Assembly (NCBI GenBank): GCA_040755995.1
Contig: JBFMAF010000026.1
Location: 76,889-140,888 of the forward strand
Direction of reading: 5' to 3'
DNA from: Acidobacteriota bacterium
GTDB lineage: Bacteria > Acidobacteriota > CAIWXX01
DNA: 64,000 nucleotides
Part shown: positions 1-64,000 of the stretch, in pieces
Position numbering within the stretch: position 1 is the first letter of the stretch
How the letters are laid out: each line of letters begins with the position of its first letter
The notes under the pieces: generated by a model
The model's database searches: none
Told to the model about the DNA's origin: nothing
The model's input: the letters and a program-made list of their open reading frames with translations, nothing else
Made by a program: the position numbers and the translations under genes

Positions 1-2
1 GC

Positions 3-287
3 GGCCGCGTGGTCGTTGAGCGGCGATCACCCAACGCCTACCCTGTGGACGTGTGCGTGCGATTCGAAGACGGGAGGTTGGACCGATTCTCATGGAACGC
101 TGAACACCCCTCTGCGGAGTTCCAGTACTGGCGACCGGTAGCCGACGCGGAGGTAGATCCTGATGCCCGGGTCCTGCTCGACACCAACGGGATCAACGAC
201 TCGAAGATGAACCGGCCTGATACACGGGTGGCGTGGAAGTGGAGCGGGCTTCTGGCGGGGTTGGTACAGCTCCTCATCGCTTTCTGA
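3..287 (+). CDS. 3' end of a probable M1-family aminopeptidase-like protein (truncated by window edge)
   Basis: PVDVCVRFEDG...AEVDPDARVLLDTNGIND followed by a hydrophobic tail resembles C-termini of bacterial M1 peptidases; the catalytic part is outside the window. Confidence 0.5.
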   Translation, partial: GRVVVERRSPNAYPVDVCVRFEDGRLDRFSWNAEHPSAEFQYWRPVADAEVDPDARVLLDTNGINDSKMNRPDTRVAWKWSGLLAGLVQLLIAF

Positions 288-292
288 GACCG

Positions 293-1252
293 ATGACTCG
301 ACTCTATCGGCAGGCTATCACCGACCTGAGCCGTTGCCGAGGGCTTGTTCTGACGTTCTACATGCTCGGTCTCGTCCCGGCAGTGCTGCTGGTTCTGCCG
401 TTTCTTACCAAGATCACAGAGGTTCTCGGGCCGAGCCTCGCATCTGCGCGGCTTCTCCACCAGGCCGACCCGTTGCTCATCTACGACCTGCTCCAACAGC
501 ACGCCGATTTCATGTCACTCTTCCAGTGGCAGCTTTGCGTCGTGGTTGCAACGGGCTGCTTCCTGAGGCTGGTGCTCACCGGGGGAGTCCTCGATCACCT
601 CGCCTCCCCTGGACCGCTGGACCTTGGCCGGCTCTTCGCATCATCGCTCCGCGTGCTCCCAGGGATGCTCTGGCTGGGAGTGTTCGAGTTGGCGGCGCTC
701 GGCGGAATCGCACTCCTCCTCGATCTGCACATCTCCATCACCGCTATACAGGATGCGCCCACCGAGTGGCCCGCGTTCTGGTTGGGACTGACCAAGGTCG
801 CGATGTTGGGGGCTGCGCTGGCGGCAGTCCTTCAGATCTTCAAGTACTCGCGAATCCTGCTCTTCCGCTCAGGGGGCGCAGGCGCCCACGCGGCGATCGT
901 CGCGCTGGCGGACGGTGCGAGGTTCTTCTTCCGCAATCCCGGCGGTGCCATCGGGATTTCGCTTTACGCGCTCGGCCTGGTCGCCCTGGCCGTCATCATG
1001 AGGGCCACACTGACCTATGCCGCGGTTCAGCTCGATCTGCTCCCAGTGGCAGTGGGAGTCCTGAGCACGCAGGTGCTGGTCTTCTTTCATCAGTACATCC
1101 GGTTCCTGAACCTGGCGGCCTCGATGCAGTTCGCGGCGTCAGCCGCCGGCTCGGTTGAGACGCCCGAAAAGACGACGACTGCCGAGGGGGTGGACGCCGT
1201 GCTCGATGCACCCGGGAGTGGCGAGATCTCGGAGGAGGTGGGTGAGGTATGA
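293..1252 (+). CDS. Multi-pass membrane protein, unknown function
   Basis: About six hydrophobic segments; ATG at 293 just after the upstream stop; ATGA overlap with the next gene. Confidence 0.75.
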   Translation: MTRLYRQAITDLSRCRGLVLTFYMLGLVPAVLLVLPFLTKITEVLGPSLASARLLHQADPLLIYDLLQQHADFMSLFQWQLCVVVATGCFLRLVLTGGVLDHLASPGPLDLGRLFASSLRVLPGMLWLGVFELAALGGIALLLDLHISITAIQDAPTEWPAFWLGLTKVAMLGAALAAVLQIFKYSRILLFRSGGAGAHAAIVALADGARFFFRNPGGAIGISLYALGLVALAVIMRATLTYAAVQLDLLPVAVGVLSTQVLVFFHQYIRFLNLAASMQFAASAAGSVETPEKTTTAEGVDAVLDAPGSGEISEEVGEV

Positions 1253-1866
1253 ACTACGTCAAGAGACTGCTGCCCGAGAACGAGCAGATCCTGTTTCTGA
1301 CTCGAAGGCATGGGTTCGTCCTGTTGAAGAGGAGCTTCAAGGAGTCGTTGATCCTCGCTGCGCTCGTCGTCGGCCTGCTCGCGATCCGGAGGCTGCCTGA
1401 TCCGACATACGGGATGATAGCGATAGCCGTCGTCGCCGCGGTTGTGCTTCTGTCGATTCTCTTCGACGTCCTGCGGTGGCAGAACGAACAGTTCATCGTG
1501 ACGAACCGGCGAGTGATCAGCTGTTCAGGGATCTTCAACAAGAACGTGCTGGATTCATCGCTCAACAAGATCAACGACGTGATCCTGCGCCAGAGCTGGC
1601 TGGGGCGCGTCTTCGGGTACGGGACGATCGAGATTCTCACGGCGAGCGAGGAGGCGACGAACGTACTGGCCACGATTGCGAATCCCCTCGGCTTCAAGCA
1701 GGCGATGTTGAACGCCAAGGCGGGGCTGGAAGATGCGGTGCCTGCGCCGGCGGCGTCACCCTCCGCTACGCAGTTGCTCGAGGAGCTGGCGCAGCTCAAG
1801 GCGCGCGGGCTCATCTCCGAGGCGGAGTATCAGGAGAAGAGGAAGGAAATCCTCAAGCGCATCTAG
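1249..1866 (+). CDS. Membrane protein with bacterial PH domain and C-terminal SHOCT domain
   Basis: Two TM helices; FIVTNRRVI..SGIFNK...QSWLGRVFGYGTIEI; C-terminal LEELAQLKARGLISEAEYQEKRKEIL. Confidence 0.85.
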   Translation: MNYVKRLLPENEQILFLTRRHGFVLLKRSFKESLILAALVVGLLAIRRLPDPTYGMIAIAVVAAVVLLSILFDVLRWQNEQFIVTNRRVISCSGIFNKNVLDSSLNKINDVILRQSWLGRVFGYGTIEILTASEEATNVLATIANPLGFKQAMLNAKAGLEDAVPAPAASPSATQLLEELAQLKARGLISEAEYQEKRKEILKRI

Positions 1867-2044
1867 TTCCGTGAGGCTCCCGGCACGGAAATACCCCGCC
1901 GCACCAACAGGTCAGGGGCGCGGTGTTCGGCGGTCGCGATATACTCATCCTCTCGCGGCCGTATGAAGTTCCGTGACACAGTCCTCTTACGTTCTGGGGT
2001 CATATACGACGACGAGTCCCGCGACTCCGGCACCTCTCACACCG

Positions 2045-2074
2045 TTGACAGCCGCTTCGTTGGGCCGATATGAT
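2045..2074 (+). promoter_or_regulatory. Putative sigma70 promoter for the LysM/protease pair
   Basis: TTGACA-N18-TATGAT, about 70 nt upstream of ATG 2144. Confidence 0.5.
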
Positions 2075-2143
2075 CGACAGGCCATACAGAGAGACGCGGT
2101 GCCCGCGGGTTGGTCTCCGTAGGGTAGGAGGGTATTTGGGCGA

Positions 2144-2896
2144 ATGGCTTGGTACACCGTACGGCAGGGTGATTCTACTTCGAGTATCGCGTTTCGACAT
2201 GGCCTGCTCCAGGAGACCGTTTGGAATCATGCCAGTAATGCTGATCTGAGAGGAAGACGGCCGGATCGCAACATCCTTCATCCCGGAGATGTGGTTTTTG
2301 TCCCGGAACGGAGGCTGAGAGACGAGTCTGGTGCCACCGAAGAGCGGCACAGGTTTCGACGGAAGGGCGTGCCCGAAAGGCTGCGCATCCGCGTGATGAA
2401 GTATGAGGATGAGGCGGGGCAGGATGGCCAAGCAGGGGACGGCCAGGGCGCACGGCCGGCCTCTGCGGGCGCACAGGGCGCCCCAAGTCAAGATGGCACG
2501 GCAGCTCAGACTACGGCTAGATCCACCCCTCGCGCCAACGCCCCATACACGTTGGAGATCGACGGCGATCTCACCAGCGGCAACCTGGACGATGAAGGCG
2601 TCGTTGAATGCAGTATCAGGCCCAGTGCACGTGCGGGGAGGTTAGTCGTCGATGGCGGTACGCCCAACGAGCTGGTCTACGAGTTTCGAATCGGGCACCT
2701 CAATCCGATAACGGAGACAAGCGGCGTCAAACAACGGCTGGCGAACTTGGGATTCGGGTGTGGAGATCTTACGGAGGAGCCAACGCCCGGGTTCGCTGCC
2801 GCCCTTAGAGCATTTCAGGAAAAGAACGGCCTGACGGTCACAGGGGAGGCCGATGAAGCGACACGGAGCCGGTTACGGGATCTGCACCAGAGCTGA
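2144..2896 (+). CDS. LysM-domain and peptidoglycan-binding (PG_binding_1) domain protein
   Basis: N-terminal YTVRQGDSTSSIA...NILHPGDVVFVP; C-terminal QRLANLGF...AALRAFQEKNGLTVTGEADEAT; SD AGGAGG. Confidence 0.85.
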   Translation: MAWYTVRQGDSTSSIAFRHGLLQETVWNHASNADLRGRRPDRNILHPGDVVFVPERRLRDESGATEERHRFRRKGVPERLRIRVMKYEDEAGQDGQAGDGQGARPASAGAQGAPSQDGTAAQTTARSTPRANAPYTLEIDGDLTSGNLDDEGVVECSIRPSARAGRLVVDGGTPNELVYEFRIGHLNPITETSGVKQRLANLGFGCGDLTEEPTPGFAAALRAFQEKNGLTVTGEADEATRSRLRDLHQS

Positions 2897-2911
2897 GGTC
2901 GGAGAGAGTAC

Positions 2912-4147
2912 ATGCCGGTAACGGTTGAGCAGGGAGCGCAGGGGCATCGCCGTACCATTACCCCTGAGAACAATGAATACTATGTCTATATCAATGAGCC
3001 GCCGGACTCCAGCGATTCATCGAGCATTGACAACGCCCGCGACATCACGGTTTCTCTGCAAGGCGCGGTGATGCAGCAGGGTGCCGTTGCCCCCGGCGGT
3101 ACCGCCACAGTTCTTCCCGGCGCGCAATGGCGGCTTGCCGCCGATCAGAGAAACGTTCCCCACGAAGTCCTCGACCCGACGTATCAGACTTCGGTCCCCG
3201 TCAGTGGGAGCCCAGTCTACGTGGCCCCGACTACTCAACAGACTGGAACTGGGACGACAGTGAGTTTCACGACGTCGGGATGCGGCCTGGACAGGTACGT
3301 TGTGACCTTCTTGCAGAACGGGGCAACTGCCGGCGAAGCTCGGATTACGGTCAGAAAGCGAGTCATCTTCCACTATGTCGAGATGAACAAGCCCGGCGGT
3401 AGGTGGAGCCTGACGCAATTCCCGAGCACGGACGACCCCGGGACGAGGCTCACCGCAGACGAGCGAAACGTGTTACAGCATGCGATCGATTTCTACCGCG
3501 ACAACTACGGCATCTTGCTGGAACACGAACAACCCGGCGGAACCCCGGTCGCGGCGGTTGCGAGACCAGCCCAAGGACCTGCCGCCCTGTCTGACACTAG
3601 CAGGCTTTTCAACTATGCACACGATCGACCGCTCACTCAGGGCATCTATGATTCGGATCTTCCGGAGCGAGAGCTCTGGATCGTAGCGGTCAACCGATTG
3701 CCGGCGCCTTCGGATCCGCCTGGAGCCGAGGCCCCGCGGGGAGTCGCAGGCCACACGATAGCTACTATCGCCTGCAACAGTGTGCCGGCCAGCGAGTATC
3801 GACACAACAGTGACTGGCTCTTCGAGATCAGGCGGGTCTTGCTGCACGAGATCGGTCATACCCTGGGCCTGGTCCCCTACGGCGGGAGAGAGTATGGGCG
3901 GGCCGTAGGCCCCAGGGTGGGCGGCATTCGCGTCGCTCAGCCATGGAACGATGGACCTCACTGCGGAAACAGCGAATGCACAATGAACTTCGCCGTTGAC
4001 TCGGCGGTCGTGCTCAGCACGGTCGGAAGATCCGCGGGCCTGCCACACAACATGACGATCCGCTTCTGCGGTGACCAGGGACCTAACCAGTGCACCCTTT
4101 TCCTCAGGGCCAGAGACCTGCGGGAAGTCCTTCGCGTGCCGGGATAG
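2912..4147 (+). CDS. Putative zinc metalloprotease (metzincin/archaemetzincin-like)
   Basis: LLHEIGHTLGL motif, later HCGNSECTM and FC...C; 15 nt after the LysM gene. Confidence 0.7.
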   Translation: MPVTVEQGAQGHRRTITPENNEYYVYINEPPDSSDSSSIDNARDITVSLQGAVMQQGAVAPGGTATVLPGAQWRLAADQRNVPHEVLDPTYQTSVPVSGSPVYVAPTTQQTGTGTTVSFTTSGCGLDRYVVTFLQNGATAGEARITVRKRVIFHYVEMNKPGGRWSLTQFPSTDDPGTRLTADERNVLQHAIDFYRDNYGILLEHEQPGGTPVAAVARPAQGPAALSDTSRLFNYAHDRPLTQGIYDSDLPERELWIVAVNRLPAPSDPPGAEAPRGVAGHTIATIACNSVPASEYRHNSDWLFEIRRVLLHEIGHTLGLVPYGGREYGRAVGPRVGGIRVAQPWNDGPHCGNSECTMNFAVDSAVVLSTVGRSAGLPHNMTIRFCGDQGPNQCTLFLRARDLREVLRVPG

Positions 4148-4193
4148 TTCTACTTCCGCCCTCAGCTTGCAGCACACCGCGTAGCCGGACTCC

Positions 4194-4720
4194 TCATCGT
4201 GGTCGTTTGCCGGCTGCTTGCCCGACTGTGTCCATCAGTTGCCGCGCCTCGGCGAGCAGCTCGCGGTACCGCGGATGCAAGAAGCGGCTCTTGTCGACGG
4301 CTTTCTGGAGTTCCTCCTGAGCGAGTTGCACTTCGCCAGTTCTGTGCGCCAGCCCGCGTTCGATCTGTGCCTGAACAAGATGGAGAGCGCCGGAGGCTGC
4401 GAGCGCGTCCCATGGTCGGCGGTTTGCCGAGATAGCCCGTGCAGCTGCCGACAGGCCATCGCTGACGTCGGAGGCGGGGCTCTGTCCGCTCCGCAGCTTC
4501 CACTCCGCCCGCAACGAGTAGGCATCCGCCACAGAGGCGTACGTGCCGGCGTCATCCTGTTTCACTTCGATCGCCCTCCGGAAATGATCCATCGCCGCTT
4601 CCAGCCTCTGCATGGGAGAGGCACGCTCTTTCATCGCCCATCTTGCCGCGACCAACTCGAGATCACCTCCGTATTGATATGACACATGATAGTTGGGGTT
4701 CAGACCGATCGCCGCAGGGC
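4194..4720 (-). pseudogene. C-terminal TPR-like fragment of a Ser/Thr kinase-TPR protein
   Basis: Aligns by eye with the C-terminus of 44783..48385 (AEWK, GLxAA, GxLxL motifs); no kinase domain or credible start. Confidence 0.65.
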
Positions 4721-4810
4721 TGAGCACGCGCTCGATCACTCGATCGTCCGCTCCGGCCGGCAAGAGCGCAGAGGTGAGGGTGGTATAATGGGTGGTTTGG
4801 AGGAGGGAAC

Positions 4811-6835
4811 TTGAAGCCAGTGATCGAGGGGAGCGTCAGTTCGCGCCTCCTTGATGTCGTTGGCAAGGCCAGGCATGCGGTCATAGGGCGCCCGAAGGAC
4901 CCGAGTGACCCGCAGGTGTTTCACCAGATCTCGCTGCTGGCTTTCTTCGCCTGGGTCGGTCTCGGGTCGGACGGTCTGTCGTCGAGCTGCTACGGGCCGG
5001 AGGAAACAGTCCGCGCCCTGGGGGGCCACTCCGAGCTCGGCATCATCGTCGCGCTGGCCTCCGCGCTCACGATCTTCATCATCAGCTCGAGCTACCATCA
5101 GATCATCGAGCTCTTCCCGACCGGCGGAGGCGGCTACGTGGTGGCAAGCAAGCTCCTTTCGCCGGAGATCGGGATGATCTCCGGATGCGCCCTTATCGTC
5201 GACTACGTGCTGACAATCAGCATCTCCGTATCGAGTGGCGCTGACGCGCTGTTCAGCTTTCTACCGCACGGCTGGCTCTCATACAAGGTCGCTGCCATCG
5301 TCGCCGGTGTCCTCGTTCTGATCGTGATGAATCTCCGCGGGGTGAAGGAGTCGGTCGTTCCCCTGGTTCCGATCTTCCTGATCTTCATCGTGACGCACCT
5401 GTTCGCCGTTCTGTACACCTTCGCTTCCCACGGTCGGGACCTTCAACGGGTCGTCGGCGAGACGACGGCCGGCTTCCAATCCTCGATCTCGCAGCTCGGG
5501 CTCCTGGGCTCCATCGTCCTGATCATGAAGGCGTACAGCATGGGCGCCGGCACGTTCACCGGCATCGAGGCGGTCAGCAACGGGCTGCCGATCCTGAGAG
5601 AGCCGCGAGTGCGAACGGCGCGGCGGACGATGTGGTACATGAGCATCTCCCTGGCGGCGATGGTCATAGGCCTGATCGTCGGCTACATACTGTGGGGGGT
5701 CCACCCGACGCCGGATATGAGCAAGACGCTGAACGCCCTCTTTCTGGAGCGCATGGTCGCCTCATGGTCCTGGGGGTGGGGCCGTGTGTTCCTCACGGTG
5801 ACGCTCGTCTCCGAGGCGCTCCTGCTGTTCATCGCCGCGCAGACGGGCTTCCTCGACGGGCCCCGCGTGCTCGCCAACATGGCCCTGGACCGATGGATCC
5901 CAACCAAGTTCTCCATGCTCAGCAACAGGCTCGTGACCCAGAACGGAATCCTCCTGATGGGCGCTGCGGCTCTCGTCACCGTGTACGCATCCCACGGCTC
6001 GGTTCGTCTGCTGGTCGTCCTCTACGCCATCAACGTATTCATCACCTTCGCGCTCTCGCAGCTCGGCATGGTACGGCACTGGTGGCAGTCGCGTGCATCG
6101 GCCGATAGCTGGCGCAGAAAGCTCGCAATCAACGGCATCGGCCTCGTGCTGACCCTGTTCATCCTCATCTCGGTCGTGATTCTCAAGTTCGAGGAAGGCG
6201 GCTGGATCACGATCTTCGTGACGGGCAGCCTCGCCTTCGTCTTCGTTCTTATCCGGCGCCACTACCGGGCAGCCCAGAGACAACTCGAGAAGCTGAACGA
6301 TCTGATGCAACTGGTCACCGACGAGAAGGCCCCGATAAGCCCGAGGACCGACCGGACGGGCTTGCCCGCCTACGATCCCGCGGGCAAGACCGCCGTCGTG
6401 CTCGTAAACGGATACAACGGCATCGGGCTCCATACGCTCCTCAACATCTTCAAGCTCTTTCCGGAGACTTTCAAGAACTTCGTCTTTGTCTGCGTGGGCA
6501 TGATCGACGCGGGCAACTTCAAGGGCGCTGGGGAGGTCGAGAAGCTCTCAGCGCACGTGAAGGGAGAAACCCACCTCTACGTGGAGTACATGACTCAACT
6601 GGGGTACCACGCGGAGGGGTACACCGCCGTAGGGAACGACGTGGTCAAGGAGGTCATGGACCTGACGCCGAGGATCTTCGAAATGTTCCCCAACTGCATA
6701 GTGTTTGGAGGCCAGATCGTCTTCAAGGAAGAGACCTTCATAACACGCCTGCTCCACAACTACCTGACCTTCGCCCTGCAGCGGGGCTTCTACCACGAGG
6801 GCACGCCGTTTGTCATCGTGCCCATACGCGTCTAG
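4811..6835 (+). CDS. APC-family transporter (KimA/YdaO-like, possibly K+ or amino acid)
   Basis: SDGLSSSCYGPEE, FPTGGGGY, FTGIEAVSNG; about 12 TM helices plus a soluble C-terminal domain; TTG start with SD GGAGG. Confidence 0.85.
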   Translation: MKPVIEGSVSSRLLDVVGKARHAVIGRPKDPSDPQVFHQISLLAFFAWVGLGSDGLSSSCYGPEETVRALGGHSELGIIVALASALTIFIISSSYHQIIELFPTGGGGYVVASKLLSPEIGMISGCALIVDYVLTISISVSSGADALFSFLPHGWLSYKVAAIVAGVLVLIVMNLRGVKESVVPLVPIFLIFIVTHLFAVLYTFASHGRDLQRVVGETTAGFQSSISQLGLLGSIVLIMKAYSMGAGTFTGIEAVSNGLPILREPRVRTARRTMWYMSISLAAMVIGLIVGYILWGVHPTPDMSKTLNALFLERMVASWSWGWGRVFLTVTLVSEALLLFIAAQTGFLDGPRVLANMALDRWIPTKFSMLSNRLVTQNGILLMGAAALVTVYASHGSVRLLVVLYAINVFITFALSQLGMVRHWWQSRASADSWRRKLAINGIGLVLTLFILISVVILKFEEGGWITIFVTGSLAFVFVLIRRHYRAAQRQLEKLNDLMQLVTDEKAPISPRTDRTGLPAYDPAGKTAVVLVNGYNGIGLHTLLNIFKLFPETFKNFVFVCVGMIDAGNFKGAGEVEKLSAHVKGETHLYVEYMTQLGYHAEGYTAVGNDVVKEVMDLTPRIFEMFPNCIVFGGQIVFKEETFITRLLHNYLTFALQRGFYHEGTPFVIVPIRV

Positions 6836-6861
6836 GGCTGCTGCGTCCGCGCCGCGCGGAC

Positions 6862-7653
6862 CTAGGTGGAGTGCTGTCGGCCCGCGGTCCCGGGCGCGCC
6901 TTCAGCAAGGCGCACCTCCTTGAACAGCCGGGCCAGCGCAAACGGATCTATCGCCTCCACACGTTTGTCGAGCCCGATCCAGGCGTAGCTATCGAGCGAA
7001 TCCCTGCCGAGGAGATGTCGCAGGCTGTTGCTGAGCCTCTTGCGGCGCTGCGAAAACAGCTGCTTCAAGAACACGCCAAACTCGGCCGGTTCGCTTAGCA
7101 GCGGCGCCGCCCTCATGCGGAAGCCGACTAGCGCGCTGTCGACCTGCGGGCGCGGCCTGAAATGACTCCTGTGGACATCGAACAGGCGCTCGGCTGTGGC
7201 GAAGGCCGCGACCATGACCGCGAGCGATGAGTAGTCGCGCGAACCGGCGCCGGCGCAGATGCGCTCCGCGACCTCCGCCTGCACCAGCAACACGATGCCG
7301 CTCCACCGATGCCAGTTCACGAGCAGGCGGTGAATGAGAGGGGCGGTTATCTGATATGGGATGTTGCCTATGACGAAGATCGGATCGCGCCCGAGTGCAT
7401 CGAAGTCGAAGTGCAAAACGTCCTCGTTGAAGATCGTCAGCCGATCGCAGCCGAGCTCGTCTCGAAGGCGCGCTGAGAGCTCGGGGTCGATCTCGACCGC
7501 GTTCACGGTCGCTCCACACTCCAGCAGCTCGCGCGTGAGCGCGCCTCGCCCCGGGCCGATCTCCAGAACGTGTCTCTCCTCTCCGATCTGCTCCGCAATC
7601 CTCCGAGCGTACTTGCGCGAGATCAGAAAGTTCTGTCCCCACCGCGTGCCCAT
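6862..7653 (-). CDS. rsmA: 16S rRNA adenine dimethyltransferase RsmA/KsgA
   Basis: GQNFL, VLEIGPGRGALT, GNIPYQIT, FRPRPQVDS, FSQRRK. Confidence 0.95.
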   Translation of the reverse strand: MGTRWGQNFLISRKYARRIAEQIGEERHVLEIGPGRGALTRELLECGATVNAVEIDPELSARLRDELGCDRLTIFNEDVLHFDFDALGRDPIFVIGNIPYQITAPLIHRLLVNWHRWSGIVLLVQAEVAERICAGAGSRDYSSLAVMVAAFATAERLFDVHRSHFRPRPQVDSALVGFRMRAAPLLSEPAEFGVFLKQLFSQRRKRLSNSLRHLLGRDSLDSYAWIGLDKRVEAIDPFALARLFKEVRLAEGAPGTAGRQHST

Positions 7654-7817
7654 CGCCGTTTCCTATCTCGGTTCACCGGCCATGGTGAACACGAGCGGCT
7701 TCCGTCGGACTCGGACCTCTCCCGTCTTCGTGTCACTGCGCCTCCGCGTCGGGTGCGGCGCGCCCTCCCGCGCCTCCCAACTATGGCAGCCGGATTGTCT
7801 CAGTCTGGAGCCCGAGC

Positions 7818-8666
7818 TCAATCGGGCCAGTTGCCGTCGAACACGATGTCGGCATGGCCGGTGACGAACAGCGGTTCTCCTTCTGGCCACTCCACCATCA
7901 TGTCTCCGCCTGCCGTGTGCACCGTCACGCTTCGATTGGTGAGACCCTGGACGATGGCGGCTGTGGCCGCGGCGCTGCCGCCGGTGCCGGACGAAAGGGT
8001 TTCCCCCGCGCCTCGCTCCCAGAACATCACCGTCAGCTCGTCCCGGTTCATCACCTGGACGAAGTCGACGTTGGCCTTGTTGGGGAAGAGGGGGTGGTTC
8101 TCAATGACGGGCCCGAGGTCGCGCAGCGGGACGTCGGCGAGTGTCTCGAAAAACAGCACGCAGTGTGGGTTGCCCATGGATAGGGCCGTCACAGGCAACG
8201 TGGCGTCGCCGATGGGCAACGGGAAGTTGACTACCTTCTCCATGCCGGCGGGGGCGGTGAAAGGGATGCTTGCGGGAGCGAGCACGGGGGTTCCCATGTC
8301 GGCCACGAACGTGAATTTCCTATCCTTGTGGTCGATGAGCTCGAGCTGGCACCAGCCCGCCTGGGTGGTTATCTCCACCTTCGGCGACTTCACCAGGCCC
8401 TTGTGGAACAGGTAGGCGCCTGCGCACCGCAAGCCGTTGCCGGAGGTCTCAGCTTCCGTTCCGTCGCTGTTGAAGATTCTCAGGAAGTATGCCCCTCGCT
8501 TCGTTACGTGAGGAAAAACAAGCAGCATCCCGTCTGCTCCGACGCCGTAATGCCGGTTGCATATCTTGAGCGATATGTCTGAGAAGGAGGAAGTCTCGGC
8601 CGGTACGTCCTTCTCCTCCACGATCACGAAGTCGTTGCCGAGTCCTTGAGCTTTTGTGAACTTCAT
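7818..8666 (-). CDS. dapF: Diaminopimelate epimerase (Ser/Ser active-site variant)
   Basis: MKFTKAQGLGNDF, GVGADG, NSDGTEAETSGNG, SMGNPH, ERGAGETLSSGTG. Confidence 0.9.
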   Translation of the reverse strand: MKFTKAQGLGNDFVIVEEKDVPAETSSFSDISLKICNRHYGVGADGMLLVFPHVTKRGAYFLRIFNSDGTEAETSGNGLRCAGAYLFHKGLVKSPKVEITTQAGWCQLELIDHKDRKFTFVADMGTPVLAPASIPFTAPAGMEKVVNFPLPIGDATLPVTALSMGNPHCVLFFETLADVPLRDLGPVIENHPLFPNKANVDFVQVMNRDELTVMFWERGAGETLSSGTGGSAAATAAIVQGLTNRSVTVHTAGGDMMVEWPEGEPLFVTGHADIVFDGNWPD

Positions 8667-8704
8667 TGCCGTCGATTATACTACAAGTCTACGCCCGAGA
8701 TGAA

Positions 8705-8820
8705 TCCCCATTCCCCTTTTTTTCGCTCTTGTCCCTTTCCTCTTTCCCCTATTCACCACGCAACATCAGCATGACAGTTGCTCCTTCTCCCTTTTCCCTT
8801 GTCCCTTTCCCATTTTTCTC
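8705..8820. repeat. Pyrimidine-rich degenerate heptamer repeats (tttcccc/tgtccct)
   Basis: Two C/T tracts with roughly 7-nt periodicity; shares tttcccctattc with the reverse complement of 62250-62290. Confidence 0.55.
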
Positions 8821-10205
8821 TACTGGGCGGCCAGGACCAGGTCATACATACGGCGGACACCGCCGAGGTAGCTGGCGAGCGGGATCCGTTCGTCGTTGGA
8901 ATGCCCGAGCTGCTGGGCGGTCTCCAGCTTGAACGGTTCGAACCCGTAGCAGGTGATCCCTAGCTTCCTGAAGTAGCCGGCGTCGGTGCTGTTCGCCAGA
9001 AGCGGTGTCGTTACGATGGCGCCCTTGTCGTACTGGCCCGCGATCTTGACGATGGCCTTGAAGAGGTCGGTAGTGACGGGCGAGAGGCTGCTCTCGCCGA
9101 GCAGCAGGGGGTGGACCTCGACGCCTGTGCCGTCCATAAGCGTCTGGAGCTTGGAGACGAAGTCGAGCGGGCTCTCACCCGGAAGGAGCCTGCAATCCAA
9201 CGTGGCGGTCGCCTCTGCCGGAATAATGCTCGCCCTGGATCCCGGCGTATTGAAGGACGTGACGGCCACCGTACTCTTCAGCATCGGTCCGTAGTCAGGA
9301 TTCTTCTCGACCGCGCTCAAGAACCCCGCGTTCTTAATGCTCTCGCGGATATTGAGGAACTGCTGCTTGCGCTCTCCGACCTGCAGCTTGGACAGATCCT
9401 GGAAGAACTTCTCGACGGTCGGCACCAACTTGACCTCGCTCTTGAATGCGAAGATGCGCTGGAGGGCCATCGCCAGCTTCTCGATCGCGGTGGGCTCGAA
9501 GGGGGGGAACGCCGCAAGCGCGGCCGGGCCTTTCGCCCGCAGCTCCAGCCAGCACGTAGTCTTCTCCGTCGGGCTGACTCCGTAATAGGCCACCTTCCCC
9601 TCGCTCATTCGAATGACGCTGCCCTGACCCAGCAGAAACTCCGCTCTCTCAATGAGCGTCTTGTGTTCCTTGGTGGACGTTATCCACCCGGCACCCGCCG
9701 AAGATCCGCCCTCGGCGTCGGCAACTGCCAGGAAGATCACCTGCCGGTTAAGCTTGGCCTTGGTGCGCTTCAACAGGAGCATGGTCATCAGCTGCGCCAT
9801 GCCGAGGCTCTTGTCGTCGATAGCTCCACGCCCCCAGACACTACCATCCTTGACCACACCGGCAAACGGGTCTTCTTTCCAGTATCTGCGTTCCGCGGGC
9901 GCGACATCGATGTGGTTGAGCAGGATGATCGGGCGCTTCTTTCCGCCCGTATCTATATAGGCGAAGAGATTGCCACGACCGGGCTTTGATTCGAGCAGGC
10001 GGCAGCGGATTGCCTCTTTCTCGAGCAGCGACTGCAGGTACTTGGCCGCCGCCGTTTCGTTGCCTGGCGGATTGGTGGTATCGATCCGGAGGTATTGCTG
10101 CAGATAGTCCGTGGCCTCCTTCTCCACCACCTTCCAGTCCACTCGTGCGGCACCCATCGCGGGCAAAGGGATCAATAGGGCGCAGAGCGCCAAGATGCGT
10201 TTCAT
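8820..10205 (-). CDS. Secreted M20/M25/M40-family metallohydrolase homologue with atypical active site
   Basis: Signal peptide; RIDTTNPPGNE, LNHIDV, WGRGAIDDK, DCRLLPG, HSNDERI. Confidence 0.85.
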   Translation of the reverse strand: MKRILALCALLIPLPAMGAARVDWKVVEKEATDYLQQYLRIDTTNPPGNETAAAKYLQSLLEKEAIRCRLLESKPGRGNLFAYIDTGGKKRPIILLNHIDVAPAERRYWKEDPFAGVVKDGSVWGRGAIDDKSLGMAQLMTMLLLKRTKAKLNRQVIFLAVADAEGGSSAGAGWITSTKEHKTLIERAEFLLGQGSVIRMSEGKVAYYGVSPTEKTTCWLELRAKGPAALAAFPPFEPTAIEKLAMALQRIFAFKSEVKLVPTVEKFFQDLSKLQVGERKQQFLNIRESIKNAGFLSAVEKNPDYGPMLKSTVAVTSFNTPGSRASIIPAEATATLDCRLLPGESPLDFVSKLQTLMDGTGVEVHPLLLGESSLSPVTTDLFKAIVKIAGQYDKGAIVTTPLLANSTDAGYFRKLGITCYGFEPFKLETAQQLGHSNDERIPLASYLGGVRRMYDLVLAAQ

Positions 10206-10446
10206 GCTTGCTCTCCTATCGAAAATCGAAAAAAACCGCAGAGACGGCCAGTTGATCTCGGTCCGGCAGACCGTGTTGCATCGATGCGGCCCAGGCTGCC
10301 GCTGGGATCACCAGCTGACGATTCGGGCATTCTTGCTAGCAAGGTCATTTCCTGGGTTTTTCAGTTCGACTCATTATACGTAGAGCCTATGGGAAAGTGA
10401 AGCCCCCGTTGTGGAGCCGCGAAGCTCTGTATAGAATGCCAGTGCA

Positions 10447-11190
10447 ATGATCATCAGCAGTCGAGAGAACAGGCTCGTGAAGACGATCGCCGGGTACCTG
10501 GCCGGTCGCATACGCAAACCCTGGGTGGTGGTCGAGGGGCGGAAGAGCGTTCGGGAGATGCTGGATCTGGGCTTGAAGCCCGCCCACCTGATCGTCACAC
10601 AGGAGCACGACCACGTGGCGGAGGCGTACGGCGCACTGACTATCGTGACCGCACCGTTGTTCAAGGCTCTTAGCACCGTGCGGGAACCACAGGGCATACT
10701 GGCGGTATTCGAGGTCAAGGAGACGCCGGTTTCAGAGCTTGCCTGCCGGCCGGGGATGCTGCTGGTGCTGGACGGAATCCAGGATCCGGGGAATGTGGGG
10801 ACGATCATTCGCACGGCGGCGGCTTTCGATGCAGCTGGTGTGATCCTTGGTAGTGGCTGCGCGTCCCCGTATTCGCCCAAAACCTCCCGTAGCTCAACAG
10901 GCACCGTCGCGCGCGTGGCCATTTGCCAGGTTCGGGATTCGGCTACCGCGATAGCCGCCTTGGCGGAGGCGAGGAGATGGATCGCCGCTGTTCCAGCGGG
11001 AGGCAAGACACCAGCACAATGCCGTCTGGGCCCTGACTGCGGGCTCATACTGGGCGGGGAAGGCGCGGGACTCTCTGATGCCATGCTCCGGCGCGCCGAC
11101 GCCCTGGTCACGATACCGATCTCCGTTGAGTCGCTAAACGTCGCCGTCGCAGCCGGCATCCTCATGCACGAGGCGCGGCGTGCGCCGTAG
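10447..11190 (+). CDS. TrmH/SpoU-family RNA methyltransferase
   Basis: LDGIQDPGNVGTIIRTA, LGGEGAGL, VESLNVAVAAGI. Confidence 0.92.
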   Translation: MIISSRENRLVKTIAGYLAGRIRKPWVVVEGRKSVREMLDLGLKPAHLIVTQEHDHVAEAYGALTIVTAPLFKALSTVREPQGILAVFEVKETPVSELACRPGMLLVLDGIQDPGNVGTIIRTAAAFDAAGVILGSGCASPYSPKTSRSSTGTVARVAICQVRDSATAIAALAEARRWIAAVPAGGKTPAQCRLGPDCGLILGGEGAGLSDAMLRRADALVTIPISVESLNVAVAAGILMHEARRAP

Positions 11191-11383
11191 GCCGAGGTGT
11201 GCCGCCACGAAGTCGATACCGCCGGACTTGTGAGGGATGCACATGCTTGACGTGTGTCGGGAATTCGATATTGTAGAGTCAGACTGAATGCGGAGCTGCG
11301 TCAGGGTTCCGGACCAGGAGAGAGGGCAGTATTGATGGCAGCGCAACCAGTGCTCATGCGCTTTCCAGTGTAGGGGTCGTGGT

Positions 11384-13945
11384 ATGTTTTGGCAGCGTCT
11401 GCGCGAGGTCTTGGGCATGGAGTCGAACCGTCGCCGACCGCCCAGCATTTCGGAGAGATTCTCCCTCTTCAGGGAAATCGGCTCTGCCAACGACGAATTC
11501 CTCAGACGCCTGGCGGAGATGATGGAGGACGGAGCCGCAGGCAGGAGGATGGGGACGACGCGGGCGATCTACGAATCGCTGAGCGCGCCCATCGGCACCA
11601 TGGTCAGGGCACTTGCTTCCATGTCCGGCGGCGGCTATCCGGATCTTCTGGTTCGCCATGAGACATTGGATGGTGAGTTCAGGGCGGAGCTGCTGAAGGA
11701 GCAAGCTCAGGAGACCGGGCCGCTGGTCGTCACTCCGGACCACCCGGACGCTCTCCGGCCGGATCTCGTCGGACCGAAGGCCGCCCGTCTGGCCGAAGTG
11801 ATGACCCGCGCCGGCCTGCATGTGCCTCCTTTCTTCGCTGTCACCGTCTCCGGCTATCGTCGATTCATGAACGGTACGGGCTTGCAGAACCTGGTCGCTG
11901 CAACGATTTGGTCCACCGACTTGCGAGACAGGCGGCAGCTTCGCGACGCCTGCGAGAAGTGCCGCTCGGCCATCGAGGCTGCGCGCCTGCCGGTGGACCT
12001 GGAGGAGAACATGCGCCAGGCCTTCCGGGCGCTCCGTGAGAAGCACCCCGGCAAGTACGGTGTGGCCGTACGGTCGAGCGCGACGGTGGAGGACAGCGAG
12101 AGCTCGTTTGCCGGCCAGTTCGAAAGTGTCTTGAACGTCACAGAGGAAGGGCTTGCGCAGGCGTACAAGCAGGTAGTCGCCAGCAAGTATCGATTCGAGG
12201 CGCTGCAGTATGCAGTCGCGAGAGGGTTCCTGGATGACGACGTCGCCATGCCTGTAATGGTAATGGCGATGGTGCAACCGACAGCGGCCGGAGTGGCATA
12301 CTCGCGCGACGCGGAGCATCCGGACTGCAGGGTAGTGACGGCGGTCCGAGGGCTGGCGCAGCCACTCGTCGACGGACGCGCCATCCCTGACCGGTTCGTG
12401 GTCTCCCGATCGACACCGGCCGAAATCGTAGAGATGTTGCTGGGCCCGCAGACGCTGCAGCTCCGGTGCGCACAAGATGGCGGCATCGAGGAGATGTCGC
12501 AGGAGGAGCCGGGGCCTGGAACGGCTTCCATCGAGCCCGAGGTAGCGCGCCGGATTGCGCACGTGGCAGGAGGACTCGAGCGCCACTTCGGCGAGCCGCA
12601 GGACATCGAGTGGGCTCTGGATGAGAATGGAGATCTCATGATCGTACAGACGCGGCCACTCCACACCGCAGCGGCGGAAGCGGAGGGAAGCGAAGAAGCC
12701 CGAGCGCTGATCGAAGGGTACCGCGTTCTGGCTCGGGCGGCGATTCGCGCGTCTGGAGGCACGGCGTGCGGGCAAGTCCACCGCGTCGCCGACCCAACCG
12801 CCGTAGTCGACGTGCCGAATGATTCGGTGCTGGTCGTCCCGCACACGTCCCCCCGCCTGGCGGGTTTCATGGGGAGCATCCGCGCAATCGTGGCAGCGAC
12901 AGGAAGCCCCACCGGGCACATGGCCACCGTGGCCCGTGAATTCGGCGTGCCGTGCCTGGTCGGAATCGAGACATCTCTGAGCAGCCTGCAAGAAGGCATG
13001 GTCGTGACGGTGGATGCATGGTCCAAAGTCGTCTACGAGGGAGAAGTTCCGGAGGTCCTCCAGAGCCCGGCGGCTCGATCCGGCCACACCGGGGCCCGCC
13101 GCGATCCTCTGCGCGAATCCGCCGAACGACTGCTCAGCCGCGTCGCGCCGCTGACCTTGACCGACCCCGAGTCCCCGGAGTTCGTCCCCGCGAACTGCCA
13201 GACTCTCCACGACTTCGCACGCTTCGTTCACCAACGGGCCATGATCGAGATGTTCGAGGTCCAGTCGCTGTCCGCGAGGGAGCGGCGCCATGCCCGCCGC
13301 CTCGCATGGAAGGTTCCGATGGAGGTGGTGCTGCTCGACCTCGGGGGCGGTGTCGAACAGGATGGGGGATTCCGAGTGCCGATCGAGAAGGTCGTCTCGG
13401 TCCCACTGTGCGCTCTGATCGAAGGCATGACCGATCCCCGGCTGCGCTGGGCCGGCCCGGTGGGCTTCGACCTGAAAGGCTTCATGTCGGTGGTTGTGCG
13501 GAGCGCTGCCGACGACCAGCGATATGGCGAGCCGAGTTACGCCATATGCTCGAAGGATTACGTCCACTTCTCCTCGCGGCTGGCCTACCACTTCGCCACC
13601 GTCGACTCCGTCTGCGGCGCGTCCGTGAATGAGAACTACGCCCGCTTCCTCTTTTACGGCGGCGCTGCCATCTCGGCGCGGCGCGAATGGCGCGCCCACT
13701 TCCTCGCCAAGGTCCTCCAGTCCAATGGATTCAACGTGAAGCTCACGGGAGACCGCGTGGAGGCCGTACTGGCGAAGAGAGCGGCCGATGTGTTGGAGGA
13801 GACATTGGTGATGCTGGGACGCCTGATGGTCGCCTCGCGCCACCTCGACATGCTCATGGAAAGCTCGGCCACCGCCGAGCTGTTCTCTCGTGCCTTCCTC
13901 TCAGGCGACTTCGGCTTCGAAACCGTGCGCAAGCTGGGACCCTAG
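11384..13945 (+). CDS. PEP-synthase/dikinase-like protein 1 (ATP-grasp, phospho-His swivel, uncharacterised C-domain)
   Basis: VGPKAARL, AVRSSATVEDSESSFAGQF, QDIEWA, QTRP, GSPTGHMATVAREFGVP; no PEP/pyruvate TIM-barrel motifs recognised. Confidence 0.9.
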   Translation: MFWQRLREVLGMESNRRRPPSISERFSLFREIGSANDEFLRRLAEMMEDGAAGRRMGTTRAIYESLSAPIGTMVRALASMSGGGYPDLLVRHETLDGEFRAELLKEQAQETGPLVVTPDHPDALRPDLVGPKAARLAEVMTRAGLHVPPFFAVTVSGYRRFMNGTGLQNLVAATIWSTDLRDRRQLRDACEKCRSAIEAARLPVDLEENMRQAFRALREKHPGKYGVAVRSSATVEDSESSFAGQFESVLNVTEEGLAQAYKQVVASKYRFEALQYAVARGFLDDDVAMPVMVMAMVQPTAAGVAYSRDAEHPDCRVVTAVRGLAQPLVDGRAIPDRFVVSRSTPAEIVEMLLGPQTLQLRCAQDGGIEEMSQEEPGPGTASIEPEVARRIAHVAGGLERHFGEPQDIEWALDENGDLMIVQTRPLHTAAAEAEGSEEARALIEGYRVLARAAIRASGGTACGQVHRVADPTAVVDVPNDSVLVVPHTSPRLAGFMGSIRAIVAATGSPTGHMATVAREFGVPCLVGIETSLSSLQEGMVVTVDAWSKVVYEGEVPEVLQSPAARSGHTGARRDPLRESAERLLSRVAPLTLTDPESPEFVPANCQTLHDFARFVHQRAMIEMFEVQSLSARERRHARRLAWKVPMEVVLLDLGGGVEQDGGFRVPIEKVVSVPLCALIEGMTDPRLRWAGPVGFDLKGFMSVVVRSAADDQRYGEPSYAICSKDYVHFSSRLAYHFATVDSVCGASVNENYARFLFYGGAAISARREWRAHFLAKVLQSNGFNVKLTGDRVEAVLAKRAADVLEETLVMLGRLMVASRHLDMLMESSATAELFSRAFLSGDFGFETVRKLGP

Positions 13946-14101
13946 TCGGCTCGAGGCGAAGAAGATGCTGCCATCGAGTCGAGTCTGCGGGGCGGCGCAT
14001 CAGTGCCACTCTCTACTCTCCACCCTCTACTCTCTACGCGAGGCGCGGCCGACGCAGCCTCGCGTTGTTATTCGGTCCGAGGCCGCGCCTCGTTAGGGAA
14101 C

Positions 14102-16705
14102 ATGGGATTTCTGCGGAACCTGTTCATCCGCCGCCCTCCCGTCCGCGAGGTGCTGCGGCAGAAGTACAAGAGCTTTCGCCGCCTGCTCGCGACCAACGGC
14201 GCCGTGCTCGAGTTGATCACAGATCTGGAGGGTGCGATCGCGTCGGGCACGGGCATGTCTTCGGAAAAGCTCAGGGCGCTTCTGGATACGATGGAGGAGC
14301 GAGTCCGGTCGATGGTGCAGGATCTGAACGTGATCGCCGAGGGCCGGTACGCGAGCCTCGCGCAGAACGTCGCCAGGATCTCGGCGGAGATCGAGGAGGC
14401 GCTCAGGAGCGTGCGCGGCACCGCTGTGACGCCCGCGTGTCTCCCTCTCGAGGATGTAAACCGCGCTCTCGCCGACGCCGTCGGCGGGAAGGTCGCGAAC
14501 CTGGGCGAGGTTCGAAATGTAGTAGGTCTCCCGGTGCCCTTTGGCTTTGCCGTGACGGCGTTCGCCTACAGGTCTTTCATCGAAGGTGCGGGACTGCAGG
14601 GTCGCATCACGGAGCTGTGGAACTCCATCGACTGGGACGACCTTTCAACTGTGACGCGTGCTTCCGGCGAGATCCGTCGTCTGGTGCTCGGGGCCGAACT
14701 GCCGCAGGACGTGCGCGAGAACATCACGCTGGCCGCCCACGATCTCTATCGAAAGGCGCCGGGCCGGCCGCGCATCTCACTGCGCTCGAGCGCGATCGGC
14801 GAGGACAGCTACGCATCTTTCGCAGGGCAGTATGCCACCTACCTGAATGTGCCGCTTGAACAGGTGTTGAGGCGCTATCGAGAGACGGTGGCGAGCAAGT
14901 TCAGCGCGCGGGCGCTGGTCTACATGCATTCGAAGGGCTTCCGCGAGGAAGATCTCGCCATGAGCGTCGGCTGCTTCTTGATGGTGGATGCCGTCGCCGC
15001 GGGGGTGGCATACTCGGTGAACCCGTCCGACTCGAACCTCGACACCATGGTGATCAGCGCCGTCTGGGGGCTTGGCAGACCCGTTGTCGACGGGTCAGTC
15101 ACCCCTGACACCTACCTGCTGCCTCGGAGGCATGGAGGAGGCGGGCCGCAGCTGACGGTGGTCCGGAAGCCCACTCGCCTCGTAGCGGGCCCGCAGGAAG
15201 GTGTCGTGGAGGAGAACGTCCCGGAGGAGATGCAGGACAGCCCGTGTCTCACCGAAGAGCAGATACACAAGCTGGGGGAGTACGTCAGGGCGCTCGAGAA
15301 CCACTACCGCGCGCCTCAGGACGTGGAATGGGCGCTGGATCGCCAGGGCCGGCTCTTCATTCTGCAGACGCGCCCGCTGAGCTTGCCGGGCGGATTGGAC
15401 GAACTGAAGGTCGACGAGTCGGCGCTCGCGCGCTACACCGTGCTGCTCACCGGCGGGGTGACCGCCTGCCCCGGGGTGGGCGCGGGCCCCGTCTCGAGGG
15501 TGGGGGTCGACGACGACCTCGCCCGATTCCCGCAGGGCGGAGTCCTGGTCGCTCTGCAGAACTCGCCGCGGTTCGTGCAGGTGATGAATCGAGCCGCAGC
15601 GATCGTTACCCAGGTCGGCAGCGCCACGGGTCACATGGCCTCCCTCACGCGCGAGTACAGGGTCCCGACGATCACCAACTTGGTGCAGGCCGCGGCACTG
15701 GAAAACGGGACCGTGATCACAGTTGACGCGACTCATTGCCGCATCCTGGCCGGGCGCGCGGAGGAGCTCATCCTGGCAAGCGGGGCATCCCGCCCATCGC
15801 AACGCGACCTGCCATCGCTTGCTGTGCTCGGGCGCATCGCAGGACGCATCACGCGCCTGAATCTGACCGATCCTTCCAAGAACTCCTTCCGCGCCAAGAA
15901 CTGCCGTACCTACCATGATGTGGTCCGGTTCTGTCACGAGATGGCCATCTCCGAGATGTTCAACATCAGCGACCCCCGGAGCCTCCGTGACCGCGGGATG
16001 GCATTCCGGCTGCAAACGACGCTGCCCGGCGAGATCTATCTTATCGACCTGGGTGGAGGCGCAAACGTCGCGGCCGGCAGCCGCCTTGTCGCCCCCGAGC
16101 AAGTCATATCCATACCGATGCGTGCCCTGTATCGGGGAATGACGACCCCGGGCGTTCTGTGGGCGGATATCCGCCAAGCCGGCCCTCCTGACGCCTTTTC
16201 GATCTGGCTGGATTCGACTCTCGATGCGGCGCACGACGAGGCTGTCTTCAGTGAAAGCTCTTACGCTCTCGTCGGCGCCAACTACGTCAACTTCGGCTCT
16301 CGTCTCGGGTATCACCTGACGACGCTGGAGGCCGTGTGCAGCGAGACGAACCAGGAGAATTCCATCATCTTCCGATTCAAGGGGGGGGCGGCCGACCTCA
16401 GGCGCCGGGAGCGGCGCGTCCGGTTCATCGGCGAGGTGATGCAGGCGCACGGATTCGAAGTCGTGCGTCGACAGGATCTGCTCAATGCCTGGGTCAACGG
16501 GCTGCCGCAGCACAGAACTGAGGACCTGCTCGCGATGCTCGGGCGGCTCATCGGATGCGCTCGCCAGCTCGACGTGGTCATGGACACCGAAGCCACGGTC
16601 GCAGCGTGCGTGGAAGCGTTCATGCGCGGAGACTACGCGTTCTTCGAGTTCCGCCGGCCGGGCGGTTCGAAATTCGTGGATTCGGAGAGCATCAAGCGTG
16701 TATAA
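14102..16705 (+). CDS. PEP-synthase/dikinase-like protein 2 (paralogue of 11384..13945)
   Basis: VGGKVANLGE, RSSAIGEDSYASFAGQY, QDVEWA, QTRP, GSATGHMASLTREYRVP; start chosen at MGFLRNLF. Confidence 0.9.
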   Translation: MGFLRNLFIRRPPVREVLRQKYKSFRRLLATNGAVLELITDLEGAIASGTGMSSEKLRALLDTMEERVRSMVQDLNVIAEGRYASLAQNVARISAEIEEALRSVRGTAVTPACLPLEDVNRALADAVGGKVANLGEVRNVVGLPVPFGFAVTAFAYRSFIEGAGLQGRITELWNSIDWDDLSTVTRASGEIRRLVLGAELPQDVRENITLAAHDLYRKAPGRPRISLRSSAIGEDSYASFAGQYATYLNVPLEQVLRRYRETVASKFSARALVYMHSKGFREEDLAMSVGCFLMVDAVAAGVAYSVNPSDSNLDTMVISAVWGLGRPVVDGSVTPDTYLLPRRHGGGGPQLTVVRKPTRLVAGPQEGVVEENVPEEMQDSPCLTEEQIHKLGEYVRALENHYRAPQDVEWALDRQGRLFILQTRPLSLPGGLDELKVDESALARYTVLLTGGVTACPGVGAGPVSRVGVDDDLARFPQGGVLVALQNSPRFVQVMNRAAAIVTQVGSATGHMASLTREYRVPTITNLVQAAALENGTVITVDATHCRILAGRAEELILASGASRPSQRDLPSLAVLGRIAGRITRLNLTDPSKNSFRAKNCRTYHDVVRFCHEMAISEMFNISDPRSLRDRGMAFRLQTTLPGEIYLIDLGGGANVAAGSRLVAPEQVISIPMRALYRGMTTPGVLWADIRQAGPPDAFSIWLDSTLDAAHDEAVFSESSYALVGANYVNFGSRLGYHLTTLEAVCSETNQENSIIFRFKGGAADLRRRERRVRFIGEVMQAHGFEVVRRQDLLNAWVNGLPQHRTEDLLAMLGRLIGCARQLDVVMDTEATVAACVEAFMRGDYAFFEFRRPGGSKFVDSESIKRV

Positions 16706-16828
16706 TGACTTCCCGCGATGAAGCAGATGGACGCTCGCCGCGGGGACTCCGATCATCACCACAGGCGCATCCGTCAATCGTATGTCTGCGACTGGCCGTG
16801 CGGCGGGGCGCACCGGGACGCGGAGGGT

Positions 16829-16897
16829 GCTATACAGCGCGTCATAAGTCCACAGCAGATTCAACCGCTCGACGCAGTGTATGACGCGCTGTATAGC
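16829..16897. repeat. Perfect 18-bp inverted repeat upstream of sulP (copy 1 of a shared cis element)
   Basis: gctatacagcgcgtcata (16829-16846) / tatgacgcgctgtatagc (16880-16897), 33-nt spacer. Confidence 0.85.
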
Positions 16898-17010
16898 CGC
16901 GTTCTCAGGCTCTGCGCTCCCGTCTGTTGCAGTGCGCTACGCGCAGGCGCGGGTGATCAATCGGTCATTTCCACGCCCACCGGCGCATCGATACGCCGCA
17001 GAGGTGTGGA

Positions 17011-19188
17011 ATGCTGAAGCGGGTTTTCCCGTTTCTGGAATGGTTCAGGAGCTACGATCTCGGGAACCTGCGGGCTGATGTCATCGCGGGGCTGACCGTT
17101 GCCCTGGTGTTGATACCGCAGTCGATGGCGTACGCGCAGCTCGCGGGGCTGCCGGCGTACTACGGTCTTTACGCTTCGTTCCTGCCGCCGATCGCGGCCT
17201 CGCTGTTCGGGTCTAGCCGCCAGCTCGCTACGGGTCCGGTGGCTGTGGTTTCGCTGATGACGGCGGCGGCTCTGGAGCCGTTCGCGACGCGAGGCAGTGA
17301 TGCCTTCGTCGCGTACGCGATTCTGATGGCGCTGGTTGTGGGGCTTCTGCAGTTGGCGCTGGGCATCCTGAGGCTGGGCCTCGTGGTGAATTTCCTCAGC
17401 CATCCGGTGGTGAACGGTTTCACAAACGGGGCCGCCATCATCATAGCGACATCTCAGCTTTCCAAGATCTTCGGTGTCTACGTGGATGAAGCCGAGCATC
17501 ACTACGAGACGATCTACCGCGTAGTCAAGGCTGCGCTTGCATACACCCACTGGCCCTCGTTCGCGCTTGCGGTGCTGGCGTTCGCGCTGATGTATGGGAT
17601 CAAGCGATTCAATCCTAGAATTCCGTATGTGCTGGTGGCCGTCATCGTCACGGCATTTATCGCGTGGATGACGGGGTTCGAGCACGACGTGAAGGTCGGG
17701 ATATCCGCGATTCAATCGGAGGGTGTGAAGGCGAAGATACGCGAGTTCAACCGCACGATCGCTGAGATTGACGAGGTTGGGGCTGAGCGAGCCGCCCTGG
17801 GGGCGCGGATAATGGATGTCGAGGAGAAGGGTGGATCCCATTCGTTGGAGCTGCTGGAGCTTCGTCACCGTAGTGACGAGATCACGTTGCGGCTGGAGGA
17901 TCTCAAGGAAGGGAACTATTTCCAGCGGGATTATCTACGTTCGCTGCATTTCGTGGGGACGGCTGGGGCGGACGGTGACCTGCTGCTATGTCTGGCAGGA
18001 GAAGCGCCTGCGGACGCTGCGGTCGATGGAAAGTACTACCGGATTCGTGCGGCCAATCGCACGATCGACGAATCGAAGATCACGTTCATTGGTGGCGGTT
18101 CACTGGTGGGGGTCGTGCCGAAGGGGATACCTCTGCCGAAGGTGCCGGCCATCGACATGAGGGTCATGCTGCAGCTGCTGCCTGTCGCCGCCGTCATCTC
18201 GCTGCTCGGCTTCATGGAGGCAATCTCGATTGCAAAGGCCATGGCCGCCAAGACCGGGCAGCGGCTTGACCCGAATCAGGAGCTCATCGGGCAGGGGTTG
18301 GCGAATATCATGGGCGCGGCGACCCAAGGCTACCCGGTCTCAGGCTCCTTCTCTCGATCCGCCGTCAACCTGCAGGCGGGTGCAGTGACGGGGATGTCGA
18401 GCGTGTTTACCGGAGGCATCGTTCTCATCACCCTTCTGTTCCTGACGCCGACGCTTTATTACATTCCACAGTCGGTGCTCGCAGCAATCATCATGATGGC
18501 TGTGGTGAGCCTCTTGAACGTGCGTGGCTTCGTCCACGCGTGGCATGCCCAGAAATACGACGGACTTTTTGCTGTGATCAGCTTCGTCGCTACGCTGGTC
18601 TTCGCCCCGCACCTGGACAAGGGGATCATGTTCGGCGTTGCGCTGTCGCTCGGACACTACCTCTACCGGAACATGAAGCCGGGCGTGGCGAGTCTGTCCA
18701 TGCACCCGGACTGCTCGCTGAGAGACGCAGAGCGCTGGAACCTCAGGCAGTGCAAGTACATGGCGGTGATCCGTTTCGACGGGCCGCTTTTCTTCGCAAA
18801 CACGAGCTACCTGGAGGACCGGATTACGGAACGGATCAAGGCTATGCCGGAGCTGAGGCACGTGCTGATTGTGGCTCACGGCATCAACGAGCTCGACGCC
18901 TCGGGCGAGGAGATGCTCTCACTGTTGGTGGACCGCCTGCGGGCGGCCGGGTACGAGCTGTCGTTCAGCGGGTTGAAGGACACGGTTGTGGACGTCTTGA
19001 AGCGTACCCACCTTTATGAAAAGATAGGTGGAGAGCACATGTATCCCACGCAAGCCATCGCTCTGGATGCGATCCACGCCCGCGCGCACGTGGATTCCGA
19101 CGAAGAGGAATGCCCGCTGGTCACCGTCTGCCCCATCGAGAGGTTCAGGGCAATGGAGATGGCCAGGACCATGGAGGCAAGGAGATAG
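17011..19188 (+). CDS. sulP: SulP/SLC26 anion permease with STAS domain and a large soluble insertion
   Basis: AGLTVALVLIPQSMAYAQLAGLP..YGLY, NQELIGQGLAN, GSFSRSA, RFDGPLFFAN. Confidence 0.93.
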   Translation: MLKRVFPFLEWFRSYDLGNLRADVIAGLTVALVLIPQSMAYAQLAGLPAYYGLYASFLPPIAASLFGSSRQLATGPVAVVSLMTAAALEPFATRGSDAFVAYAILMALVVGLLQLALGILRLGLVVNFLSHPVVNGFTNGAAIIIATSQLSKIFGVYVDEAEHHYETIYRVVKAALAYTHWPSFALAVLAFALMYGIKRFNPRIPYVLVAVIVTAFIAWMTGFEHDVKVGISAIQSEGVKAKIREFNRTIAEIDEVGAERAALGARIMDVEEKGGSHSLELLELRHRSDEITLRLEDLKEGNYFQRDYLRSLHFVGTAGADGDLLLCLAGEAPADAAVDGKYYRIRAANRTIDESKITFIGGGSLVGVVPKGIPLPKVPAIDMRVMLQLLPVAAVISLLGFMEAISIAKAMAAKTGQRLDPNQELIGQGLANIMGAATQGYPVSGSFSRSAVNLQAGAVTGMSSVFTGGIVLITLLFLTPTLYYIPQSVLAAIIMMAVVSLLNVRGFVHAWHAQKYDGLFAVISFVATLVFAPHLDKGIMFGVALSLGHYLYRNMKPGVASLSMHPDCSLRDAERWNLRQCKYMAVIRFDGPLFFANTSYLEDRITERIKAMPELRHVLIVAHGINELDASGEEMLSLLVDRLRAAGYELSFSGLKDTVVDVLKRTHLYEKIGGEHMYPTQAIALDAIHARAHVDSDEEECPLVTVCPIERFRAMEMARTMEARR

Positions 19189-19191
19189 TCC

Positions 19192-20424
19192 ATGTCCGTC
19201 ATAGCGATATTCAGCAGCACTTACTGCTCGGGCAAGGAGGTTGCGGAGAAGGCCGCGCAGAAGATGGGATACGAGCTTATCGGCAACTCGCTGCTGGCTG
19301 AGGCGGCTCTACGGTTCAAGGTGCCCGAGGAGAAGCTGGCCCGCGCGATGTCCGGTCCGCCGTCGTTTTTCAACAGCCTCTTCCATGAGCGAGAGCACCA
19401 CATCGCATATGTCCGCGCAGTCCTCGCCGACCAGTTGAAGAAGGACAATCTCGTACACTACGGCTTCGCGATGCACCTGCTCCCGCGCTACGTCTCGCAC
19501 ATCCTTCGCGTCTGCCTGGTTGCGAACCGTGAGTACCGGGCCAACAAGGCGGTAGAACAGCGGCAGATTCCGAAGAAGGAGGCCCTCAAGCTCCTGAAGA
19601 GGGATGACGAGGAGGCGAGCCAATGGACCGGGTACCTTCACGGGTCAAGACCCTGGGACAAGAAGCTCTATGACATCAGGATCCCGATTCATAACACGAC
19701 GCTCGAGGCCGCTGTCAACATGATCTGCGAACAGGCGGGCGGAGACGCGTTGAAGCCGACGCCTGATTCATCCCGCGCGGTGGACGACTTCATTCTTGCC
19801 ACCAAGGTGAACCTCGCGCTGGTAGAGAAAGGGCATCATTACTGCGATGTGACCTCCAGCGAGGGCCAGGTGACGATCGTTATCAACAAGGAGGTCCTGC
19901 GCTTGGAGAGGCTCGAGAACGAGCTCGCCAAGATCGCGGAATCGGTTGAAGGGGTGAATACCGTGCATACCAAGGTCGGCCCTAAGTACAACCAGGCGAA
20001 TATCTCCTACCAGATCGATCTGCAGCTGCCATCCCGCGTGCTCCTAGTGGATGACGAGAAGGATTTCGTGCTGACGCTGTCCGAGCGCCTCCAGATGCGA
20101 GACATCAACTCATCGGTCGTGTACGACGGCGAGCAGGCTCTGTCGCACATCAAGGGAGAGGAGCCCGATGTCATGGTGCTCGATCTGCGGATGCCCGGCA
20201 TCGACGGTCTGGAGGTGCTGCGGCGGGTCAAGAAGGAGCACCCCGGCGTGGAAGTGATCATCCTGACAGGGCACGGGACGGAGAAGGACGAGGCGCTGGC
20301 GATGGAGCTCGGTGCGTTCGCCTACCTGCAGAAGCCCGTGGACATCGACGTGCTGGCGGGCAAGATGAGGGAGGCTTACCAGAGGATTGCCGCCAGGAAG
20401 GCCGCGGTGGAAAAGGATCTATAG
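19192..20424 (+). CDS. Cytidylate-kinase-like, BON-like and receiver domain fusion protein
   Basis: N-terminal VIAIFSSTYCSGKEVAEK (Cytidylate_kin2-like, similar to 49518..50324); C-terminal VLLVDDE...VLDLRMPGIDG...ILTGHG...YLQKP. Confidence 0.85.
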   Translation: MSVIAIFSSTYCSGKEVAEKAAQKMGYELIGNSLLAEAALRFKVPEEKLARAMSGPPSFFNSLFHEREHHIAYVRAVLADQLKKDNLVHYGFAMHLLPRYVSHILRVCLVANREYRANKAVEQRQIPKKEALKLLKRDDEEASQWTGYLHGSRPWDKKLYDIRIPIHNTTLEAAVNMICEQAGGDALKPTPDSSRAVDDFILATKVNLALVEKGHHYCDVTSSEGQVTIVINKEVLRLERLENELAKIAESVEGVNTVHTKVGPKYNQANISYQIDLQLPSRVLLVDDEKDFVLTLSERLQMRDINSSVVYDGEQALSHIKGEEPDVMVLDLRMPGIDGLEVLRRVKKEHPGVEVIILTGHGTEKDEALAMELGAFAYLQKPVDIDVLAGKMREAYQRIAARKAAVEKDL

Positions 20425-20505
20425 CGCGTGATCTGATCCCGGGCTCGGATGGCCGGGAGGACGCGGTGGGAGCCCGGTGTCGCATGAATCGGTGAGGTCC
20501 ATGTC

Positions 20506-22251
20506 GTGAACCAGGGAAAAGGCCTGCTGGCGAAACTCGGCCGGCTCCAGCGTTTCCTCCTCCCGCCGTGGTGGACGGAGGAGGAGGAGCCGCACAAGAT
20601 GTCGCTGAGGTATCGCTGGCTCTGGGTCAGCGGGGTCCTTTCGGCGTTGCTGGTCTCACTCACTCCACTGGTCGCCATGACCGTCATAAACATTTACGAG
20701 TACCAGAAGGCTTTCGAAGCGGAGATACAGTTTCCGGTTCAGCGACAGGTCTCGAACACGCGCCGGTCCATCGAGTTCTTTCTCGAAGAGCGGCGGGCCG
20801 CCCTCAACTTCATCATCCATGACAACACGTTCGAGGCGTTGTCCGAGCAGGAGCGGCTGACGGGTATTTTCAAGAACATGAAGGAGTTCTTCGGCGGGTT
20901 CGTGGACGTCGGCCTGATCGACTCACAGGGAATTCAGCGCTCCTATGTCGGCCCTTACGGCCTCAAGGGGAGATCGTACGAGCAGCAGGTGTGGTTCGAC
21001 GAGACGGTTCTTCGCGGGAGTAACGTCAGCGACGTCTTCCTGGGTTATCGCAAGTTCCCGCACTTTGTCATCGCCGTGAAGAACGAGAAGAGGGACGGCG
21101 ATTTCTACATCCTGCGTGCCACGTTCAATGCCGAGATCTTCGACAACCTCCTGGCGTCAATCGAGTTTCGCCCATCAAGCGACGTGTTCATCGTCAACCG
21201 CGCCGGCGTGCTCCAGACACCGTCGCGCTCCAACGGCCCAATCCTTTCGATGACACAGCTGCCGGTTCCGCCGTATAGCGATAGAACCGAGGTGCGCGAC
21301 GTCGTCGACCGTGACGGCCATCCCACCCTCGTCGGCTACGCCTACATCAAGGACTCGCCGTTCGTGCTCATGGTCGCAGAGCGACACGAGACCCTGATGA
21401 AGGACTGGATAACGCTACGGCGAAATCTACTCATCTTCCTGATCGTAAGCATGGTGCTGATTACCGTCTTCGTACTGGCCGGCTCGCGGAACATGGTCAC
21501 TCGCATCTGGGAGGCGGATCTCAAGCGGGCATCCGTCTTGCACCAGATCGAGTACACGAACAAGATGGCCTCAATCGGGCGCCTGGCCGCCGGTGTCGCG
21601 CACGAGATCAACAACCCGATGGCCATCATCAACGAGAAGGCCGGGCTCATGAAGGACCTGATGATGCTGGAGGAGGAGTTCCCGAAGAAGGAGAAGTTCC
21701 TTTCGCTGGTGGACCCGATCCTGACCTCGGTCGATCGCTGCAGAACGATCACGCACAGATTGCTCGGGTTCGCCAAGCGGATGGATGTGCGGGTCGAGAC
21801 GATACACATGGACCTGCTCATCAGAGAGGTCCTGAGCTTTTTGGAAAAGGAATCCAGCTATCGCAACATCACGATCCACCTCTCGTTCGCCGATGATCTG
21901 GTGCCAATCCAGAGCGATCGCGGCCAGCTGCAGCAGGTGTTTCTTAACATCCTGAACAACGCCTTCGCGGCGGTCAAAGATGGAGGCCGAATCGACATCA
22001 GCGCCGAGCCGAGAGGGATCGAGAAGGTGGCGGTTACCATCACAGACAACGGTGTCGGGATCTCCGAGGAAAACATCAAGCACATCTTCGAACCATTCTT
22101 CACGACGAAGGAGAAGTACGGCACGGGACTGGGCCTCTCGATCACACATGGCATCGTCGAGAAGCTGGGTGGACAGATCGAAGTGAGGAGCGCGCTGGGC
22201 GAGGGCACCAGCTTTGTGGTGACCCTGCCCGTTCAGCGCAGGGAGGAGTAG
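20506..22251 (+). CDS. Membrane sensor histidine kinase (Cache-like extracytoplasmic domain)
   Basis: Two TM helices; GVAHEINNP, LNILNNA, DNGVGI, FEPFFTTK, GTGLGLSI; start could be downstream (20599). Confidence 0.93.
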   Translation: MNQGKGLLAKLGRLQRFLLPPWWTEEEEPHKMSLRYRWLWVSGVLSALLVSLTPLVAMTVINIYEYQKAFEAEIQFPVQRQVSNTRRSIEFFLEERRAALNFIIHDNTFEALSEQERLTGIFKNMKEFFGGFVDVGLIDSQGIQRSYVGPYGLKGRSYEQQVWFDETVLRGSNVSDVFLGYRKFPHFVIAVKNEKRDGDFYILRATFNAEIFDNLLASIEFRPSSDVFIVNRAGVLQTPSRSNGPILSMTQLPVPPYSDRTEVRDVVDRDGHPTLVGYAYIKDSPFVLMVAERHETLMKDWITLRRNLLIFLIVSMVLITVFVLAGSRNMVTRIWEADLKRASVLHQIEYTNKMASIGRLAAGVAHEINNPMAIINEKAGLMKDLMMLEEEFPKKEKFLSLVDPILTSVDRCRTITHRLLGFAKRMDVRVETIHMDLLIREVLSFLEKESSYRNITIHLSFADDLVPIQSDRGQLQQVFLNILNNAFAAVKDGGRIDISAEPRGIEKVAVTITDNGVGISEENIKHIFEPFFTTKEKYGTGLGLSITHGIVEKLGGQIEVRSALGEGTSFVVTLPVQRREE

Positions 22252-22259
22252 GAGGAGGG

Positions 22260-22634
22260 ATGGAGCGGCTGCGGGTCCTGTTGGTCGACGACGAGGAGGA
22301 GCTCGTGTCGACCATGGTCGAAAGGCTCAGGCTGCGCGACATCGAGGCGGATGCCGAAACCGACGGCTACAGGGCGCTGGACCGCGTGATGGCATCGGAC
22401 TACGACGTGGTGCTGGTGGATGTGAAGATGCCCGGGCTCGGCGGCATGGAGCTTCTCGGCGAGATCCGGAAGGAACGCCCCGATGTGCCGGTCATTCTCC
22501 TGACGGGCCACACGGCGGAGCAAGAGGGGGTCGAGGGGATGCGGATCGGCGCCTTCGACTATCTTATGAAGCCTATCAACATCGACGACCTCATCCTGCG
22601 CATGAGGGATGCCGCCGGCCGCCGGCAGGGCTGA
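22260..22634 (+). CDS. Single-domain response regulator
   Basis: VLLVDDE, VDVKMPG, LLTGH, YLMKP. Confidence 0.92.
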   Translation: MERLRVLLVDDEEELVSTMVERLRLRDIEADAETDGYRALDRVMASDYDVVLVDVKMPGLGGMELLGEIRKERPDVPVILLTGHTAEQEGVEGMRIGAFDYLMKPINIDDLILRMRDAAGRRQG

Positions 22635-22640
22635 GGAGCA

Positions 22641-23324
22641 GTGAGCAGGGATCTCGAACCACTGCTCTCCGAAGCGAGGCTGGCCTTCTTCGGGAAGATC
22701 ACCGCGAGCCTCTCCCACGAGCTCAACAACGTGCTCTCCTACATCAACGAGCTCTCCGGGCTGACCGGAGATCTGCTCGCAGCGGGCGCTCAAGGCCGAC
22801 CTGTCAACACCGAGAAGCTGCAGAGGCTGGCGGAGCGGATCGGCGGTCAGGTCCATCGCGGCGAGGTGCTGATCAAGAGGCTGAACCGGTTCTCTCACTC
22901 GGCAGACGTGCCGCGCAAGACGTTCGATCTGGGGAAGCTGCTGGAGGACATCATGGGGCTCGCTCAACGGCCGGCAACCATGAAGGGGTTCGAGCTCACC
23001 GCGAGCTTCCCAGATGAATCGATCAACATCCACAGCGACCCATTCGGCCTCCAGCACCTGGTATTCACATGCTTCGAGGCGATCTGGGAGTCTCCGGCCG
23101 TGCGCAAGACCGTGAGCGTGAGTTGCAGGAGGGAGGAGAAGGGCGCGAGCGTTCTTGTCGGCGCTGCCGAGCCGCTCGCGAGGAACGACGGCGTTATCTC
23201 GCGCCTACGCTTTGCGGCCCGCCTTGCCGGTGACCTGGGCGGACGTATGACCGAACCTGCCGAGCAGAGCCCGGACCCGATCACGATCTGGCTCCCGTCC
23301 TCGACCGAGGATGGCGAACGATAA
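22641..23324 (+). CDS. Histidine-kinase-like protein with intact H-box and degenerate ATPase domain
   Basis: ASLSHELNNVL; no N-box Asn, DxGxG or GxGLG motifs in the C-terminal half. Confidence 0.75.
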   Translation: MSRDLEPLLSEARLAFFGKITASLSHELNNVLSYINELSGLTGDLLAAGAQGRPVNTEKLQRLAERIGGQVHRGEVLIKRLNRFSHSADVPRKTFDLGKLLEDIMGLAQRPATMKGFELTASFPDESINIHSDPFGLQHLVFTCFEAIWESPAVRKTVSVSCRREEKGASVLVGAAEPLARNDGVISRLRFAARLAGDLGGRMTEPAEQSPDPITIWLPSSTEDGER

Positions 23325-23569
23325 GCATTCCATCCGGCCATCCGCATGGCCTGCTGCTCAACCTCGGGGCGCCCACTCTCCAAACAAGACGGGTCATGGC
23401 GCCGGGACCACGATCGCACTCCGGTCCTGCTCTCCGAACTTCCTGCCTTCCTTGGATGTTCGGAACAACCGGCCCATCAGGCACCGAGCCGCTCGGTTGC
23501 GGCTCGTCCGCGTCAGGCATCGTCGCTTACTGAGTGTACTTCAGCCCCGTGACGTGGCTCTGGAGCGAG

Positions 23570-23950
23570 AAGGTCTGGTTTGAGGCCGGCGTGAACGAGC
23601 CTGCCATAAAGAGCCTGATGGAGCGGATGAAGTGGGTAGAGAAGTATCCGGTGCCTAGACTGGGCACAGGGAATGACTTTGGCACGAAGTCTGTCACCGT
23701 CCAGCTGCAGGATGGAAGACAGTACTCCCGGGAGATGAGCCTATCATGGGGGATGCCCCAGAAGCCCCTGACCGCCGATGAGTTCAATGCGAAGTACAGG
23801 GATTGTGCTTCAGCCGTCCTGTCGGAAGCGGATGTCGAATAATCTCTCCGCGTCCTCTCAAACCTCCAGGCAGTGAAGAGCGTCAAGGAGGTGATGAGCC
23901 TCGTGGGCAAATCATCTCTGTCTCGCGCCGGGTCGCCCAGCGCGCACTGA
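23570..23950 (+). pseudogene. C-terminal fragment of an MmgE/PrpD-family protein
   Basis: VTVQLQDGRQY...GMPQKPLTADEFNAKYRDCA, then in-frame TAA at 23840-23842 and continuation SLRVLSNLQAVKSVKEVMSL. Confidence 0.65.
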
Positions 23951-24040
23951 TGATCCGCAACGCGCCGTTCTCCTGCTCTGTGTAGGCGACGAGGACCATT
24001 CCGCGCGCGATGGCACCGATGGCAATGAACCTGTAGGAAA
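23883..24040 (-). pseudogene. BrnT-family toxin fragment (C-terminal half)
   Basis: RFIAIG....VLVAYTE...LRIISARWATRRE; the N-terminal FEWD motif is absent. Confidence 0.7.
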
Positions 24041-24124
24041 TGAATTCAGGCGCAATCACATCCCGGCGAGCCACCAGCAGTTGCCTGGCACAGCCGTTGA
24101 CAATCCGCCGGATGCCCCAATTCA

Positions 24125-24871
24125 TCACCGCTTCATCATCGCGAACACACCCCAGCCTAAGTATTCACGCGTGTAGGCGGCGTAGCGCTCGGGTTCCGAG
24201 GTCAGTTTGGCTCGAACATCTTTCGCGAACTCGTCATCGGGATTGGCCTCAAGCCATCGGCGCATGGTGAGCCATTTGGCCGCCTCGTATCTGTCCCAGC
24301 TGTCCTGGTCTGCCAAAACCATTTCCACGACGTCGTAGCCGAGGTGGCCGAAAGACGCGAGAAGTCCTGGAAGCACGAGAAAGTCGGAGATGGAGCCGGC
24401 AAGACACCCCTTGGCAACATCCTCCGTCGGCGGTAGCTGGCGCCAGTAGGGCTCGCCGATGAGGATGATCCCTCCGTTGTGAAGACTCCGCGCCAGAAGC
24501 TCGATAGTGCCGATGACGCCCCCAGCAATCCAAGTGGCGCCGACACAGGCTGCCACACTGACCTTCTCGTCACAGACGTAGCCCGCAGCATCGCCATGGA
24601 TGAACTTGACTTGATCGGCCACGCCGAGTTCTTCAGCGCGGAGTTTCGCTTGCTCGGTGAACAACTGGCTCATGTCGACACCGGTGCCAATGATGGCGTA
24701 ATCGCGAGCCCAGGTGCACAGCATCTCCCCCGAACCGCTGCCGAGGTCGAGCACCCGGGCCCCCGATTCCAGGCGCAGCGCCGCGCCGAGCGTGGCGAGC
24801 TTTTCGGGTGTGAACGGGTTATGGATGCAGTGAGCACTTTCGGAGATGTTGAAGATCCGTGGAATGTCCAT
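24125..24871 (-). CDS. Class I SAM-dependent methyltransferase (YjhP-like)
   Basis: MDIPRIFNISE, VLDLGSGSGEML, ACVGATWIAGG, IGEPYW, REYLGWGVF. Confidence 0.9.
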   Translation of the reverse strand: MDIPRIFNISESAHCIHNPFTPEKLATLGAALRLESGARVLDLGSGSGEMLCTWARDYAIIGTGVDMSQLFTEQAKLRAEELGVADQVKFIHGDAAGYVCDEKVSVAACVGATWIAGGVIGTIELLARSLHNGGIILIGEPYWRQLPPTEDVAKGCLAGSISDFLVLPGLLASFGHLGYDVVEMVLADQDSWDRYEAAKWLTMRRWLEANPDDEFAKDVRAKLTSEPERYAAYTREYLGWGVFAMMKR

Positions 24872-25070
24872 TGTGGAGAATTTCCTTGAGGTTGTGAATA
24901 GATTTGGTCACGGCCTAACAATTATTGGATGGAACCTCAGACTTTCCCATCTTTGCCCCTATCGAACGGTTTCAGTAGTCTCAGGGGTTCCTCCTGTGCG
25001 AGGCGATCCTCTTGCGGGCCTTTCGCGATTGTGCTTGATACACGGCGTCCTGTCAACACTGAATCCACGA

Positions 25071-25400
25071 GGGTATAGGAACTCGCTTTCTGGCCACAGC
25101 TAGAGGAATACCACCGACGTAGTAAGAAGCCACCGTCTGGAGCGTCCTCGCTTCAGGAATATGTGAGGTAACCCTGGCGATCCACTCGAGCGGGTCCTTC
25201 GTCTCGGAGGGTGCCTCAAAGAGGCTCCCGATCACCATGTCAGGCCGCGTGCCCTTTCCGAAGTACTTCAACCCCAGCTTCTCGTCCACCACCAGCCTGC
25301 CGGCCGCCGCCGGCGAGCGCACAGTGTACATGCCGACCTGGACGATCTCCTTCGCGTCCGTAAGCTCCGGCCCAATCCAAGCGTCAAACGCGGCCAGAGA
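25071..25400 (-). mobile_element. IS91/ISCR-family rolling-circle element remnant with oriIS-like end
   Basis: Y2-transposase-like peptide YTVRSP...RL...DPLEWIARVTSHIP followed by a frameshifted YY..WYS; ends in TTCCTATACCC on the minus strand. Confidence 0.65.
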
Positions 25401-25776
25401 CGGCAGGCCGGACGTTTGCGGAGGCGCGTTGCAGGCACTTCTCGACGAGCGCAAGATATTCGAAAATACCCTCGCGGCTGTCGATTGGCAGGGGGCGGTG
25501 GACGAATCACTATCCTCCGCAACGCGAGCGCAGACGGCAAGCAACGGATGCCGGTCACAGGTTCATGTTCACCCGCGGTGGACGCGTTGGGACACTCTCT
25601 CTGTTCCTTGACCCACGCCGTCCGACGCCCTATACTCCGATGAAGAGGAGATAAGACGTAGACCCCGGAAGCCTGTCCAAGCAGGACTGGCGATCCGGGC
25701 CACGTCAGATTGGTGCCGTCGCTATAGTTCCGCCGCCCGGCTGTGGCCGGCCGCCGGCGAAGGGAGGGGAGGACTC

Positions 25777-26538
25777 ATGAATCAGCAGAAGAAGCGCTGG
25801 GTTTGGATGCCAATCGTTGTGGCATGTGCGTTGTTCCCGCTGCTGTCGCGTTCGACTGACGAAGCGCCAGTGGCGCTCAAGTTGGACCCGTCGCTCAACA
25901 TCCTCAACTATGGTGTCGTCAACCTGGGCGAGTCGAAGCAGATCGCCCTGCGCATACGGAATGTGAGCAATGGTCCGGTCGATTACAGGATGACCGTGCC
26001 GAAGGGTTTCCAGGTGTACGCCAGCGCGGCGGTGCATCGCAGCGGGCACCTGGCCGCTGGAAATGAGCGCTGGCTGGGCGTCAAGTTCACGCCCACGAAC
26101 CTGGCGCGCATCGACAAGTACCTGGTCTTTACCGTTCGCGAATCGGGTGTGTGGAGGCGGGACGCCGTGGTGCGACTGGTAGGACGTGGAGCTCCCGAAC
26201 GTGTGAATCTGGAGGGGTGGTGGGATGCGACGGATGGTCTTGGCGCCAGAATCCTGTTCACCGAGAAGGGCGCGGACCAAAAAAACAGCTATACCTTCAT
26301 CTTCCACGGCGGCCGATGGCACGAGGACCTCGAAGCATCGGGCCAGGGAACCTACAATGTCGCTGATAAGGCCTTTCGTGGTACCTACGATGTCACCGAA
26401 GGGGCGGTGGTGGATCACGGAACCATGTACTATGATCTCATAGAAGGAACGGGCGGCAAGCGCGATAGGTTGGTGGGATACCACCTGAGCAACATGTTCG
26501 GGAAACTGAAGCAGGACTGGACGCGCCGGCAGCAGTAG
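25777..26538 (+). CDS. Secreted protein with ASH/choice-of-anchor-D-like Ig domain
   Basis: Signal peptide; LNYGVVNLGESKQIALRIRN...GVKFTPT...VRLVGRG; SD GGAGG. Confidence 0.7.
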   Translation: MNQQKKRWVWMPIVVACALFPLLSRSTDEAPVALKLDPSLNILNYGVVNLGESKQIALRIRNVSNGPVDYRMTVPKGFQVYASAAVHRSGHLAAGNERWLGVKFTPTNLARIDKYLVFTVRESGVWRRDAVVRLVGRGAPERVNLEGWWDATDGLGARILFTEKGADQKNSYTFIFHGGRWHEDLEASGQGTYNVADKAFRGTYDVTEGAVVDHGTMYYDLIEGTGGKRDRLVGYHLSNMFGKLKQDWTRRQQ

Positions 26539-26603
26539 TACCCCGTTCATCGGCCCCGCCTGACCGCGTGCTGTCGCGCGCGGTTTTCGGTGCCACTTGT
26601 CTG

Positions 26604-26670
26604 GGGTAAAAGAACTTGCTTCCTGGCCGCAGCCACAGGAATACCACCGACGTAGTAAGAAGCCATCGTC
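26604..26670 (-). repeat. Second copy of the 67-bp IS91/ISCR end
   Basis: 59 of 67 nt identical to 25071-25137 by manual alignment, same orientation. Confidence 0.8.
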
Positions 26671-26943
26671 AGAACGAGTCCAGACCCCCATCGGGCATGG
26701 TGGCGTATGCCCGAATGGGGGTCTGAAGCGTCCTCGGGCGGGTGCGAACGAGCAAGTCATAGTGGAAATACAGGGTCGCGGAGGTGGGTTGTCGAATTCC
26801 GCGGAAGGCTCGGGCGGGAGCTCGGCGCGAGATTAGAACGGGCACTCGGCGTCGCTGAAGTCGAAGCCGAGGCGCGGCTGGGAGGGCGGGGGCGGGCGCG
26901 CAAGCTAAGCCGCGACAAAGGAGGCGAGACGCGCGGAGACCTA

Positions 26944-27813
26944 CTATTTGAGGGTCGTCAGGATTTCCTGGCCGATCATGCCCTCGATCCTGGCCATGCA
27001 GGGGGACAAGCCGTTCTTTCTTTCTGGATTGAGCGCCTTCTCCAGTTTCCCGGAGACGGCCGGGTCCTGGAGATTCGTCTCAAGCGCATGCTGGATGGAG
27101 GCCAGCTCCTTGTAGAGCAACGCGGCCTCGGCCTTCTCAAGATCGGTCAATCCGTCGTTCTCCATCTCGGTCAGACGCTTGTCGATAGCGATGACGCGCT
27201 TGTCTACCTTCTCGATGAGCTTGTCCGCAGCAACCTTCTTGTCGCCTCCGGACTTGGCATTGTTCAGATCCGTGAGCGCGGGCTCCAGCACATCATTCCC
27301 GTACTTCGTTCCATCCGCTACCGAGTTGAGGGCGGATGCGGCGTCCATGACGCTCGGGTCGAGATTCCGCTTCGCGGCGGCCATGCCATCCTCTTTGAGG
27401 CCGTCTGTTATCTCTGTCCTCTCTCCCTCAGTGGCCACTCCAGGGTCTCCCCCCTCGCCGCCCGGGCCTCCGGGCGGGCCGGCCAGGCATCCCCCGGCCG
27501 TTGGAAACCCCTTCGAAGGCCCGTCGAAGATGCTCCTCTCACTCCGCTCGAACTGCACGCCGCCTCCGAGCCCCTTGTGCAAGTCCAGGCCCGGTTCAGT
27601 GCTCTTCTCCGGTATCCGGATCTCCACGCCCGCTTGAACCGGTCCCTTGTCCTTGATGTGCGGGTTGGCTTTCATGAGGTCTCCGAGAGGGATGTCGTGG
27701 TGAGCGGCGATCTGTTCCATCGTCTGCCCCCTTCCTGCGATGAGGGTCTTTCCACCGGACCCCCAGAGCGAGGTCCCCGGCGATGGCGGCATTCCGTCAG
27801 CGATCTTCGTCAT
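26944..27813 (-). CDS. LysM-domain protein with helical C-terminal domain
   Basis: GQTMEQIAAHHDIPLGDLMKANPHIKDKGPVQAGVEIRIP; Gly/Pro linker; SD GGAGG. Confidence 0.75.
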   Translation of the reverse strand: MTKIADGMPPSPGTSLWGSGGKTLIAGRGQTMEQIAAHHDIPLGDLMKANPHIKDKGPVQAGVEIRIPEKSTEPGLDLHKGLGGGVQFERSERSIFDGPSKGFPTAGGCLAGPPGGPGGEGGDPGVATEGERTEITDGLKEDGMAAAKRNLDPSVMDAASALNSVADGTKYGNDVLEPALTDLNNAKSGGDKKVAADKLIEKVDKRVIAIDKRLTEMENDGLTDLEKAEAALLYKELASIQHALETNLQDPAVSGKLEKALNPERKNGLSPCMARIEGMIGQEILTTLK

Positions 27814-28384
27814 GATTCCTCCCAACTAGCTTGCGCCTGATAGCGGCTCGAATGTCAGCCGGCGCTGCCGAACGCTCATCCTGTGTTATTGCCTGGGGGT
27901 CTGGACGGTGGTTGCAAGTCCGCGCGCGAGGCCGGAGTCTGGAGAGCCCCCGTTCAATCTAGACCGGTGACCGGTTGAAGTCAACCTCCGATCGAGATCG
28001 GAGGATCGCTGCGCTGGGCCTGCTGCGAACAGGCAGCGCCGGTCAATTCCCTTCACAGACTGTCGTGGTTTGCAGGGCGCCCGGGGACGGCTTGGGTTTG
28101 GTCTTGTTGTACTTGTACGCGGCGGTCGCGGCCGTGGGCGTGTCGGCCACACGCTTCATGCTCGTACCCTTGGCGTAGACCTTGGACTTGCCGATCGCAG
28201 GGCATGTCGTACCCGGAAGCTGGCCCGACGCGTCACCCCTCGCGAGTTGGCTCACCTCGACGGGCCCCGGCCCACTCGCACGAGAGGAGAACGTGCTGCA
28301 TGATTCTAGCGAGGCGGGGCCTCAGACCGATGAACCATGCAGGGCCGCTTTGGCCCCGCCTCGCGTCGAGAGTCGAGAGCCACC

Positions 28385-28755
28385 GCGGCCGCGGCTCGAT
28401 CCGAGCCCCGGTCAGGATCTCGAACGGCATGAGCTTGCCCGTGTCCACATCTGCTATTCGGACCGTTCCCCAAGCGCGCCCGGCTCCGTAAACCTGGAAG
28501 GCCACGTGGCGGCTGTCCGCCGAGATATCGGCGATCACCCAGTCGCTGTGCAACAGAACCGCCCCCCTCCCGTCACCTTTGATCCGCCACAGCCCGCGCC
28601 TTTCGCGCTGGTTCGAGTTACATACGATCCAGCGGCCGTTCGGCGCGGCGGCGGCGTCTTGAGCATCGGACCCGTCTCTCGAGACCTGTCTCGGCGCGCG
28701 CCCGTCGCACTCGGCCGTGTAGATTTCGAAGTGACCGTCCTCAATCGAGGATAGC
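28385..28755 (-). pseudogene. TolB/PD40 beta-propeller fragment
   Basis: DGHFEIYTAECDGRAPRQVS, PNGRWIV, ISADSRHVAF; truncated at both ends. Confidence 0.65.
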
Positions 28756-28788
28756 CCCGGATCCGGGATGGGGATGGGCAGGCCCACA

Positions 28789-28818
28789 TTGACAGTGCCT
28801 CCGGGAATCCGGCACAAT
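28789..28818 (+). promoter_or_regulatory. Putative sigma70 promoter for the orphan response regulator
   Basis: TTGACA-N18-CACAAT, 28 nt before ATG. Confidence 0.4.
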
Positions 28819-28846
28819 CCGCGGTGGGACAGATTGGAGGCCGCAG

Positions 28847-29278
28847 ATGGACGGTGAACGTGTACTGCTGGTGGACGACGAAATCGAGTTCATTCAGACC
28901 CTGTCGGAGAGGCTGGAGGCGCGTGGGCTGACAGTCGAGCTCGCTCAGAACGGGCCAGAGGCATTGAAGAAGGTCAGCGAGGGCCCGTTCGACGCCATTG
29001 TTCTCGACTTGGCGATGCCCGGTATGGACGGTATCGAAACACTATCCCTGTTGCGAAAGGACCACCCGGAGATGCAGGTCATACTTCTCACCGGCCACGC
29101 GACGGTGGAGAAGGGTGTCGAAGCGATAAAGCTGGGAGCGATGGACTTCCTCGAGAAGCCGGTCGGGATTCAGGAACTGATGGAGAAGGTGAAGGAGGCC
29201 CGGGAGAAGCGGCAGGCTGCGGTCGAGGAAAAGACCAAGCAGATGATCGCTGACATAGTGCGAACGAAGGGGTGGTAG
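28847..29278 (+). CDS. Single-domain response regulator
   Basis: VLLVDDEIEFIQTLSERL, VLDLAMPGMDG, LLTGHA, FLEKP. Confidence 0.92.
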   Translation: MDGERVLLVDDEIEFIQTLSERLEARGLTVELAQNGPEALKKVSEGPFDAIVLDLAMPGMDGIETLSLLRKDHPEMQVILLTGHATVEKGVEAIKLGAMDFLEKPVGIQELMEKVKEAREKRQAAVEEKTKQMIADIVRTKGW

Positions 29279-29387
29279 GAGGGCCGGCGCGGGACCCGGA
29301 CCCCTGCCAGGCAGGCAGGCGAGGCATTCCTCGTCGTGCGAGGGCCGTGTTATATTCGATTCAGGGTAGCTGCTCTGAGAGGAACAG

Positions 29388-29798
29388 GTGGAGACTCCGC
29401 GCGAGCTCACTCAGGCCTTGAACGACTGGATCAAGGGCGATCGGGATGCCCTTGCCGAGTTCATGCCGCTTGTATATGACGAGTTGCGCAGGATGGCTCG
29501 GCGTGCGCTGCGGGGGGAGCGTCCTCACCACACGCTGCAGGCAACGGCTCTGGTAGACGAGCTCTATCTGCGCCTGGTGGGGCTGCACAGCCTCAGCTGG
29601 CAGAACCGGGCGCACTTCTTCGCCATCGCCGCAGAGATGATGCGCCGGATACTGGTCGACTATGCGCGCACGCGCAATCGAGCGAAGCGAGGAGGTGGAG
29701 CGGAGCCGCTGTCATTGGACGTCCGTCCATGTGTCTCGGTCCGTGAGATATCGATGAGCAAAGACAAGGTAGCTTCGAGAGGGCAGACGCTGCAATAG
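29388..29798 (+). pseudogene. ECF sigma factor (TIGR02999-like), truncated before region 4
   Basis: PLVYDELRRMA, HTLQATALV, NRAHFFAIAA..MRRILVDYAR...KRGG; similarity stops near 29720. Confidence 0.8.
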
Positions 29799-29984
29799 GT
29801 AGGCTCCCAGGAGTTTCTCCAGGGCTTGCTGAAACTTCGCCATCGCAGCGTCATAGGGTGGATTGCCATTGTGAATCTCGTCCTGCACTGGAGTCCTCTT
29901 CAGGAATGCGGCGACAAGAAAATCAGCCCACGCCTGGCGCAGGGAAGGTGCGATGAACTTCCCAGCCTCAACTATGTTCCGCAT
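29712..29984 (-). pseudogene. Truncated HEPN-domain-like protein
   Basis: LRQAWADF...YDAAMAKFQQALEKLLGAYL...H resembles HEPN QQAxEK; runs head-on into the broken ECF gene. Confidence 0.5.
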
Positions 29985-30363
29985 GCCCGTTCGTCAGAGC
30001 CTCGGAGATACGTTGCGCCTCGGCGTCGTCCTCCCGTTCGAAAAGTATGTTGCGGGCTTTCCGGACTTTCATCAGCAGCTCATGACCATGGGATCCCGGC
30101 TGTTCCAGCGCCTGAAAGAATTCGTCCGGGCCGATGTAGGTGAGAAGCAGCTTCTTAGTCCCCGCCCGTTGGAGATCGGGCGGAGCAGCGAATTCGAAAG
30201 TATCCCACGATGCATCACCGGGGTTGACGACGCCACGACAGACCTCCAGAACACACACAGTAGTGGGGTCATCGGCCTCGTACTGGACGGCGAGGAGCAT
30301 CGGGGTCTTCGTGTCCTTGAGATGTTCCCTGACGAGATTGTCTAGCAGCTGATTGGCGACCAT
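29968..30363 (-). CDS. Hypothetical protein, possible partner of the HEPN-like gene
   Basis: 131-aa globular-looking ORF with SD GGGGGA, overlapping the HEPN-like start. Confidence 0.6.
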   Translation of the reverse strand: MVANQLLDNLVREHLKDTKTPMLLAVQYEADDPTTVCVLEVCRGVVNPGDASWDTFEFAAPPDLQRAGTKKLLLTYIGPDEFFQALEQPGSHGHELLMKVRKARNILFEREDDAEAQRISEALTNGHAEHS

Positions 30364-30420
30364 GTCATCCCCCTACTGACATTCTGTCCAACCTCATCGT
30401 TTTCGCAATATCATCGTGTG

Positions 30421-30552
30421 GCTCCGCACATCCCGCGGGACCTTGTCAGGGTTGTGATGAAATGCATCGAGAAGGATCCCCGCCTGCGCTACCTGTCGGC
30501 CCAGGCGGTCGCTGAGGATTTGCGCCGGTTTCTAGACGGCGAGACCTCGTGA
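30421..30552 (+). pseudogene. Ser/Thr kinase subdomain XI fragment
   Basis: Manual translation: APHIPRDLVRVVMKCIEKDPRLRYLSAQAVAEDLRRFLDGETS*. Confidence 0.8.
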
Positions 30553-31127
30553 TTGACCCGTCGAATCCCGATCGATTCTTCCGCGCGACTGAGCGCGGTG
30601 TGTTCTCCTACACTCGGAAGGCATCGCCCGGCGGTCCAGTGATCGAACAATTGTCCCCGTCATCCGGGAAACCAGGCGACACAGTCATCCTCAAGGGCAG
30701 CGGCTTCGGGCCGCTGCAGAGCGACAGCAAGATACACTTCTGCACGGTGGATGCGGGCATCGCACAGTCGTGGTCAGACACCAGCATCAAGGTGACAGTG
30801 CCGAACGGTGTGCAATCCGGTCCTGTCACCGTGACCGTCGCGAACAAGAGGAGCAACCCGTACGAATTCATCGTGCTGCCGGTGACGGGCAACGTGTATC
30901 GCACATCCGGCCCGGCCAAAGGCGGCACGCGCGTGACGATCCTGGCTCCATCCGGCACCTCCGGCACGCAGTTCAACGTGCTCTTCGGCTCGATGGTGGC
31001 CGGCAACGTGCGCTTCAGGCAGCCGAACGTGATCACCTGCGACAGCCCGCCCGGCACAGGCACCGTCGATGTGAAGGTGACAAGCAGCGTGACGTCCACC
31101 GCCGTGGGGACGTTCACCTACTACTGA
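30549..31127 (+). pseudogene. C-terminal fragment of a secreted protein with two IPT/TIG domains
   Basis: Begins mid-propeller blade (IDPSNPDRFFRATERGVF); PVIEQLSPSSGKPGDTVILKGSGFG and SGPAKGGTRVTI; no signal peptide. Confidence 0.7.
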
Positions 31128-31216
31128 GAAGTGAGTTCCTTTGGTAAGAGTCGCGACTTGGCCGCCAGGGAGCCGCGGCTGACCGCCTGCTCCAGCGCCA
31201 GTATGCGCCGCCTCGC

Positions 31217-32848
31217 CTACTTGACCTTGTAGCTGACCACGTTGCTGGTCAGGCCGCCGGACACCACCTTCACTTTGTACGTCTTCCCGCTCCTGCACTT
31301 CGACGGTATCGTCACATCCAGCCGGCTCAGCGAGGCTGATTTCGGCGTGACCTTCAGCTTCCCGAAGTAGACGGTGTTCGAGGCTGCGCTGGAGGAGAAT
31401 CCCGAGCCGTAGATGGTGGCGGCCGCCCCCGGCTTCCCCTTCTTGCTCTTGATCGACGTGATCTTCGGTCCGGCGCCAGGAGTGTCTTTCACCGTGACGA
31501 TGGCAATTGAGCTGTCCACCGACCCGCAGGCGTTGGTTACGCGCACCCAATATTCGGCGTTCGCCGTGAGCGGCGGCGTGGTGTAAGCCGGCCAATCGAT
31601 GCCCACGGGGCTGCCAGTGCCAGCTCCCTTGTACCACTGGTACCGCAACGGCGCCGTGCCCGTCGCGCCGACGCTGAGCGTGGCATACTGGCCGCTCGAG
31701 ATTGTCAGGTCGGAGGGCTGAACGTGAATCGCCGGTGGCGTGCATGCGCCGCCCGTCAACGTGGTCCCCGGAAACTCGCCCGTCCGTTCGCTGATCACGG
31801 CGTTCGCGTTGCGGGTGTGTGGGTGGGTGAACGTGTCGGCCACGAAGTAGTACGTGGTGCCCGGGGCGAGCCCGTTGACTGGCATGCTGGTGATTGACTT
31901 GCTCGTGGTGCTGCCGTGCAGCGTGTATGGACCTCCGGGGGTCGTCGAATAGTAGATCCGATACCCGCCGTCGTCGCCCGTGTAGGAGATAGGCGACCAG
32001 CTGGTCAGAATGGATGTGTTGTCGGAACCGAGGGCATGCGGTGCCACCGGCGCCACCGTCTGCGTGCTCTCCCAGTCACCCCCCTGCTTCTGATTCAGAA
32101 ACTCCCGGAGCGATGCGTTCGACGTATGCAGCGCGTTCCAACGGAAGTCGGACCAGTCGTTGACCAGGCCGCTGAGGTTGAGCAGCGAGCTCGGGACCTC
32201 CCCCTCCAGACGGTTCGATGACAGCCCCAATCCGTACAAGGATGTCAGGTTGCCAAGCTCGGCCGGGATGGCACCGCTGAGTTGATTCCTGGAGAGCGAC
32301 AGCCGGCGGATGTTCGGAAGTCCTCCCAGCGCTGGCGGGATGGGACCGCTCAGCATGTTGTCATTCAGGTACAGATCGGACACACTGGCGAGGTTCCCCA
32401 GTTCAGCCGGAATATCGCCGCTGAGCTGATTGTTGCCAAGGGTGAGGGTTTCAAGCTGGAGAAGGCCGCCCAGTGCCGCCGGTATGTTGCCGCTCAGGTG
32501 GTTGCTATCCAGTTGGAGTTCCTTCAGATTGATGAGTTGTCCCAGCTCGGCAGGAATCGTCCCACACAGGTTGTTGTGAGCGAGAAAGACATAGGTGACG
32601 GTCCAGTTCCCGTCGGTGTAGACGAAAGCCCATGTGTTCTCGGTTCCGGGCAACGCGAATCCGTCGTCCGCGAGTGGCGGCGTCCTCCAGCCGGTGTTGT
32701 TATTCCAACCGTCCCCGTTCGTGCTGTTGTAGAGCGCGATCAACGCGGCGCGTTCCTCGGGAGGTATCGCGGCCGAAACCGGTCGCCCCAGCGACCCGAG
32801 CAGGAACGCAGCCGTGAACGGTGCCCACAGTGCCCTCTTCACAATCAT
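31217..32848 (-). CDS. Secreted LRR-FN3-Ig-IPT/TIG protein, copy 1
   Basis: Signal peptide; ERAALIALYNSTNGDGW cap; 24-aa plant-type LRRs (LxLxxNxLSGxIPxxLG); GLAPGTTYYF; LRYQWY; IPT; SD AGGAGG. Confidence 0.9.
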   Translation of the reverse strand: MIVKRALWAPFTAAFLLGSLGRPVSAAIPPEERAALIALYNSTNGDGWNNNTGWRTPPLADDGFALPGTENTWAFVYTDGNWTVTYVFLAHNNLCGTIPAELGQLINLKELQLDSNHLSGNIPAALGGLLQLETLTLGNNQLSGDIPAELGNLASVSDLYLNDNMLSGPIPPALGGLPNIRRLSLSRNQLSGAIPAELGNLTSLYGLGLSSNRLEGEVPSSLLNLSGLVNDWSDFRWNALHTSNASLREFLNQKQGGDWESTQTVAPVAPHALGSDNTSILTSWSPISYTGDDGGYRIYYSTTPGGPYTLHGSTTSKSITSMPVNGLAPGTTYYFVADTFTHPHTRNANAVISERTGEFPGTTLTGGACTPPAIHVQPSDLTISSGQYATLSVGATGTAPLRYQWYKGAGTGSPVGIDWPAYTTPPLTANAEYWVRVTNACGSVDSSIAIVTVKDTPGAGPKITSIKSKKGKPGAAATIYGSGFSSSAASNTVYFGKLKVTPKSASLSRLDVTIPSKCRSGKTYKVKVVSGGLTSNVVSYKVK

Positions 32849-33155
32849 GTCAAACCTCCTCAGCCGATCCTCTTCGTTCCCTTCATCTGAAATAGGCGAC
32901 AAAAGGCAGCCAAGGGGCTCACCCGCAGGCAACTCCAACAACATCGTCAGAAAACGATACACGTCGTCGCGCCGATCTCCCACCGGCGAGCACCTTCACC
33001 TTCGTCATGGCTTTGACTTTGGATCGGCCTTGTGGCATCGTAATCCGGCATCACGCGAGTCGCTCCGGTGCATGTCCTGAGGCTATGGTGGTCCGGCTAG
33101 TTGGCACGTACGATCCCGTTCCGCCCATAAATTGTGAGGAAAAGGAGTCAACGCA

Positions 33156-33887
33156 ATGAACATCCGCAGAACGTTTGCGATGGCGCTATTGCTCTGTCTG
33201 GCAGCAGGTGCCTCGACAGTTTTCGCTGATTCGGCTGATCCGGAAATCGACTGGATCATGGCCCTTTCCGGCATCCAAGCCACCACGGTCAAGCACGCGG
33301 GAGGCCGGGTTGACGTAGTGTGCACACTCGTCGGAAACACCTCCGGTCTCATCGGCACAATTCGCGAGGGGCTCAAGAAGAGAGGATGGACGATCGCGGA
33401 GGGGTCTGACGTCCAGGCGGTGGGAGCCAGCGTGAGCAAGATCGTGGCGGAAAAGGCGGGCATGCACCTCCTGGTTTCCACTCAAGAGGTGGGTGTGCTC
33501 CAGTCGATGCAGTTGAGCCTCACCAAGTCCGGCGCGTCGGGAATGCCCGCGACGAGCACGACCAAGCAGGCCGAGGTCGCAGTTGGTGAGTCCTCTGGTG
33601 CGAGCCAGGCCATCGTCATCGACGACAGCCATCTGGAACGGACCGTTCATTGCACAGCGGGCCAGAAAGTAGTGCTCAACGGCAGCCACAATGAGCTCAC
33701 CATCACGGGGAAGTGCGGCGCGATTGAGCTCTACAGCAGCCACAACCACATCGTCGTAAAGGCGCAGACTGAAAGAATCCGCATCCTCGGCAGCTACAAC
33801 ACCGTCGAATGGTCGAAGAGCGCCAATCCGACTGCGCCTCAGGTCGCCAACCTGGGTTCTGACAACGAGGTGGAGGCGATTGAGTAA
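33156..33887 (+). CDS. Secreted protein with DUF3060-like C-terminal beta-repeat domain
   Basis: Signal peptide; VVLNGSHNELTITGKCGAIEL..SHN...ILGSYNTVEW...LGSDNEV. Confidence 0.75.
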   Translation: MNIRRTFAMALLLCLAAGASTVFADSADPEIDWIMALSGIQATTVKHAGGRVDVVCTLVGNTSGLIGTIREGLKKRGWTIAEGSDVQAVGASVSKIVAEKAGMHLLVSTQEVGVLQSMQLSLTKSGASGMPATSTTKQAEVAVGESSGASQAIVIDDSHLERTVHCTAGQKVVLNGSHNELTITGKCGAIELYSSHNHIVVKAQTERIRILGSYNTVEWSKSANPTAPQVANLGSDNEVEAIE

Positions 33888-34007
33888 GCGGTAGACGCAA
33901 AGAACTGCGCCGGGCTGGGCCCACTGTTTGCCAGGACGCCAGCCGTCGGCGACTCCAAGCGCCTCGAGAGGACGGGCAGGCTGGCGCCGCTGCGGCGAGG
34001 CGCTCCG

Positions 34008-35252
34008 TCAGTAGTCGGGCAGGTCCACCACTTTCCAGTAGTTGCCCGTCCCGCCGATGTTCTCGATGATGTTCAGCGATGTGGCGTGTGTCTGGCGGTT
34101 GATGTTGTTCATGATCCGGAACATGTTCTGCCGCGCCTGCGCCTCGCGCATCTGATCGTACATGGTGCCTTTGCTCGCACCTGCACGGGATGGGGCAGAA
34201 TACTGCTGGGGCTGGGCCGGCGGGCCGACCTGGGCAGCATATTGTGCGCGGAACTGCTGCTGTTGCGACGGCGTCAACCTGCTCCAATTGCCCTCCATCA
34301 GCTGCCAGAGCAGGCTGGCGGAGCAGACCAGCTGCTTCTGCTCCACCGTCATCTGCGGGAAACGGCCCATCAGGTCGCTCTCCACGGATTGGCGCAGTGA
34401 ATCCGTCAACTGCACGGGCTGACCCGACAATCCGGAAAGAAACGCGAGATACCGAACCATGCCGGTCACATCCCGGTCCGTCAGGACTGACTGTGTTGCC
34501 GCGTCGTACGCCAGAACACGGATGTGCCGGTTCATCACCTGGATCATGAGCGGCTTCTCCGATTCCGGCAGCTCGCGCGATGCCAGGTAGAGAGCCGCAA
34601 AGAGCTGCTGGCGGGCGAGCCCGATGCGAAGCGGGTCGGTCAGCGTGTAGAGCTGTTGCAAGGATCGGTTCAGGCTCTCCAACTCCTGCGTGTGCCTCTC
34701 CGGCTGTTGATTGAACTCCAGGATGCAGCGATCCTCGAGCTCCTTCGCCTCAGCTGGGGTCACCGGCTGGCCGATGATGAACTGGAGCAGCCCGATACCG
34801 GCGCTCACCTGGCCGCGCGACAGCGCGTAGGCTCCAGCGCGCGCCAGGACCGTGTTGTCCGTGTTCACTGCCGCAGCAGGTGAGGTCGGAGGTGCGCCCG
34901 AGGGAGGCGAGGCAGTCGACTGGCGGAGAAAGCGCATCTGCACACCGTTGCCATCCTGAAGCACCAGCTCCGTCGTGGTGAGCTGCAGCACCGCATACTG
35001 CACAGGAGCCCCGCCGGCAGCGTCCTGGAGCCAGAGGACGTTGCCGGAGACACCGCAGCGCCCCTGGCTGCGGCCGTTTGCGTGCTGCAGGCCATATGAC
35101 CCGTCGGCCGCGAGGACCAGCGTGATGCCGTACTGGCTGTCAACCCACGTCCCATCCAGCGTCTGTGCGTCGGCGCCCGTCCCCGGCGCTAGAAGGACCA
35201 GACACGACCACAGCACAATCGACTGTGCGATACTTGGATTCCTCGCCGCCAT
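34008..35252 (-). CDS. Secreted hypothetical protein (N-terminal beta-barrel-like domain, helical body)
   Basis: Signal peptide ending ADA-Q; LDGTW motif; long Gln/Leu-rich helical region. Confidence 0.7.
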   Translation of the reverse strand: MAARNPSIAQSIVLWSCLVLLAPGTGADAQTLDGTWVDSQYGITLVLAADGSYGLQHANGRSQGRCGVSGNVLWLQDAAGGAPVQYAVLQLTTTELVLQDGNGVQMRFLRQSTASPPSGAPPTSPAAAVNTDNTVLARAGAYALSRGQVSAGIGLLQFIIGQPVTPAEAKELEDRCILEFNQQPERHTQELESLNRSLQQLYTLTDPLRIGLARQQLFAALYLASRELPESEKPLMIQVMNRHIRVLAYDAATQSVLTDRDVTGMVRYLAFLSGLSGQPVQLTDSLRQSVESDLMGRFPQMTVEQKQLVCSASLLWQLMEGNWSRLTPSQQQQFRAQYAAQVGPPAQPQQYSAPSRAGASKGTMYDQMREAQARQNMFRIMNNINRQTHATSLNIIENIGGTGNYWKVVDLPDY

Positions 35253-35329
35253 CGGTTCACCCCCGTTTGATGTTTGGCTCATGTTCTGCAGTGTGGTGTC
35301 CTACTCCAGCGCCGGCACAACCGCCTCGC

Positions 35330-36964
35330 CTACTTGAGCTTGTAGCTGATCACATTGCTGGTCAGGCCGCCGGACACTACCTTCACCTTGTACGTCTTGC
35401 CGCTCCTGCACTTCGACGGTATCGTCAGGTTGAGCCGGCCCGACGAAGCTGATTTCGGCGTGACCTTCAGCTTCCCGAAGTAGATTGTGTTCGAGGCCGG
35501 GCTGGCGGAGAACCCCGAGCCGTAGATGGTGGCGGCCGTTCCCGGCTTCCCCTTCTTGCTCTTGATCGACGTGATCTTTGGACCGGCGGCAGGAGTGTCC
35601 TTCACGGTGACTATGGCGATTGAGCTGTCCACTGCCCCGCATGCATTGGTCACGTGCACCCAGTATTCAGCGTTCGCCGTAAGCGGCGGCGTGGTGTAGG
35701 CCGGCCAATCAATGCCCACCGGACTGCCAGTGCCCGCTCCCTTGTACCACTGGTACCGCAACGGCGCCGTGCCCGTCGCACCGACGCTGAGCGTGGCATA
35801 CTGGCCGCTCGAGATCGTCAGGTCGGATGGTTGGACGTGAATCGCCGGTGGCGTGCATGTGCCACCCGACAACGTGGTCCCCGGAAATTCAGCTGTCCGT
35901 TCGCTGATCACGGCATTCGCGTTGTCGGTGTGTGGGTGCGTGAAGGTGTCGGCCACGAAGTAGTACGTGGTGCCCGGGGCGAGCCCATTGACGGGCATGC
36001 TGGTGATTGACTTGCTCGTGGTGCTGCCGTACAGCGTGTATGGGCCTCCGGGGGTCGTAGAGTAGTAGAGCCGATACCCGCCGTCGTCGCTCGTGTAGGC
36101 GATCGGAGACCAGCTGGTCAGGATGGATGTGTTGTCGGAGCCGACTGCATGCGGTGCCACCGGCGCCACCGTCTGCGTGCTCTCCCAGTCACCCCCCAAT
36201 TGCTTCTGGTTCAGGAACTCACGGAGTGAGGCGGTCGACGTATGCAGCGCGTTCCAACTAAAATCGGAAAAGCCGTCGAGCAGGCCGCTGAGGTTGAGGA
36301 GCGAACTCGGGACGTCTCCCACCAGTCCATTCGACGACAGCATCAATCTGCTCAAGGATGTCAGGTTGCCAAGCTCGGCCGGGATGACACCGCTGAGTTG
36401 ATTCCTGGAGAGCCACAGGAAGAGTATGTTTGGAAGTCCTCCCAGCGCCGGCGGGATGGGACCGCTCAGCATGTTGTCATTCAGGTACAGCTCGGACACA
36501 CTGGCAAGGTTCCCCAGTTCAGCCGGAATATCGCCGCTGAGCTCGTTGCTGTTAAGGACGAGGTTCTCAAGTTGGAGAAGACCGCCCAGTGCCGGCGGAA
36601 TGTTGCCGCTCAGGTGGTTGTTGTTAAGCCAGAGATCCTTCAGGTTCGTGAGTAGGCCCAGCTCAGCAGGAATCGTTCCACACAAGTTGTTGTAAGAGAG
36701 TTTGACGTTAGTGACGGTCCAATTCCCGTCGGTGAAGACGCCAGCCCATGTGTACTCGGTTCCTGGCAACGCGAATCCGTCGCCCGCAAGTGGCGGGGTC
36801 TTCCAGGCGGTGTTGTTATTCCAACCGTCCCCATTCGTGCTGTTGTAGAGCGCGATCAGCGCGGCGCGTTCCGCGGGGGGGATCGCGGCCGAAACCGGTC
36901 GCCCGAGCGACGCGAGCAAGAACGCAGTGGCTAGAAAAGCCCACAGGGCCCTCTTCCCGTTCAT
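35330..36964 (-). CDS. Secreted LRR-FN3-Ig-IPT/TIG protein, copy 2
   Basis: Close paralogue of 31217..32848; duplication includes flanks (31190-32922 vs 35304-37038). Confidence 0.9.
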   Translation of the reverse strand: MNGKRALWAFLATAFLLASLGRPVSAAIPPAERAALIALYNSTNGDGWNNNTAWKTPPLAGDGFALPGTEYTWAGVFTDGNWTVTNVKLSYNNLCGTIPAELGLLTNLKDLWLNNNHLSGNIPPALGGLLQLENLVLNSNELSGDIPAELGNLASVSELYLNDNMLSGPIPPALGGLPNILFLWLSRNQLSGVIPAELGNLTSLSRLMLSSNGLVGDVPSSLLNLSGLLDGFSDFSWNALHTSTASLREFLNQKQLGGDWESTQTVAPVAPHAVGSDNTSILTSWSPIAYTSDDGGYRLYYSTTPGGPYTLYGSTTSKSITSMPVNGLAPGTTYYFVADTFTHPHTDNANAVISERTAEFPGTTLSGGTCTPPAIHVQPSDLTISSGQYATLSVGATGTAPLRYQWYKGAGTGSPVGIDWPAYTTPPLTANAEYWVHVTNACGAVDSSIAIVTVKDTPAAGPKITSIKSKKGKPGTAATIYGSGFSASPASNTIYFGKLKVTPKSASSGRLNLTIPSKCRSGKTYKVKVVSGGLTSNVISYKLK

Positions 36965-37184
36965 TTCAAACCTCCTCTGACGATTGTCTTCGTTCCCTTC
37001 ATCAAGAAATGGCGACAAAAGTCAGCCAAGGGGCTCACGGGCTCCTGTTGACCACACACCGCGCCTCGCACGTGACATTGCGCTGCGCGATCGGGATGCT
37101 GCGGCCGGCCAGCCATGAGACAGGCCTATCGGAAGGGTGCTCAACGAGGGCCAGCAGGAGGTGTGGGGGCGATCGCCTTGGCGA

Positions 37185-37517
37185 TCAGTCAACGATGAAG
37201 ACAGTCGCCCCCGTGGTCGAGTACGCGAGATGCGGATTGGCTTCGTCGTCTCCGGTCTGGAAGCTCAGCCCTGCCGTGAGGACGAACTCGCGGCCGTCTT
37301 TCAGCGCGATGATCAGCTCTCCCTGCAGCACCAGCAACACGTGGCCGCGCGGGCAGTAGTGGTCCGAGCGAAACCCGGGCGAGTAGTCCACGCGCCTGAC
37401 GCGGATGTTTCCCGCCACGAACGTCCGCCAGAACGACGTGCCGCTGTCGCCCGGATGCTCCTCAGCTGGCAGCGTGCTCCAGTCAGTCACAGTGAAAGGC
37501 ACTTGCCCGATGTCCAT
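37185..37517 (-). CDS. DHCW-motif cupin-fold protein
   Basis: PFTVTDW, EHPGDSG, RVRRVDYSPGFRSDHYCPRGH. Confidence 0.85.
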   Translation of the reverse strand: MDIGQVPFTVTDWSTLPAEEHPGDSGTSFWRTFVAGNIRVRRVDYSPGFRSDHYCPRGHVLLVLQGELIIALKDGREFVLTAGLSFQTGDDEANPHLAYSTTGATVFIVD

Positions 37518-37598
37518 GCCAGTCCCTCCGTTTTCGACACCACGCGTGTGGTTCGATCGACAACGCCGGCCGGTCTGTCACCGAATCCCTGCGCTACC

Positions 37599-37928
37599 TC
37601 AGCGCTTCGCCTTCTCGTCGAACTCCAGGAACTCGATGGGAGCGCCGTTGTGTGCGATGAACGCGACCCGTACGCCGGGCGAAGGGCTGTTGGGTGCGAT
37701 GAGGATCTCCTTGCCCGTGATCTCGTCTTCAAGGCAGTCGACTTCGAACGCCACGTGCGGGACAGTCCGAACCAGAAGCGGCAGTGTGCACTCCGGCTCA
37801 AATCGCATCCACTCGACTCCATACGGGCTCTCCTCGTACCCGGCGACGTGGACTTTGAACTCAGCCAGGTACGTCTCGCCGGTGTGCGGAACGGTCGTGG
37901 GAATTCCAAGGTGGTGGTATCTCCTCAT
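37599..37928 (-). CDS. VOC/glyoxalase-like small protein
   Basis: MRRYHHLGIPT, PHVAFEVD, VAFIAHNGAPIEFLEF. Confidence 0.75.
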   Translation of the reverse strand: MRRYHHLGIPTTVPHTGETYLAEFKVHVAGYEESPYGVEWMRFEPECTLPLLVRTVPHVAFEVDCLEDEITGKEILIAPNSPSPGVRVAFIAHNGAPIEFLEFDEKAKR

Positions 37929-38029
37929 TGATGGGGGCTGCCTCCTTCTCGCCGGTACGGGCACGGTCGGCGTGGCATGGAGCGCAGTGGAAACCGCGTC
38001 CGTGTGGAATGCGTTGTCATGCCTGGGTG

Positions 38030-38518
38030 CTACCTCTCCGGCATTGCAGACGAGTGATGGCTGATAATGAGCCATTGCTTGCCATCCCAGCGATAGGTGA
38101 AACTGTATCGTGCCGTAACCTTGGTTCCCGTCTTGGAGAACTCGAAGGTATAGAGCCCGGAATCTACCGCCATGTTGCAGCCAATCTCTATCTGTCGCAT
38201 GTTGATTTCTCCCGAGGGTTGGTCCTCAAGGAAGTGTTGAAAGTAGTCCAGCTTCTCCTCCGGCGTGAGCCGAGGCTTGTTCGAGACTGTGGGCAAGAGA
38301 ATCGACCGCTCAGCATAGTTGTCAACGACTTTCTGTGGATCACCTGTTTGCAGCGATTGGTTCCACCTGTCAAACAATGATGCAATTTCCTGTTCTGTCG
38401 CCGCGACGCGCCTTTCCGTGCAAACCGCGGATGATTGATCGTCGCTGGATGTAGCTGTGGCGCATCCAGTGATGAGCAAGGAGGTGATCACGAGCAGTGC
38501 GGAGAATGGGGCTTTCAT
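38030..38518 (-). CDS. SgcJ/EcaC (COG4875, CaMKII-association-domain-like) lipoprotein; candidate iota-class carbonic anhydrase
   Basis: Lipobox LITGC; LFDRWN, ILLPTVSNKPR, SGLYTF, ARYSFTY, HHSSAMPE. Confidence 0.85.
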   Translation of the reverse strand: MKAPFSALLVITSLLITGCATATSSDDQSSAVCTERRVAATEQEIASLFDRWNQSLQTGDPQKVVDNYAERSILLPTVSNKPRLTPEEKLDYFQHFLEDQPSGEINMRQIEIGCNMAVDSGLYTFEFSKTGTKVTARYSFTYRWDGKQWLIISHHSSAMPER

Positions 38519-38566
38519 GAGTTCTTACTCCTTTGCGCTCTTGAGGAACCTGTTGGGGCATGACGC

Positions 38567-38642
38567 GCCTGACGCCGGCACTAACCCGCGAGCGTAGCTC
38601 CATCATGCCATGCGGCGCGCGTCGTTCAGCACCAAGTTCGGC
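38567..38642 (-). mobile_element. Degenerate integron attC-like site
   Basis: Minus strand: GCCGAAC-ttggt-GCTGAAC...GTTAGT-gccggc-GTCAGGC, matching the R''/L''/L'/R' layout with an extra base in L''. Confidence 0.5.
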
Positions 38643-38882
38643 GGCTCGCACATTGAAAGGTGCGAGGAATCTCGGCCGTCTCCATGCCTTGTCCATCGAA
38701 ATAGAGCAGAGATCCACTCCTCCCGTTGCCCAACAGCATTATGAGATGACCACCTGATCCAGAGCAAGATCCAATCATTTCACGCATCCCGAAACCCAAT
38801 GGCCATGCCCAGGGAGGGGATGTTCGACGCCGGCTTGTGTTTCGGCTCTGCGAGACACGAAGCTCTATTCCGTTCGGCCGGT

Positions 38883-39098
38883 TCAGATCTCTTCGGGTTT
38901 CAAGCCGGTGCGCTTGGCGATCCGGGCCATCATCCGTGGGCCGATTTCGTCGCGGTCGTGAAACGCAAGAACGTAATCGGGCCAGCCGGGCCGGGCGAGC
39001 ACGCGATGGGAGCCGACGGATTCCCGCTTGATCGACCAGCCGATGCGAAGGAGGGCGGCAAGCACCTGCTTCGCCTTGGCTGAAGGCCATTGGCTCAT
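38883..39098 (-). CDS. hicA: HicA-family toxin
   Basis: VLAALLRIGW..KRESVGSHRVL...AFHDRDEIGPRMMARIAKRTGL. Confidence 0.85.
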   Translation of the reverse strand: MSQWPSAKAKQVLAALLRIGWSIKRESVGSHRVLARPGWPDYVLAFHDRDEIGPRMMARIAKRTGLKPEEI

Positions 39099-39295
39099 GC
39101 AGACAGCGCGAAGAGCTCGCTCAGCTCGGGAATCGCCTCCCCGTGGTCGAGACGATCCGCGATGACGCGTAGCGCCAGCGCTTCCACCTTGGCGATGGCT
39201 CCCTCCTGCGTTGGACCGTACGCCATCACCCCGGGCAGATCTGGCACTTCCGCGATCCAGCGACCGTCGTCCTCGCGCTCGATTTCAATCTTCAT
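39095..39295 (-). CDS. hicB: HicB-family antitoxin (short form)
   Basis: IEREDDGRWIAEVPDLPGVMAYGPTQEGA; ATGA overlap with hicA. Confidence 0.88.
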   Translation of the reverse strand: MKIEIEREDDGRWIAEVPDLPGVMAYGPTQEGAIAKVEALALRVIADRLDHGEAIPELSELFALSA

Positions 39296-39379
39296 GCGGC
39301 CTCCCGTGATCGTTCCTCATCGTAGCGCATCCTCCGGTGATGGGCAAGTTCAGCTCGCCCTCCGGCGCTAACCCCGTAG

Positions 39380-39555
39380 CCCCAGAGCAGTTTCTTGAAT
39401 TCCTCCATGCTCAAGCCGGCGTCCCTAACAATCCCTGCCATGGTGTAGCCATTGACCGGATTGTTGCGCGGCATGGTGACAAATCGCGCTCCGTTGGACA
39501 TGACGATGTGCTTCCCCTGACGAACAATTCGGAAACCGGTTTTCTCAAGAGCAGG
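39380..39555 (-). pseudogene. Second HicA-family toxin, N-truncated, stop codon apparently lost
   Basis: ALEKTGFRIVRQGKHIVM...PRNNPVNGYTMAGIVRDAGLSMEEFKKLL. Confidence 0.7.
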
Positions 39556-40055
39556 GGGATGACCCACGCCCAAGCCTAGAGAATTCAATCAACTCAATCC
39601 TCGATCCTGCTGAGTGCACCGATGTTGCCGTCGTGTCGCCCACCGCCGCAGACCAGGGGCCTAGAGGCGGAAGCCGGTTCGGGCGAACAAAAGCAGGACG
39701 CCGGCGAAGGCCAGGAACGCCAGCAAGAACCCCAGCGCAATGGTCCCACCGACGATCAGGAGCTTCCACCGGGCCCGCTGCTGCTGACCGAACGCACACC
39801 CGAGAAGTATTTCGGAGAAGAGGACCCTCGGCGAGCCAGGTGGTATGCACCCTTGTCGCAGTCCATTTCTGGATACGGATGCAGAAGTGAGCAAGTTCCA
39901 TCGAGACGACGCATGATCCGGCGGCAGGAGCCAACTCGGCGGAAGGGGCACGGGCGCCGGCACGCCTGGCAATCCGGCGGCGTATCCGAGTATGGCGTCG
40001 CTACGGTAGAATCCCGGTGGTGCGCCCGTCTCGATGAGGGCGAAGGAGGCATACG

Positions 40056-41699
40056 ATGAGCTACCGCGGCGGTGTACGCCCGATTCTGGAGATAGCACAG
40101 GAACTTGGTATCGATCGCCGGCACGTCATGCTCTACGGAGATGACAAGGCGAAAGTCTCGCTCGATGCTCGCGACCCGTCGCGCGCATTCGGCAAGCTGA
40201 TCCTCGTTTCGGCAATCACACCGACTGATGCAGGCGAGGGCAAGACCACGACCTCGATCGGACTCGCCCAGGGCTTTGCCAAAATCGGCGAGCGCGTGTG
40301 CCTGGCGCTGCGCGAGCCTTCGCTCGGACCGACATTCGGGCTCAAGGGCGGGGCAACCGGCGGGGGGCTGGCGCGGGTCGTCCCGGAAGCGGACATCAAC
40401 CTGCATTTCACCGGGGACTTCCACGCGATCTCGGCCGCACACAACCTCCTGGCGGCCATGCTGGACAACCACATCCACCACGGCAACTCTCTGGAGATCG
40501 ATCCACGCCGGGTGCTGTGGCGGCGAGTCATCGACATGAACGACCGCTCGCTGAGGCACGTCGTGATCGGGCTGGGCGGCGCGCTCGATGGTGTGCCGCG
40601 CGAGACAGGATTCGACATCACTCCAGCCTCCGAACTGATGGCTGCGCTCTGTCTGGCAGAGAACGCCGAGGACTTGCGAAAGAGGCTCGCGCGCGTGATC
40701 GTGGCGCTGACCTTCCAGAAGGAGCCTGTGACGGCCGCTGACTTGAAGGCCGTGGGGGCGATGATGGTGGTCCTCAAGGACGCCATCAAGCCGAATCTCG
40801 TCCAGACACTCGATGGAGGGCCCGCCTTCGTGCACGGCGGCCCGTTCGCCAACATCGCACATGGCTGCAACTCGGTCATCGCCACCAAGATGGCACTCGC
40901 ACACGCCGATTGGGCCGTGACTGAAGCGGGCTTCGGGTTCGATCTCGGCGCCGAGAAGTTCTACGACATCAAGTGTGTTTCCGCAGGGCTCGACACGGCC
41001 GCGGTGGTACTAGTTGCCACCGTGCGTGCGCTCAAGCTGCATGGCGGGGCCGACAAGACCGCCCTGACCACACCGGATCCCGCCGCCGTCGAACACGGGC
41101 TGGGCAATCTGGAAAAGCATGTCGGGAACATTCGCGCCTTTTGCGAGCCGCCGGTCGTTGCGCTCAACAGATTCGGCAGCGACTCGGACGACGAGATCGC
41201 CGTGGTGCGGCGGGAGTGCGAACGGCTGGGCGCACCGTTCGCCCTCTCGGATGTGTTCGCCAAGGGTGGTGAGGGCGGGGTCGAGCTCGCGCGCGCCGTC
41301 ATGGCCCACGCCGAGAAGCACTCGAAGCGGTTCTGCCCTCTCTACGATTGGAATGAACCGGTCAAGACGAAGATGGAGAAGATCGCCCGGGCGATGTATG
41401 GAGCGAGAGAGGTGGGGTGGAGCAAGGAGGCGGAGCAGGACCTCGCGCTGATCCGCAAGCTCGGTTACGAGAACCTGCCGCTCTGTGTCGCCAAGACGCA
41501 GAAGTCGCTGTCGGACGATCCGAAGCTGCTGGGCCGCCCCGAGGACTTCGAGATCTCGGTTCGGAATGTGGTCCTCGCGGCCGGCGCACACTACCTGGTG
41601 CCGATCCTCGGCGACATCATGCGCATGCCGGGGCTCCCAGTTTCGCCTCAGGCCGAGCGCATGGACCTGGTCGACGGCGGAGTAGTCGGCATGTCATGA
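40056..41699 (+). CDS. fhs: Formate--tetrahydrofolate ligase
   Basis: ITPTDAGEGKTT, LREPSLGP.FGLKGGATGGG, HGGPFANIAHGCNS, TEAGFG.DLGAEKF, MRMPGLP. Confidence 0.97.
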   Translation: MSYRGGVRPILEIAQELGIDRRHVMLYGDDKAKVSLDARDPSRAFGKLILVSAITPTDAGEGKTTTSIGLAQGFAKIGERVCLALREPSLGPTFGLKGGATGGGLARVVPEADINLHFTGDFHAISAAHNLLAAMLDNHIHHGNSLEIDPRRVLWRRVIDMNDRSLRHVVIGLGGALDGVPRETGFDITPASELMAALCLAENAEDLRKRLARVIVALTFQKEPVTAADLKAVGAMMVVLKDAIKPNLVQTLDGGPAFVHGGPFANIAHGCNSVIATKMALAHADWAVTEAGFGFDLGAEKFYDIKCVSAGLDTAAVVLVATVRALKLHGGADKTALTTPDPAAVEHGLGNLEKHVGNIRAFCEPPVVALNRFGSDSDDEIAVVRRECERLGAPFALSDVFAKGGEGGVELARAVMAHAEKHSKRFCPLYDWNEPVKTKMEKIARAMYGAREVGWSKEAEQDLALIRKLGYENLPLCVAKTQKSLSDDPKLLGRPEDFEISVRNVVLAAGAHYLVPILGDIMRMPGLPVSPQAERMDLVDGGVVGMS

Positions 41700-41763
41700 T
41701 GAACGGACGCGTTTCGCCCGGCGGGAGCCTCATGCGGCTCACGCGGTTGAGTCAGGAGGGTCA

Positions 41764-44547
41764 ATGAAGCAGTACTGGTACAAACTGACGACATCTGACG
41801 CCCTCGCGCGGCTGGGCGTCGGCGCGGCGCAGGGGTTAACTGGGGCCGAGGCGGCCGAGCGACTGACCCGCTACGGCCCCAACGAGCTGGTCGAAAGAGG
41901 CGGGCGGAGTCGCAAGGACATCATTGTCGAGCAGCTCACGGGCGTCTTGACGATTCTCCTGTTCGTCGCCGCCCTCGTCTCGGCGATGCTCGGCGACTGG
42001 ATCGAGATGGTCGTCATCCTGCTCATCGTGATTCTCAACGCCGTTCTCGGTTACACGCAGGAGTACAAGGCCGAGCAGTCCATGGCCGCTCTGAAGCGGA
42101 TGACCGTGCCGAAGGTGCGAGTCCGGCGCGATGAAAAGGTTCAGGAGATCTCGGCGCGCGACCTGGTTCCTGGTGACCTGGTGCTTGTCGAAAGCGGCAA
42201 CATCGTGCCGGCCGACGGTCGCGTCATCCAGAGCGCGAACCTGCGTGTCGAGGAGGCTGCGCTGACGGGCGAGTCGGAGCCGGTGGAGAAGCACGCCGAG
42301 CTGGTCTTCGAGACCGATCGCGCGCTCGGTGACCGCCGCAACATGGTCTACAGCGGCACCATCGTCAACTATGGACGCGGCGAGTTCGCGGTCACCGAAA
42401 CCGGCATGCACACCGAGCTCGGCCACATCGCCAATATGATCCAGGCGGTCCAACAGGAACAGACGCCGCTGCAACAGCGTCTGGATCGGGTGGGCAAGAT
42501 GCTGGCCTACGCCGCGCTGGTTCTGGTGGTGGTCGTGTTCGTCGAGGGGCTCATCCAGGGGCACAGCAAGATCGAGGATCTGCTGCTGACGTCCGTCAGC
42601 CTTGCGGTGGCGGCGGTGCCCGAGGCTCTGACGGCGGTCGTGACGATCGCGTTGTCTTTGGGCGCTCAGCGCATGCTGAAGCGGCGGGCGCTGATCCGCA
42701 AGCTCCCGGCCGTCGAGACGCTCGGCTCAGTCTCTGTGATCTGCTCGGACAAGACCGGCACGCTCACCTTGAACCGGATGACGGTCACTGCGGTCGACAT
42801 CGCCAACCACTCGTTCGAGCTGACACGATCGAGCGAGGCGGAGCGCGCCGAGTTGGTGCCCGTCGGCAAGGCCGGCACTCCCGGGGCTCAACCGACCCTC
42901 GACCTGCTTCTCTGCGCCGGCGCGCTTTGCAACGACGCCGTCCTCTCCTCAGACGGCAGGCAGTCGGGGCACCACCACGCAATCGGAGATCCTACCGAAG
43001 GAGCGCTGGTCATCGCGGCGGCTTACGCGGGCATCATCAAGAACGACCTGGACGTCGCGTTCCCGCGCGTCTCCGAAGTGCCATTCGACTCGGTCCGCAG
43101 GCGGATGACCACCGTTCACCGCATCCCTGCCAGCGGGGAGAGTCTGCCGCCCGGCCTGAAACCGATCTGGGAACGACGCGCGATACGTGGCACGCCGCCG
43201 CCGTTCATGGCTTTCACCAAGGGGGCGATCGACGGGCTCCTCACCATCTCCACCCACGTCTGGGTGGAAGGAGAGGCGCTGCCGCTGGACGAGGCATGGC
43301 GAACGCGGGTCAAGACCGCACATGACCAGATGGCCGCAAAGGGGATGAGGGTCCTGGGCGTGGGAGTCCGAGGGTGGGACCGCCAGCCGGATGACACGAC
43401 GGAGAAGTCGCTGGAGCGTGATCTGACGCTGGTTGGCCTCTTCGGCATGATGGATCCGCCGCGGCCGGAGGTCCGGGATGCGGTGCGTGCATGCCGGAGC
43501 GCCGGGATACGGCCGGCCATGATCACAGGCGATCATCCGCTGACCGCCAGGCATATCGCCCAGCAGATCGGCATCGCCGAGAACGACCGCTTCCTCACGG
43601 GGCAGGAGCTTGACCGCATGTCCGCTGAGGAGCTGGTCGAGGCGACCAGGGACGTCTCGATCTTCGCTCGAGTCTCGCCCGAGCACAAGCTGAAGCTCAT
43701 CGACGCCTACCAGCGCCAGAGCCACATCGTAGCAATGACCGGCGACGGCGTAAACGATGCGCCGGCGCTCAAGAAATCGGACATCGGCGTCGCAATGGGA
43801 ATCACCGGAACCGACGTAGCAAAGGGCGCTTCCGACATGGTGCTGCTGGATGACAACTTCGCGACGATCGTGGCCGCGGTCGAGGAAGGCCGGGTCATCT
43901 ACGACAACATCCGGCGCTTCATCAAGTACCTGCTGACGTGCAACACGAGCGAGATCGCGGTCATGCTCGTCGGGCCGCTGCTCGGCATGCCGCTCCCGCT
44001 GCTGCCGCTCCAGATCCTGTGGATGAATCTGGTCACAGACGGCCTCCCGGCCCTCGCTCTTGGTGTCGAGCCCGCAGAGAAGAACGTGATGAAACGCCCG
44101 CCGTACTCGGCCACCGAAAGCGTGTTCGGGAGAGGCATGGGACCTTTCATAATCGCCATCGGGATCGTGATGGGGATCATGTCGATCGGCGCCGCATTCG
44201 GGCTCTGGCGCGCCGGCGATCCGAGGTGGCAGACAGTGCTCTTCACCACCCTGGTTCTGACGCAACTGGCCGTCGCACTCGCCGTTCGCTCGGAAGAGAA
44301 CTCGCTCTTCCGAATCGGGATCCTCTCGAACCCGCACATGCTGTTTGCGATCGTGACAACCGTCGCGGCCCAGCTGGCTGTCGTCTACATGCCGATCGGG
44401 CAGCGCATCTTCCGCACCGCGTCCATGACCGCAGCCGAGATCGCTCTCAGCTTCGGCCTCGCCGTATTGGCATTCATCGTCGTCGAGGCCTGGAAGGTGG
44501 CGGCGCGGCGGCGATACGCTTCAAGTCCGGGGAACGAGAGCCGTTGA
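41764..44547 (+). CDS. Cation-translocating P-type ATPase (type IIA, Ca2+-like)
   Basis: [49 protein letters not shown]. Confidence 0.95.
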
Positions 44548-44782
44548 GCAGTCGCCGGCTGGGCCTGTAGTCAGCGTCTGTCGGCGCCGTGGGCGCTGCG
44601 GCGCTTTGTGCGGCGGGCGCTTGCTGCTGGCGCCGAGAGACCAGACGAACAGCGTCGCGGGCCATGAGAGGCAGCGAAGGGGCTCAGGCGCCCATGACGC
44701 AGTGAGCGGTTGGGGTGTGTTGACGGGTCGTTCCAATCGGGCCAGCTTGCTCACAAGAGAATCTCTCACCCGTCGCACCATG

Positions 44783-47700
44783 TCATCGCTGGCGTTGAGC
44801 GAGGCGATTCTGCTTCCCATACAGGTTCCTCAGAAGCGGATTGAGCTTGAAAGCGCTGTCGAAGGCTTGCTGCGACTGCTCATAAGCCACCTTGGCCTCG
44901 GCGCCGGCACCGCGGCTTTTCAGCAAGAGCAATGAACCGCGAATCGCTTCCGCTTCTCCAGATGCGGCGTTTATTGCGAGAGAGGCAACGGCCGCATCCA
45001 GGCCATTCGCTATCTCGTTGCCCGCATCGTTGCTCTCTTGGATCTTCCACTCCGCCCATCGGAGGTAGATCTCCGCGAGCAGTCTGGAGTGGGCCGCCTC
45101 CTTCTTCTCTTGTACGGCCTGCTCGACGCGCCGGACCGCCCGGCTGAAGTCTGATTCCGGGGGTCGCCCCAGGGAGACCTTCCACTGCGCCTCCAGGAGA
45201 TCAAGAAGTGCCTCGACACGCAACCCGGAGTTGGAATTGGGGAAGAGACGCTGCCCTTCGTCAAGCACTCTGCGGGCTTCGCCCAGCGGCATCTTGGGGG
45301 AACGGTTGCTGCGAAGATCAAATCGCGCCTGAAGAGCGAGGATCTCCGCAAGCTCCGGCCGGGCTTCCATGTTTTCGCTGCTCTTGGCAAGCCCGCGACG
45401 ATAGCTGTCTGCCGCCTGGGCTATGCGCTTGCCCGGGTCGCGGCCTGTCATGTACGCGTATCGCGCCAATCCGAAGTGCGCGAGTCCTTCAGCGAATTCG
45501 GGCAAGCCGTATGCGGGGACGATTGCCTTGGATAGCCGAGCGACGGCCTGCGTGAACTGCACGCTCGGGTCCTCACCCCTGTCGAGTTTGTAGTTGCCGA
45601 GATCGATCAGGGCGAGGGACTCGTTTCGCAGGTCCTCAGCTTGGCCGGTCTCGCTAACCTGATGAAGCAGCTCGACGGCACGGCTGAGTGAACGAGCCGC
45701 ATCGAGCCCATGCTCCGCCTCGTACCGGCCTTTGACAATGTAGGTCGTGCCCAACCTCGAGGCTATCGCTCTTCCTGCAGGATATCGCTTGTGTGCCTCC
45801 TCCAGCCGATCAACAGCCTCGTGGAGCCACGGCAAAGGATCCTCTCCGCGCCACCATGCAATCAAGCCTCGGCTATACAGCCTCTCTCCAAGGTTCACGT
45901 ATGTAAGCATCCATTCCGGTGCCAGTTCTCGGGCGCGCCGCATATCCTCGATCGCCATTTCCTGGGGCGGGATGGCATCGCGACTGCGCATGAAGGCGAA
46001 CTCGGCGAGCCTGGCGAGCAATGCGGACCGCATTATGTAGTTCGAAGGATCATCCGGCTGCAACGCCACTGCTCGATCCGCTTTCTCCAGCGCCTCCTGG
46101 CACAGACCCTCAGCCGCATCGTCCGGCCAGATGGCGGCAGCCTGCCACGACAGCAGCTCGGACGCGACGCGCAACGAGGTCGCACTCTCAGGGTCCAGGC
46201 CGATTGCGCATGCACACTCACCAGCAGCTTCCCCCATTTCGTGCTGGGACGGACGGGCCTCGCGCAGAACAACCTGTGCTCGCAGCATGAGTGAACGTAT
46301 TCTGCACAAGGTGTCATGAACCACAGGACAACTTCGACCTATGCTAGCCGCATCGTGGCCGGCGGCGAGTGCGACCGCGAACTCTTGAGTGGCTCGTCGA
46401 GCATCGTTTTCATCAAACAGCGCCGTGTACCCTTTCTCGAAGTGAACGGTGGCTTTCAGCAAGGGCGCTTCATACAGCCATCTGGATTTCTTTGCGGCCG
46501 CGTCGGCGAGCGTAATAGCCTCGTCCCAGCGCCGTTCGAACAGGGCGATCTGGCCATTGATGAGCTCGGGAAACGTGAGCGAACCACCGCGGCTGCGCCT
46601 CAGTTCCGCAAGCGCAGGCTCACGCAGTTCCCTTGCGGCACGTTTCTCGTCCATGACGCGCAGTTCCGGGCTTCGGGACATTCTGATTGCTGAAATCTCG
46701 CTCTTGTACAGTTCTCCCAATGCGGTGCCAAGCGCATAGGAGACCTCCGGCGTGTGATAGTCCTCTCGTACGGCCGCCTCGAGATGGCTCCTTGCTGCCC
46801 TGAAATCACCCAAGGCCAGTGCGCCGCGCCCGAGGGCCGCATGGCCGGGACCAGCAGCCAGCCCGCCTATCTCTGCCATGCTCGCTTCGAGCGATTTCAT
46901 GCGGCGGCGAACTTCATTCTTGCCCGGCCGGATGTCGTGCGCGGGGCTCAGATACTCCGCTCTCATCAGCCATTCGACGTCTCGAGCTTCTTCTCCGAAA
47001 TGCCGTGCGATTTCTACATGCCTGGCCGCCCGGATGCGCGAAACAAATACCGCAATTCCGGCGGCCAGTAGCACGGCTGCGAATGCGGCGCCTGCGGCGA
47101 TGCGCAGCCGCCTGCGGCGCCGTCGCGCCGGTTTCTCTTGCACCCATCGAAGCTGGGACACAGCCTCGCGAGCCGTCGGGCGTTCGATCGCACGGAGTGC
47201 GGTAAGCTTGCGGATCAGCAACGCGAGATCCGGATCGATCTCACCGATCGGTCCCGTCCGGCCGGCGCGGACTCGGTCCAAGAGCTCCTCTATGGGCAAA
47301 TCATCCGGATAGGCAGGTTTCCCTGTGAATATCTCCTGTAGGAACAACCCGAACGAAAACATGTCACAGGCCGGAGTTACCGGATCACCTTTGATCTGCT
47401 CGGGGCTCATATACCGCAGAGTGCCGAGCGCCGAACCGGCGCGGGTCAGAGTGGTGCGTGTGCCGAGGCCGGCGGCGGTATTCATGGTCCCATCGCGCTT
47501 CGCCTGTTCATCCCGGCCGAGAGGCTCGGTCGTGCCCTCCGATGTGGCCTGACTTCCCGCCGCCGGAGCTGCGGCGAGCAGAAACGGGCTGCATTCCTGA
47601 GCCCCGTTCACGCGCTTTTCTATGCCGCCGTTCCTGCTCACGCTGCGCGCAATTCCAAAGTCCAGGATCTTGACGGCCCCGCGGTTGGTAACCATGACGT

Positions 47701-48385
47701 TGTCGGGTTTGAGATCCCGGTGCACGACATCGGCCTCATGCGCGGCTGACAGGGCCTCGGCGATCTCAATCGAGATGCGTAGCTTCTGGGCCAACGGGAG
47801 TTGCTGGACAGATTCCCCTCGCAGCGTGCGCCCTTCGACGAATTCCAGCACCAGGTAGTCCGCGTCCGGAGCCTCGATGAGATCGTATGCCTGGCAGATA
47901 CTGGGGTGGTTCAATTTCGACAGAGTGCGTGCCTCTCGCAGGAACCGGGCCTTCGATTCGGCACTCAGACGCCTCTCGGCTCGAATCGTCTTGACGGCGA
48001 CCGTTCGTTGGAGTTTCTCGTCGAACCCGCGGTAGACCTCTCCCATCCCGCCGATCCCGATAAGAGCGTCCAGGCGGATGCTGCCGACCCGCGAACCTTC
48101 CAGGCTCTCTGGCGGCCGGCCATCGGAGCTGAGACGCGCCCCCGTCAATGATACGTCCGGACGCACCGCCATCTCACGCCTCAGCTCTTCGATTCCCCGC
48201 TGTGCAGCCTTCTCTATCGGCGCGCCAGACACGTCGTGGCACGCAAGCAGTTCCTGGACCTCCTTCAGCAGGGACTCGTCGCCAGCGCATTCGCGGCGGA
48301 CGAAGGTCAAACGCTCAGCCGGATCACCAATCTCAGCGGCGTTCTCGAAGATGTCCTTGACCCGCTGCCACTGTTCAGGCGTCAT
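44783..48385 (-). CDS. Membrane Ser/Thr protein kinase with TPR-like C-terminal region
   Basis: MTPEQWQRV leader; IGIGGMGEVY, VAVK, VHRDLKPDN, ILDFGIA, GTLRYMSPEQ; one TM helix; helical repeats. Confidence 0.93.
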   Translation of the reverse strand: MTPEQWQRVKDIFENAAEIGDPAERLTFVRRECAGDESLLKEVQELLACHDVSGAPIEKAAQRGIEELRREMAVRPDVSLTGARLSSDGRPPESLEGSRVGSIRLDALIGIGGMGEVYRGFDEKLQRTVAVKTIRAERRLSAESKARFLREARTLSKLNHPSICQAYDLIEAPDADYLVLEFVEGRTLRGESVQQLPLAQKLRISIEIAEALSAAHEADVVHRDLKPDNVMVTNRGAVKILDFGIARSVSRNGGIEKRVNGAQECSPFLLAAAPAAGSQATSEGTTEPLGRDEQAKRDGTMNTAAGLGTRTTLTRAGSALGTLRYMSPEQIKGDPVTPACDMFSFGLFLQEIFTGKPAYPDDLPIEELLDRVRAGRTGPIGEIDPDLALLIRKLTALRAIERPTAREAVSQLRWVQEKPARRRRRRLRIAAGAAFAAVLLAAGIAVFVSRIRAARHVEIARHFGEEARDVEWLMRAEYLSPAHDIRPGKNEVRRRMKSLEASMAEIGGLAAGPGHAALGRGALALGDFRAARSHLEAAVREDYHTPEVSYALGTALGELYKSEISAIRMSRSPELRVMDEKRAARELREPALAELRRSRGGSLTFPELINGQIALFERRWDEAITLADAAAKKSRWLYEAPLLKATVHFEKGYTALFDENDARRATQEFAVALAAGHDAASIGRSCPVVHDTLCRIRSLMLRAQVVLREARPSQHEMGEAAGECACAIGLDPESATSLRVASELLSWQAAAIWPDDAAEGLCQEALEKADRAVALQPDDPSNYIMRSALLARLAEFAFMRSRDAIPPQEMAIEDMRRARELAPEWMLTYVNLGERLYSRGLIAWWRGEDPLPWLHEAVDRLEEAHKRYPAGRAIASRLGTTYIVKGRYEAEHGLDAARSLSRAVELLHQVSETGQAEDLRNESLALIDLGNYKLDRGEDPSVQFTQAVARLSKAIVPAYGLPEFAEGLAHFGLARYAYMTGRDPGKRIAQAADSYRRGLAKSSENMEARPELAEILALQARFDLRSNRSPKMPLGEARRVLDEGQRLFPNSNSGLRVEALLDLLEAQWKVSLGRPPESDFSRAVRRVEQAVQEKKEAAHSRLLAEIYLRWAEWKIQESNDAGNEIANGLDAAVASLAINAASGEAEAIRGSLLLLKSRGAGAEAKVAYEQSQQAFDSAFKLNPLLRNLYGKQNRLAQRQR

Positions 48386-48570
48386 TGACGTGCCTCTCGC
48401 CGAGCCTCAATACAGGCTCAATTCCCAGAGAGGTCGAGAATTCCCATGATGTGGAGTCCGTCTTCCCGCCGAGTATATCACGCCGCAAAATCGTGCCATA
48501 GGCGGTGGAAGCGTGGCAAGCGTGGTGGCGGCGGTGATCAAACCCAGCAGAGAAGGCTGCCGCGGTTTGA

Positions 48571-49386
48571 TCAGTTCCCGGTTCGAACCACTAGCATCGC
48601 CGTCTGCGCGCGCCTCAGAACGCTCGCAACGGTTCTCACGCTGACAGTTCTACCGGTCGTGCGCCCGGTTGGCGCTCCGGCAATCACGATCTCCACCCGC
48701 CGCTCCTTCGCGAGCGCCGCCACTGCGGCGTCGACTGTGTTCGCAATGACGGTCCGGGCTACGCTGACATCGACCCGACCGGCCATCCGTTCGAGCTCTG
48801 CCGCATGCTCCAGGCCACGCTCCACACTCGCCGGAATCGGCAGGATGTCGAGTATGGCGCCATACGCTCTGGCGAGAGCGATAGCGACCAGGCCGGCCGA
48901 GACGCTCGACGGAAGCCCGTCGGTCATGAGCGCGACCCGCTGCCACTCGAGTTCAGGACGCTCGGGAAGCAGAAGCAGGTTCCGTCGCGACGACCTCAAG
49001 GTCTGAGCTGCGACCGAAGCGAGCAGCGGCCAGCGACGGCGCGCGAGCCTGCCTGCGCCCATCACGACCAGATCGCAATCGTGCCGATCGGCGAAGTCTA
49101 CGATGACCGGAGCAGGATCGCCCCTCTCATCGTAGAAGGCGACATCGACCCCTTCGGCACTCGACACGCCTTCAACCATGCGGCGGGCGCTGGCGCATGG
49201 TTCTTCGAGCAGGCGTCCAACATCTCCTGCACCGAACAGCCTGAGATCGCCCTCGTAGCGCGGCGCCACACACATCGCGAGCAGCTTCGCGCGTTCCGCC
49301 CGCGCCAGCCTGCATGCTTCCCGGAATGCGGTGCGGCTGCCGGCAGATCCGTCCACCGCGGCCAGGATCTTCTTGAACAGCGACAC
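48571..49386 (-). CDS. Tandem universal stress protein
   Basis: FKKILAAVDGS, GDPAPVIVD...DLVVMGA; second, degenerate USP domain. Confidence 0.88.
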   Translation of the reverse strand: MSLFKKILAAVDGSAGSRTAFREACRLARAERAKLLAMCVAPRYEGDLRLFGAGDVGRLLEEPCASARRMVEGVSSAEGVDVAFYDERGDPAPVIVDFADRHDCDLVVMGAGRLARRRWPLLASVAAQTLRSSRRNLLLLPERPELEWQRVALMTDGLPSSVSAGLVAIALARAYGAILDILPIPASVERGLEHAAELERMAGRVDVSVARTVIANTVDAAVAALAKERRVEIVIAGAPTGRTTGRTVSVRTVASVLRRAQTAMLVVRTGN

Positions 49387-49517
49387 GGCTAGGGCCTGGG
49401 GGTCCTTTTCGCGAGTGCCGCGCCGGAGGTTTCACCCATGCCGGCATCATAGCGCGGAGACGCCGATCCGGTCCAGGAGCCGGGCACCCGCGCACCCGCC
49501 GTGACTGGGAATCCGGG

Positions 49518-50324
49518 TTAGCGTGTGTAGAGCGACATCGGGGCGACCTTGACGGACACCGTCTTGACCCCACGAACCGCAGCTGCCGTGCTCTCTATCT
49601 CTCCGCCGGCGTCCATCTGCTGGGGCAGCGCCTTCACTCTGACGACGACGTTGCCGTCGTCGGCGGATACCTCGAGGTGCGGGTTCAAGGTCATCAGGGC
49701 GGCCTTCACATCAGCAGCCAGTGAGAGATCGGAGATGGCTTTGAGCGACTGCGGTGTAGTGCGAAACCTGTCGAGCTTGACCGTGTCACAGATCAGTTCG
49801 GCGGCATCGTCCACCGTCAGGTGCCGGATATGCACCACGAGATCGTAGAGGCTGGAATCGTTGGTGTCGATGCCGTAGAGTGAGAGGCTCCATTTCCTGC
49901 GCTGCTCGTCGTCTTTCTCGATGGTGCGGCGTGCCTCAATATAGTCAGTCTTCTCTCGCTCCATCTCCGTGCGGATCCGGTCTTCGAGGTCGGCGATGAT
50001 GCGCACCTTGAGCACGTGCGCAACTCCGGGCACGAAGAAATGCCCGGCCAGCCCATGGTAGACGATGTTGTCCTCTTTCAGGTATCTCAGCAGCGCCGCC
50101 TGAATATACGCGACATAGCTCTCCCTGCCGTACGTGAAGCGATCGAGGATTGACGGAGCGTCGTGGATGGCGCGGACCAGTTTCACCTCCGGAATGTTGA
50201 ACAGCTCTGACGCATCCAGCAGGATGTCGCGCGAGATGCAGTCATAGCCGAGCTTGCCGGCCACCTTTTCGGCAACGTCCTTCCCCCTGCTGTAGGACCC
50301 GCGTGAGATTGTAACGATCGCCAT
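49518..50324 (-). CDS. Cytidylate-kinase-like family protein with C-terminal BON-like domain
   Basis: AIVTISRGSYSRGKDVAEKVA, YHGLAGHF, LKVRIIA, YDLVV; C-terminal AAAVRGVKTVSV. Confidence 0.85.
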   Translation of the reverse strand: MAIVTISRGSYSRGKDVAEKVAGKLGYDCISRDILLDASELFNIPEVKLVRAIHDAPSILDRFTYGRESYVAYIQAALLRYLKEDNIVYHGLAGHFFVPGVAHVLKVRIIADLEDRIRTEMEREKTDYIEARRTIEKDDEQRRKWSLSLYGIDTNDSSLYDLVVHIRHLTVDDAAELICDTVKLDRFRTTPQSLKAISDLSLAADVKAALMTLNPHLEVSADDGNVVVRVKALPQQMDAGGEIESTAAAVRGVKTVSVKVAPMSLYTR

Positions 50325-50404
50325 GATCAAGTTCCTCCTGCTACCCGGTAGGTCCCGGCGAGCTGACTGGGCTCAGGCAGGCGCGTAGAAGGGGAGGTCG
50401 TCAC

Positions 50405-51484
50405 CTACCCGAGTCCGACCTCCGCATTGGCATAGTCTTCCTGCGCCGCGCGAGCCGCCCTGCTCGCCTTCCACATGCTTCCGAGAATAATGAGTGCTCC
50501 TACCGCCAGCGCGATGCACATGGTGACGAAGCTGACGATGTCGGCAATGTGGACGGTTCTCTCGGAGAAGCCTGCCAGGCCGAGTTTGCTGAGGTACTTC
50601 GGCATTGCCAGCGCGCGGCTAAGAGCAACGATCAGCATGATCGTCCCCATCACCACCTTGATCACATGCTCCTTGACGATCGTCGTCCCTATGGCGCCGA
50701 GCTGCACCCCGAGAAGCGAGCCGCCCAGGATGATGAGAACCAGACGGATGTCAATCAAGCCGTGCATCGCCCAGTTGATCGAGCCGCCGAATCCCATCAC
50801 GAAGGCCACCACCAGTTCGGTGGCCGACGCGATCAACGGCGAGGCTCCCATCACGTATATCATACCCGGCACGCCGATGAAGCCGCCAACGGCAATCGTC
50901 GCGGCCAGCATCCCAGTTGCAAAGCCGACGGGAAGGATGAACCAGAGCGAGATACGCATGTTGGCTGTCTTGAAGTGCACCATCGGGGGCAGGCGAATCG
51001 CCTGCAGCCGCAACGCCAGCGCCGCGGTGCCCCGATCCAGCCCGGTCTTGAGAGACTTGCGTGCATCGTGAAACACATACCCGCCGACCGTCACAAGCAC
51101 GGCTACAAAAGCACAGCTCACGTACAGGTCGGAGCCGGCCTGCCCCCACCTTTCGAGAACCAACTGCTGCACCTTGATGCCCACCTGCACGCCGATCGCC
51201 GCGAACGCGGCCACCGTCAGGCCCAGCTTGATGTCGACCTGCCCATACTTGTAGCGCTTGATGGCACCGACGAGCGCCTTCGGAAACTTGTGGCACATGT
51301 TGGTGGCCACGGCCACGGCCCCGGGGACTCCGAGGCTCATCATCCCGGGCGTCAACACAAAGGCGCCCCCGGATCCGATGAAACCGCTGACAAGCCCCCC
51401 GATGAAGCCGACGACGAAGAGGAACAGGACGTTGAGCAGGTTCAGGTCAATGAACTGGATCGCATTACTCGCAACTTCGTGCAT
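50405..51484 (-). CDS. TauE/SafE-family (TSUP) sulfite/anion exporter
   Basis: GFIGGLVSGFIGSGGAFVLTP, AVGGFIGVP; 8-9 TM helices. Confidence 0.9.
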   Translation of the reverse strand: MHEVASNAIQFIDLNLLNVLFLFVVGFIGGLVSGFIGSGGAFVLTPGMMSLGVPGAVAVATNMCHKFPKALVGAIKRYKYGQVDIKLGLTVAAFAAIGVQVGIKVQQLVLERWGQAGSDLYVSCAFVAVLVTVGGYVFHDARKSLKTGLDRGTAALALRLQAIRLPPMVHFKTANMRISLWFILPVGFATGMLAATIAVGGFIGVPGMIYVMGASPLIASATELVVAFVMGFGGSINWAMHGLIDIRLVLIILGGSLLGVQLGAIGTTIVKEHVIKVVMGTIMLIVALSRALAMPKYLSKLGLAGFSERTVHIADIVSFVTMCIALAVGALIILGSMWKASRAARAAQEDYANAEVGLG

Positions 51485-51590
51485 GATGACTAACTCCTCA
51501 GTCCTTCAGGACCGGCGCATGAAATGTTCACCCCGATTTGGCTTCACTGATACAGGGACGACCCCGCCGAATCATGGGTACTCCGCATGA

Positions 51591-52469
51591 CTACAGTCTG
51601 TGCCACGGATTGATATAAGCGTATGCGCGAGGCCTCTTGGCGGGCCGTTTCCTCACGACCTGCGATTCGCGCTTCTGTTGGAAACCGCTCTTCCTGGCCT
51701 CTATTCCCAACGCGGACCATAGATGGCTGGCAAAGCTCCCGTGTACCGCGGAAAATATGAATGCAGTCGTAATGGGGAACGCCGCATACCAGCCGCCTTT
51801 CGTGAAGTAGGGCATGAGCGAGTCCGCTCCCGCGAACAACACTCCGTAGAGGCCCACAGATCCCAGGCCGAGCGCCACGGTTCTTGCGATCAACGAATTG
51901 CGTGATGACCTCGACTCCTCAACCATTCCCGTTCCTCCTTTCGGATCGTCCCGTAGTCCACCTGCCCGCCTGGTCGAGCGGACCGGTGTTATGCTGTAGA
52001 CGGGAACCGGCACGTGAAATCCGATCTCGTCCTTGTCTTCTTCCGAGCCCGTGATGACCAGCTCGATGCGCTTGTGCGCGCGGAAAGTTCTCTCGATCGC
52101 GCTGCCCAACTCCTCGCTAGCGACTTCGCGCCGGCAGAGTATTCCCCTCGCCGCGGCGCTGCTGCACAGATTTTCCACTCCGACAGCTGGACCGCCAATG
52201 CCCTTGCGATGATCGTGCAACGGTCGATCCGCGTTCCCTCTCACGAGGAGAGCGATGATGCCGTAATTGAGCCTCTCCGCCAGATCGATCGAGTAGTCGG
52301 CCACACAATCCGAAAGGCGGTCCGAGTTGGCGACGACCAGTATCTTCGGCCGCAGCCCACCAGGCAGCTCAGCCACCGGGCTCGCCGGCCGATCACCCGC
52401 GGCTGGTGCCGCCGGGCTGGCTGTTCCATTTCTTCTCGACAACATCAATCGCCTGAGCATGGTGTACAT
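51591..52469 (-). CDS. Hypothetical: USP-like soluble domain fused to a small 2-TM domain
   Basis: KILVVANS...DYSIDLAERL; in-frame internal ATG at 51926 with SD AAGGAGG; TM part GGWYAAFPI...VHGSFA. Confidence 0.65.
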   Translation of the reverse strand: MYTMLRRLMLSRRNGTASPAAPAAGDRPASPVAELPGGLRPKILVVANSDRLSDCVADYSIDLAERLNYGIIALLVRGNADRPLHDHRKGIGGPAVGVENLCSSAAARGILCRREVASEELGSAIERTFRAHKRIELVITGSEEDKDEIGFHVPVPVYSITPVRSTRRAGGLRDDPKGGTGMVEESRSSRNSLIARTVALGLGSVGLYGVLFAGADSLMPYFTKGGWYAAFPITTAFIFSAVHGSFASHLWSALGIEARKSGFQQKRESQVVRKRPAKRPRAYAYINPWHRL

Positions 52470-52506
52470 CTAACCTCGCCGATCCGTTCCCCTCCGAGCC
52501 TACCTT

Positions 52507-52522
52507 TGCAAACTAGGTGCCA
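52507..52522 (-). promoter_or_regulatory. Sigma54 (-24/-12) promoter
   Basis: TGGCACCTAGTTTGCA, exact GG-N10-GC spacing, 37 nt upstream of ATG 52469. Confidence 0.85.
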
Positions 52523-52576
52523 GCACTAACTCCCTTGCGGATCAAGACGTTGCGTCCCCCAGCGGCTGCTGGCGCT

Positions 52577-52679
52577 GTTGCCATATGCAGCGACGCGAGG
52601 GCGAATGAGGCTAATTCCTTGATTTGCAAGGCCTTCGCTGCTATTGCATCGACATTTGCCAGCGTTGCATCTCGCAACG
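52577..52679. promoter_or_regulatory. IHF site and putative enhancer (UAS) palindromes
   Basis: AATCAAGGAATTA on the minus strand (52612-52624) fits WATCAANNNNTTR; CGTTGC-N5-GCAACG at 52663-52679; GTTGC-N5-GCAGC at 52577-52591. Confidence 0.6.
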
Positions 52680-52767
52680 TCAGGAATGCGATGACGACGC
52701 TTGCGTGGCCTTTCGATTTGACCTATAAGAGGACTATCCCGGAAGGGGACCGCACCGAGGAGCAGAG

Positions 52768-54792
52768 ATGGGTCTATTCAAGAAGGACGAGCCCCAGGAA
52801 GTGGAGCAGGCGCCACGGCCCGACACGGCGATCGCGGAGCTCCGGGGCAGCCTGGAGAGGGCTAGGCTGCCTGAGACAGCGGCCGTTGTTGCGGCCAGGG
52901 AGCTTCAAAAGCTGGAGAAGACTGAGGCCGGCACACCGGAGTACACGATCGCAGTGAACTACCTGGAGTATCTGGCGGCGCTGCCCTGGAACCGCTTCAC
53001 AGAGGACAACCTGGACATGAAGCGCGCCGAGGCGCTGTTGGAGTCGAGGCATCACGGGCTGGCGCACGTGAAGGAGCGAATCCTGGAGTATCTGGCCGTC
53101 CGGACCCTGTATAGCCTTCGCACGTCACACATACTCGTCGTAGACGACGAGGAAATCGCCCGCAACAACCTCGAGCACGTGCTGCGGAAGGAAGGCTACA
53201 AGGTCACCACTGCGGGCAACGGCCGCGAGGCTCTGGAGAAGGTGAAGGAAAACGAGTTCGACATCGTCCTGACGGATCTCAAGATGGAGAAGATGGACGG
53301 GATGCAGCTGCTGGCCTCGCTCAAGCAGGTGGCGCCTCACTCGCGGGTGGTGATGATCACCGGCTACGCCACGGTCGCCTCCGCAGTGGACGCCCTGAAG
53401 CAGGGGGCTGCCGACTACCTGCCCAAACCGATCAACCTCGACGAGCTGCGCGCGGTCGTGCGCCAGATCCTCGAGAAGCGGCGCCACCTGCAGCTATCGA
53501 AGAGTCCTCTGTTGTGTTTCTCGGGGCCGCCTGGCACGGGCAAGACGTCGATCGGCCAGTCGATTGCGGAGGCGTTGGAGCGGAGGTTCGTGCGGATTTC
53601 GGTGGCGGGGCTGCGGGATGAGGCTGACATGCGAGGCCATCGAAGAACGTACGTGGGGGCGATGCCGGGGAGGATCATCAACGAGATCAAACGCATTGAC
53701 GTCCGGAACCCGGTATTCATGCTCGACGAAATCGACAAAGTGGGGCAGGACTTCCGCGGCGATCCCGCCTCGGTTCTGCTGGAGGTGCTCGATCCGGAGC
53801 AGAACAGCCGCTTTGTCGACCACTACCTGGATGTACCCTTCGATCTATCCGGCGTCATGTTCATCGCCACCGCGAACATCGTGGAAAAACTGCCGGACGC
53901 GCTGCGTGACCGGCTGGAAGTGATACCGTTCCCGGGATACACGGAATCGGAGAAGCAGAAGATCGCGAGACAGTATCTCATACCTCGCCAGTCGAGGGAG
54001 CACGGCCTGCCGCTTCAGGAGGTAGACTTCACCGACGGGGCCGTCGTCAAGCTCATCCGCGAGCACACGCAGGAGGCCGGCGTGAGAAACCTGGAAAGAG
54101 AGATCGCGACCATCCTCCGGAAGCTGGCCCGGCGGCAGTTGCGCGGCGATAGGGACACGGGTCGGACGCAGATCGATGAGGCGTTGGTCGAAGCCCTGTT
54201 GGGGCCACGCAGGTTCACTCACGATACCATCAGCGGTGCGAACCGCACGGGAGTAGCTACCGGGCTCGTCTGGACGGAGTTCGGTGGTGAGATCGTCTTC
54301 GTCGAGACGACCATGATGAAAGGGAGCCAGCAGCTCATCTTGACCGGCTCTCTCGGGAGTGTACTGCGCGAGTCGGCCCAGACGGCGCTGAGCTATATTC
54401 GAAGTCGCGCGAGCGATTTTGGGGTCGATCCTGATTTCTTCAGGGGGCACGACATTCACGTCCATATTCCCGCGGGTGCAATTCCCAAGGACGGCCCCTC
54501 GGCCGGCCTGACTGTGGCGTTGGCCTTGATCTCACTGCTCACGGGCAGGCCCGCCCGCTGCGATACGGCTCTCACGGGCGAGATAACCCTCAACGGCCGC
54601 ATCCTGCCCATCAGCGGCGTCCGAGAGAAGGTGCTTGCCGCTCAGCGAGCAGGTGTCAGGTGTGTCGTGTTCCCTGCAGACAACGCGGTCGACGTGGCGG
54701 GACTGGACTCGGAGACGAAGGAAGGCGTCGAGGTCATCCTCGCAGGTGAGATTGCCACGCTTCTTGACGTGGTGCTCGTCGCCCCGGCCTGA
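52768..54792 (+). CDS. lon: Lon (S16) protease lacking the N-domain, with an inserted receiver domain
   Basis: HHGLAHVKERILEYLAV, then REC (53128-53475), GPPGTGKT, GHRRTYVGAMPG, MLDEIDK, PKDGPSAG, GVREK. Confidence 0.92.
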   Translation: MGLFKKDEPQEVEQAPRPDTAIAELRGSLERARLPETAAVVAARELQKLEKTEAGTPEYTIAVNYLEYLAALPWNRFTEDNLDMKRAEALLESRHHGLAHVKERILEYLAVRTLYSLRTSHILVVDDEEIARNNLEHVLRKEGYKVTTAGNGREALEKVKENEFDIVLTDLKMEKMDGMQLLASLKQVAPHSRVVMITGYATVASAVDALKQGAADYLPKPINLDELRAVVRQILEKRRHLQLSKSPLLCFSGPPGTGKTSIGQSIAEALERRFVRISVAGLRDEADMRGHRRTYVGAMPGRIINEIKRIDVRNPVFMLDEIDKVGQDFRGDPASVLLEVLDPEQNSRFVDHYLDVPFDLSGVMFIATANIVEKLPDALRDRLEVIPFPGYTESEKQKIARQYLIPRQSREHGLPLQEVDFTDGAVVKLIREHTQEAGVRNLEREIATILRKLARRQLRGDRDTGRTQIDEALVEALLGPRRFTHDTISGANRTGVATGLVWTEFGGEIVFVETTMMKGSQQLILTGSLGSVLRESAQTALSYIRSRASDFGVDPDFFRGHDIHVHIPAGAIPKDGPSAGLTVALALISLLTGRPARCDTALTGEITLNGRILPISGVREKVLAAQRAGVRCVVFPADNAVDVAGLDSETKEGVEVILAGEIATLLDVVLVAPA

Positions 54793-54857
54793 GCCGCATG
54801 CTCTGGATCGGAAATGGGCAGGGCGCGCGCCGCGCGCCCCTACGCCTCATCTGGCGG

Positions 54858-54998
54858 TTTGCATTGTGCCCTTTGCATTTCGCGCTCCACACTGTGCACT
54901 CCACGCTCTGCATATTGTTTACATATGGCAATGTGCACGGCGCATGTTCCTTACACTTTGCATTCAGTGCATACCGTGCACTTTGCATGTTGCATTGT
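54858..54998. repeat. AT-richer tract of degenerate TGCA-core repeats
   Basis: Repeated ttgcat/tgtgcac units between the convergent lon and NtrC-type genes. Confidence 0.6.
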
Positions 54999-54999
54999 C

Positions 55000-56349
55000 C
55001 TAGGATTCCATCTTGTATCGTCGGAGCTTTCGCCAGAGCGAGACCCGATCGATTCCCAGCATCTCCGCCGCCCTCGTCTTGTTGCCCTGCACCTGCTCCA
55101 GGACCCACGCGATGTACTCTTTCTCGTTCTCCTCCAGTGTCAGGAAGCGTGAGGGCCCACGGCACTGAAAGCGGAGGCTCAGCTGCTGCAGGTCTGGCGG
55201 CAGGTGGCGGCGTTCGATAATCGGGCCCTCTGCCAGCGCCACAGCCCGCTCGATCACATTCTCCAGCTCGCGCACGTTGCCCGGGAACTCATAGGACATG
55301 AGCGTCTGCATCACATCATCGGCGACGCGGTCGATCCGTTTGGCCTGAGCCAGGGAGAACTTCTGAATGAAGTGCTGGACGAGCAGTGGAACGTCGTCGT
55401 TTCGTTCGGCAAGCGAGGGGACGCGAATTGCGAAGATGTTGAGACGATAGTACAGGTCCTGGCGGAACGCACCCCTCTCGACTTCCAGCTTGAGATCCTT
55501 GTTGGTCGCGGCTATCACACGGATATCTACGGCGATCTCGTCGGTCGCCCCTACGCGCATGAGTCGCTTCTCCTGCAGCACTCGAAGCAGCTTGACCTGC
55601 ATGGACTGGGGCATTTCTGCGATCTCGTCCAGGAACATGGTCCCGTCGCTGGCGGCTTCCAAGAGCCCCTTCTTGACGCTGCGGGCCCCTGTGAACGCCT
55701 CGCGCTCGTGGCCAAACAGCTCGTTTGCCAGCAGCTCCTCGGAAAAGGCGCCGCAATTGACGGCGAGGAAGCGACGGGCGGAGCGGCTGCTGAGCTGATG
55801 AACCGTCTTCGCCACCAGCTCCTTGCCCGTCCCGGTCGCTCCAAGTATCAGGACTGTGCAGTCGGTCGCGGCGACCTGCGCGATGCTCTTCTTGAGAGCC
55901 TCCATAGGAGGGCTGCTGCCGACCAGATTGTCGATCTCCTTCCGCACTTCCTGCCTGAGCTGTGTGACTTCACGGCGGAGGGCACGCCGCTCGACCGCCC
56001 TGCGGGCGACGATCCTGACTTCGTCGATTTCGTAAGGCTTGGGGATGTAGTGATACGCGCCTTTGTGCATCGCCTCCACAGCCGAGGCCACCGTCGCGTA
56101 TCCCGTGATCACGATGACCTCGGTGTCCGGCCAGAGCTGCTTCGCCCGTTCCATGACCTGCATCCCGTCGAAGTCCGGCATGCGCAGGTCGGTGAACACA
56201 AGATCGAACTCCGCGCTCTCCAGCTCCCGGATAGCAGCCGCTCCACCCGCTGCCGTTACCGTCGCATAACCTTCTTTGCGGAGGACATGATCCAGATTCT
56301 CGCGCGCGATTGCCTCGTCTTCTACGATCAGTATGCGAGGCGGGTCCAC
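55000..56349 (-). CDS. Sigma54-dependent NtrC/Fis-family response regulator
   Basis: REC; GATGTGKE, ELFGHEREAFTGA, FLDEI, FRQDLYYRL, PGNVRELEN; HTH NKTRAAEMLGI. Confidence 0.96.
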   Translation of the reverse strand: MDPPRILIVEDEAIARENLDHVLRKEGYATVTAAGGAAAIRELESAEFDLVFTDLRMPDFDGMQVMERAKQLWPDTEVIVITGYATVASAVEAMHKGAYHYIPKPYEIDEVRIVARRAVERRALRREVTQLRQEVRKEIDNLVGSSPPMEALKKSIAQVAATDCTVLILGATGTGKELVAKTVHQLSSRSARRFLAVNCGAFSEELLANELFGHEREAFTGARSVKKGLLEAASDGTMFLDEIAEMPQSMQVKLLRVLQEKRLMRVGATDEIAVDIRVIAATNKDLKLEVERGAFRQDLYYRLNIFAIRVPSLAERNDDVPLLVQHFIQKFSLAQAKRIDRVADDVMQTLMSYEFPGNVRELENVIERAVALAEGPIIERRHLPPDLQQLSLRFQCRGPSRFLTLEENEKEYIAWVLEQVQGNKTRAAEMLGIDRVSLWRKLRRYKMES

Positions 56350-56380
56350 GACTCAGTCCTCCCCGGAGGCGATGAACATG

Positions 56381-57862
56381 TCACAGGATCAGAGACCCCG
56401 GGTCCGTCATCTCGGAGGCGGGCTCGGTGGGTGTGAGACTCGGGCGCAGCGGCAGTCTGATGGTGAAGCGAGTACCCTCGCCCTGCTTGCTCTCCACGGT
56501 TATCGTCCCCTGATGGCGCTGGATGATACCATAGACGATCGAGAGCCCCAATCCGGTGCCGGAGCTCACATCTTTGGTCGTGAAGAACGGATCGAAGATG
56601 CGCGGGAGGTCCTTGTCGGCGATGCCGATGCCCGTGTCTTCCAGCGTGATGACGGCCTGGTCCTGGGCGGCATCCGTGGATGCGTGGATGCGGACCTGGC
56701 CCGGAGGGGATTCGATTGCCTGGATGGCGTTCATCAACAGGTTCAGGAACACCTGCTGCATGCGCTGTGAGTCCAGGTACAGCATCATCTCCTTCGGGAC
56801 TTCCCTGAGCAGGTCGACACCGGGCGGCAATTGGCTCGATATCAATCTCACCGAGCTCTCCACCACCTCCCACAGCGACGCCCGGTTGAGCGCGAACTCC
56901 TTGACCCTGGAGAACTCAAGAAGGCCCCGCACGGTGTCGCGCGCCCTCCGGACCTCCTGCTCGACATTCGCGAGCATCTTTCGGAGAAACGGGGCGTCGC
57001 CGTGGCCGAGCTCCTCGATGAGTATCTGGCAGGAGGTGGAGATGTTGTTTAGCGGGTTGTTGAGCTGATGGGCGATGCCCGAAGTGAGGATTCCGAGCGA
57101 CGAGAGCTTCTTGGCCTGGAGAAGCTGATCCTGTCGCTTCTGGAGCTCCATGACCATGCGATTGAATACCTCGACCACGCGTTGCGTCTCGTCACCGGAA
57201 TCTACGACCGGCAGGAGACTAAAGTGACCTTGAGCTATGCGGTGCGTCGTCTCCTCGATCGCTCTCAGTGGTCGTATGATCCCTCTGGCAACCACCGGAA
57301 TGAGGAAGGCGCTCAGGCCGAGGAACACGAGCAACGAGTAGAGGAGGTGGGCCTTGAGCGTCCGGATGATCGTCAGCACTTTCTCCCGTTCGAAGCTCAC
57401 CAGCTCTTGTGCGATATCCACCATGGTCTTGCCGGTCTCCCGCAGACGCTCCTCCACGTGCTCCGCGCACAGCCTGTCCGACCGCTCGCGGCAGCCCTGT
57501 ATCTGCTGCATCAGGTTGCGATACTCGTAGAAATCGCTCTGGAGCACGTCCAGTCGCAGAGCCCCCTCCACGTCCGCTATCTCCGGCTCGATCGAGTCGA
57601 GCACCTCGATGCCTTTCTGCACGTACCGGCTGTTCTCGTCCAGATCGCTCTGCATGCCATATAACAGGTAGTTCTTCTCGTACCGGCGCGCCTCCAGAAT
57701 AACGTTGCTGAGGTCGTCCGCGATCTCTACTATGCGCTGGTTGCGTTCCACCTGCCTCAGGTAGTCGTACGAAAGCGCCCCGATCGAACCGATGAGGATA
57801 ACCGCCAGCGTGAGCGCACCCGCGACCTTCTGCCTGATGTTCAGACGGAGCCTTGATCGCAT
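56381..57862 (-). CDS. HAMP-domain sensor histidine kinase (four-helix periplasmic sensor)
   Basis: Two TM helices; HAMP; GIAHQLNNP, LNLLMNA, DTGIGI, GTGLGLSI. Confidence 0.94.
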   Translation of the reverse strand: MRSRLRLNIRQKVAGALTLAVILIGSIGALSYDYLRQVERNQRIVEIADDLSNVILEARRYEKNYLLYGMQSDLDENSRYVQKGIEVLDSIEPEIADVEGALRLDVLQSDFYEYRNLMQQIQGCRERSDRLCAEHVEERLRETGKTMVDIAQELVSFEREKVLTIIRTLKAHLLYSLLVFLGLSAFLIPVVARGIIRPLRAIEETTHRIAQGHFSLLPVVDSGDETQRVVEVFNRMVMELQKRQDQLLQAKKLSSLGILTSGIAHQLNNPLNNISTSCQILIEELGHGDAPFLRKMLANVEQEVRRARDTVRGLLEFSRVKEFALNRASLWEVVESSVRLISSQLPPGVDLLREVPKEMMLYLDSQRMQQVFLNLLMNAIQAIESPPGQVRIHASTDAAQDQAVITLEDTGIGIADKDLPRIFDPFFTTKDVSSGTGLGLSIVYGIIQRHQGTITVESKQGEGTRFTIRLPLRPSLTPTEPASEMTDPGSLIL

Positions 57863-57908
57863 ACCTGCCTGGCTAGAAGCGAAGGCCCGCCCTGACGTAC
57901 ATGTGCGG

Positions 57909-59096
57909 TCAGGAGCCGCCGGTCCGAGTGAAGCGGAGGTGCTGATTGACGAACTGTTCGATGTACATGTCGGTGACCGGCTCGTTGAGCAGCACCATGT
58001 CGAGCTGCTTGGTGTAGGCCGTCAGCTTGCCGATCGCCTCCAGCCGCGCCTCCAGGTCCTCCAGCGCCCGCCGGGCCAGAATCGAATCGATCAGGTCGTC
58101 CTTCTGGAACACCCTGAAGCCCATCCGCCTGAGGATCTCGGCTACCAGTCTGATCCGCCGGAGCCTCCGGTCAAGCGCGGCGCCGCCGCCCTTGAAGAAG
58201 AACCGTATGTAGTTCTCGGAAACGCTCTCGCCGGCGTAGGAGTCCACCATGGAGAAATGATACCCCAGCCTGATCGCGAAGTTCGTGTAGTTCCGGGACA
58301 CGACACCGAAGCTCCGTTCTCCCATTCTCCGGATCTGTTCGTCCGGCACAGTCGCCGCGTGGGCCATCATGCCCAGGAATCCACGAGCATCGACCGGCGG
58401 GGGATCGGGCCATTTCATCGAAATCATCCCCTTCAGCAAGGGACGAAACGGCACCGACAGAATATCTTCCGGCGTGGCTTTTTTCAGATCGGGTTTGAGC
58501 CCGCCCCCCATGTCGGAAATCTGCGCGAGGATCGGGATGCCGGCGACCAGGTCCACCGTCCGCTTCGCCTGGACGTGCAGCCCGGATGTAACCTTGACGA
58601 AAAAATAGATCGCCTTCTCGTGTGAGAAGTGCGTGACGTCGTGCAGAGTCCGGCACGACTCGGGCTTGAAATCCGGATCCTCGGGGTCCACAAGATGAAG
58701 AGGGGAGATGTGATGCAGCAGGTCCGGAAGCGCAGGGGGGCCGCCGGATTCCTCCGATCGAGGATTCAACCGCGCTTCCAGCGCACATCGGATCCGTTCG
58801 TCGATCCCGGCGACGATCGAGGGAAGCTGCGGGAATTTCTCCTTGGAGAGCGCATTCAGCCCGTCCACCATGCACACCACATCTCTTGCCAGCTCACCGA
58901 TCGCTCCCGCCAGGCGACCCGGGTCAGGATTGTCCTTCGTAACCAGCGCTTCCTCGATCTCGGCGATCAGCTCCAGCGCGCGGTTGTTCCTCGCGAGTAT
59001 GTCTTGGAACACGCCGCAGGGCTCGACTGCCGCCGCGGGTGTCTCCTCAGCGACCGCAGTTGCGTTCCTCCGAAAGAGCTTCCAGATATCCGGCAT
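57909..59096 (-). CDS. Dikinase-like protein 3: N-terminal helices and C-domain only, no ATP-grasp or swivel
   Basis: FQDILARNNRALELIAEIE; CRTLHDVTHFSHE; NFAIRLGYHF; FFKGGGA, all matching the two full-length paralogues. Confidence 0.85.
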   Translation of the reverse strand: MPDIWKLFRRNATAVAEETPAAAVEPCGVFQDILARNNRALELIAEIEEALVTKDNPDPGRLAGAIGELARDVVCMVDGLNALSKEKFPQLPSIVAGIDERIRCALEARLNPRSEESGGPPALPDLLHHISPLHLVDPEDPDFKPESCRTLHDVTHFSHEKAIYFFVKVTSGLHVQAKRTVDLVAGIPILAQISDMGGGLKPDLKKATPEDILSVPFRPLLKGMISMKWPDPPPVDARGFLGMMAHAATVPDEQIRRMGERSFGVVSRNYTNFAIRLGYHFSMVDSYAGESVSENYIRFFFKGGGAALDRRLRRIRLVAEILRRMGFRVFQKDDLIDSILARRALEDLEARLEAIGKLTAYTKQLDMVLLNEPVTDMYIEQFVNQHLRFTRTGGS

Positions 59097-59106
59097 GCGG
59101 GGTAAT

Positions 59107-59352
59107 TATACAGCGCGTCATCAGTCCACAACAGATCCCCGAGCCGCCTTCGTCCGGCGGCACCGCACGTGCACACGTGAACGTAGACATCGACGTGAAC
59201 GTGAACGAATCCCAGCGGTTGGGCCGTTCACGTCCACGTTCACGTTCTACGATCACGATCAGCAACCAGCTGGGGAAGGTGTCTCTGAATGGTATCACCG
59301 CACCACAGCATTGGCACCGGATCGGGGAGTCGACGCGCCGGATGACGCGCTG
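59107..59352. repeat. Copy 2 of the shared cis element, interrupted by a (GTGAAC)n hairpin
   Basis: 59107-59136 matches 16831-16860 at 28/30; 12-bp inverted repeat 59111-59122 / 59341-59352; hexamer inverted repeats at about 59166-59260. Confidence 0.8.
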
Positions 59353-59371
59353 CGTCACAACAGGATGACGC

Positions 59372-59433
59372 TTGACTGAAATAGGTAATATCATTAGTCT
59401 GATGTTGTCTTAAGATCGTAAGGTTATGACAAC
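59372..59433 (+). promoter_or_regulatory. Putative sigma70 promoter and GntR autoregulatory half-sites
   Basis: TTGACT-N17-TAGTCT (59372-59400); GTTGTC (59404) ... GACAAC (59428) inverted half-sites overlapping the start codon. Confidence 0.5.
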
Positions 59434-60190
59434 CGGACAATCGAATCCACCAACTGAGCCTCTGGACCGTGATCATCACCAGAAGCTGTATGTGCAGCTA
59501 TATGAGGCGTTGAAGCGCAAGATCGAGACAGGGGAGTGGGCGGTTGGATCGCAGATTCCGACCGAGGGCGGGCTCTGCGAGATGTTCAACGTGAGCCGAG
59601 CTACTGTGCGTGCAGCCATGCAGGACCTTGCCCGCCAGGGCTATCTGACTCGCCGGCAGGGCAAGGGTACATTTGTTCAGCGGCGGACGGCATCCGAAGG
59701 TCTCCCGGTACACACGAGCTTCCAGGAGCTGATGCTGGAAGACGCGGCGAAATGCGCCGTCACACTACTGGCGCGCACGGTCATGATGCCGGTGGACGGG
59801 CTGGACGCGGAGCTCGGCATCGCTCCGGACAGGCACGTGATCTACATCAGGCGGCTCTGGGCGATGGCGAACGAGCCGGTGATTCAGCAGGAGGCCTACA
59901 TCCCCTACCAGGCGTGCCCTGCTCTTCTGGAAGCGGAAATCTCAGGTGAGCCGCTGGTGTCGATTCTGGAGCGCAAGCACGGTATCAGGATCACTCGAGT
60001 GAGAACAAGGCTGGATGCGGTCCCGGCCGGCCCGGCGGATCGAAAGGCGATGAAAGTGCACGAAGGGTCCCCGTTGCTGGTTCTGCTCCAGCATTTCTAC
60101 TCCGGCGATACCGCCGTCGCATACGCGCGTTCGATAAAACCGGCTCGAAAACAGAGCCTGCTACTGGACTTCGAAAGGGAATCGGCTTGA
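59426..60190 (+). CDS. GntR-family regulator (HutC/UTRA type)
   Basis: LYVQL...IPTEGGLCEMFNVSRATVRAA...RRQGKGTFV; UTRA-like C-terminal domain. Confidence 0.93.
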   Translation: MTTGQSNPPTEPLDRDHHQKLYVQLYEALKRKIETGEWAVGSQIPTEGGLCEMFNVSRATVRAAMQDLARQGYLTRRQGKGTFVQRRTASEGLPVHTSFQELMLEDAAKCAVTLLARTVMMPVDGLDAELGIAPDRHVIYIRRLWAMANEPVIQQEAYIPYQACPALLEAEISGEPLVSILERKHGIRITRVRTRLDAVPAGPADRKAMKVHEGSPLLVLLQHFYSGDTAVAYARSIKPARKQSLLLDFERESA

Positions 60191-60205
60191 TGAAAGGAGG
60201 AGCCA

Positions 60206-60730
60206 ATGTCTGATACCAAGGTCGTCAAAGATCTGATGATCGGCATCTTCGACTACCCGCATGTACCGTACTGGTTCTCGATCAGCCAGGCAATCAAGAT
60301 CGTGAGGGTATCGTTCCTGGACACCAACAAGTATCCCGAGCCGCTCGCGATCCTCGTCTTTGACCAGAAATACCACCTCCTCGGCACACTCACGCTCCGG
60401 GATATCCTTCGCGGATTGGAACCCAAGTTCCTGAAGGCGACTGTCGGCGGAGCCCATATCGTGGAGGGGGACCAGACGGAGCTCGCGCTCATCTGGGACA
60501 GTCTCTTCGACATCAAGGCGAAGGAGATGGCGGAGAGGCCGGTGAGCGAGATCATGATCCCGGCCAAGCACTTCGTGGAACCGCATGATCCGATCACGAA
60601 AGCCGCGTACCTGATGCTGCAGCATGACCTTGTGCTGCTGCCGGTTCTCGAAGAGAAGCGGAAGTTCGTCGGCTTGGTGCGCATGATCGAGATCTTCGAC
60701 GCGCTCTCGAACGCGATTCTGAAGGAGTAG
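60206..60730 (+). CDS. CBS-domain protein
   Basis: VKDLMI, LLGTLTLRDIL, VSEIMIP, LPVLE..KFVGLVRMIEIF. Confidence 0.88.
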   Translation: MSDTKVVKDLMIGIFDYPHVPYWFSISQAIKIVRVSFLDTNKYPEPLAILVFDQKYHLLGTLTLRDILRGLEPKFLKATVGGAHIVEGDQTELALIWDSLFDIKAKEMAERPVSEIMIPAKHFVEPHDPITKAAYLMLQHDLVLLPVLEEKRKFVGLVRMIEIFDALSNAILKE

Positions 60731-60735
60731 CGGAG

Positions 60736-62250
60736 ATGGCAGAGGAGAAGAGGGCCGTCGAGGGACTGCCTGCGCCGCCTCTCGAAATCACCGTCGCGGT
60801 TCCCACGGTCAAGGTTGACTGGAAGCGGATCCTTTTCATTGCCTTGGGCCTGGCGCTTTTCCTGATTGTCTTCTACATGCCGCCGTGGCCCGACGCCGTC
60901 GACCCGCTGGGCAAGCACTTCACGCTCTCCAAAGAGGGGAAGGCCGCGATCGCGCTGTTCCTGATGGCCGGCACCTGGTGGGTCGCCGAGGTGGTGCCGA
61001 TCGGCGCCACGGCCATTGCGATCGGTGTATTCCAGGTTCTGTTCAACATCCGCCCGGCCAAAGAAGCATTCAAAGATTTCTTTGATCCGTCCGTATGGTT
61101 CATATTCGGATCCGTCGTCATCGGGGCCGCCTTCACCAGGACCGGCCTCACAAAGCGGCTGGCCGTGCAGATGCTCTCGATCGTGGGAGAGCGCACCAGC
61201 ATGATCCTTCTCGGCTCATATCTCGTGACCGCCGGACTGACTCTGGTGATGGCCCACACCGCCGCGGCTGCCACCGTCTTCCCGATCCTCATGGCCACCT
61301 ATGCACTGTACGGCGAAGGCGATCGCAAGACGAAGTTTGGCAAGGCGCTTTTCATCGGGATGGCGTACGCCGCAGGTGCTGGCAGCATCATTACGTACCT
61401 GGGCGCGGCGCGTGGGCCCGCCGCGGCCGGGATGTTCAAGGAGTTCACCGGGCGTGAGATGGGCTTCTTCCAGCTGCCGCTCTACATGCTCCTGATCGCC
61501 GTCGTGATGACCTTCGTCATCTGGGTCAACTTCATGGTCTTCCTGAAGCCGGAGAAGAAGACGATCCCGGGCTTGAAGGAGAAGGTGAAGCATCTTGCGA
61601 GAGAGCTCGGGCCGATGACGATCGGCGAGAAGTTCGTGATCGCAATCGTCGTCCTCGTCGTCCTCCTGATGGGCCTGCAGGCGTTTGTGCCGGCGCTCAA
61701 GACGATCGACCGAGCTGCAATCATGCTGATCGCCACACTGGCGTTCTTCGTGTTCAAGATCCTGACGGTGAAGGAGCTCGAGGAGATCCCGTGGAACATC
61801 ATCCTGCTTTTCGGCGGGGCGATGAGCATCGGCTTCTGCCTGTGGCGAACGGGCGGGGCCGAGTGGCTCGCGATCGAGTGGCTCGGGCTGTTCAAGGATG
61901 CGCCGTGGTTGATATTCGTGCTGAGCGTCGCGTTCTTCGTTCTGATCACGACCAACTTCATCATGAACGTGGCGGCGATCGCGCTGTCGCTGCCGATCTC
62001 TCTAGTTGTGGCGAAGTACATGGGTGTGGCTCCCGAGGTGATCGTATATGCATCACTCGTAACAGCAGGCATGCCGTTCTTGTTGCTCATCGGTGCAGCG
62101 CCCAACGCGATCGCGTACGGCTCGGAGCAGTTCACGGCCGGAGAGTATTTCAAGTACGGATTGATCCCGACGGTGGTGCTGATGGTCGTGCTCGGCATCG
62201 CGATCGTGACAATCTGGCCGCTCTGCGGAATGCCCGTGCTCGTGAAATAG
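60736..62250 (+). CDS. SLC13/DASS-family anion or dicarboxylate permease
   Basis: WWVAEVVPIGATA, TGLTKRLA, IPWNIILLFGGA, GAAPNAIAYGS. Confidence 0.92.
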   Translation: MAEEKRAVEGLPAPPLEITVAVPTVKVDWKRILFIALGLALFLIVFYMPPWPDAVDPLGKHFTLSKEGKAAIALFLMAGTWWVAEVVPIGATAIAIGVFQVLFNIRPAKEAFKDFFDPSVWFIFGSVVIGAAFTRTGLTKRLAVQMLSIVGERTSMILLGSYLVTAGLTLVMAHTAAAATVFPILMATYALYGEGDRKTKFGKALFIGMAYAAGAGSIITYLGAARGPAAAGMFKEFTGREMGFFQLPLYMLLIAVVMTFVIWVNFMVFLKPEKKTIPGLKEKVKHLARELGPMTIGEKFVIAIVVLVVLLMGLQAFVPALKTIDRAAIMLIATLAFFVFKILTVKELEEIPWNIILLFGGAMSIGFCLWRTGGAEWLAIEWLGLFKDAPWLIFVLSVAFFVLITTNFIMNVAAIALSLPISLVVAKYMGVAPEVIVYASLVTAGMPFLLLIGAAPNAIAYGSEQFTAGEYFKYGLIPTVVLMVVLGIAIVTIWPLCGMPVLVK

Positions 62251-62322
62251 GGGAAAGGCGAGAGGGAATAGGGGAAAGGGTGGGGAGGCACGGAGCACCG
62301 AGCACTGAGCGCTGAGCACCGC
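62250..62322. repeat. Purine heptamer repeats followed by (gagcacc/gagcact) heptamer repeats
   Basis: ggggaaa-ggcgaga-gggaata-ggggaaa; gagcacc-gagcact-gagcgct-gagcacc. Confidence 0.6.
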
Positions 62323-62366
62323 GCAGCAGCCACTCTTCCTCACGAGCCAGGACTCACGGAGGGGGC

Positions 62367-63080
62367 ATGGCATTCGAGGATATCCTGAGGGGCAGTTTTG
62401 GAAAAGTGCTCACGGAGACGAGTTTCGTCAAGAGGAGCTACAACACGCTCAAGGATCACGGGTTCACCGACGACAACTCGATCGCCTCGGTCTGCGTGTG
62501 CCGGGACGAGATTTCGCAGCCGATCCGCAGCGCGATTCGCAGTACGTGGGGCGAGGCGTTCAATCTGTCGAGCCTCGGCGCCATGTTCACCGCGGGCAAG
62601 ACGGGGCTGCGGGCCGCAATGAACCACTCGCCGCAGGTTGAGGGGAAGGAGCGGTACATCTTCTATATCCTGCCGCACATAGCGATCGACGAACAGGGGA
62701 CCGCGGGCTCCTACCGGCGCAGAGGCTCGCGGCTGTCCAGCGCGTGCGGCGCCTTGTGCCAGTTCCTGGCGGAGCTGAGGGAACGGCGGGTGCGCATCTT
62801 GATGGACGAGGAGGACGTCGAGGAGAGCCTACTCAAGCGGCGTCTCGTGAGAGAGATCCCATGGGGCGAGATACCCGAGCTGATCCCGCTCACCGAGATC
62901 GCCCGGCGGGTATCGCAGAGCGACCTCGAACACGCCTTGTACAAGGTGGTGGACTTCGCCACGAGCGATACGGCCGTCCTCACGGGCATCCAGATCCACG
63001 GGCCCGAATCGAACTATGTCGCGCCACGAGAATCATACTTGATACTGAACGGGCAGAGGCAGGAGCTAAGGCTGGTGTAA
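62367..63080 (+). CDS. LCIB/LCIC-family protein (candidate theta-class carbonic anhydrase)
   Basis: VCVCRDEI, GKTGLRAAMNHSP, ERYIFYILPHIAI, SSACGAL (Cys/His/Cys ligand set). Confidence 0.85.
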   Translation: MAFEDILRGSFGKVLTETSFVKRSYNTLKDHGFTDDNSIASVCVCRDEISQPIRSAIRSTWGEAFNLSSLGAMFTAGKTGLRAAMNHSPQVEGKERYIFYILPHIAIDEQGTAGSYRRRGSRLSSACGALCQFLAELRERRVRILMDEEDVEESLLKRRLVREIPWGEIPELIPLTEIARRVSQSDLEHALYKVVDFATSDTAVLTGIQIHGPESNYVAPRESYLILNGQRQELRLV

Positions 63081-63151
63081 GCAGTGCTGGCGCTGAGTCG
63101 ATACGCGCTGAGCTTGCACCGCCGGACGACTTCCAGAGGAGATAGTGAATC

Positions 63152-64000
63152 ATGCAGAAACGCGCTAATGATTGCGGCTGGCAGGTGGACTGTGAGAACG
63201 GCCGGAGGGAGAGCCCGTGCGGCTTCGGAGTGTCCTTGAGTGTTGCGATACTTCTCGCCCTGGCGGTGGGCGTAGGTCTCGGCTCAGGGGCCGAAGGCGG
63301 GCAGCCTGACGAGATTCTGCACATTTCCGGTACCGTGACCGATGCGCACAGGGAACCGGTGCGGGGAGCGCAGGTGATGATTCTCGTAGACAGCGCGCCT
63401 CAACAGCTGATGGTTGGGGAGGAGCTGGAGCTGTCCACCGAGACGTCTCCGCTCGGCTCCTACGTCGCCAAGGTCGTACTGCCTCCGGGACAGATCCACA
63501 CGGCGGGAATCGAGGTCGAGATAGCCAAGACCGCGTACACGCAGGTACGCATCGCGATCGAGAAGGAAGCCCTGGCGAGCAAAGGCGATGTCCACTACGC
63601 CGTTCTCGACGTGCAGCTGAAACGAGTGCTCGGGCCGGCCTTCTACCTTGCGACGGTGTTATTCCTGGTGGTCTACATCCTCATCTCCTTCGAGCTGCTC
63701 CACCGCACGATGGCTGCCATGCTCGGAGCTGCCATCATGCTGCTGGTGAGCTATACGGCCGGCACGCTCAACCCGGACTACTATCTCATATCTTTCGAAC
63801 GGGCCATGCGCGCGATAGACATGAACGTCGTATTTCTGTTGATGGGGATGATGATCATCGTGGGAGTGCTCAAGCACACCGGGGTCTTCCAGTGGTGCGC
63901 TTACATGAGCTTCAAGCTCGCACGCGGAAACGTGGCCGGCCTCGCTGTGATCTCCTGCATCTTCATCGCGGTGACTTCTGCGTTCCTGGACAACGTCACG
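63152..64000 (+). CDS. ArsB/NhaD (ion-transporter superfamily) permease with N-terminal periplasmic beta domain (truncated by window end)
   Basis: Manual translation, absent from the ORF track: HISGTVTDAHREPVRGAQV..., YILISFELLHRTMAAMLG, IDMNVVFLLMGMMIIV, SAFLDNVT. Confidence 0.85.
   Translation, partial: MQKRANDCGWQVDCENGRRESPCGFGVSLSVAILLALAVGVGLGSGAEGGQPDEILHISGTVTDAHREPVRGAQVMILVDSAPQQLMVGEELELSTETSPLGSYVAKVVLPPGQIHTAGIEVEIAKTAYTQVRIAIEKEALASKGDVHYAVLDVQLKRVLGPAFYLATVLFLVVYILISFELLHRTMAAMLGAAIMLLVSYTAGTLNPDYYLISFERAMRAIDMNVVFLLMGMMIIVGVLKHTGVFQWCAYMSFKLARGNVAGLAVISCIFIAVTSAFLDNVT

Follow-up and report, generated by a model that had tools for sequence, protein, structure and literature searches.

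Tandem dikinase-like proteins with a bipartite acceptor module, putatively linked to the regulation of oxyanion transport in dsrA-carrying bacteria

Two tandem genes, A and B, lie on the forward strand of a 64,000-nucleotide stretch of an Acidobacteriota contig, the window of this analysis. Gene A (11384..13945; Pfam, alignment, and orthologues) encodes 853 aa arranged as N-terminal helices (residues ~24-105), an ATP-grasp domain (127-436), a swivel domain with its histidine at H512 (codon 12917-12919), and a C-domain (575-853). Gene B (14102..16705, forward strand) has the same architecture by Pfam; its longest open reading frame spans 14003-16705, and the start is probably at 14102, which is favored because orthologues are ~860 aa long. 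The two proteins are 35% identical, and at 13 of 20 orthologous loci a B-type gene comes immediately after the A-type gene. Both match PPDK_N (E 2e-73 and 3e-90) and PEP-utilizers (PF00391), contain the ATP-grasp residues K132, R230, E409, Q422, and R424 (A numbering), and carry the motifs TGHMA, CxTxHDxxRFxH, RLxYH, and FxGG, so that motifs, Pfam, and aligned residues agree with the original prediction of tandem proteins having an intact ATP-grasp domain and a TGHMA swivel histidine. That prediction also placed a domain with conserved motifs where a PEP/pyruvate barrel would be expected, and this stands as well: the motifs occur in both proteins, the last ~290 aa of each have no Pfam match, and PF02896 is absent from both. 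The C-domain of A (13106..13942, forward strand) is modeled as an alpha+beta domain with an antiparallel sheet, and D610, R613, H616 (codon 13229-13231), H736, G759, G760, R770, and D822 are invariant. What had been overlooked is an N-terminal helical segment of ~105 aa, which is predicted to be part of the acceptor unit; its three helices in A (11453..11698, forward strand) are supported by alignment, the predicted model, and a Y85-F614 coupling, with N36, L40, and L88 near-invariant.

A 305-bp gap separates B from the next gene and holds a palindromic repeat of ~70 bp (16831..16897), a genome-wide rather than system-specific element whose 15-base arm has 24 exact copies on both strands of the genome; a single A-B-SulP operon is therefore not established. 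A sequence common to the regions upstream of SulP and of a third family gene, C, was considered as a regulatory site and rejected, being this same repeat. No RNA element is listed for the region. The genes that follow on the forward strand encode a SulP sulfate-permease family protein with a STAS domain (17011..19188; Pfam and NCBIfam), a Cytidylate_kin2 (CMK-like) domain fused to a receiver (19192..20424; Pfam), a dCache sensor histidine kinase (20506..22251; Pfam), a stand-alone receiver with no output domain (22260..22634; Pfam), and a 227-aa HisKA-like protein with a DHp domain and a degenerate ATP-binding domain (22641..23324; alignment). SulP occurs at none of 20 orthologous A-type loci and TSUP at 15 of 20, and SulP is here the local substitute for the TSUP transporter that usually lies beside A-type genes; CMK-like genes are present at 14 of these 20 loci. 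This succession matches the original list apart from a BON domain, for which Pfam gave no match in 19192-20424 or 49518-50330; a paralogue at another locus (L004:6896-7729) does carry one (E 5e-6). The 227-aa protein, which we take by its architecture to be a ChpT/Spo0B-like phosphotransferase, has H26, E27, and N30 unchanged across all 27 homologues in its alignment and lacks the N and the Gly-rich G1 and G2 boxes; its profile matches HisKA kinases in the PDB, with ChpT not among the 15 matches. A first count had found the ChpT-like gene unlinked to the dikinase-like family (0 of 100 loci), a result overturned by a profile search in which all 22 genomes carrying it also have the family, 9 of them within 20 kb.

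A second cluster begins at 48.6 kb, with genes for a Usp protein, a CMK-like protein, a TauE/TSUP transporter, and a 292-aa product on the reverse strand (48571..52469; Pfam) behind a predicted sigma54 -24/-12 site at 52522-52506. Beyond these lie a REC-Lon gene (forward) and genes for an NtrC-type regulator and a HAMP kinase (both reverse) at 52768..57862 (Pfam). The region at 48.6-57.9 kb resembles Desulfovibrio vulgaris DVU3298-3305 in gene content: DVU3302-3298 parallel the first block (PMC3333781), DVU3303-3305 are described as the same three-component type (PMC3333781, PMC10102598), and both have a kinase, an NtrC-type regulator, REC-Lon, and a sigma54 operon with an anion transporter and Usp. 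Unlike the window, the available portions of those descriptions mention no dikinase-like gene. The kinase, NtrC, REC-Lon, CMK-like, TauE, and Usp genes of the original prediction are all present, and it erred in assigning a BON domain, a full third paralogue, and an end at 59.1 kb. The cluster extends further, through genes for GntR, an unlisted CBS-type product, a DASS transporter, and an LCIB-type carbonic anhydrase (59426..63080, forward strand), together with a CitMHS-like transporter; the GntR-CBS-DASS-LCIB block is a conserved partner of C-type genes, divergently oriented (L157, L160).

The presumed third paralogue, gene C (57909..59096, reverse strand; 395 aa), is no full dikinase-like protein. 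By motifs, alignment, and Pfam it has neither ATP-grasp domain nor swivel histidine, its N-terminal helices are joined directly to the C-domain, and the equivalent of R613 is a histidine, features from which it is judged catalytically dead. Its C-domain is 53% identical to that of a full-length gene in the same GntR-CBS-DASS-LCIB context. Such dead forms, consisting of the N-terminal helices and C-domain, arose independently at least 8 times and sit in the same operon slots as intact members. R613 and H616 are kept in 85 of 85 intact members, against 9 and 11, respectively, of 18 dead forms, and relax only where the ATP-grasp or swivel domain has been lost; H736, R770, D790, and the GG pair are kept by the dead forms. 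Because these forms are polyphyletic and retained in the same slots, regulation fits better than metabolism.

The structure of the presumed acceptor module was predicted from L098, an orthologue of A that is naturally short. The three N-terminal helices and the ~270-aa C-domain are predicted to fold as one unit (pTM 0.88), and in this model the N-terminal helices and the HDxxRFxH helix form a four-helix bundle, with the conserved histidines on the fourth helix. The module thus appears to be bipartite, split around the ATP-grasp and swivel domains, and as modeled it has no convincing match among solved structures. The C-domain has no match in Pfam or NCBIfam, its profile reached a best E of 0.53 against PDB sequences, and Foldseek found nothing at E 0.001 or better for either the C-domain model or the combined one. 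The best VIA-align matches were coproporphyrinogen oxidase for the C-domain (Z 5.5, rmsd 4.5, 138 aligned) and a generic helical bundle for the combined model (Z 11.4, rmsd 2.8, 123 aligned), both within the range of common arrangements and so neither proving nor disproving a new fold; an Atlas search returned only unnamed or PEP-synthase-labeled clusters. Coupling analysis of 362 sequences (effective number 188) recovered swivel-internal pairs, Y85-F614, and M513-K798, the last of which may reflect subfamily structure. The remaining pairs are noise, so that the couplings do not define a docking site.

Profile comparison sets A and B apart from the enzymes they most resemble. PEP synthase (PpsA; TIGR01418/NF005057; PDB 2ols, 8a8e, 9dae) and PPDK likewise have an ATP-grasp domain followed by a central swivel histidine, with the same conserved nucleotide-binding residues, and PEP synthase models are the best profile matches of A and B over their N-terminal two thirds. 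However, TIGR01418, whose cut-off is 740 bits, gives scores of 270 and 316, and the match stops at position 464 of 784. A and B differ in having no PEP/pyruvate barrel, extra N-terminal helices, another C-domain, and a TGHM/L swivel motif in place of TSHAA, and unlike PEP synthase and PPDK their family occurs as 1-9 paralogues beside transporters and receivers. The confident C-domain model is not a beta/alpha barrel, judged by secondary structure, which speaks against a PEP-binding fold, and the three PF02896 matches in the genome lie elsewhere, where a full-length true PPDK is encoded. The earlier statement that these are not PEP synthases is upheld by the lack of a barrel in both HMM and model and by the separate PPDK.

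Across genomes the family, comprising 1181 clusters, tracks dsrA. It occurs in 20 of 251 genomes of the same phylum, all among the 31 with dsrA and none among the 220 without, although 15 of these 20 carriers come from one taxonomic family; in a second phylum, dsrA is present in 56 of 60 carriers, and 4 of 75 dsrA-negative genomes have the family. Since 11 of 31 and 20 of 76 dsrA carriers in the two phyla have no match, the family is not essential, and the co-occurrence is partly physical, as in 8 of the 20 same-phylum carriers dsrA and a family gene lie no more than 20 kb apart. Against same-contig controls, an anion transporter was present at 16 of 20 family loci (controls 0 of 20), a stand-alone receiver at 15 (controls 2), and a kinase at 14 (controls 5), and in the loci examined the family is the commonest enzyme-like companion of TSUP/DASS genes. 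The linkage once proposed thus exceeds chance.

Gene order also ties the family to the nitrate cluster of Desulfovibrio (DVU0251-DVU0245/Dde_0597-0605), in which TauE, receiver, and dikinase-like mutants resist nitrate (PMC4001038). An intact member (L221) fills the dikinase slot of that order, namely TauE, hypothetical, phosphonate-binding protein, PAS/HAMP kinase, receiver, dikinase-like gene, and dual-specificity phosphatase; two further loci (L210, L212) keep it minus the phosphatase, with degenerate family copies, and DVU0246 (744 aa) is placed in the family by synteny only. TauE, kinase, stand-alone receiver, and PPDK-like gene are thus common to both, whereas the phosphonate-binding (PtxB-like) and phosphatase genes of the nitrate cluster have no Pfam counterpart in the window. 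The phosphatase mutant is not nitrate-resistant in DvH, and in G20 has the same sign as other cluster mutants (PMC4001038). The available text of that study offers no mechanism for its dikinase-like gene and no account of the C-domain. Searches of the open-access literature returned no description of this domain or family, and the word 'dikinase' is absent from the main text of PMC4641369, PMC5840216, and PMC10102598.

Reuse of the dikinase engine with a different acceptor domain has precedents in rifampin phosphotransferase (RPH; NF041857; PDB 5hv1, 5fbs; PMC4844700), PigC/RedH/HapC, GWD, and MarK/Hpe, as far as the consulted accounts go. In RPH the swivel is C-terminal and the acceptor domain in the middle, while in A and B the swivel is central and the acceptor unit split around the engine. 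NF041857 scores 175 and 202 bits against a cut-off of 999, with the best stretch confined to the ATP-grasp domain. The RPH substrate-binding domain is not among the listed fold-search matches of the C-domain or combined model, though its fold may still be related. A regulatory precedent is VadK/Rv1127c, presented as a PPDK-derived regulatory kinase with an ATP-grasp and a His domain that autophosphorylates (bioRxiv 2025.10.30.685616, in part); VadK is described as truncated to two domains, and the family of A and B has a conserved bipartite acceptor unit of ~380 aa, with receivers and anion transporters as its linked partners.

We consider it somewhat better than an even bet that A, B, and their relatives are receiver-linked phosphotransferases regulating TSUP/DASS/SulP transport of oxyanions of the sulfate, sulfite, and thiosulfate type in dsrA-carrying bacteria. 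If the intact motifs work as in known dikinases, H512 would receive the beta-phosphate from ATP bound in the ATP-grasp domain, and AMP and Pi would be released. The swivel would then dock on the module of N-terminal helices and C-domain, where R613 and H616 on the four-helix bundle might serve a second transfer. Least certain is the last step, in which the acceptor may be a component of the transporter module (TSUP/DASS/SulP, a small partner, or the CMK-like protein) and the stand-alone receiver, phosphorylated by the neighboring sensor kinase, may bind and gate the enzyme. Weak support comes from a predicted complex between a relative (L060, neither A nor B) and its adjacent receiver, scored 0.42 where the best control had 0.00, with at least 80% of contacts shared between runs and partner pLDDT no lower than 79. 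Passes at 0.60 or below were seen for 18 of 157 solved complexes and for 2 of 215 mismatched pairs, the only mismatches to pass at all. Dead forms such as gene C would retain the surface that binds a partner or ligand and serve as non-catalytic modulators. Of the earlier proposal that phosphoryl groups feed a receiver network controlling anion transport, the linkage is supported by the statistics and nitrate-cluster synteny, and the flow into receivers is not: control of the enzyme by a receiver is at least equally likely, because the transporter accompanies the family no less constantly than the receiver does, and at three loci (L158, L159, L167) neither receiver nor kinase lies within 10 kb.

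A possible but clearly less probable reading is that the proteins phosphorylate a small organic or sulfur anion, imported by the transporter or made nearby, with the two-component genes controlling only expression. The engine is that of RPH, whose Arg/Glu pair for the second transfer is comparable to R613/H616 (PMC4844700, in part), and the precedents with a named acceptor in the consulted sources (RPH, GWD, HapC, MarK, Hpe kinase) all have a small molecule or a glucan as substrate. A genome may hold up to 9 paralogues, which lie beside different transporters, and four members (L163, L207, P0265, L225) have an extra C-terminal domain of ~200 aa and no signaling neighbors, two of them (L163, L207) lacking transporters, receivers, and kinases alike within 10 kb. 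The eight invariant His, Asp, Arg, and Gly residues could equally form a small-molecule site, and weak couplings (z 4-6, within noise) would bring N-helix 1, the HD helix, and the H736 hairpin into one cleft. Against this stand the repeated retention of dead forms at the same operon positions, the output-less receivers as immediate neighbors, once fused to the C-terminus of a member (L200), and the neighbor clusters found in at least 3 of 80 loci, among which no recurring catabolic enzyme appeared in the 27 of 47 cluster representatives scanned.

Doubtful is a direct relay, in which phosphate would pass from ATP through H512 to H616 on an HPt-like bundle and on to a receiver aspartate or the ChpT-like protein, so that ATP/AMP status entered the phosphorelay. 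The invariance of R613/H616 in intact members, their place on the bundle, and the co-occurring ChpT-like gene would suit it, as would the weakly supported complex of the relative L060 with its receiver. Residues 22-182 of the combined model do align to four-helix bundles, CheA P1 (1tqg; Z 7.6, rmsd 3.0, 104 aligned) among them, but it ranks 24th behind generic ones, and the HD helix aligns as its last helix. In CheA P1, as in HPt domains with their HxxKG motif, the histidine is on the second helix. The module shares the up-down bundle and lacks that histidine motif position, and none of 11 short forms had a Pfam match to Hpt (PF01627) at E up to 1. Moreover, sensor kinases for the receivers are already present, and under this reading the receivers would be left with no output, and the three loci lacking both receiver and kinase do not fit. 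That A and B are divergent PEP synthases is very improbable given the profile, genome, and model evidence above, even though homologues are labeled 'pyruvate, water dikinase' and no canonical PEP synthase in the genome scores above its cut-off.

Receiver-linked regulation of transport remains the favored reading, and most likely the family is a signal-controlled switch on neighboring anion transporters rather than an enzyme of carbon metabolism. More tentatively, and with less than even expectation, it might represent a novel class of signaling kinase of dissimilatory sulfur metabolism, passing the ATP beta-phosphate through H512 to H616, on a bundle built from both chain ends, and then to a protein (either the transporter module or the aspartate of a receiver). 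Uptake of sulfate or thiosulfate would in that way respond to both ATP/AMP status and sensor-kinase input, and the recurring dead paralogues would be modulators. Electron-acceptor uptake and its regulation in sulfate reducers are described as open, with transporters still putative, in the accessible part of PMC5840216. H512, R613, H616, and H736 are named residues that make the function directly testable. The family is confined almost wholly to dsrA carriers, where the 'pyruvate, water dikinase' mislabel inflates metabolic reconstructions, and it would offer a mechanism for the unexplained Desulfovibrio nitrate-resistance cluster, with relevance to souring control.

ORF calling and translation delimited two tandem genes in the window that are 35% identical: A at 11384-13945 (853 aa), and B at 14003-16705, which probably starts at 14102. 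Both carry Pfam PPDK_N and PEP-utilizers domains and the motifs quoted in the original prediction, and no family in Pfam or NCBIfam matches the last ~290 residues of either. The predicted list of downstream genes also stands, except for BON, which Pfam does not call there. Gene C (57909-59096, 395 aa), the supposed third dikinase-like paralogue, has neither ATP-grasp nor swivel. It clusters in the C-domain tree with two other short forms and one full-length gene (53% identical) that sits in the same divergent GntR-CBS-DASS-LCIB-CitMHS block (loci L157 and L160), which argues that C is a conserved internal deletion and not debris. Between GntR and DASS, a 174-aa ORF (60206-60730, plus strand) lies where L157/L160 have their CBS protein and is of matching length. 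The genome has six family members; a dCache kinase comes before one of them, a receiver ~17 kb from dsrA comes after another, and a third lies amid unrelated genes. Two further ATP-grasp and swivel genes outside the family (L001:1-1351, minus strand, and G000:C34:26864-29119; G000:C49:197487-198742) differ in architecture, the swivel being C-terminal or separate. The window also encodes a LysM/peptidoglycan-binding protein (2144-2896), two paralogous LRR-fn3-Ig-TIG surface proteins (31217-37018, minus strand), and a Ser/Thr kinase with TPRs (44783-48385).

As predicted, A and B do not look like PEP synthases. They score 270 and 316 bits with the PEP synthase model, whose cut-off is 740 and whose match stops at position 464 of 784; none of the three PF02896 matches genome-wide is in these genes; and a full PPDK (1326 bits) is encoded separately. 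An AlphaFold2 model of A575-853 from 150 sequences (pLDDT 91.7, pTM 0.87) has a predicted alpha+beta fold with consecutive strands, not alternating beta/alpha units, and two fold searches with it gave no convincing match. Even with no canonical PEP synthase above its cut-off in the genome, it is highly improbable that A or B fills that role.

Searching with a profile of the six paralogues yielded 1512 clusters at the 50% identity level, 1181 of them at E 1e-10. Forms with only the N-terminal helices and C-domain occur naturally among the best 150 matches and fetched loci. One of them, the 409-aa short orthologue of A at L098, was modelled as a single folded unit (pLDDT 89.9, pTM 0.88). In this model the HDxxRFxH helix joins three N-terminal helices in a four-helix bundle, over an aligned range of 22-182. 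Y85-F614, the strongest coupling between domains, agrees with this bundle, while drawing on alignments similar to the model's. Together, the short forms, this fold and the coupling suggest that the dikinase engine sits inserted in a two-part acceptor module, unlike the domain arrangement of PEP synthase and rifampin phosphotransferase (RPH).

The 390 complete sequences comprised 362 intact, 15 short and 13 degenerate forms, and conservation was counted after thinning to <55% identity. D610, R613, H616, H736, G759, G760, R770 and D822 are kept in 85/85 intact members. The dead set, lacking ATP-grasp or swivel, numbered 18 (22 before thinning), six 'degenerate' sequences being excluded as fragments, frameshifts or near-intact. 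Its members often lose R613 (kept in 9/18), H616 (11/18) and N36 (11/18), and retain H736 and R770 (17/18) and G760 and D790 (18/18). From these patterns we infer that R613/H616 would serve a second phosphotransfer, the other conserved site binding a partner or ligand still required without catalysis. Dead forms occupy at least eight separate positions in the midpoint-rooted FastTree C-domain tree, most with support >0.8.

Of the best 80 of 581 GTDB loci, all one subfamily, 61 have a kinase, 63 a receiver and 56 TSUP; for the 47 of these spanning at least 15 kb, the counts are 46, 45 and 42. The predicted linkage to receivers and anion transport was borne out by co-occurrence of homologues in 20 long-contig loci, from 20 genomes of the phylum of the Desulforhabdus record G251, compared with 20 same-contig stretches: anion transporters occur in 16 against 0, stand-alone receivers in 15 against 2, kinases in 14 against 5, sigma54 activators in 12 against 3 and Usp in 8 against 0. 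Labels came from BLAST against the proteins of the window and the loci, so that some divergent TSUPs are missed in both sets. Loci orthologous to A have a B-type gene directly 3' in 13/20, a CMK-like gene in 14/20 and receivers in 8/20, and a short form replaces A in 3/20. Since TSUP occurs in 15/20 of them and SulP in 0/20, the window's SulP is a local substitute. This SulP (17011-19188) has a ~140-aa hydrophilic insertion splitting its permease domain, which matches Pfam and TIGR00815 in two stretches. The 305-bp gap between B and SulP contains a ~70-bp palindromic, REP/MITE-like repeat (16831-16897; also 59107-59137) dispersed genome-wide, its 15-base arm having 24 exact and 73 one-mismatch copies.

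In 27/27 homologues of the 227-aa kinase-like protein (22641-23324) the H-box is invariant and the ATP boxes are absent; the gene for this protein occurs in 22/151 genomes, all 22 family carriers, and lies within 20 kb of a family gene in nine, among the matches listed. One family member is fused to a receiver. Others (L163:7977-11090, L207:8634-11819, L225:8389-11991 and protein P0265) form a subfamily with a conserved, unnamed ~200-aa C-terminal extension, beta-rich by eye and without Pfam match, and signalling neighbours are absent.

In the organism's own phylum, all 20 carriers are among the 31 of 251 genomes with dsrA (0/220 without it); they span six taxonomic families, 15 falling in one. 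Co-transfer contributes, as 8/20 have a family gene no more than 20 kb from dsrA. In G251's phylum, 56 of 60 carriers among 151 genomes have dsrA, and 20 of 76 dsrA carriers have no family match; nominal p-values are too strong because genomes are incomplete and related. Locus L005 (G000:C34:50400-65000) holds dsrA, dsrC, DsrL-like flavoprotein, siroheme synthase and AprA-like genes. A CMK-like gene immediately precedes the apr genes there, and its family may have a link with APS metabolism.

In Desulfovibrio, DVU0152 is presumably the family member in the DVU0151/DVU0150-0146 region. At L158, L159, L167 and L224 the family gene immediately follows the gene of a long, one-component sigma54 activator and diverges from a TSUP operon, resembling DVU0151 with DVU0150-0146 (PMC4641369). 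According to Korte et al. (PMC4001038), insertions in DVU0251 (TauE), DVU0247 (receiver) and DVU0246 (PPDK-like) confer nitrate resistance, a mutant of the downstream phosphatase in D. vulgaris is not resistant, and a leaky thiosulfate transporter was proposed. L221 matches this Desulfovibrio cluster exactly in gene order, and its family member is intact. L212 starts with DUF169, as the cluster does in G20; the members at L210 and L212 are degenerate. The window's second cluster, with a sigma54 site at 52522, matches in content the DVU3298-3305 system (PMC3333781), and the anion transporter of that system is reported to matter under chlorate (PMC10102598). At 52768-54792 is a Lon protease of the type described as DVU3303; it lacks the LON N-domain and has a receiver inserted before the AAA+ domain.

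By analogy with RPH chemistry (PMC4844700), the swivel His H512 would be autophosphorylated with the ATP beta-phosphate. A dikinase-type engine can be regulatory, as the PPDK-derived kinase VadK shows (bioRxiv 2025.10.30.685616). For a relative (L060, 860 aa) and its adjacent receiver, complex prediction scored 0.42 where the best of three controls reached 0.00, with at least 80% of contacts agreeing between runs and partner pLDDT at least 79; scores of at most 0.60 include 18/157 solved complexes and both of the 2/215 mismatches that passed, so that a complex is weakly suggested, for this pair and not for A or B. A His-His-Asp relay into receivers seems to us rather unlikely. A universal receiver link is counted against by L158, L159 and L167, with sigma54 activator and TSUP operon but neither receiver nor kinase, and by L163 and L207, which lack all such partners. 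A small-molecule dikinase has a somewhat better, still minor, chance. Over all rivals we favour, with some hesitation, a receiver-gated phosphotransferase acting on a transporter module. The dikinase engine and its reuse were already known; what appears to be new, with no description in the literature searched, is the split acceptor module with its two classes of residue, the recurrence of dead forms, and the association of the family with dsrA and anion transporters.

Follow-up and report, generated by a model that had tools for sequence, protein, structure and literature searches.

The window, that is, the whole 64,000-nucleotide stretch analysed here, contains a lon gene whose product carries a receiver inside its ATPase module, flanked on one side by genes for a histidine kinase and a sigma-54 activator and on the other by a divergent, leftward operon encoding a transporter and stress-type proteins (Table 1). 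Because lon lies on the plus strand and the kinase and activator genes on the minus strand, these genes are convergent and do not form one operon. The same convergent layout recurs in 8 of the 15 related loci listed; since gene order varies in the family, co-transcription of lon, kinase and regulator is not treated as a defining feature. Of the 15 listed loci, 13 have a divergent TauE gene upstream and 12 a full-length homolog of the activator; 12 have a kinase homolog, partial in one case, and 8 have paired palindromic sites. Homologs of both the kinase and the activator lie no more than 10 kb from the receiver-Lon gene in 12 of the 15; one listed locus, L004, is a 2-kb contig, and L006 lacks these neighbours. 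In a FastTree phylogeny of the activators, the 14 cognate regulators fall on one side of a branch with support 99, and 16 other enhancer-binding proteins of the genome on the other.

Table 1. Features of the receiver-Lon locus (positions in the window; percentages are identities to the Desulfovibrio vulgaris proteins)
Feature	Position	Strand	Remarks
Receiver-bearing, N-terminally truncated LonA protease	52768..54792	+	674 aa; DVU3303 ortholog
Three-helix bundle, kept	52819..52980	+	residues 18-71; N-domain and long helix missing; from alignment and model
Inserted receiver	53128..53499	+	residues 121-244, including long α5 helix 224-244
Predicted phospho-acceptor D170	53275-53277	+	
Walker A	53524..53547	+	residues 253-260, right after the strand that follows receiver α5
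Catalytic dyad S578 and K621	54499..54630	+	S578 at 54499-54501, K621 at 54628-54630
Sigma-54 enhancer-binding response regulator	55000..56349	-	449 aa; DVU3305 ortholog (53%); EAFTGA for GAFTGA
Membrane histidine kinase	56381..57862	-	DVU3304 ortholog (46%); 2 predicted TM helices, HAMP, HisKA H265, HATPase
Usp-like domain fused in frame to small membrane protein	51591..52469	-	DVU3301 + DVU3300 homolog
TauE/SafE-family transporter	50405..51484	-	DVU3299 ortholog (70%)
Cytidylate-kinase-like protein	49518..50330	-	part of the leftward operon in some relatives
Universal stress protein	48571..49386	-	positional counterpart of DVU3298
Predicted activator site 1	52577..52591	+	2 mismatches to the published DVU3305 site
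Predicted activator site 2	52664..52678	-	1 mismatch; no second match this close in the genome
Predicted sigma-54 (-24/-12) promoter facing the leftward operon	52507..52522	-	consensus match only

The lon reading frame stands as first placed. Pfam resolves its product into Response_reg (residues 122-231, E 8.8e-33), AAA (249-386), Lon_lid (411-461) and Lon_C (469-671), and the protein passes the TIGR00763 lon model at 696.5 bits (cut-off 608.05). The original prediction held that the Lon substrate-binding N-domain is absent, that an intact receiver precedes the Walker A strand and that the Walker motifs and the Ser-Lys dyad are preserved; all three points are borne out. No Pfam match to the substrate-binding N-domain exists in the ORF, and in an alignment to the two ordinary full-length Lons of the same genome (stop-to-stop frames of 809 and 802 aa on contig C55) the receiver-Lon sets in at the end of their long helix. 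Where these have a loop of about 6 residues linking EYLAVR to the pre-Walker A strand, it has about 128 residues instead. The receiver set is complete, with what we take to be the acidic pair (D126, D127), the phospho-accepting Asp (D170) and the remaining signature residues T198, K220 and the switch aromatic Y217. On the same assumption about residue roles, which draws on knowledge of the Lon and receiver families, the ATPase is intact: Walker A K259/T260, pore Y295, Walker B D320/E321, sensor-1 N370, Arg finger R382 and sensor-2 R440. The AAA+ module is fused to a Ser-Lys protease (S578, K621) with a PKDGPSAG motif, as in LonA.

If the N-domain is missing from the chain, could it be supplied by another gene? 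When the first 220 residues of each ordinary Lon served as query, no stand-alone Lon N-domain gene was found in the genome; genome-wide the only matches were the two ordinary Lons themselves, and a split Lon was rejected. The protein shares the three-helix bundle, the AAA+ module and the Ser-Lys protease with canonical LonA (TIGR00763; PDB 4YPL, 7FD4, 6U5Z) but lacks the N-domain and the long helix and has gained the receiver; we class it as a LonA variant truncated at the N-terminus and not as a canonical housekeeping enzyme. A laboratory construct offers a parallel to the truncation: the engineered N-domain-less MtaLonA ‘AAAP’ (residues 242-793), likewise a Lon core without the N-terminal region though with no receiver, retains ATPase, peptidase and casein degradation and does not degrade damaged proteins (PMC8087443).

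An AlphaFold model of the receiver-Lon (63-row alignment; mean pLDDT 80.9, pTM 0.71) contains a compact, normal (βα)5 receiver, and the last receiver helix, 224-244, ends three residues before strand 248-252 and the P-loop; the model is of a monomer and thus says nothing about the Lon ring. Its top fold matches are LonA structures, and among the 42 matched solved sequences no chain spans both the Lon and the receiver parts.

Receiver and Lon domains occur together in 120 of 120 homologs (the best 120 of 8000 scored; 67-74% identity, the query itself apart), and D126, D127, D170, T198, K220, K259, T260, Y295, D320, E321, N370, R382, R440, S578 and K621 are each present in all 120, a figure that is flattering because these homologs are the closest relatives. 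The same receiver and catalytic positions are invariant in the more diverse 63-row alignment A1, which joins 51 of the 120 to 12 GTDB loci and reaches down to 55% identity. Two smaller features emerge from the same best 120 of 8000. The new N-terminus (52768-52785) is conserved (F4 in 120/120, K6 in 119/120, R or K at position 5 in 116/120) and could be a membrane or partner contact; and the Asp of the PKDGPSAG motif (D575, 54490-54492) is Glu in 89 of the 120.

How widely is the fusion distributed? The original prediction named its confinement to this one assembly as grounds for abandoning the idea. An architecture search returned the 120 of 120 homologs (best 120 of 8000) and at least 15 GTDB loci (L001-L015, among 80 loci kept from at least 599 matches), so the fusion is widespread and this objection fails; five further GTDB loci passed the first filter and proved to be ordinary Lons. 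Among the matches listed, the named hosts of receiver-Lon loci are mostly Thermodesulfobacteriota-type anaerobes, and the nearest named receiver-Lons also belong to hosts of this type. In a quick tree of the ATPase-protease core, 20 receiver-Lons lie on one side of a branch (SH-aLRT 100) and 75 ordinary Lons on the other, a topology compatible with a single origin of the receiver-Lon; a motif filter left L005, L006, L008, L009, L011, L013, L015 and L092 out of this tree. No full-length match was obtained in 40 relatives, the unpublished G025 among them. A junction query detected the fusion in none of 400 genomes from the same phylum, each with 8 candidates scored; run at an unchanged threshold on 5 known carriers, with more candidates scored, it recovered the fusion in all 5. 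The failure to find the fusion in 400 genomes of the host’s phylum suggests transfer, and this lineage likely received it by transfer. The tetranucleotide profile of the region is ordinary for the bin (72nd percentile).

Which kinase, then, would address the inserted receiver? Most residues that set receiver specificity are on α1, and one is in the β5-α5 loop (PMC2991266). On α1 the Lon receiver is identical to that of the neighbouring activator at 12 of 15 positions (z 6.2); the 184 other receivers average 3.3 and none exceeds 6 (186 were found in the genome). The original prediction had stressed motifs shared with the neighbouring NtrC-type activator and unlike the cluster A receivers. This contrast holds: IARxNLxHxLRKEGY and ITGYATVASAV occur together in only two six-frame ORFs genome-wide, Lon and the activator, and the window’s three other receivers match the Lon α1 at 4, 3 and 3 of 15 positions. 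Elsewhere in the domain the numbers differ: β4-α4 matches at 12/15, where other receivers reach 11, α2-α3 at 17/41, where others reach 19, and the β5-α5 loop at 5/8, a value equalled by other receivers (z 2.1). The concentration of the match on the docking helix argues for selection; the β5-α5 loop is not distinctive, and it differs consistently between Lon receivers and activator receivers.

The comparison extends to related loci. Across 14 of them, α1 identity averages 9.4/15 (63%), as compared with 47.6/102 (47%) for the rest of the receiver. The within-locus excess on α1 is small, 9.43 versus 8.64, and confounded by kinship; permutation gives p 0.005 for α1 and p 0.03 for the rest of the domain, with 14 pairs among which kin share sequence. 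Co-evolution of α1 is not counted as proof because of this sharing. The kinase H-box is unique among the 31 H-box-like ORFs of the genome and nearly constant in related loci; in one case, L007, the H-box differs and both receivers differ too. The shared kinase of the original prediction survives with a qualification: the α1 match makes it likely that the neighbouring kinase is common to the Lon receiver and the activator, but the β5-α5 loop is not distinctly matched.

Descent provides another source of the likeness. In a receiver tree built from 115 columns, 17 Lon receivers are grouped (support 97) and, together with 14 cognate activator receivers, stand apart from 44 other receivers of the genome; the branch joining Lon and activator receivers has SH-aLRT 91 and is not starred. 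On this topology the likeness is partly shared ancestry, and it is most simply read as a single copying of the receiver from the activator lineage into Lon, with the kinase unchanged thereafter. A recent conversion event between the two genes' receivers was rejected: that of the window’s Lon sits in a group with 16 further Lon receivers (SH-aLRT 97), not with its neighbour. A receiver 57% identical to the Lon receiver also occurs within an 862-aa frame (G044:C209:18948-19295).

Allowing at most two mismatches, the published DVU3305 site matches the window twice, both times in the 298-bp gap upstream of lon and 87 bp apart, where 0.07 matches would be expected by chance and 1 of 100 shuffles gave two; at up to three mismatches the window yields no further match, with a chance expectation of 1.16. 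The 7.7-Mb genome has one match at up to one mismatch, the one upstream of lon, and 9 at up to two. The genome encodes rpoN, and the predicted sigma-54 promoter of the activator would serve the leftward operon, not lon. No sigma-54 consensus faces lon within 450 bases upstream, and no sigma-70 consensus was found in 52400-55100.

Judged by sequence, the Lon ORF is the ortholog of Desulfovibrio vulgaris DVU3303, and the system is already in print. One of 301 genomes searched (G093) carries both published upstream sites, and its locus (L092) has ORFs at the exact published coordinates of DVU3303, DVU3304, DVU3305 and DVU3299. The two Lons are collinear (53% identity over 666 aa, 8 gap positions), with the same domain order, no N-domain in either, and D189 and S596 of the 702-aa annotated DVU3303 ORF as the counterparts of D170 and S578; the kinase, activator and TauE proteins are also conserved (Table 1). 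In both loci the activator sites come as a pair, and the target operon, which encodes a TauE-type transporter and Usp-type proteins (DVU3302-3298 in D. vulgaris Hildenborough), is divergent, with a sigma-54 promoter turned towards it and none found facing lon. They differ in that the kinase and activator genes here converge on lon from the opposite strand, whereas in D. vulgaris they follow it; the DVU3301 and DVU3300 homologs are one frame here, a cytidylate-kinase-like gene is added, the activator loop reads EAFTGA and not GAFSGA as in DVU3305, and the host belongs to a phylum in which 400 of 400 genomes searched gave no fusion. Placed on L092, this Lon start falls 20 codons downstream of the one annotated for DVU3303, which would shift the published -8 site to -68.

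Phosphorylation-dependent proteolysis was proposed for DVU3303 in 2011, in a study that also listed orthologs and the DVU3305 motif (Rajeev 2011; PMC3333781), and DVU3303-3305 are marked as lacking a sigma-54 promoter in a later survey (Kazakov 2015; PMC4641369). The earlier statement that no phosphorylation-gated Lon has been characterised is right only if read narrowly as ‘uncharacterised’: phosphotransfer, ATPase or protease biochemistry of a receiver-Lon was not found in the literature searched, which excluded most subscription journals, but the system and the same hypothesis date from 2011. The receiver-Lon is real, conserved and intact, a further member of a described system and not a discovery. 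What is added here is the α1 specificity argument, the geometry of the insertion, two named residues (D170 and S578) and what looks like a transfer into a phylum with no other fusion found.

Genetic data exist for D. vulgaris. In the fitness study, DVU3303, DVU3304 and DVU3305 show pairwise cofitness above 0.9, and loss of any of the three is beneficial in chlorate, whereas DVU3299 scores -2.3, the opposite sign (Trotter 2023; PMC10102598). GC-normalised insertion reads for the wild-type library are 3.16 for DVU3303, 3.58 for DVU3304 and 2.97 for DVU3305, compared with 0.58 for DVU3299, 0.35 for DVU3300, 2.18 for DVU3301, 0.67 for DVU3302 and 1.48 for DVU3298; such counts approximate fitness only roughly, and their reading as fitness is that of this analysis. 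Lon loss thus resembles kinase loss, as expected of a positive role. DVU3303 is, however, first in an operon of overlapping genes, so its insertions could silence DVU3304-3305 through polarity.

What might the receiver do to the protease? In the mechanism we favour, the kinase very probably phosphorylates D170. Phosphorylation would shift the α4-β5-α5 face and, through α5, modelled as leading into the Walker A strand, would alter the ATPase or hexamer assembly, the phosphorylated Lon being the active form. Activation of this kind, allosteric or through assembly, has about an even chance of being right, and we would give the same even chance to the composite proposal that one signal, through a kinase that phosphorylates both Lon and the sigma-54 activator, switches on proteolysis and the TauE/Usp operon together. 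In favour of activation are the invariant receiver and catalytic residues, the α1 match, the linked kinase and activator genes, the modelled helix that leads up to the P-loop strand, the activity retained by an N-domain-less LonA and the same-sign genetics in D. vulgaris; against it are the possible polarity of DVU3303 insertions, the consistently differing β5-α5 loop and the shared ancestry of the receivers. Simple co-activation faces an additional difficulty, since the activator's target DVU3299 shows the opposite sign in chlorate; to explain this requires further assumptions. Without an N-domain, the protease would take no part in bulk quality control, which the two full-length Lons can perform, and its substrates would be a small set of dedicated or disordered proteins: an N-domain-less LonA active on peptides and casein and not on damaged proteins makes a dedicated signalling protease more likely than a housekeeper.

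Alternatively, the receiver may be a docking site in place of the lost N-domain. Depending on its phosphorylation, it would present the cognate activator, the kinase or a protein encoded by the leftward operon to the pore, for feedback or to remove an inhibitor, with no allosteric gating of the motor. The β4-α4 face mediates receiver dimers, and it also resembles that of the activator, although the near match of another receiver makes this likeness less specific than that of α1. The lack of an N-domain, in the chain or as a separate gene in the genome, would fit a substitute, as would the library reads, in which DVU3301 insertions are enriched like those in lon while DVU3300 and DVU3299 are depleted. 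Yet degradation of the activator predicts opposite lon and activator phenotypes, which are not seen in the D. vulgaris data, and we consider docking unlikely.

The regulation could also run in the opposite direction, with unphosphorylated Lon active and the kinase shutting the protease off. If the kinase acted mostly as a phosphatase in the conditions tested, the genetics would have to be read the other way round, and sequence does not fix the sign: a LonA lacking the N-domain is active without input (PMC8087443), so the receiver could be either a brake or a brake release. Inhibition, however, predicts opposite signs for kinase and lon mutants unless polarity masks them, and the data for D. 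vulgaris give lon, kinase and activator mutants the same sign, which leaves this direction rather improbable. Is the protease controlled by phosphorylation at all? The receiver might be phosphorylated merely as a phosphate sink or kinase tether, Lon being regulated by transcription only; activator sites upstream of lon here and in D. vulgaris accord with such a role, which would require the same α1 match and invariant residues. But the receiver is placed inside the ATPase, its junctions are conserved (R238, R239, H240 and Q242 at 97-98% in the best 120 of 8000), the α4-β5-α5 output face has a mean column conservation of 0.92 in that set, and a sink predicts a phenotype opposite to that of activator loss; we hold this reading to be quite improbable. 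An assembly artefact or a decaying gene, which the failure to find the fusion in 400 genomes of the host’s phylum might suggest, has next to no probability and is ruled out by independent homologs (120/120 of the best 120 of 8000 with the same domains, at least 15 GTDB loci and DVU3303, all collinear), catalytic residues that are all intact and a tetranucleotide profile in the ordinary range.

Returning to activation, the broader picture would be of an AAA+ protease motor switched directly by aspartyl phosphorylation of an in-chain receiver that was copied once from the activator and stayed with its kinase, so that one sensor has parallel outputs in transcription and proteolysis, in a module that moved between phyla; we judge this picture slightly better than an even bet. 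Receiver phosphorylation controls ATP-dependent proteolysis in the CpdR-ClpXP and RssB-ClpXP systems, where the receivers are separate adaptors for ClpXP, whereas here the receiver is inside the protease chain; NCBIfam gives both names among its receiver hits, at low scores only. The receiver-controlled proteases known to us all use separate adaptors. A review of response-regulator output domains is said to list Lon fusions. If it gates a Lon ring, an in-chain receiver would be a new mode of control for AAA+ proteases and would offer a ready-made plan for one that a kinase can switch. The idea has been in print since 2011, with an organism that has genetics and fitness data at hand; no test of it was found in the literature searched.

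Several features of the surrounding DNA deserve mention. The sigma-54 contact loop of the activator, with its substitution at residue 217, is also EAFTGA in 5 of 13 other cognate activators. The frame that joins the Usp-like domain to the small membrane protein (51591-52469) has a ribosome-binding-site-like sequence and an ATG at the junction; the two parts share a frame in 9 related loci, whereas L092, L013 and L015 have them as separate frames. The TauE gene of L003 (7702-8490) is in three frames, through either a frameshift or a sequencing error. The spacer between lon and the activator gene (54851-55005) is rich in TGCA-type short repeats with weak tandem scores, and no copy of it was found elsewhere in the genome. 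Upstream of the kinase, a 395-aa ORF (57909-59096) has no Pfam or NCBIfam match; several longer proteins of the genome, among them the window’s two PPDK_N/PEP-utilizer proteins, share 30-36% identity with it across about 270-345 aa, and it looks like a stand-alone C-terminal part.

Farther out, a GntR/UTRA regulator, a CBS protein, a DASS anion symporter and an LCIB-type beta carbonic anhydrase are encoded in one run (59426-63080), and a formate-tetrahydrofolate ligase and a P-type ATPase at 40056-44547. Two paralogous LRR-FN3-Ig-TIG proteins map to 31217-32983 and 35330-37018. Adjoining the Usp gene, a 1200-aa Ser/Thr kinase with TPR repeats (44783-48385) has at least five paralogs in the genome.
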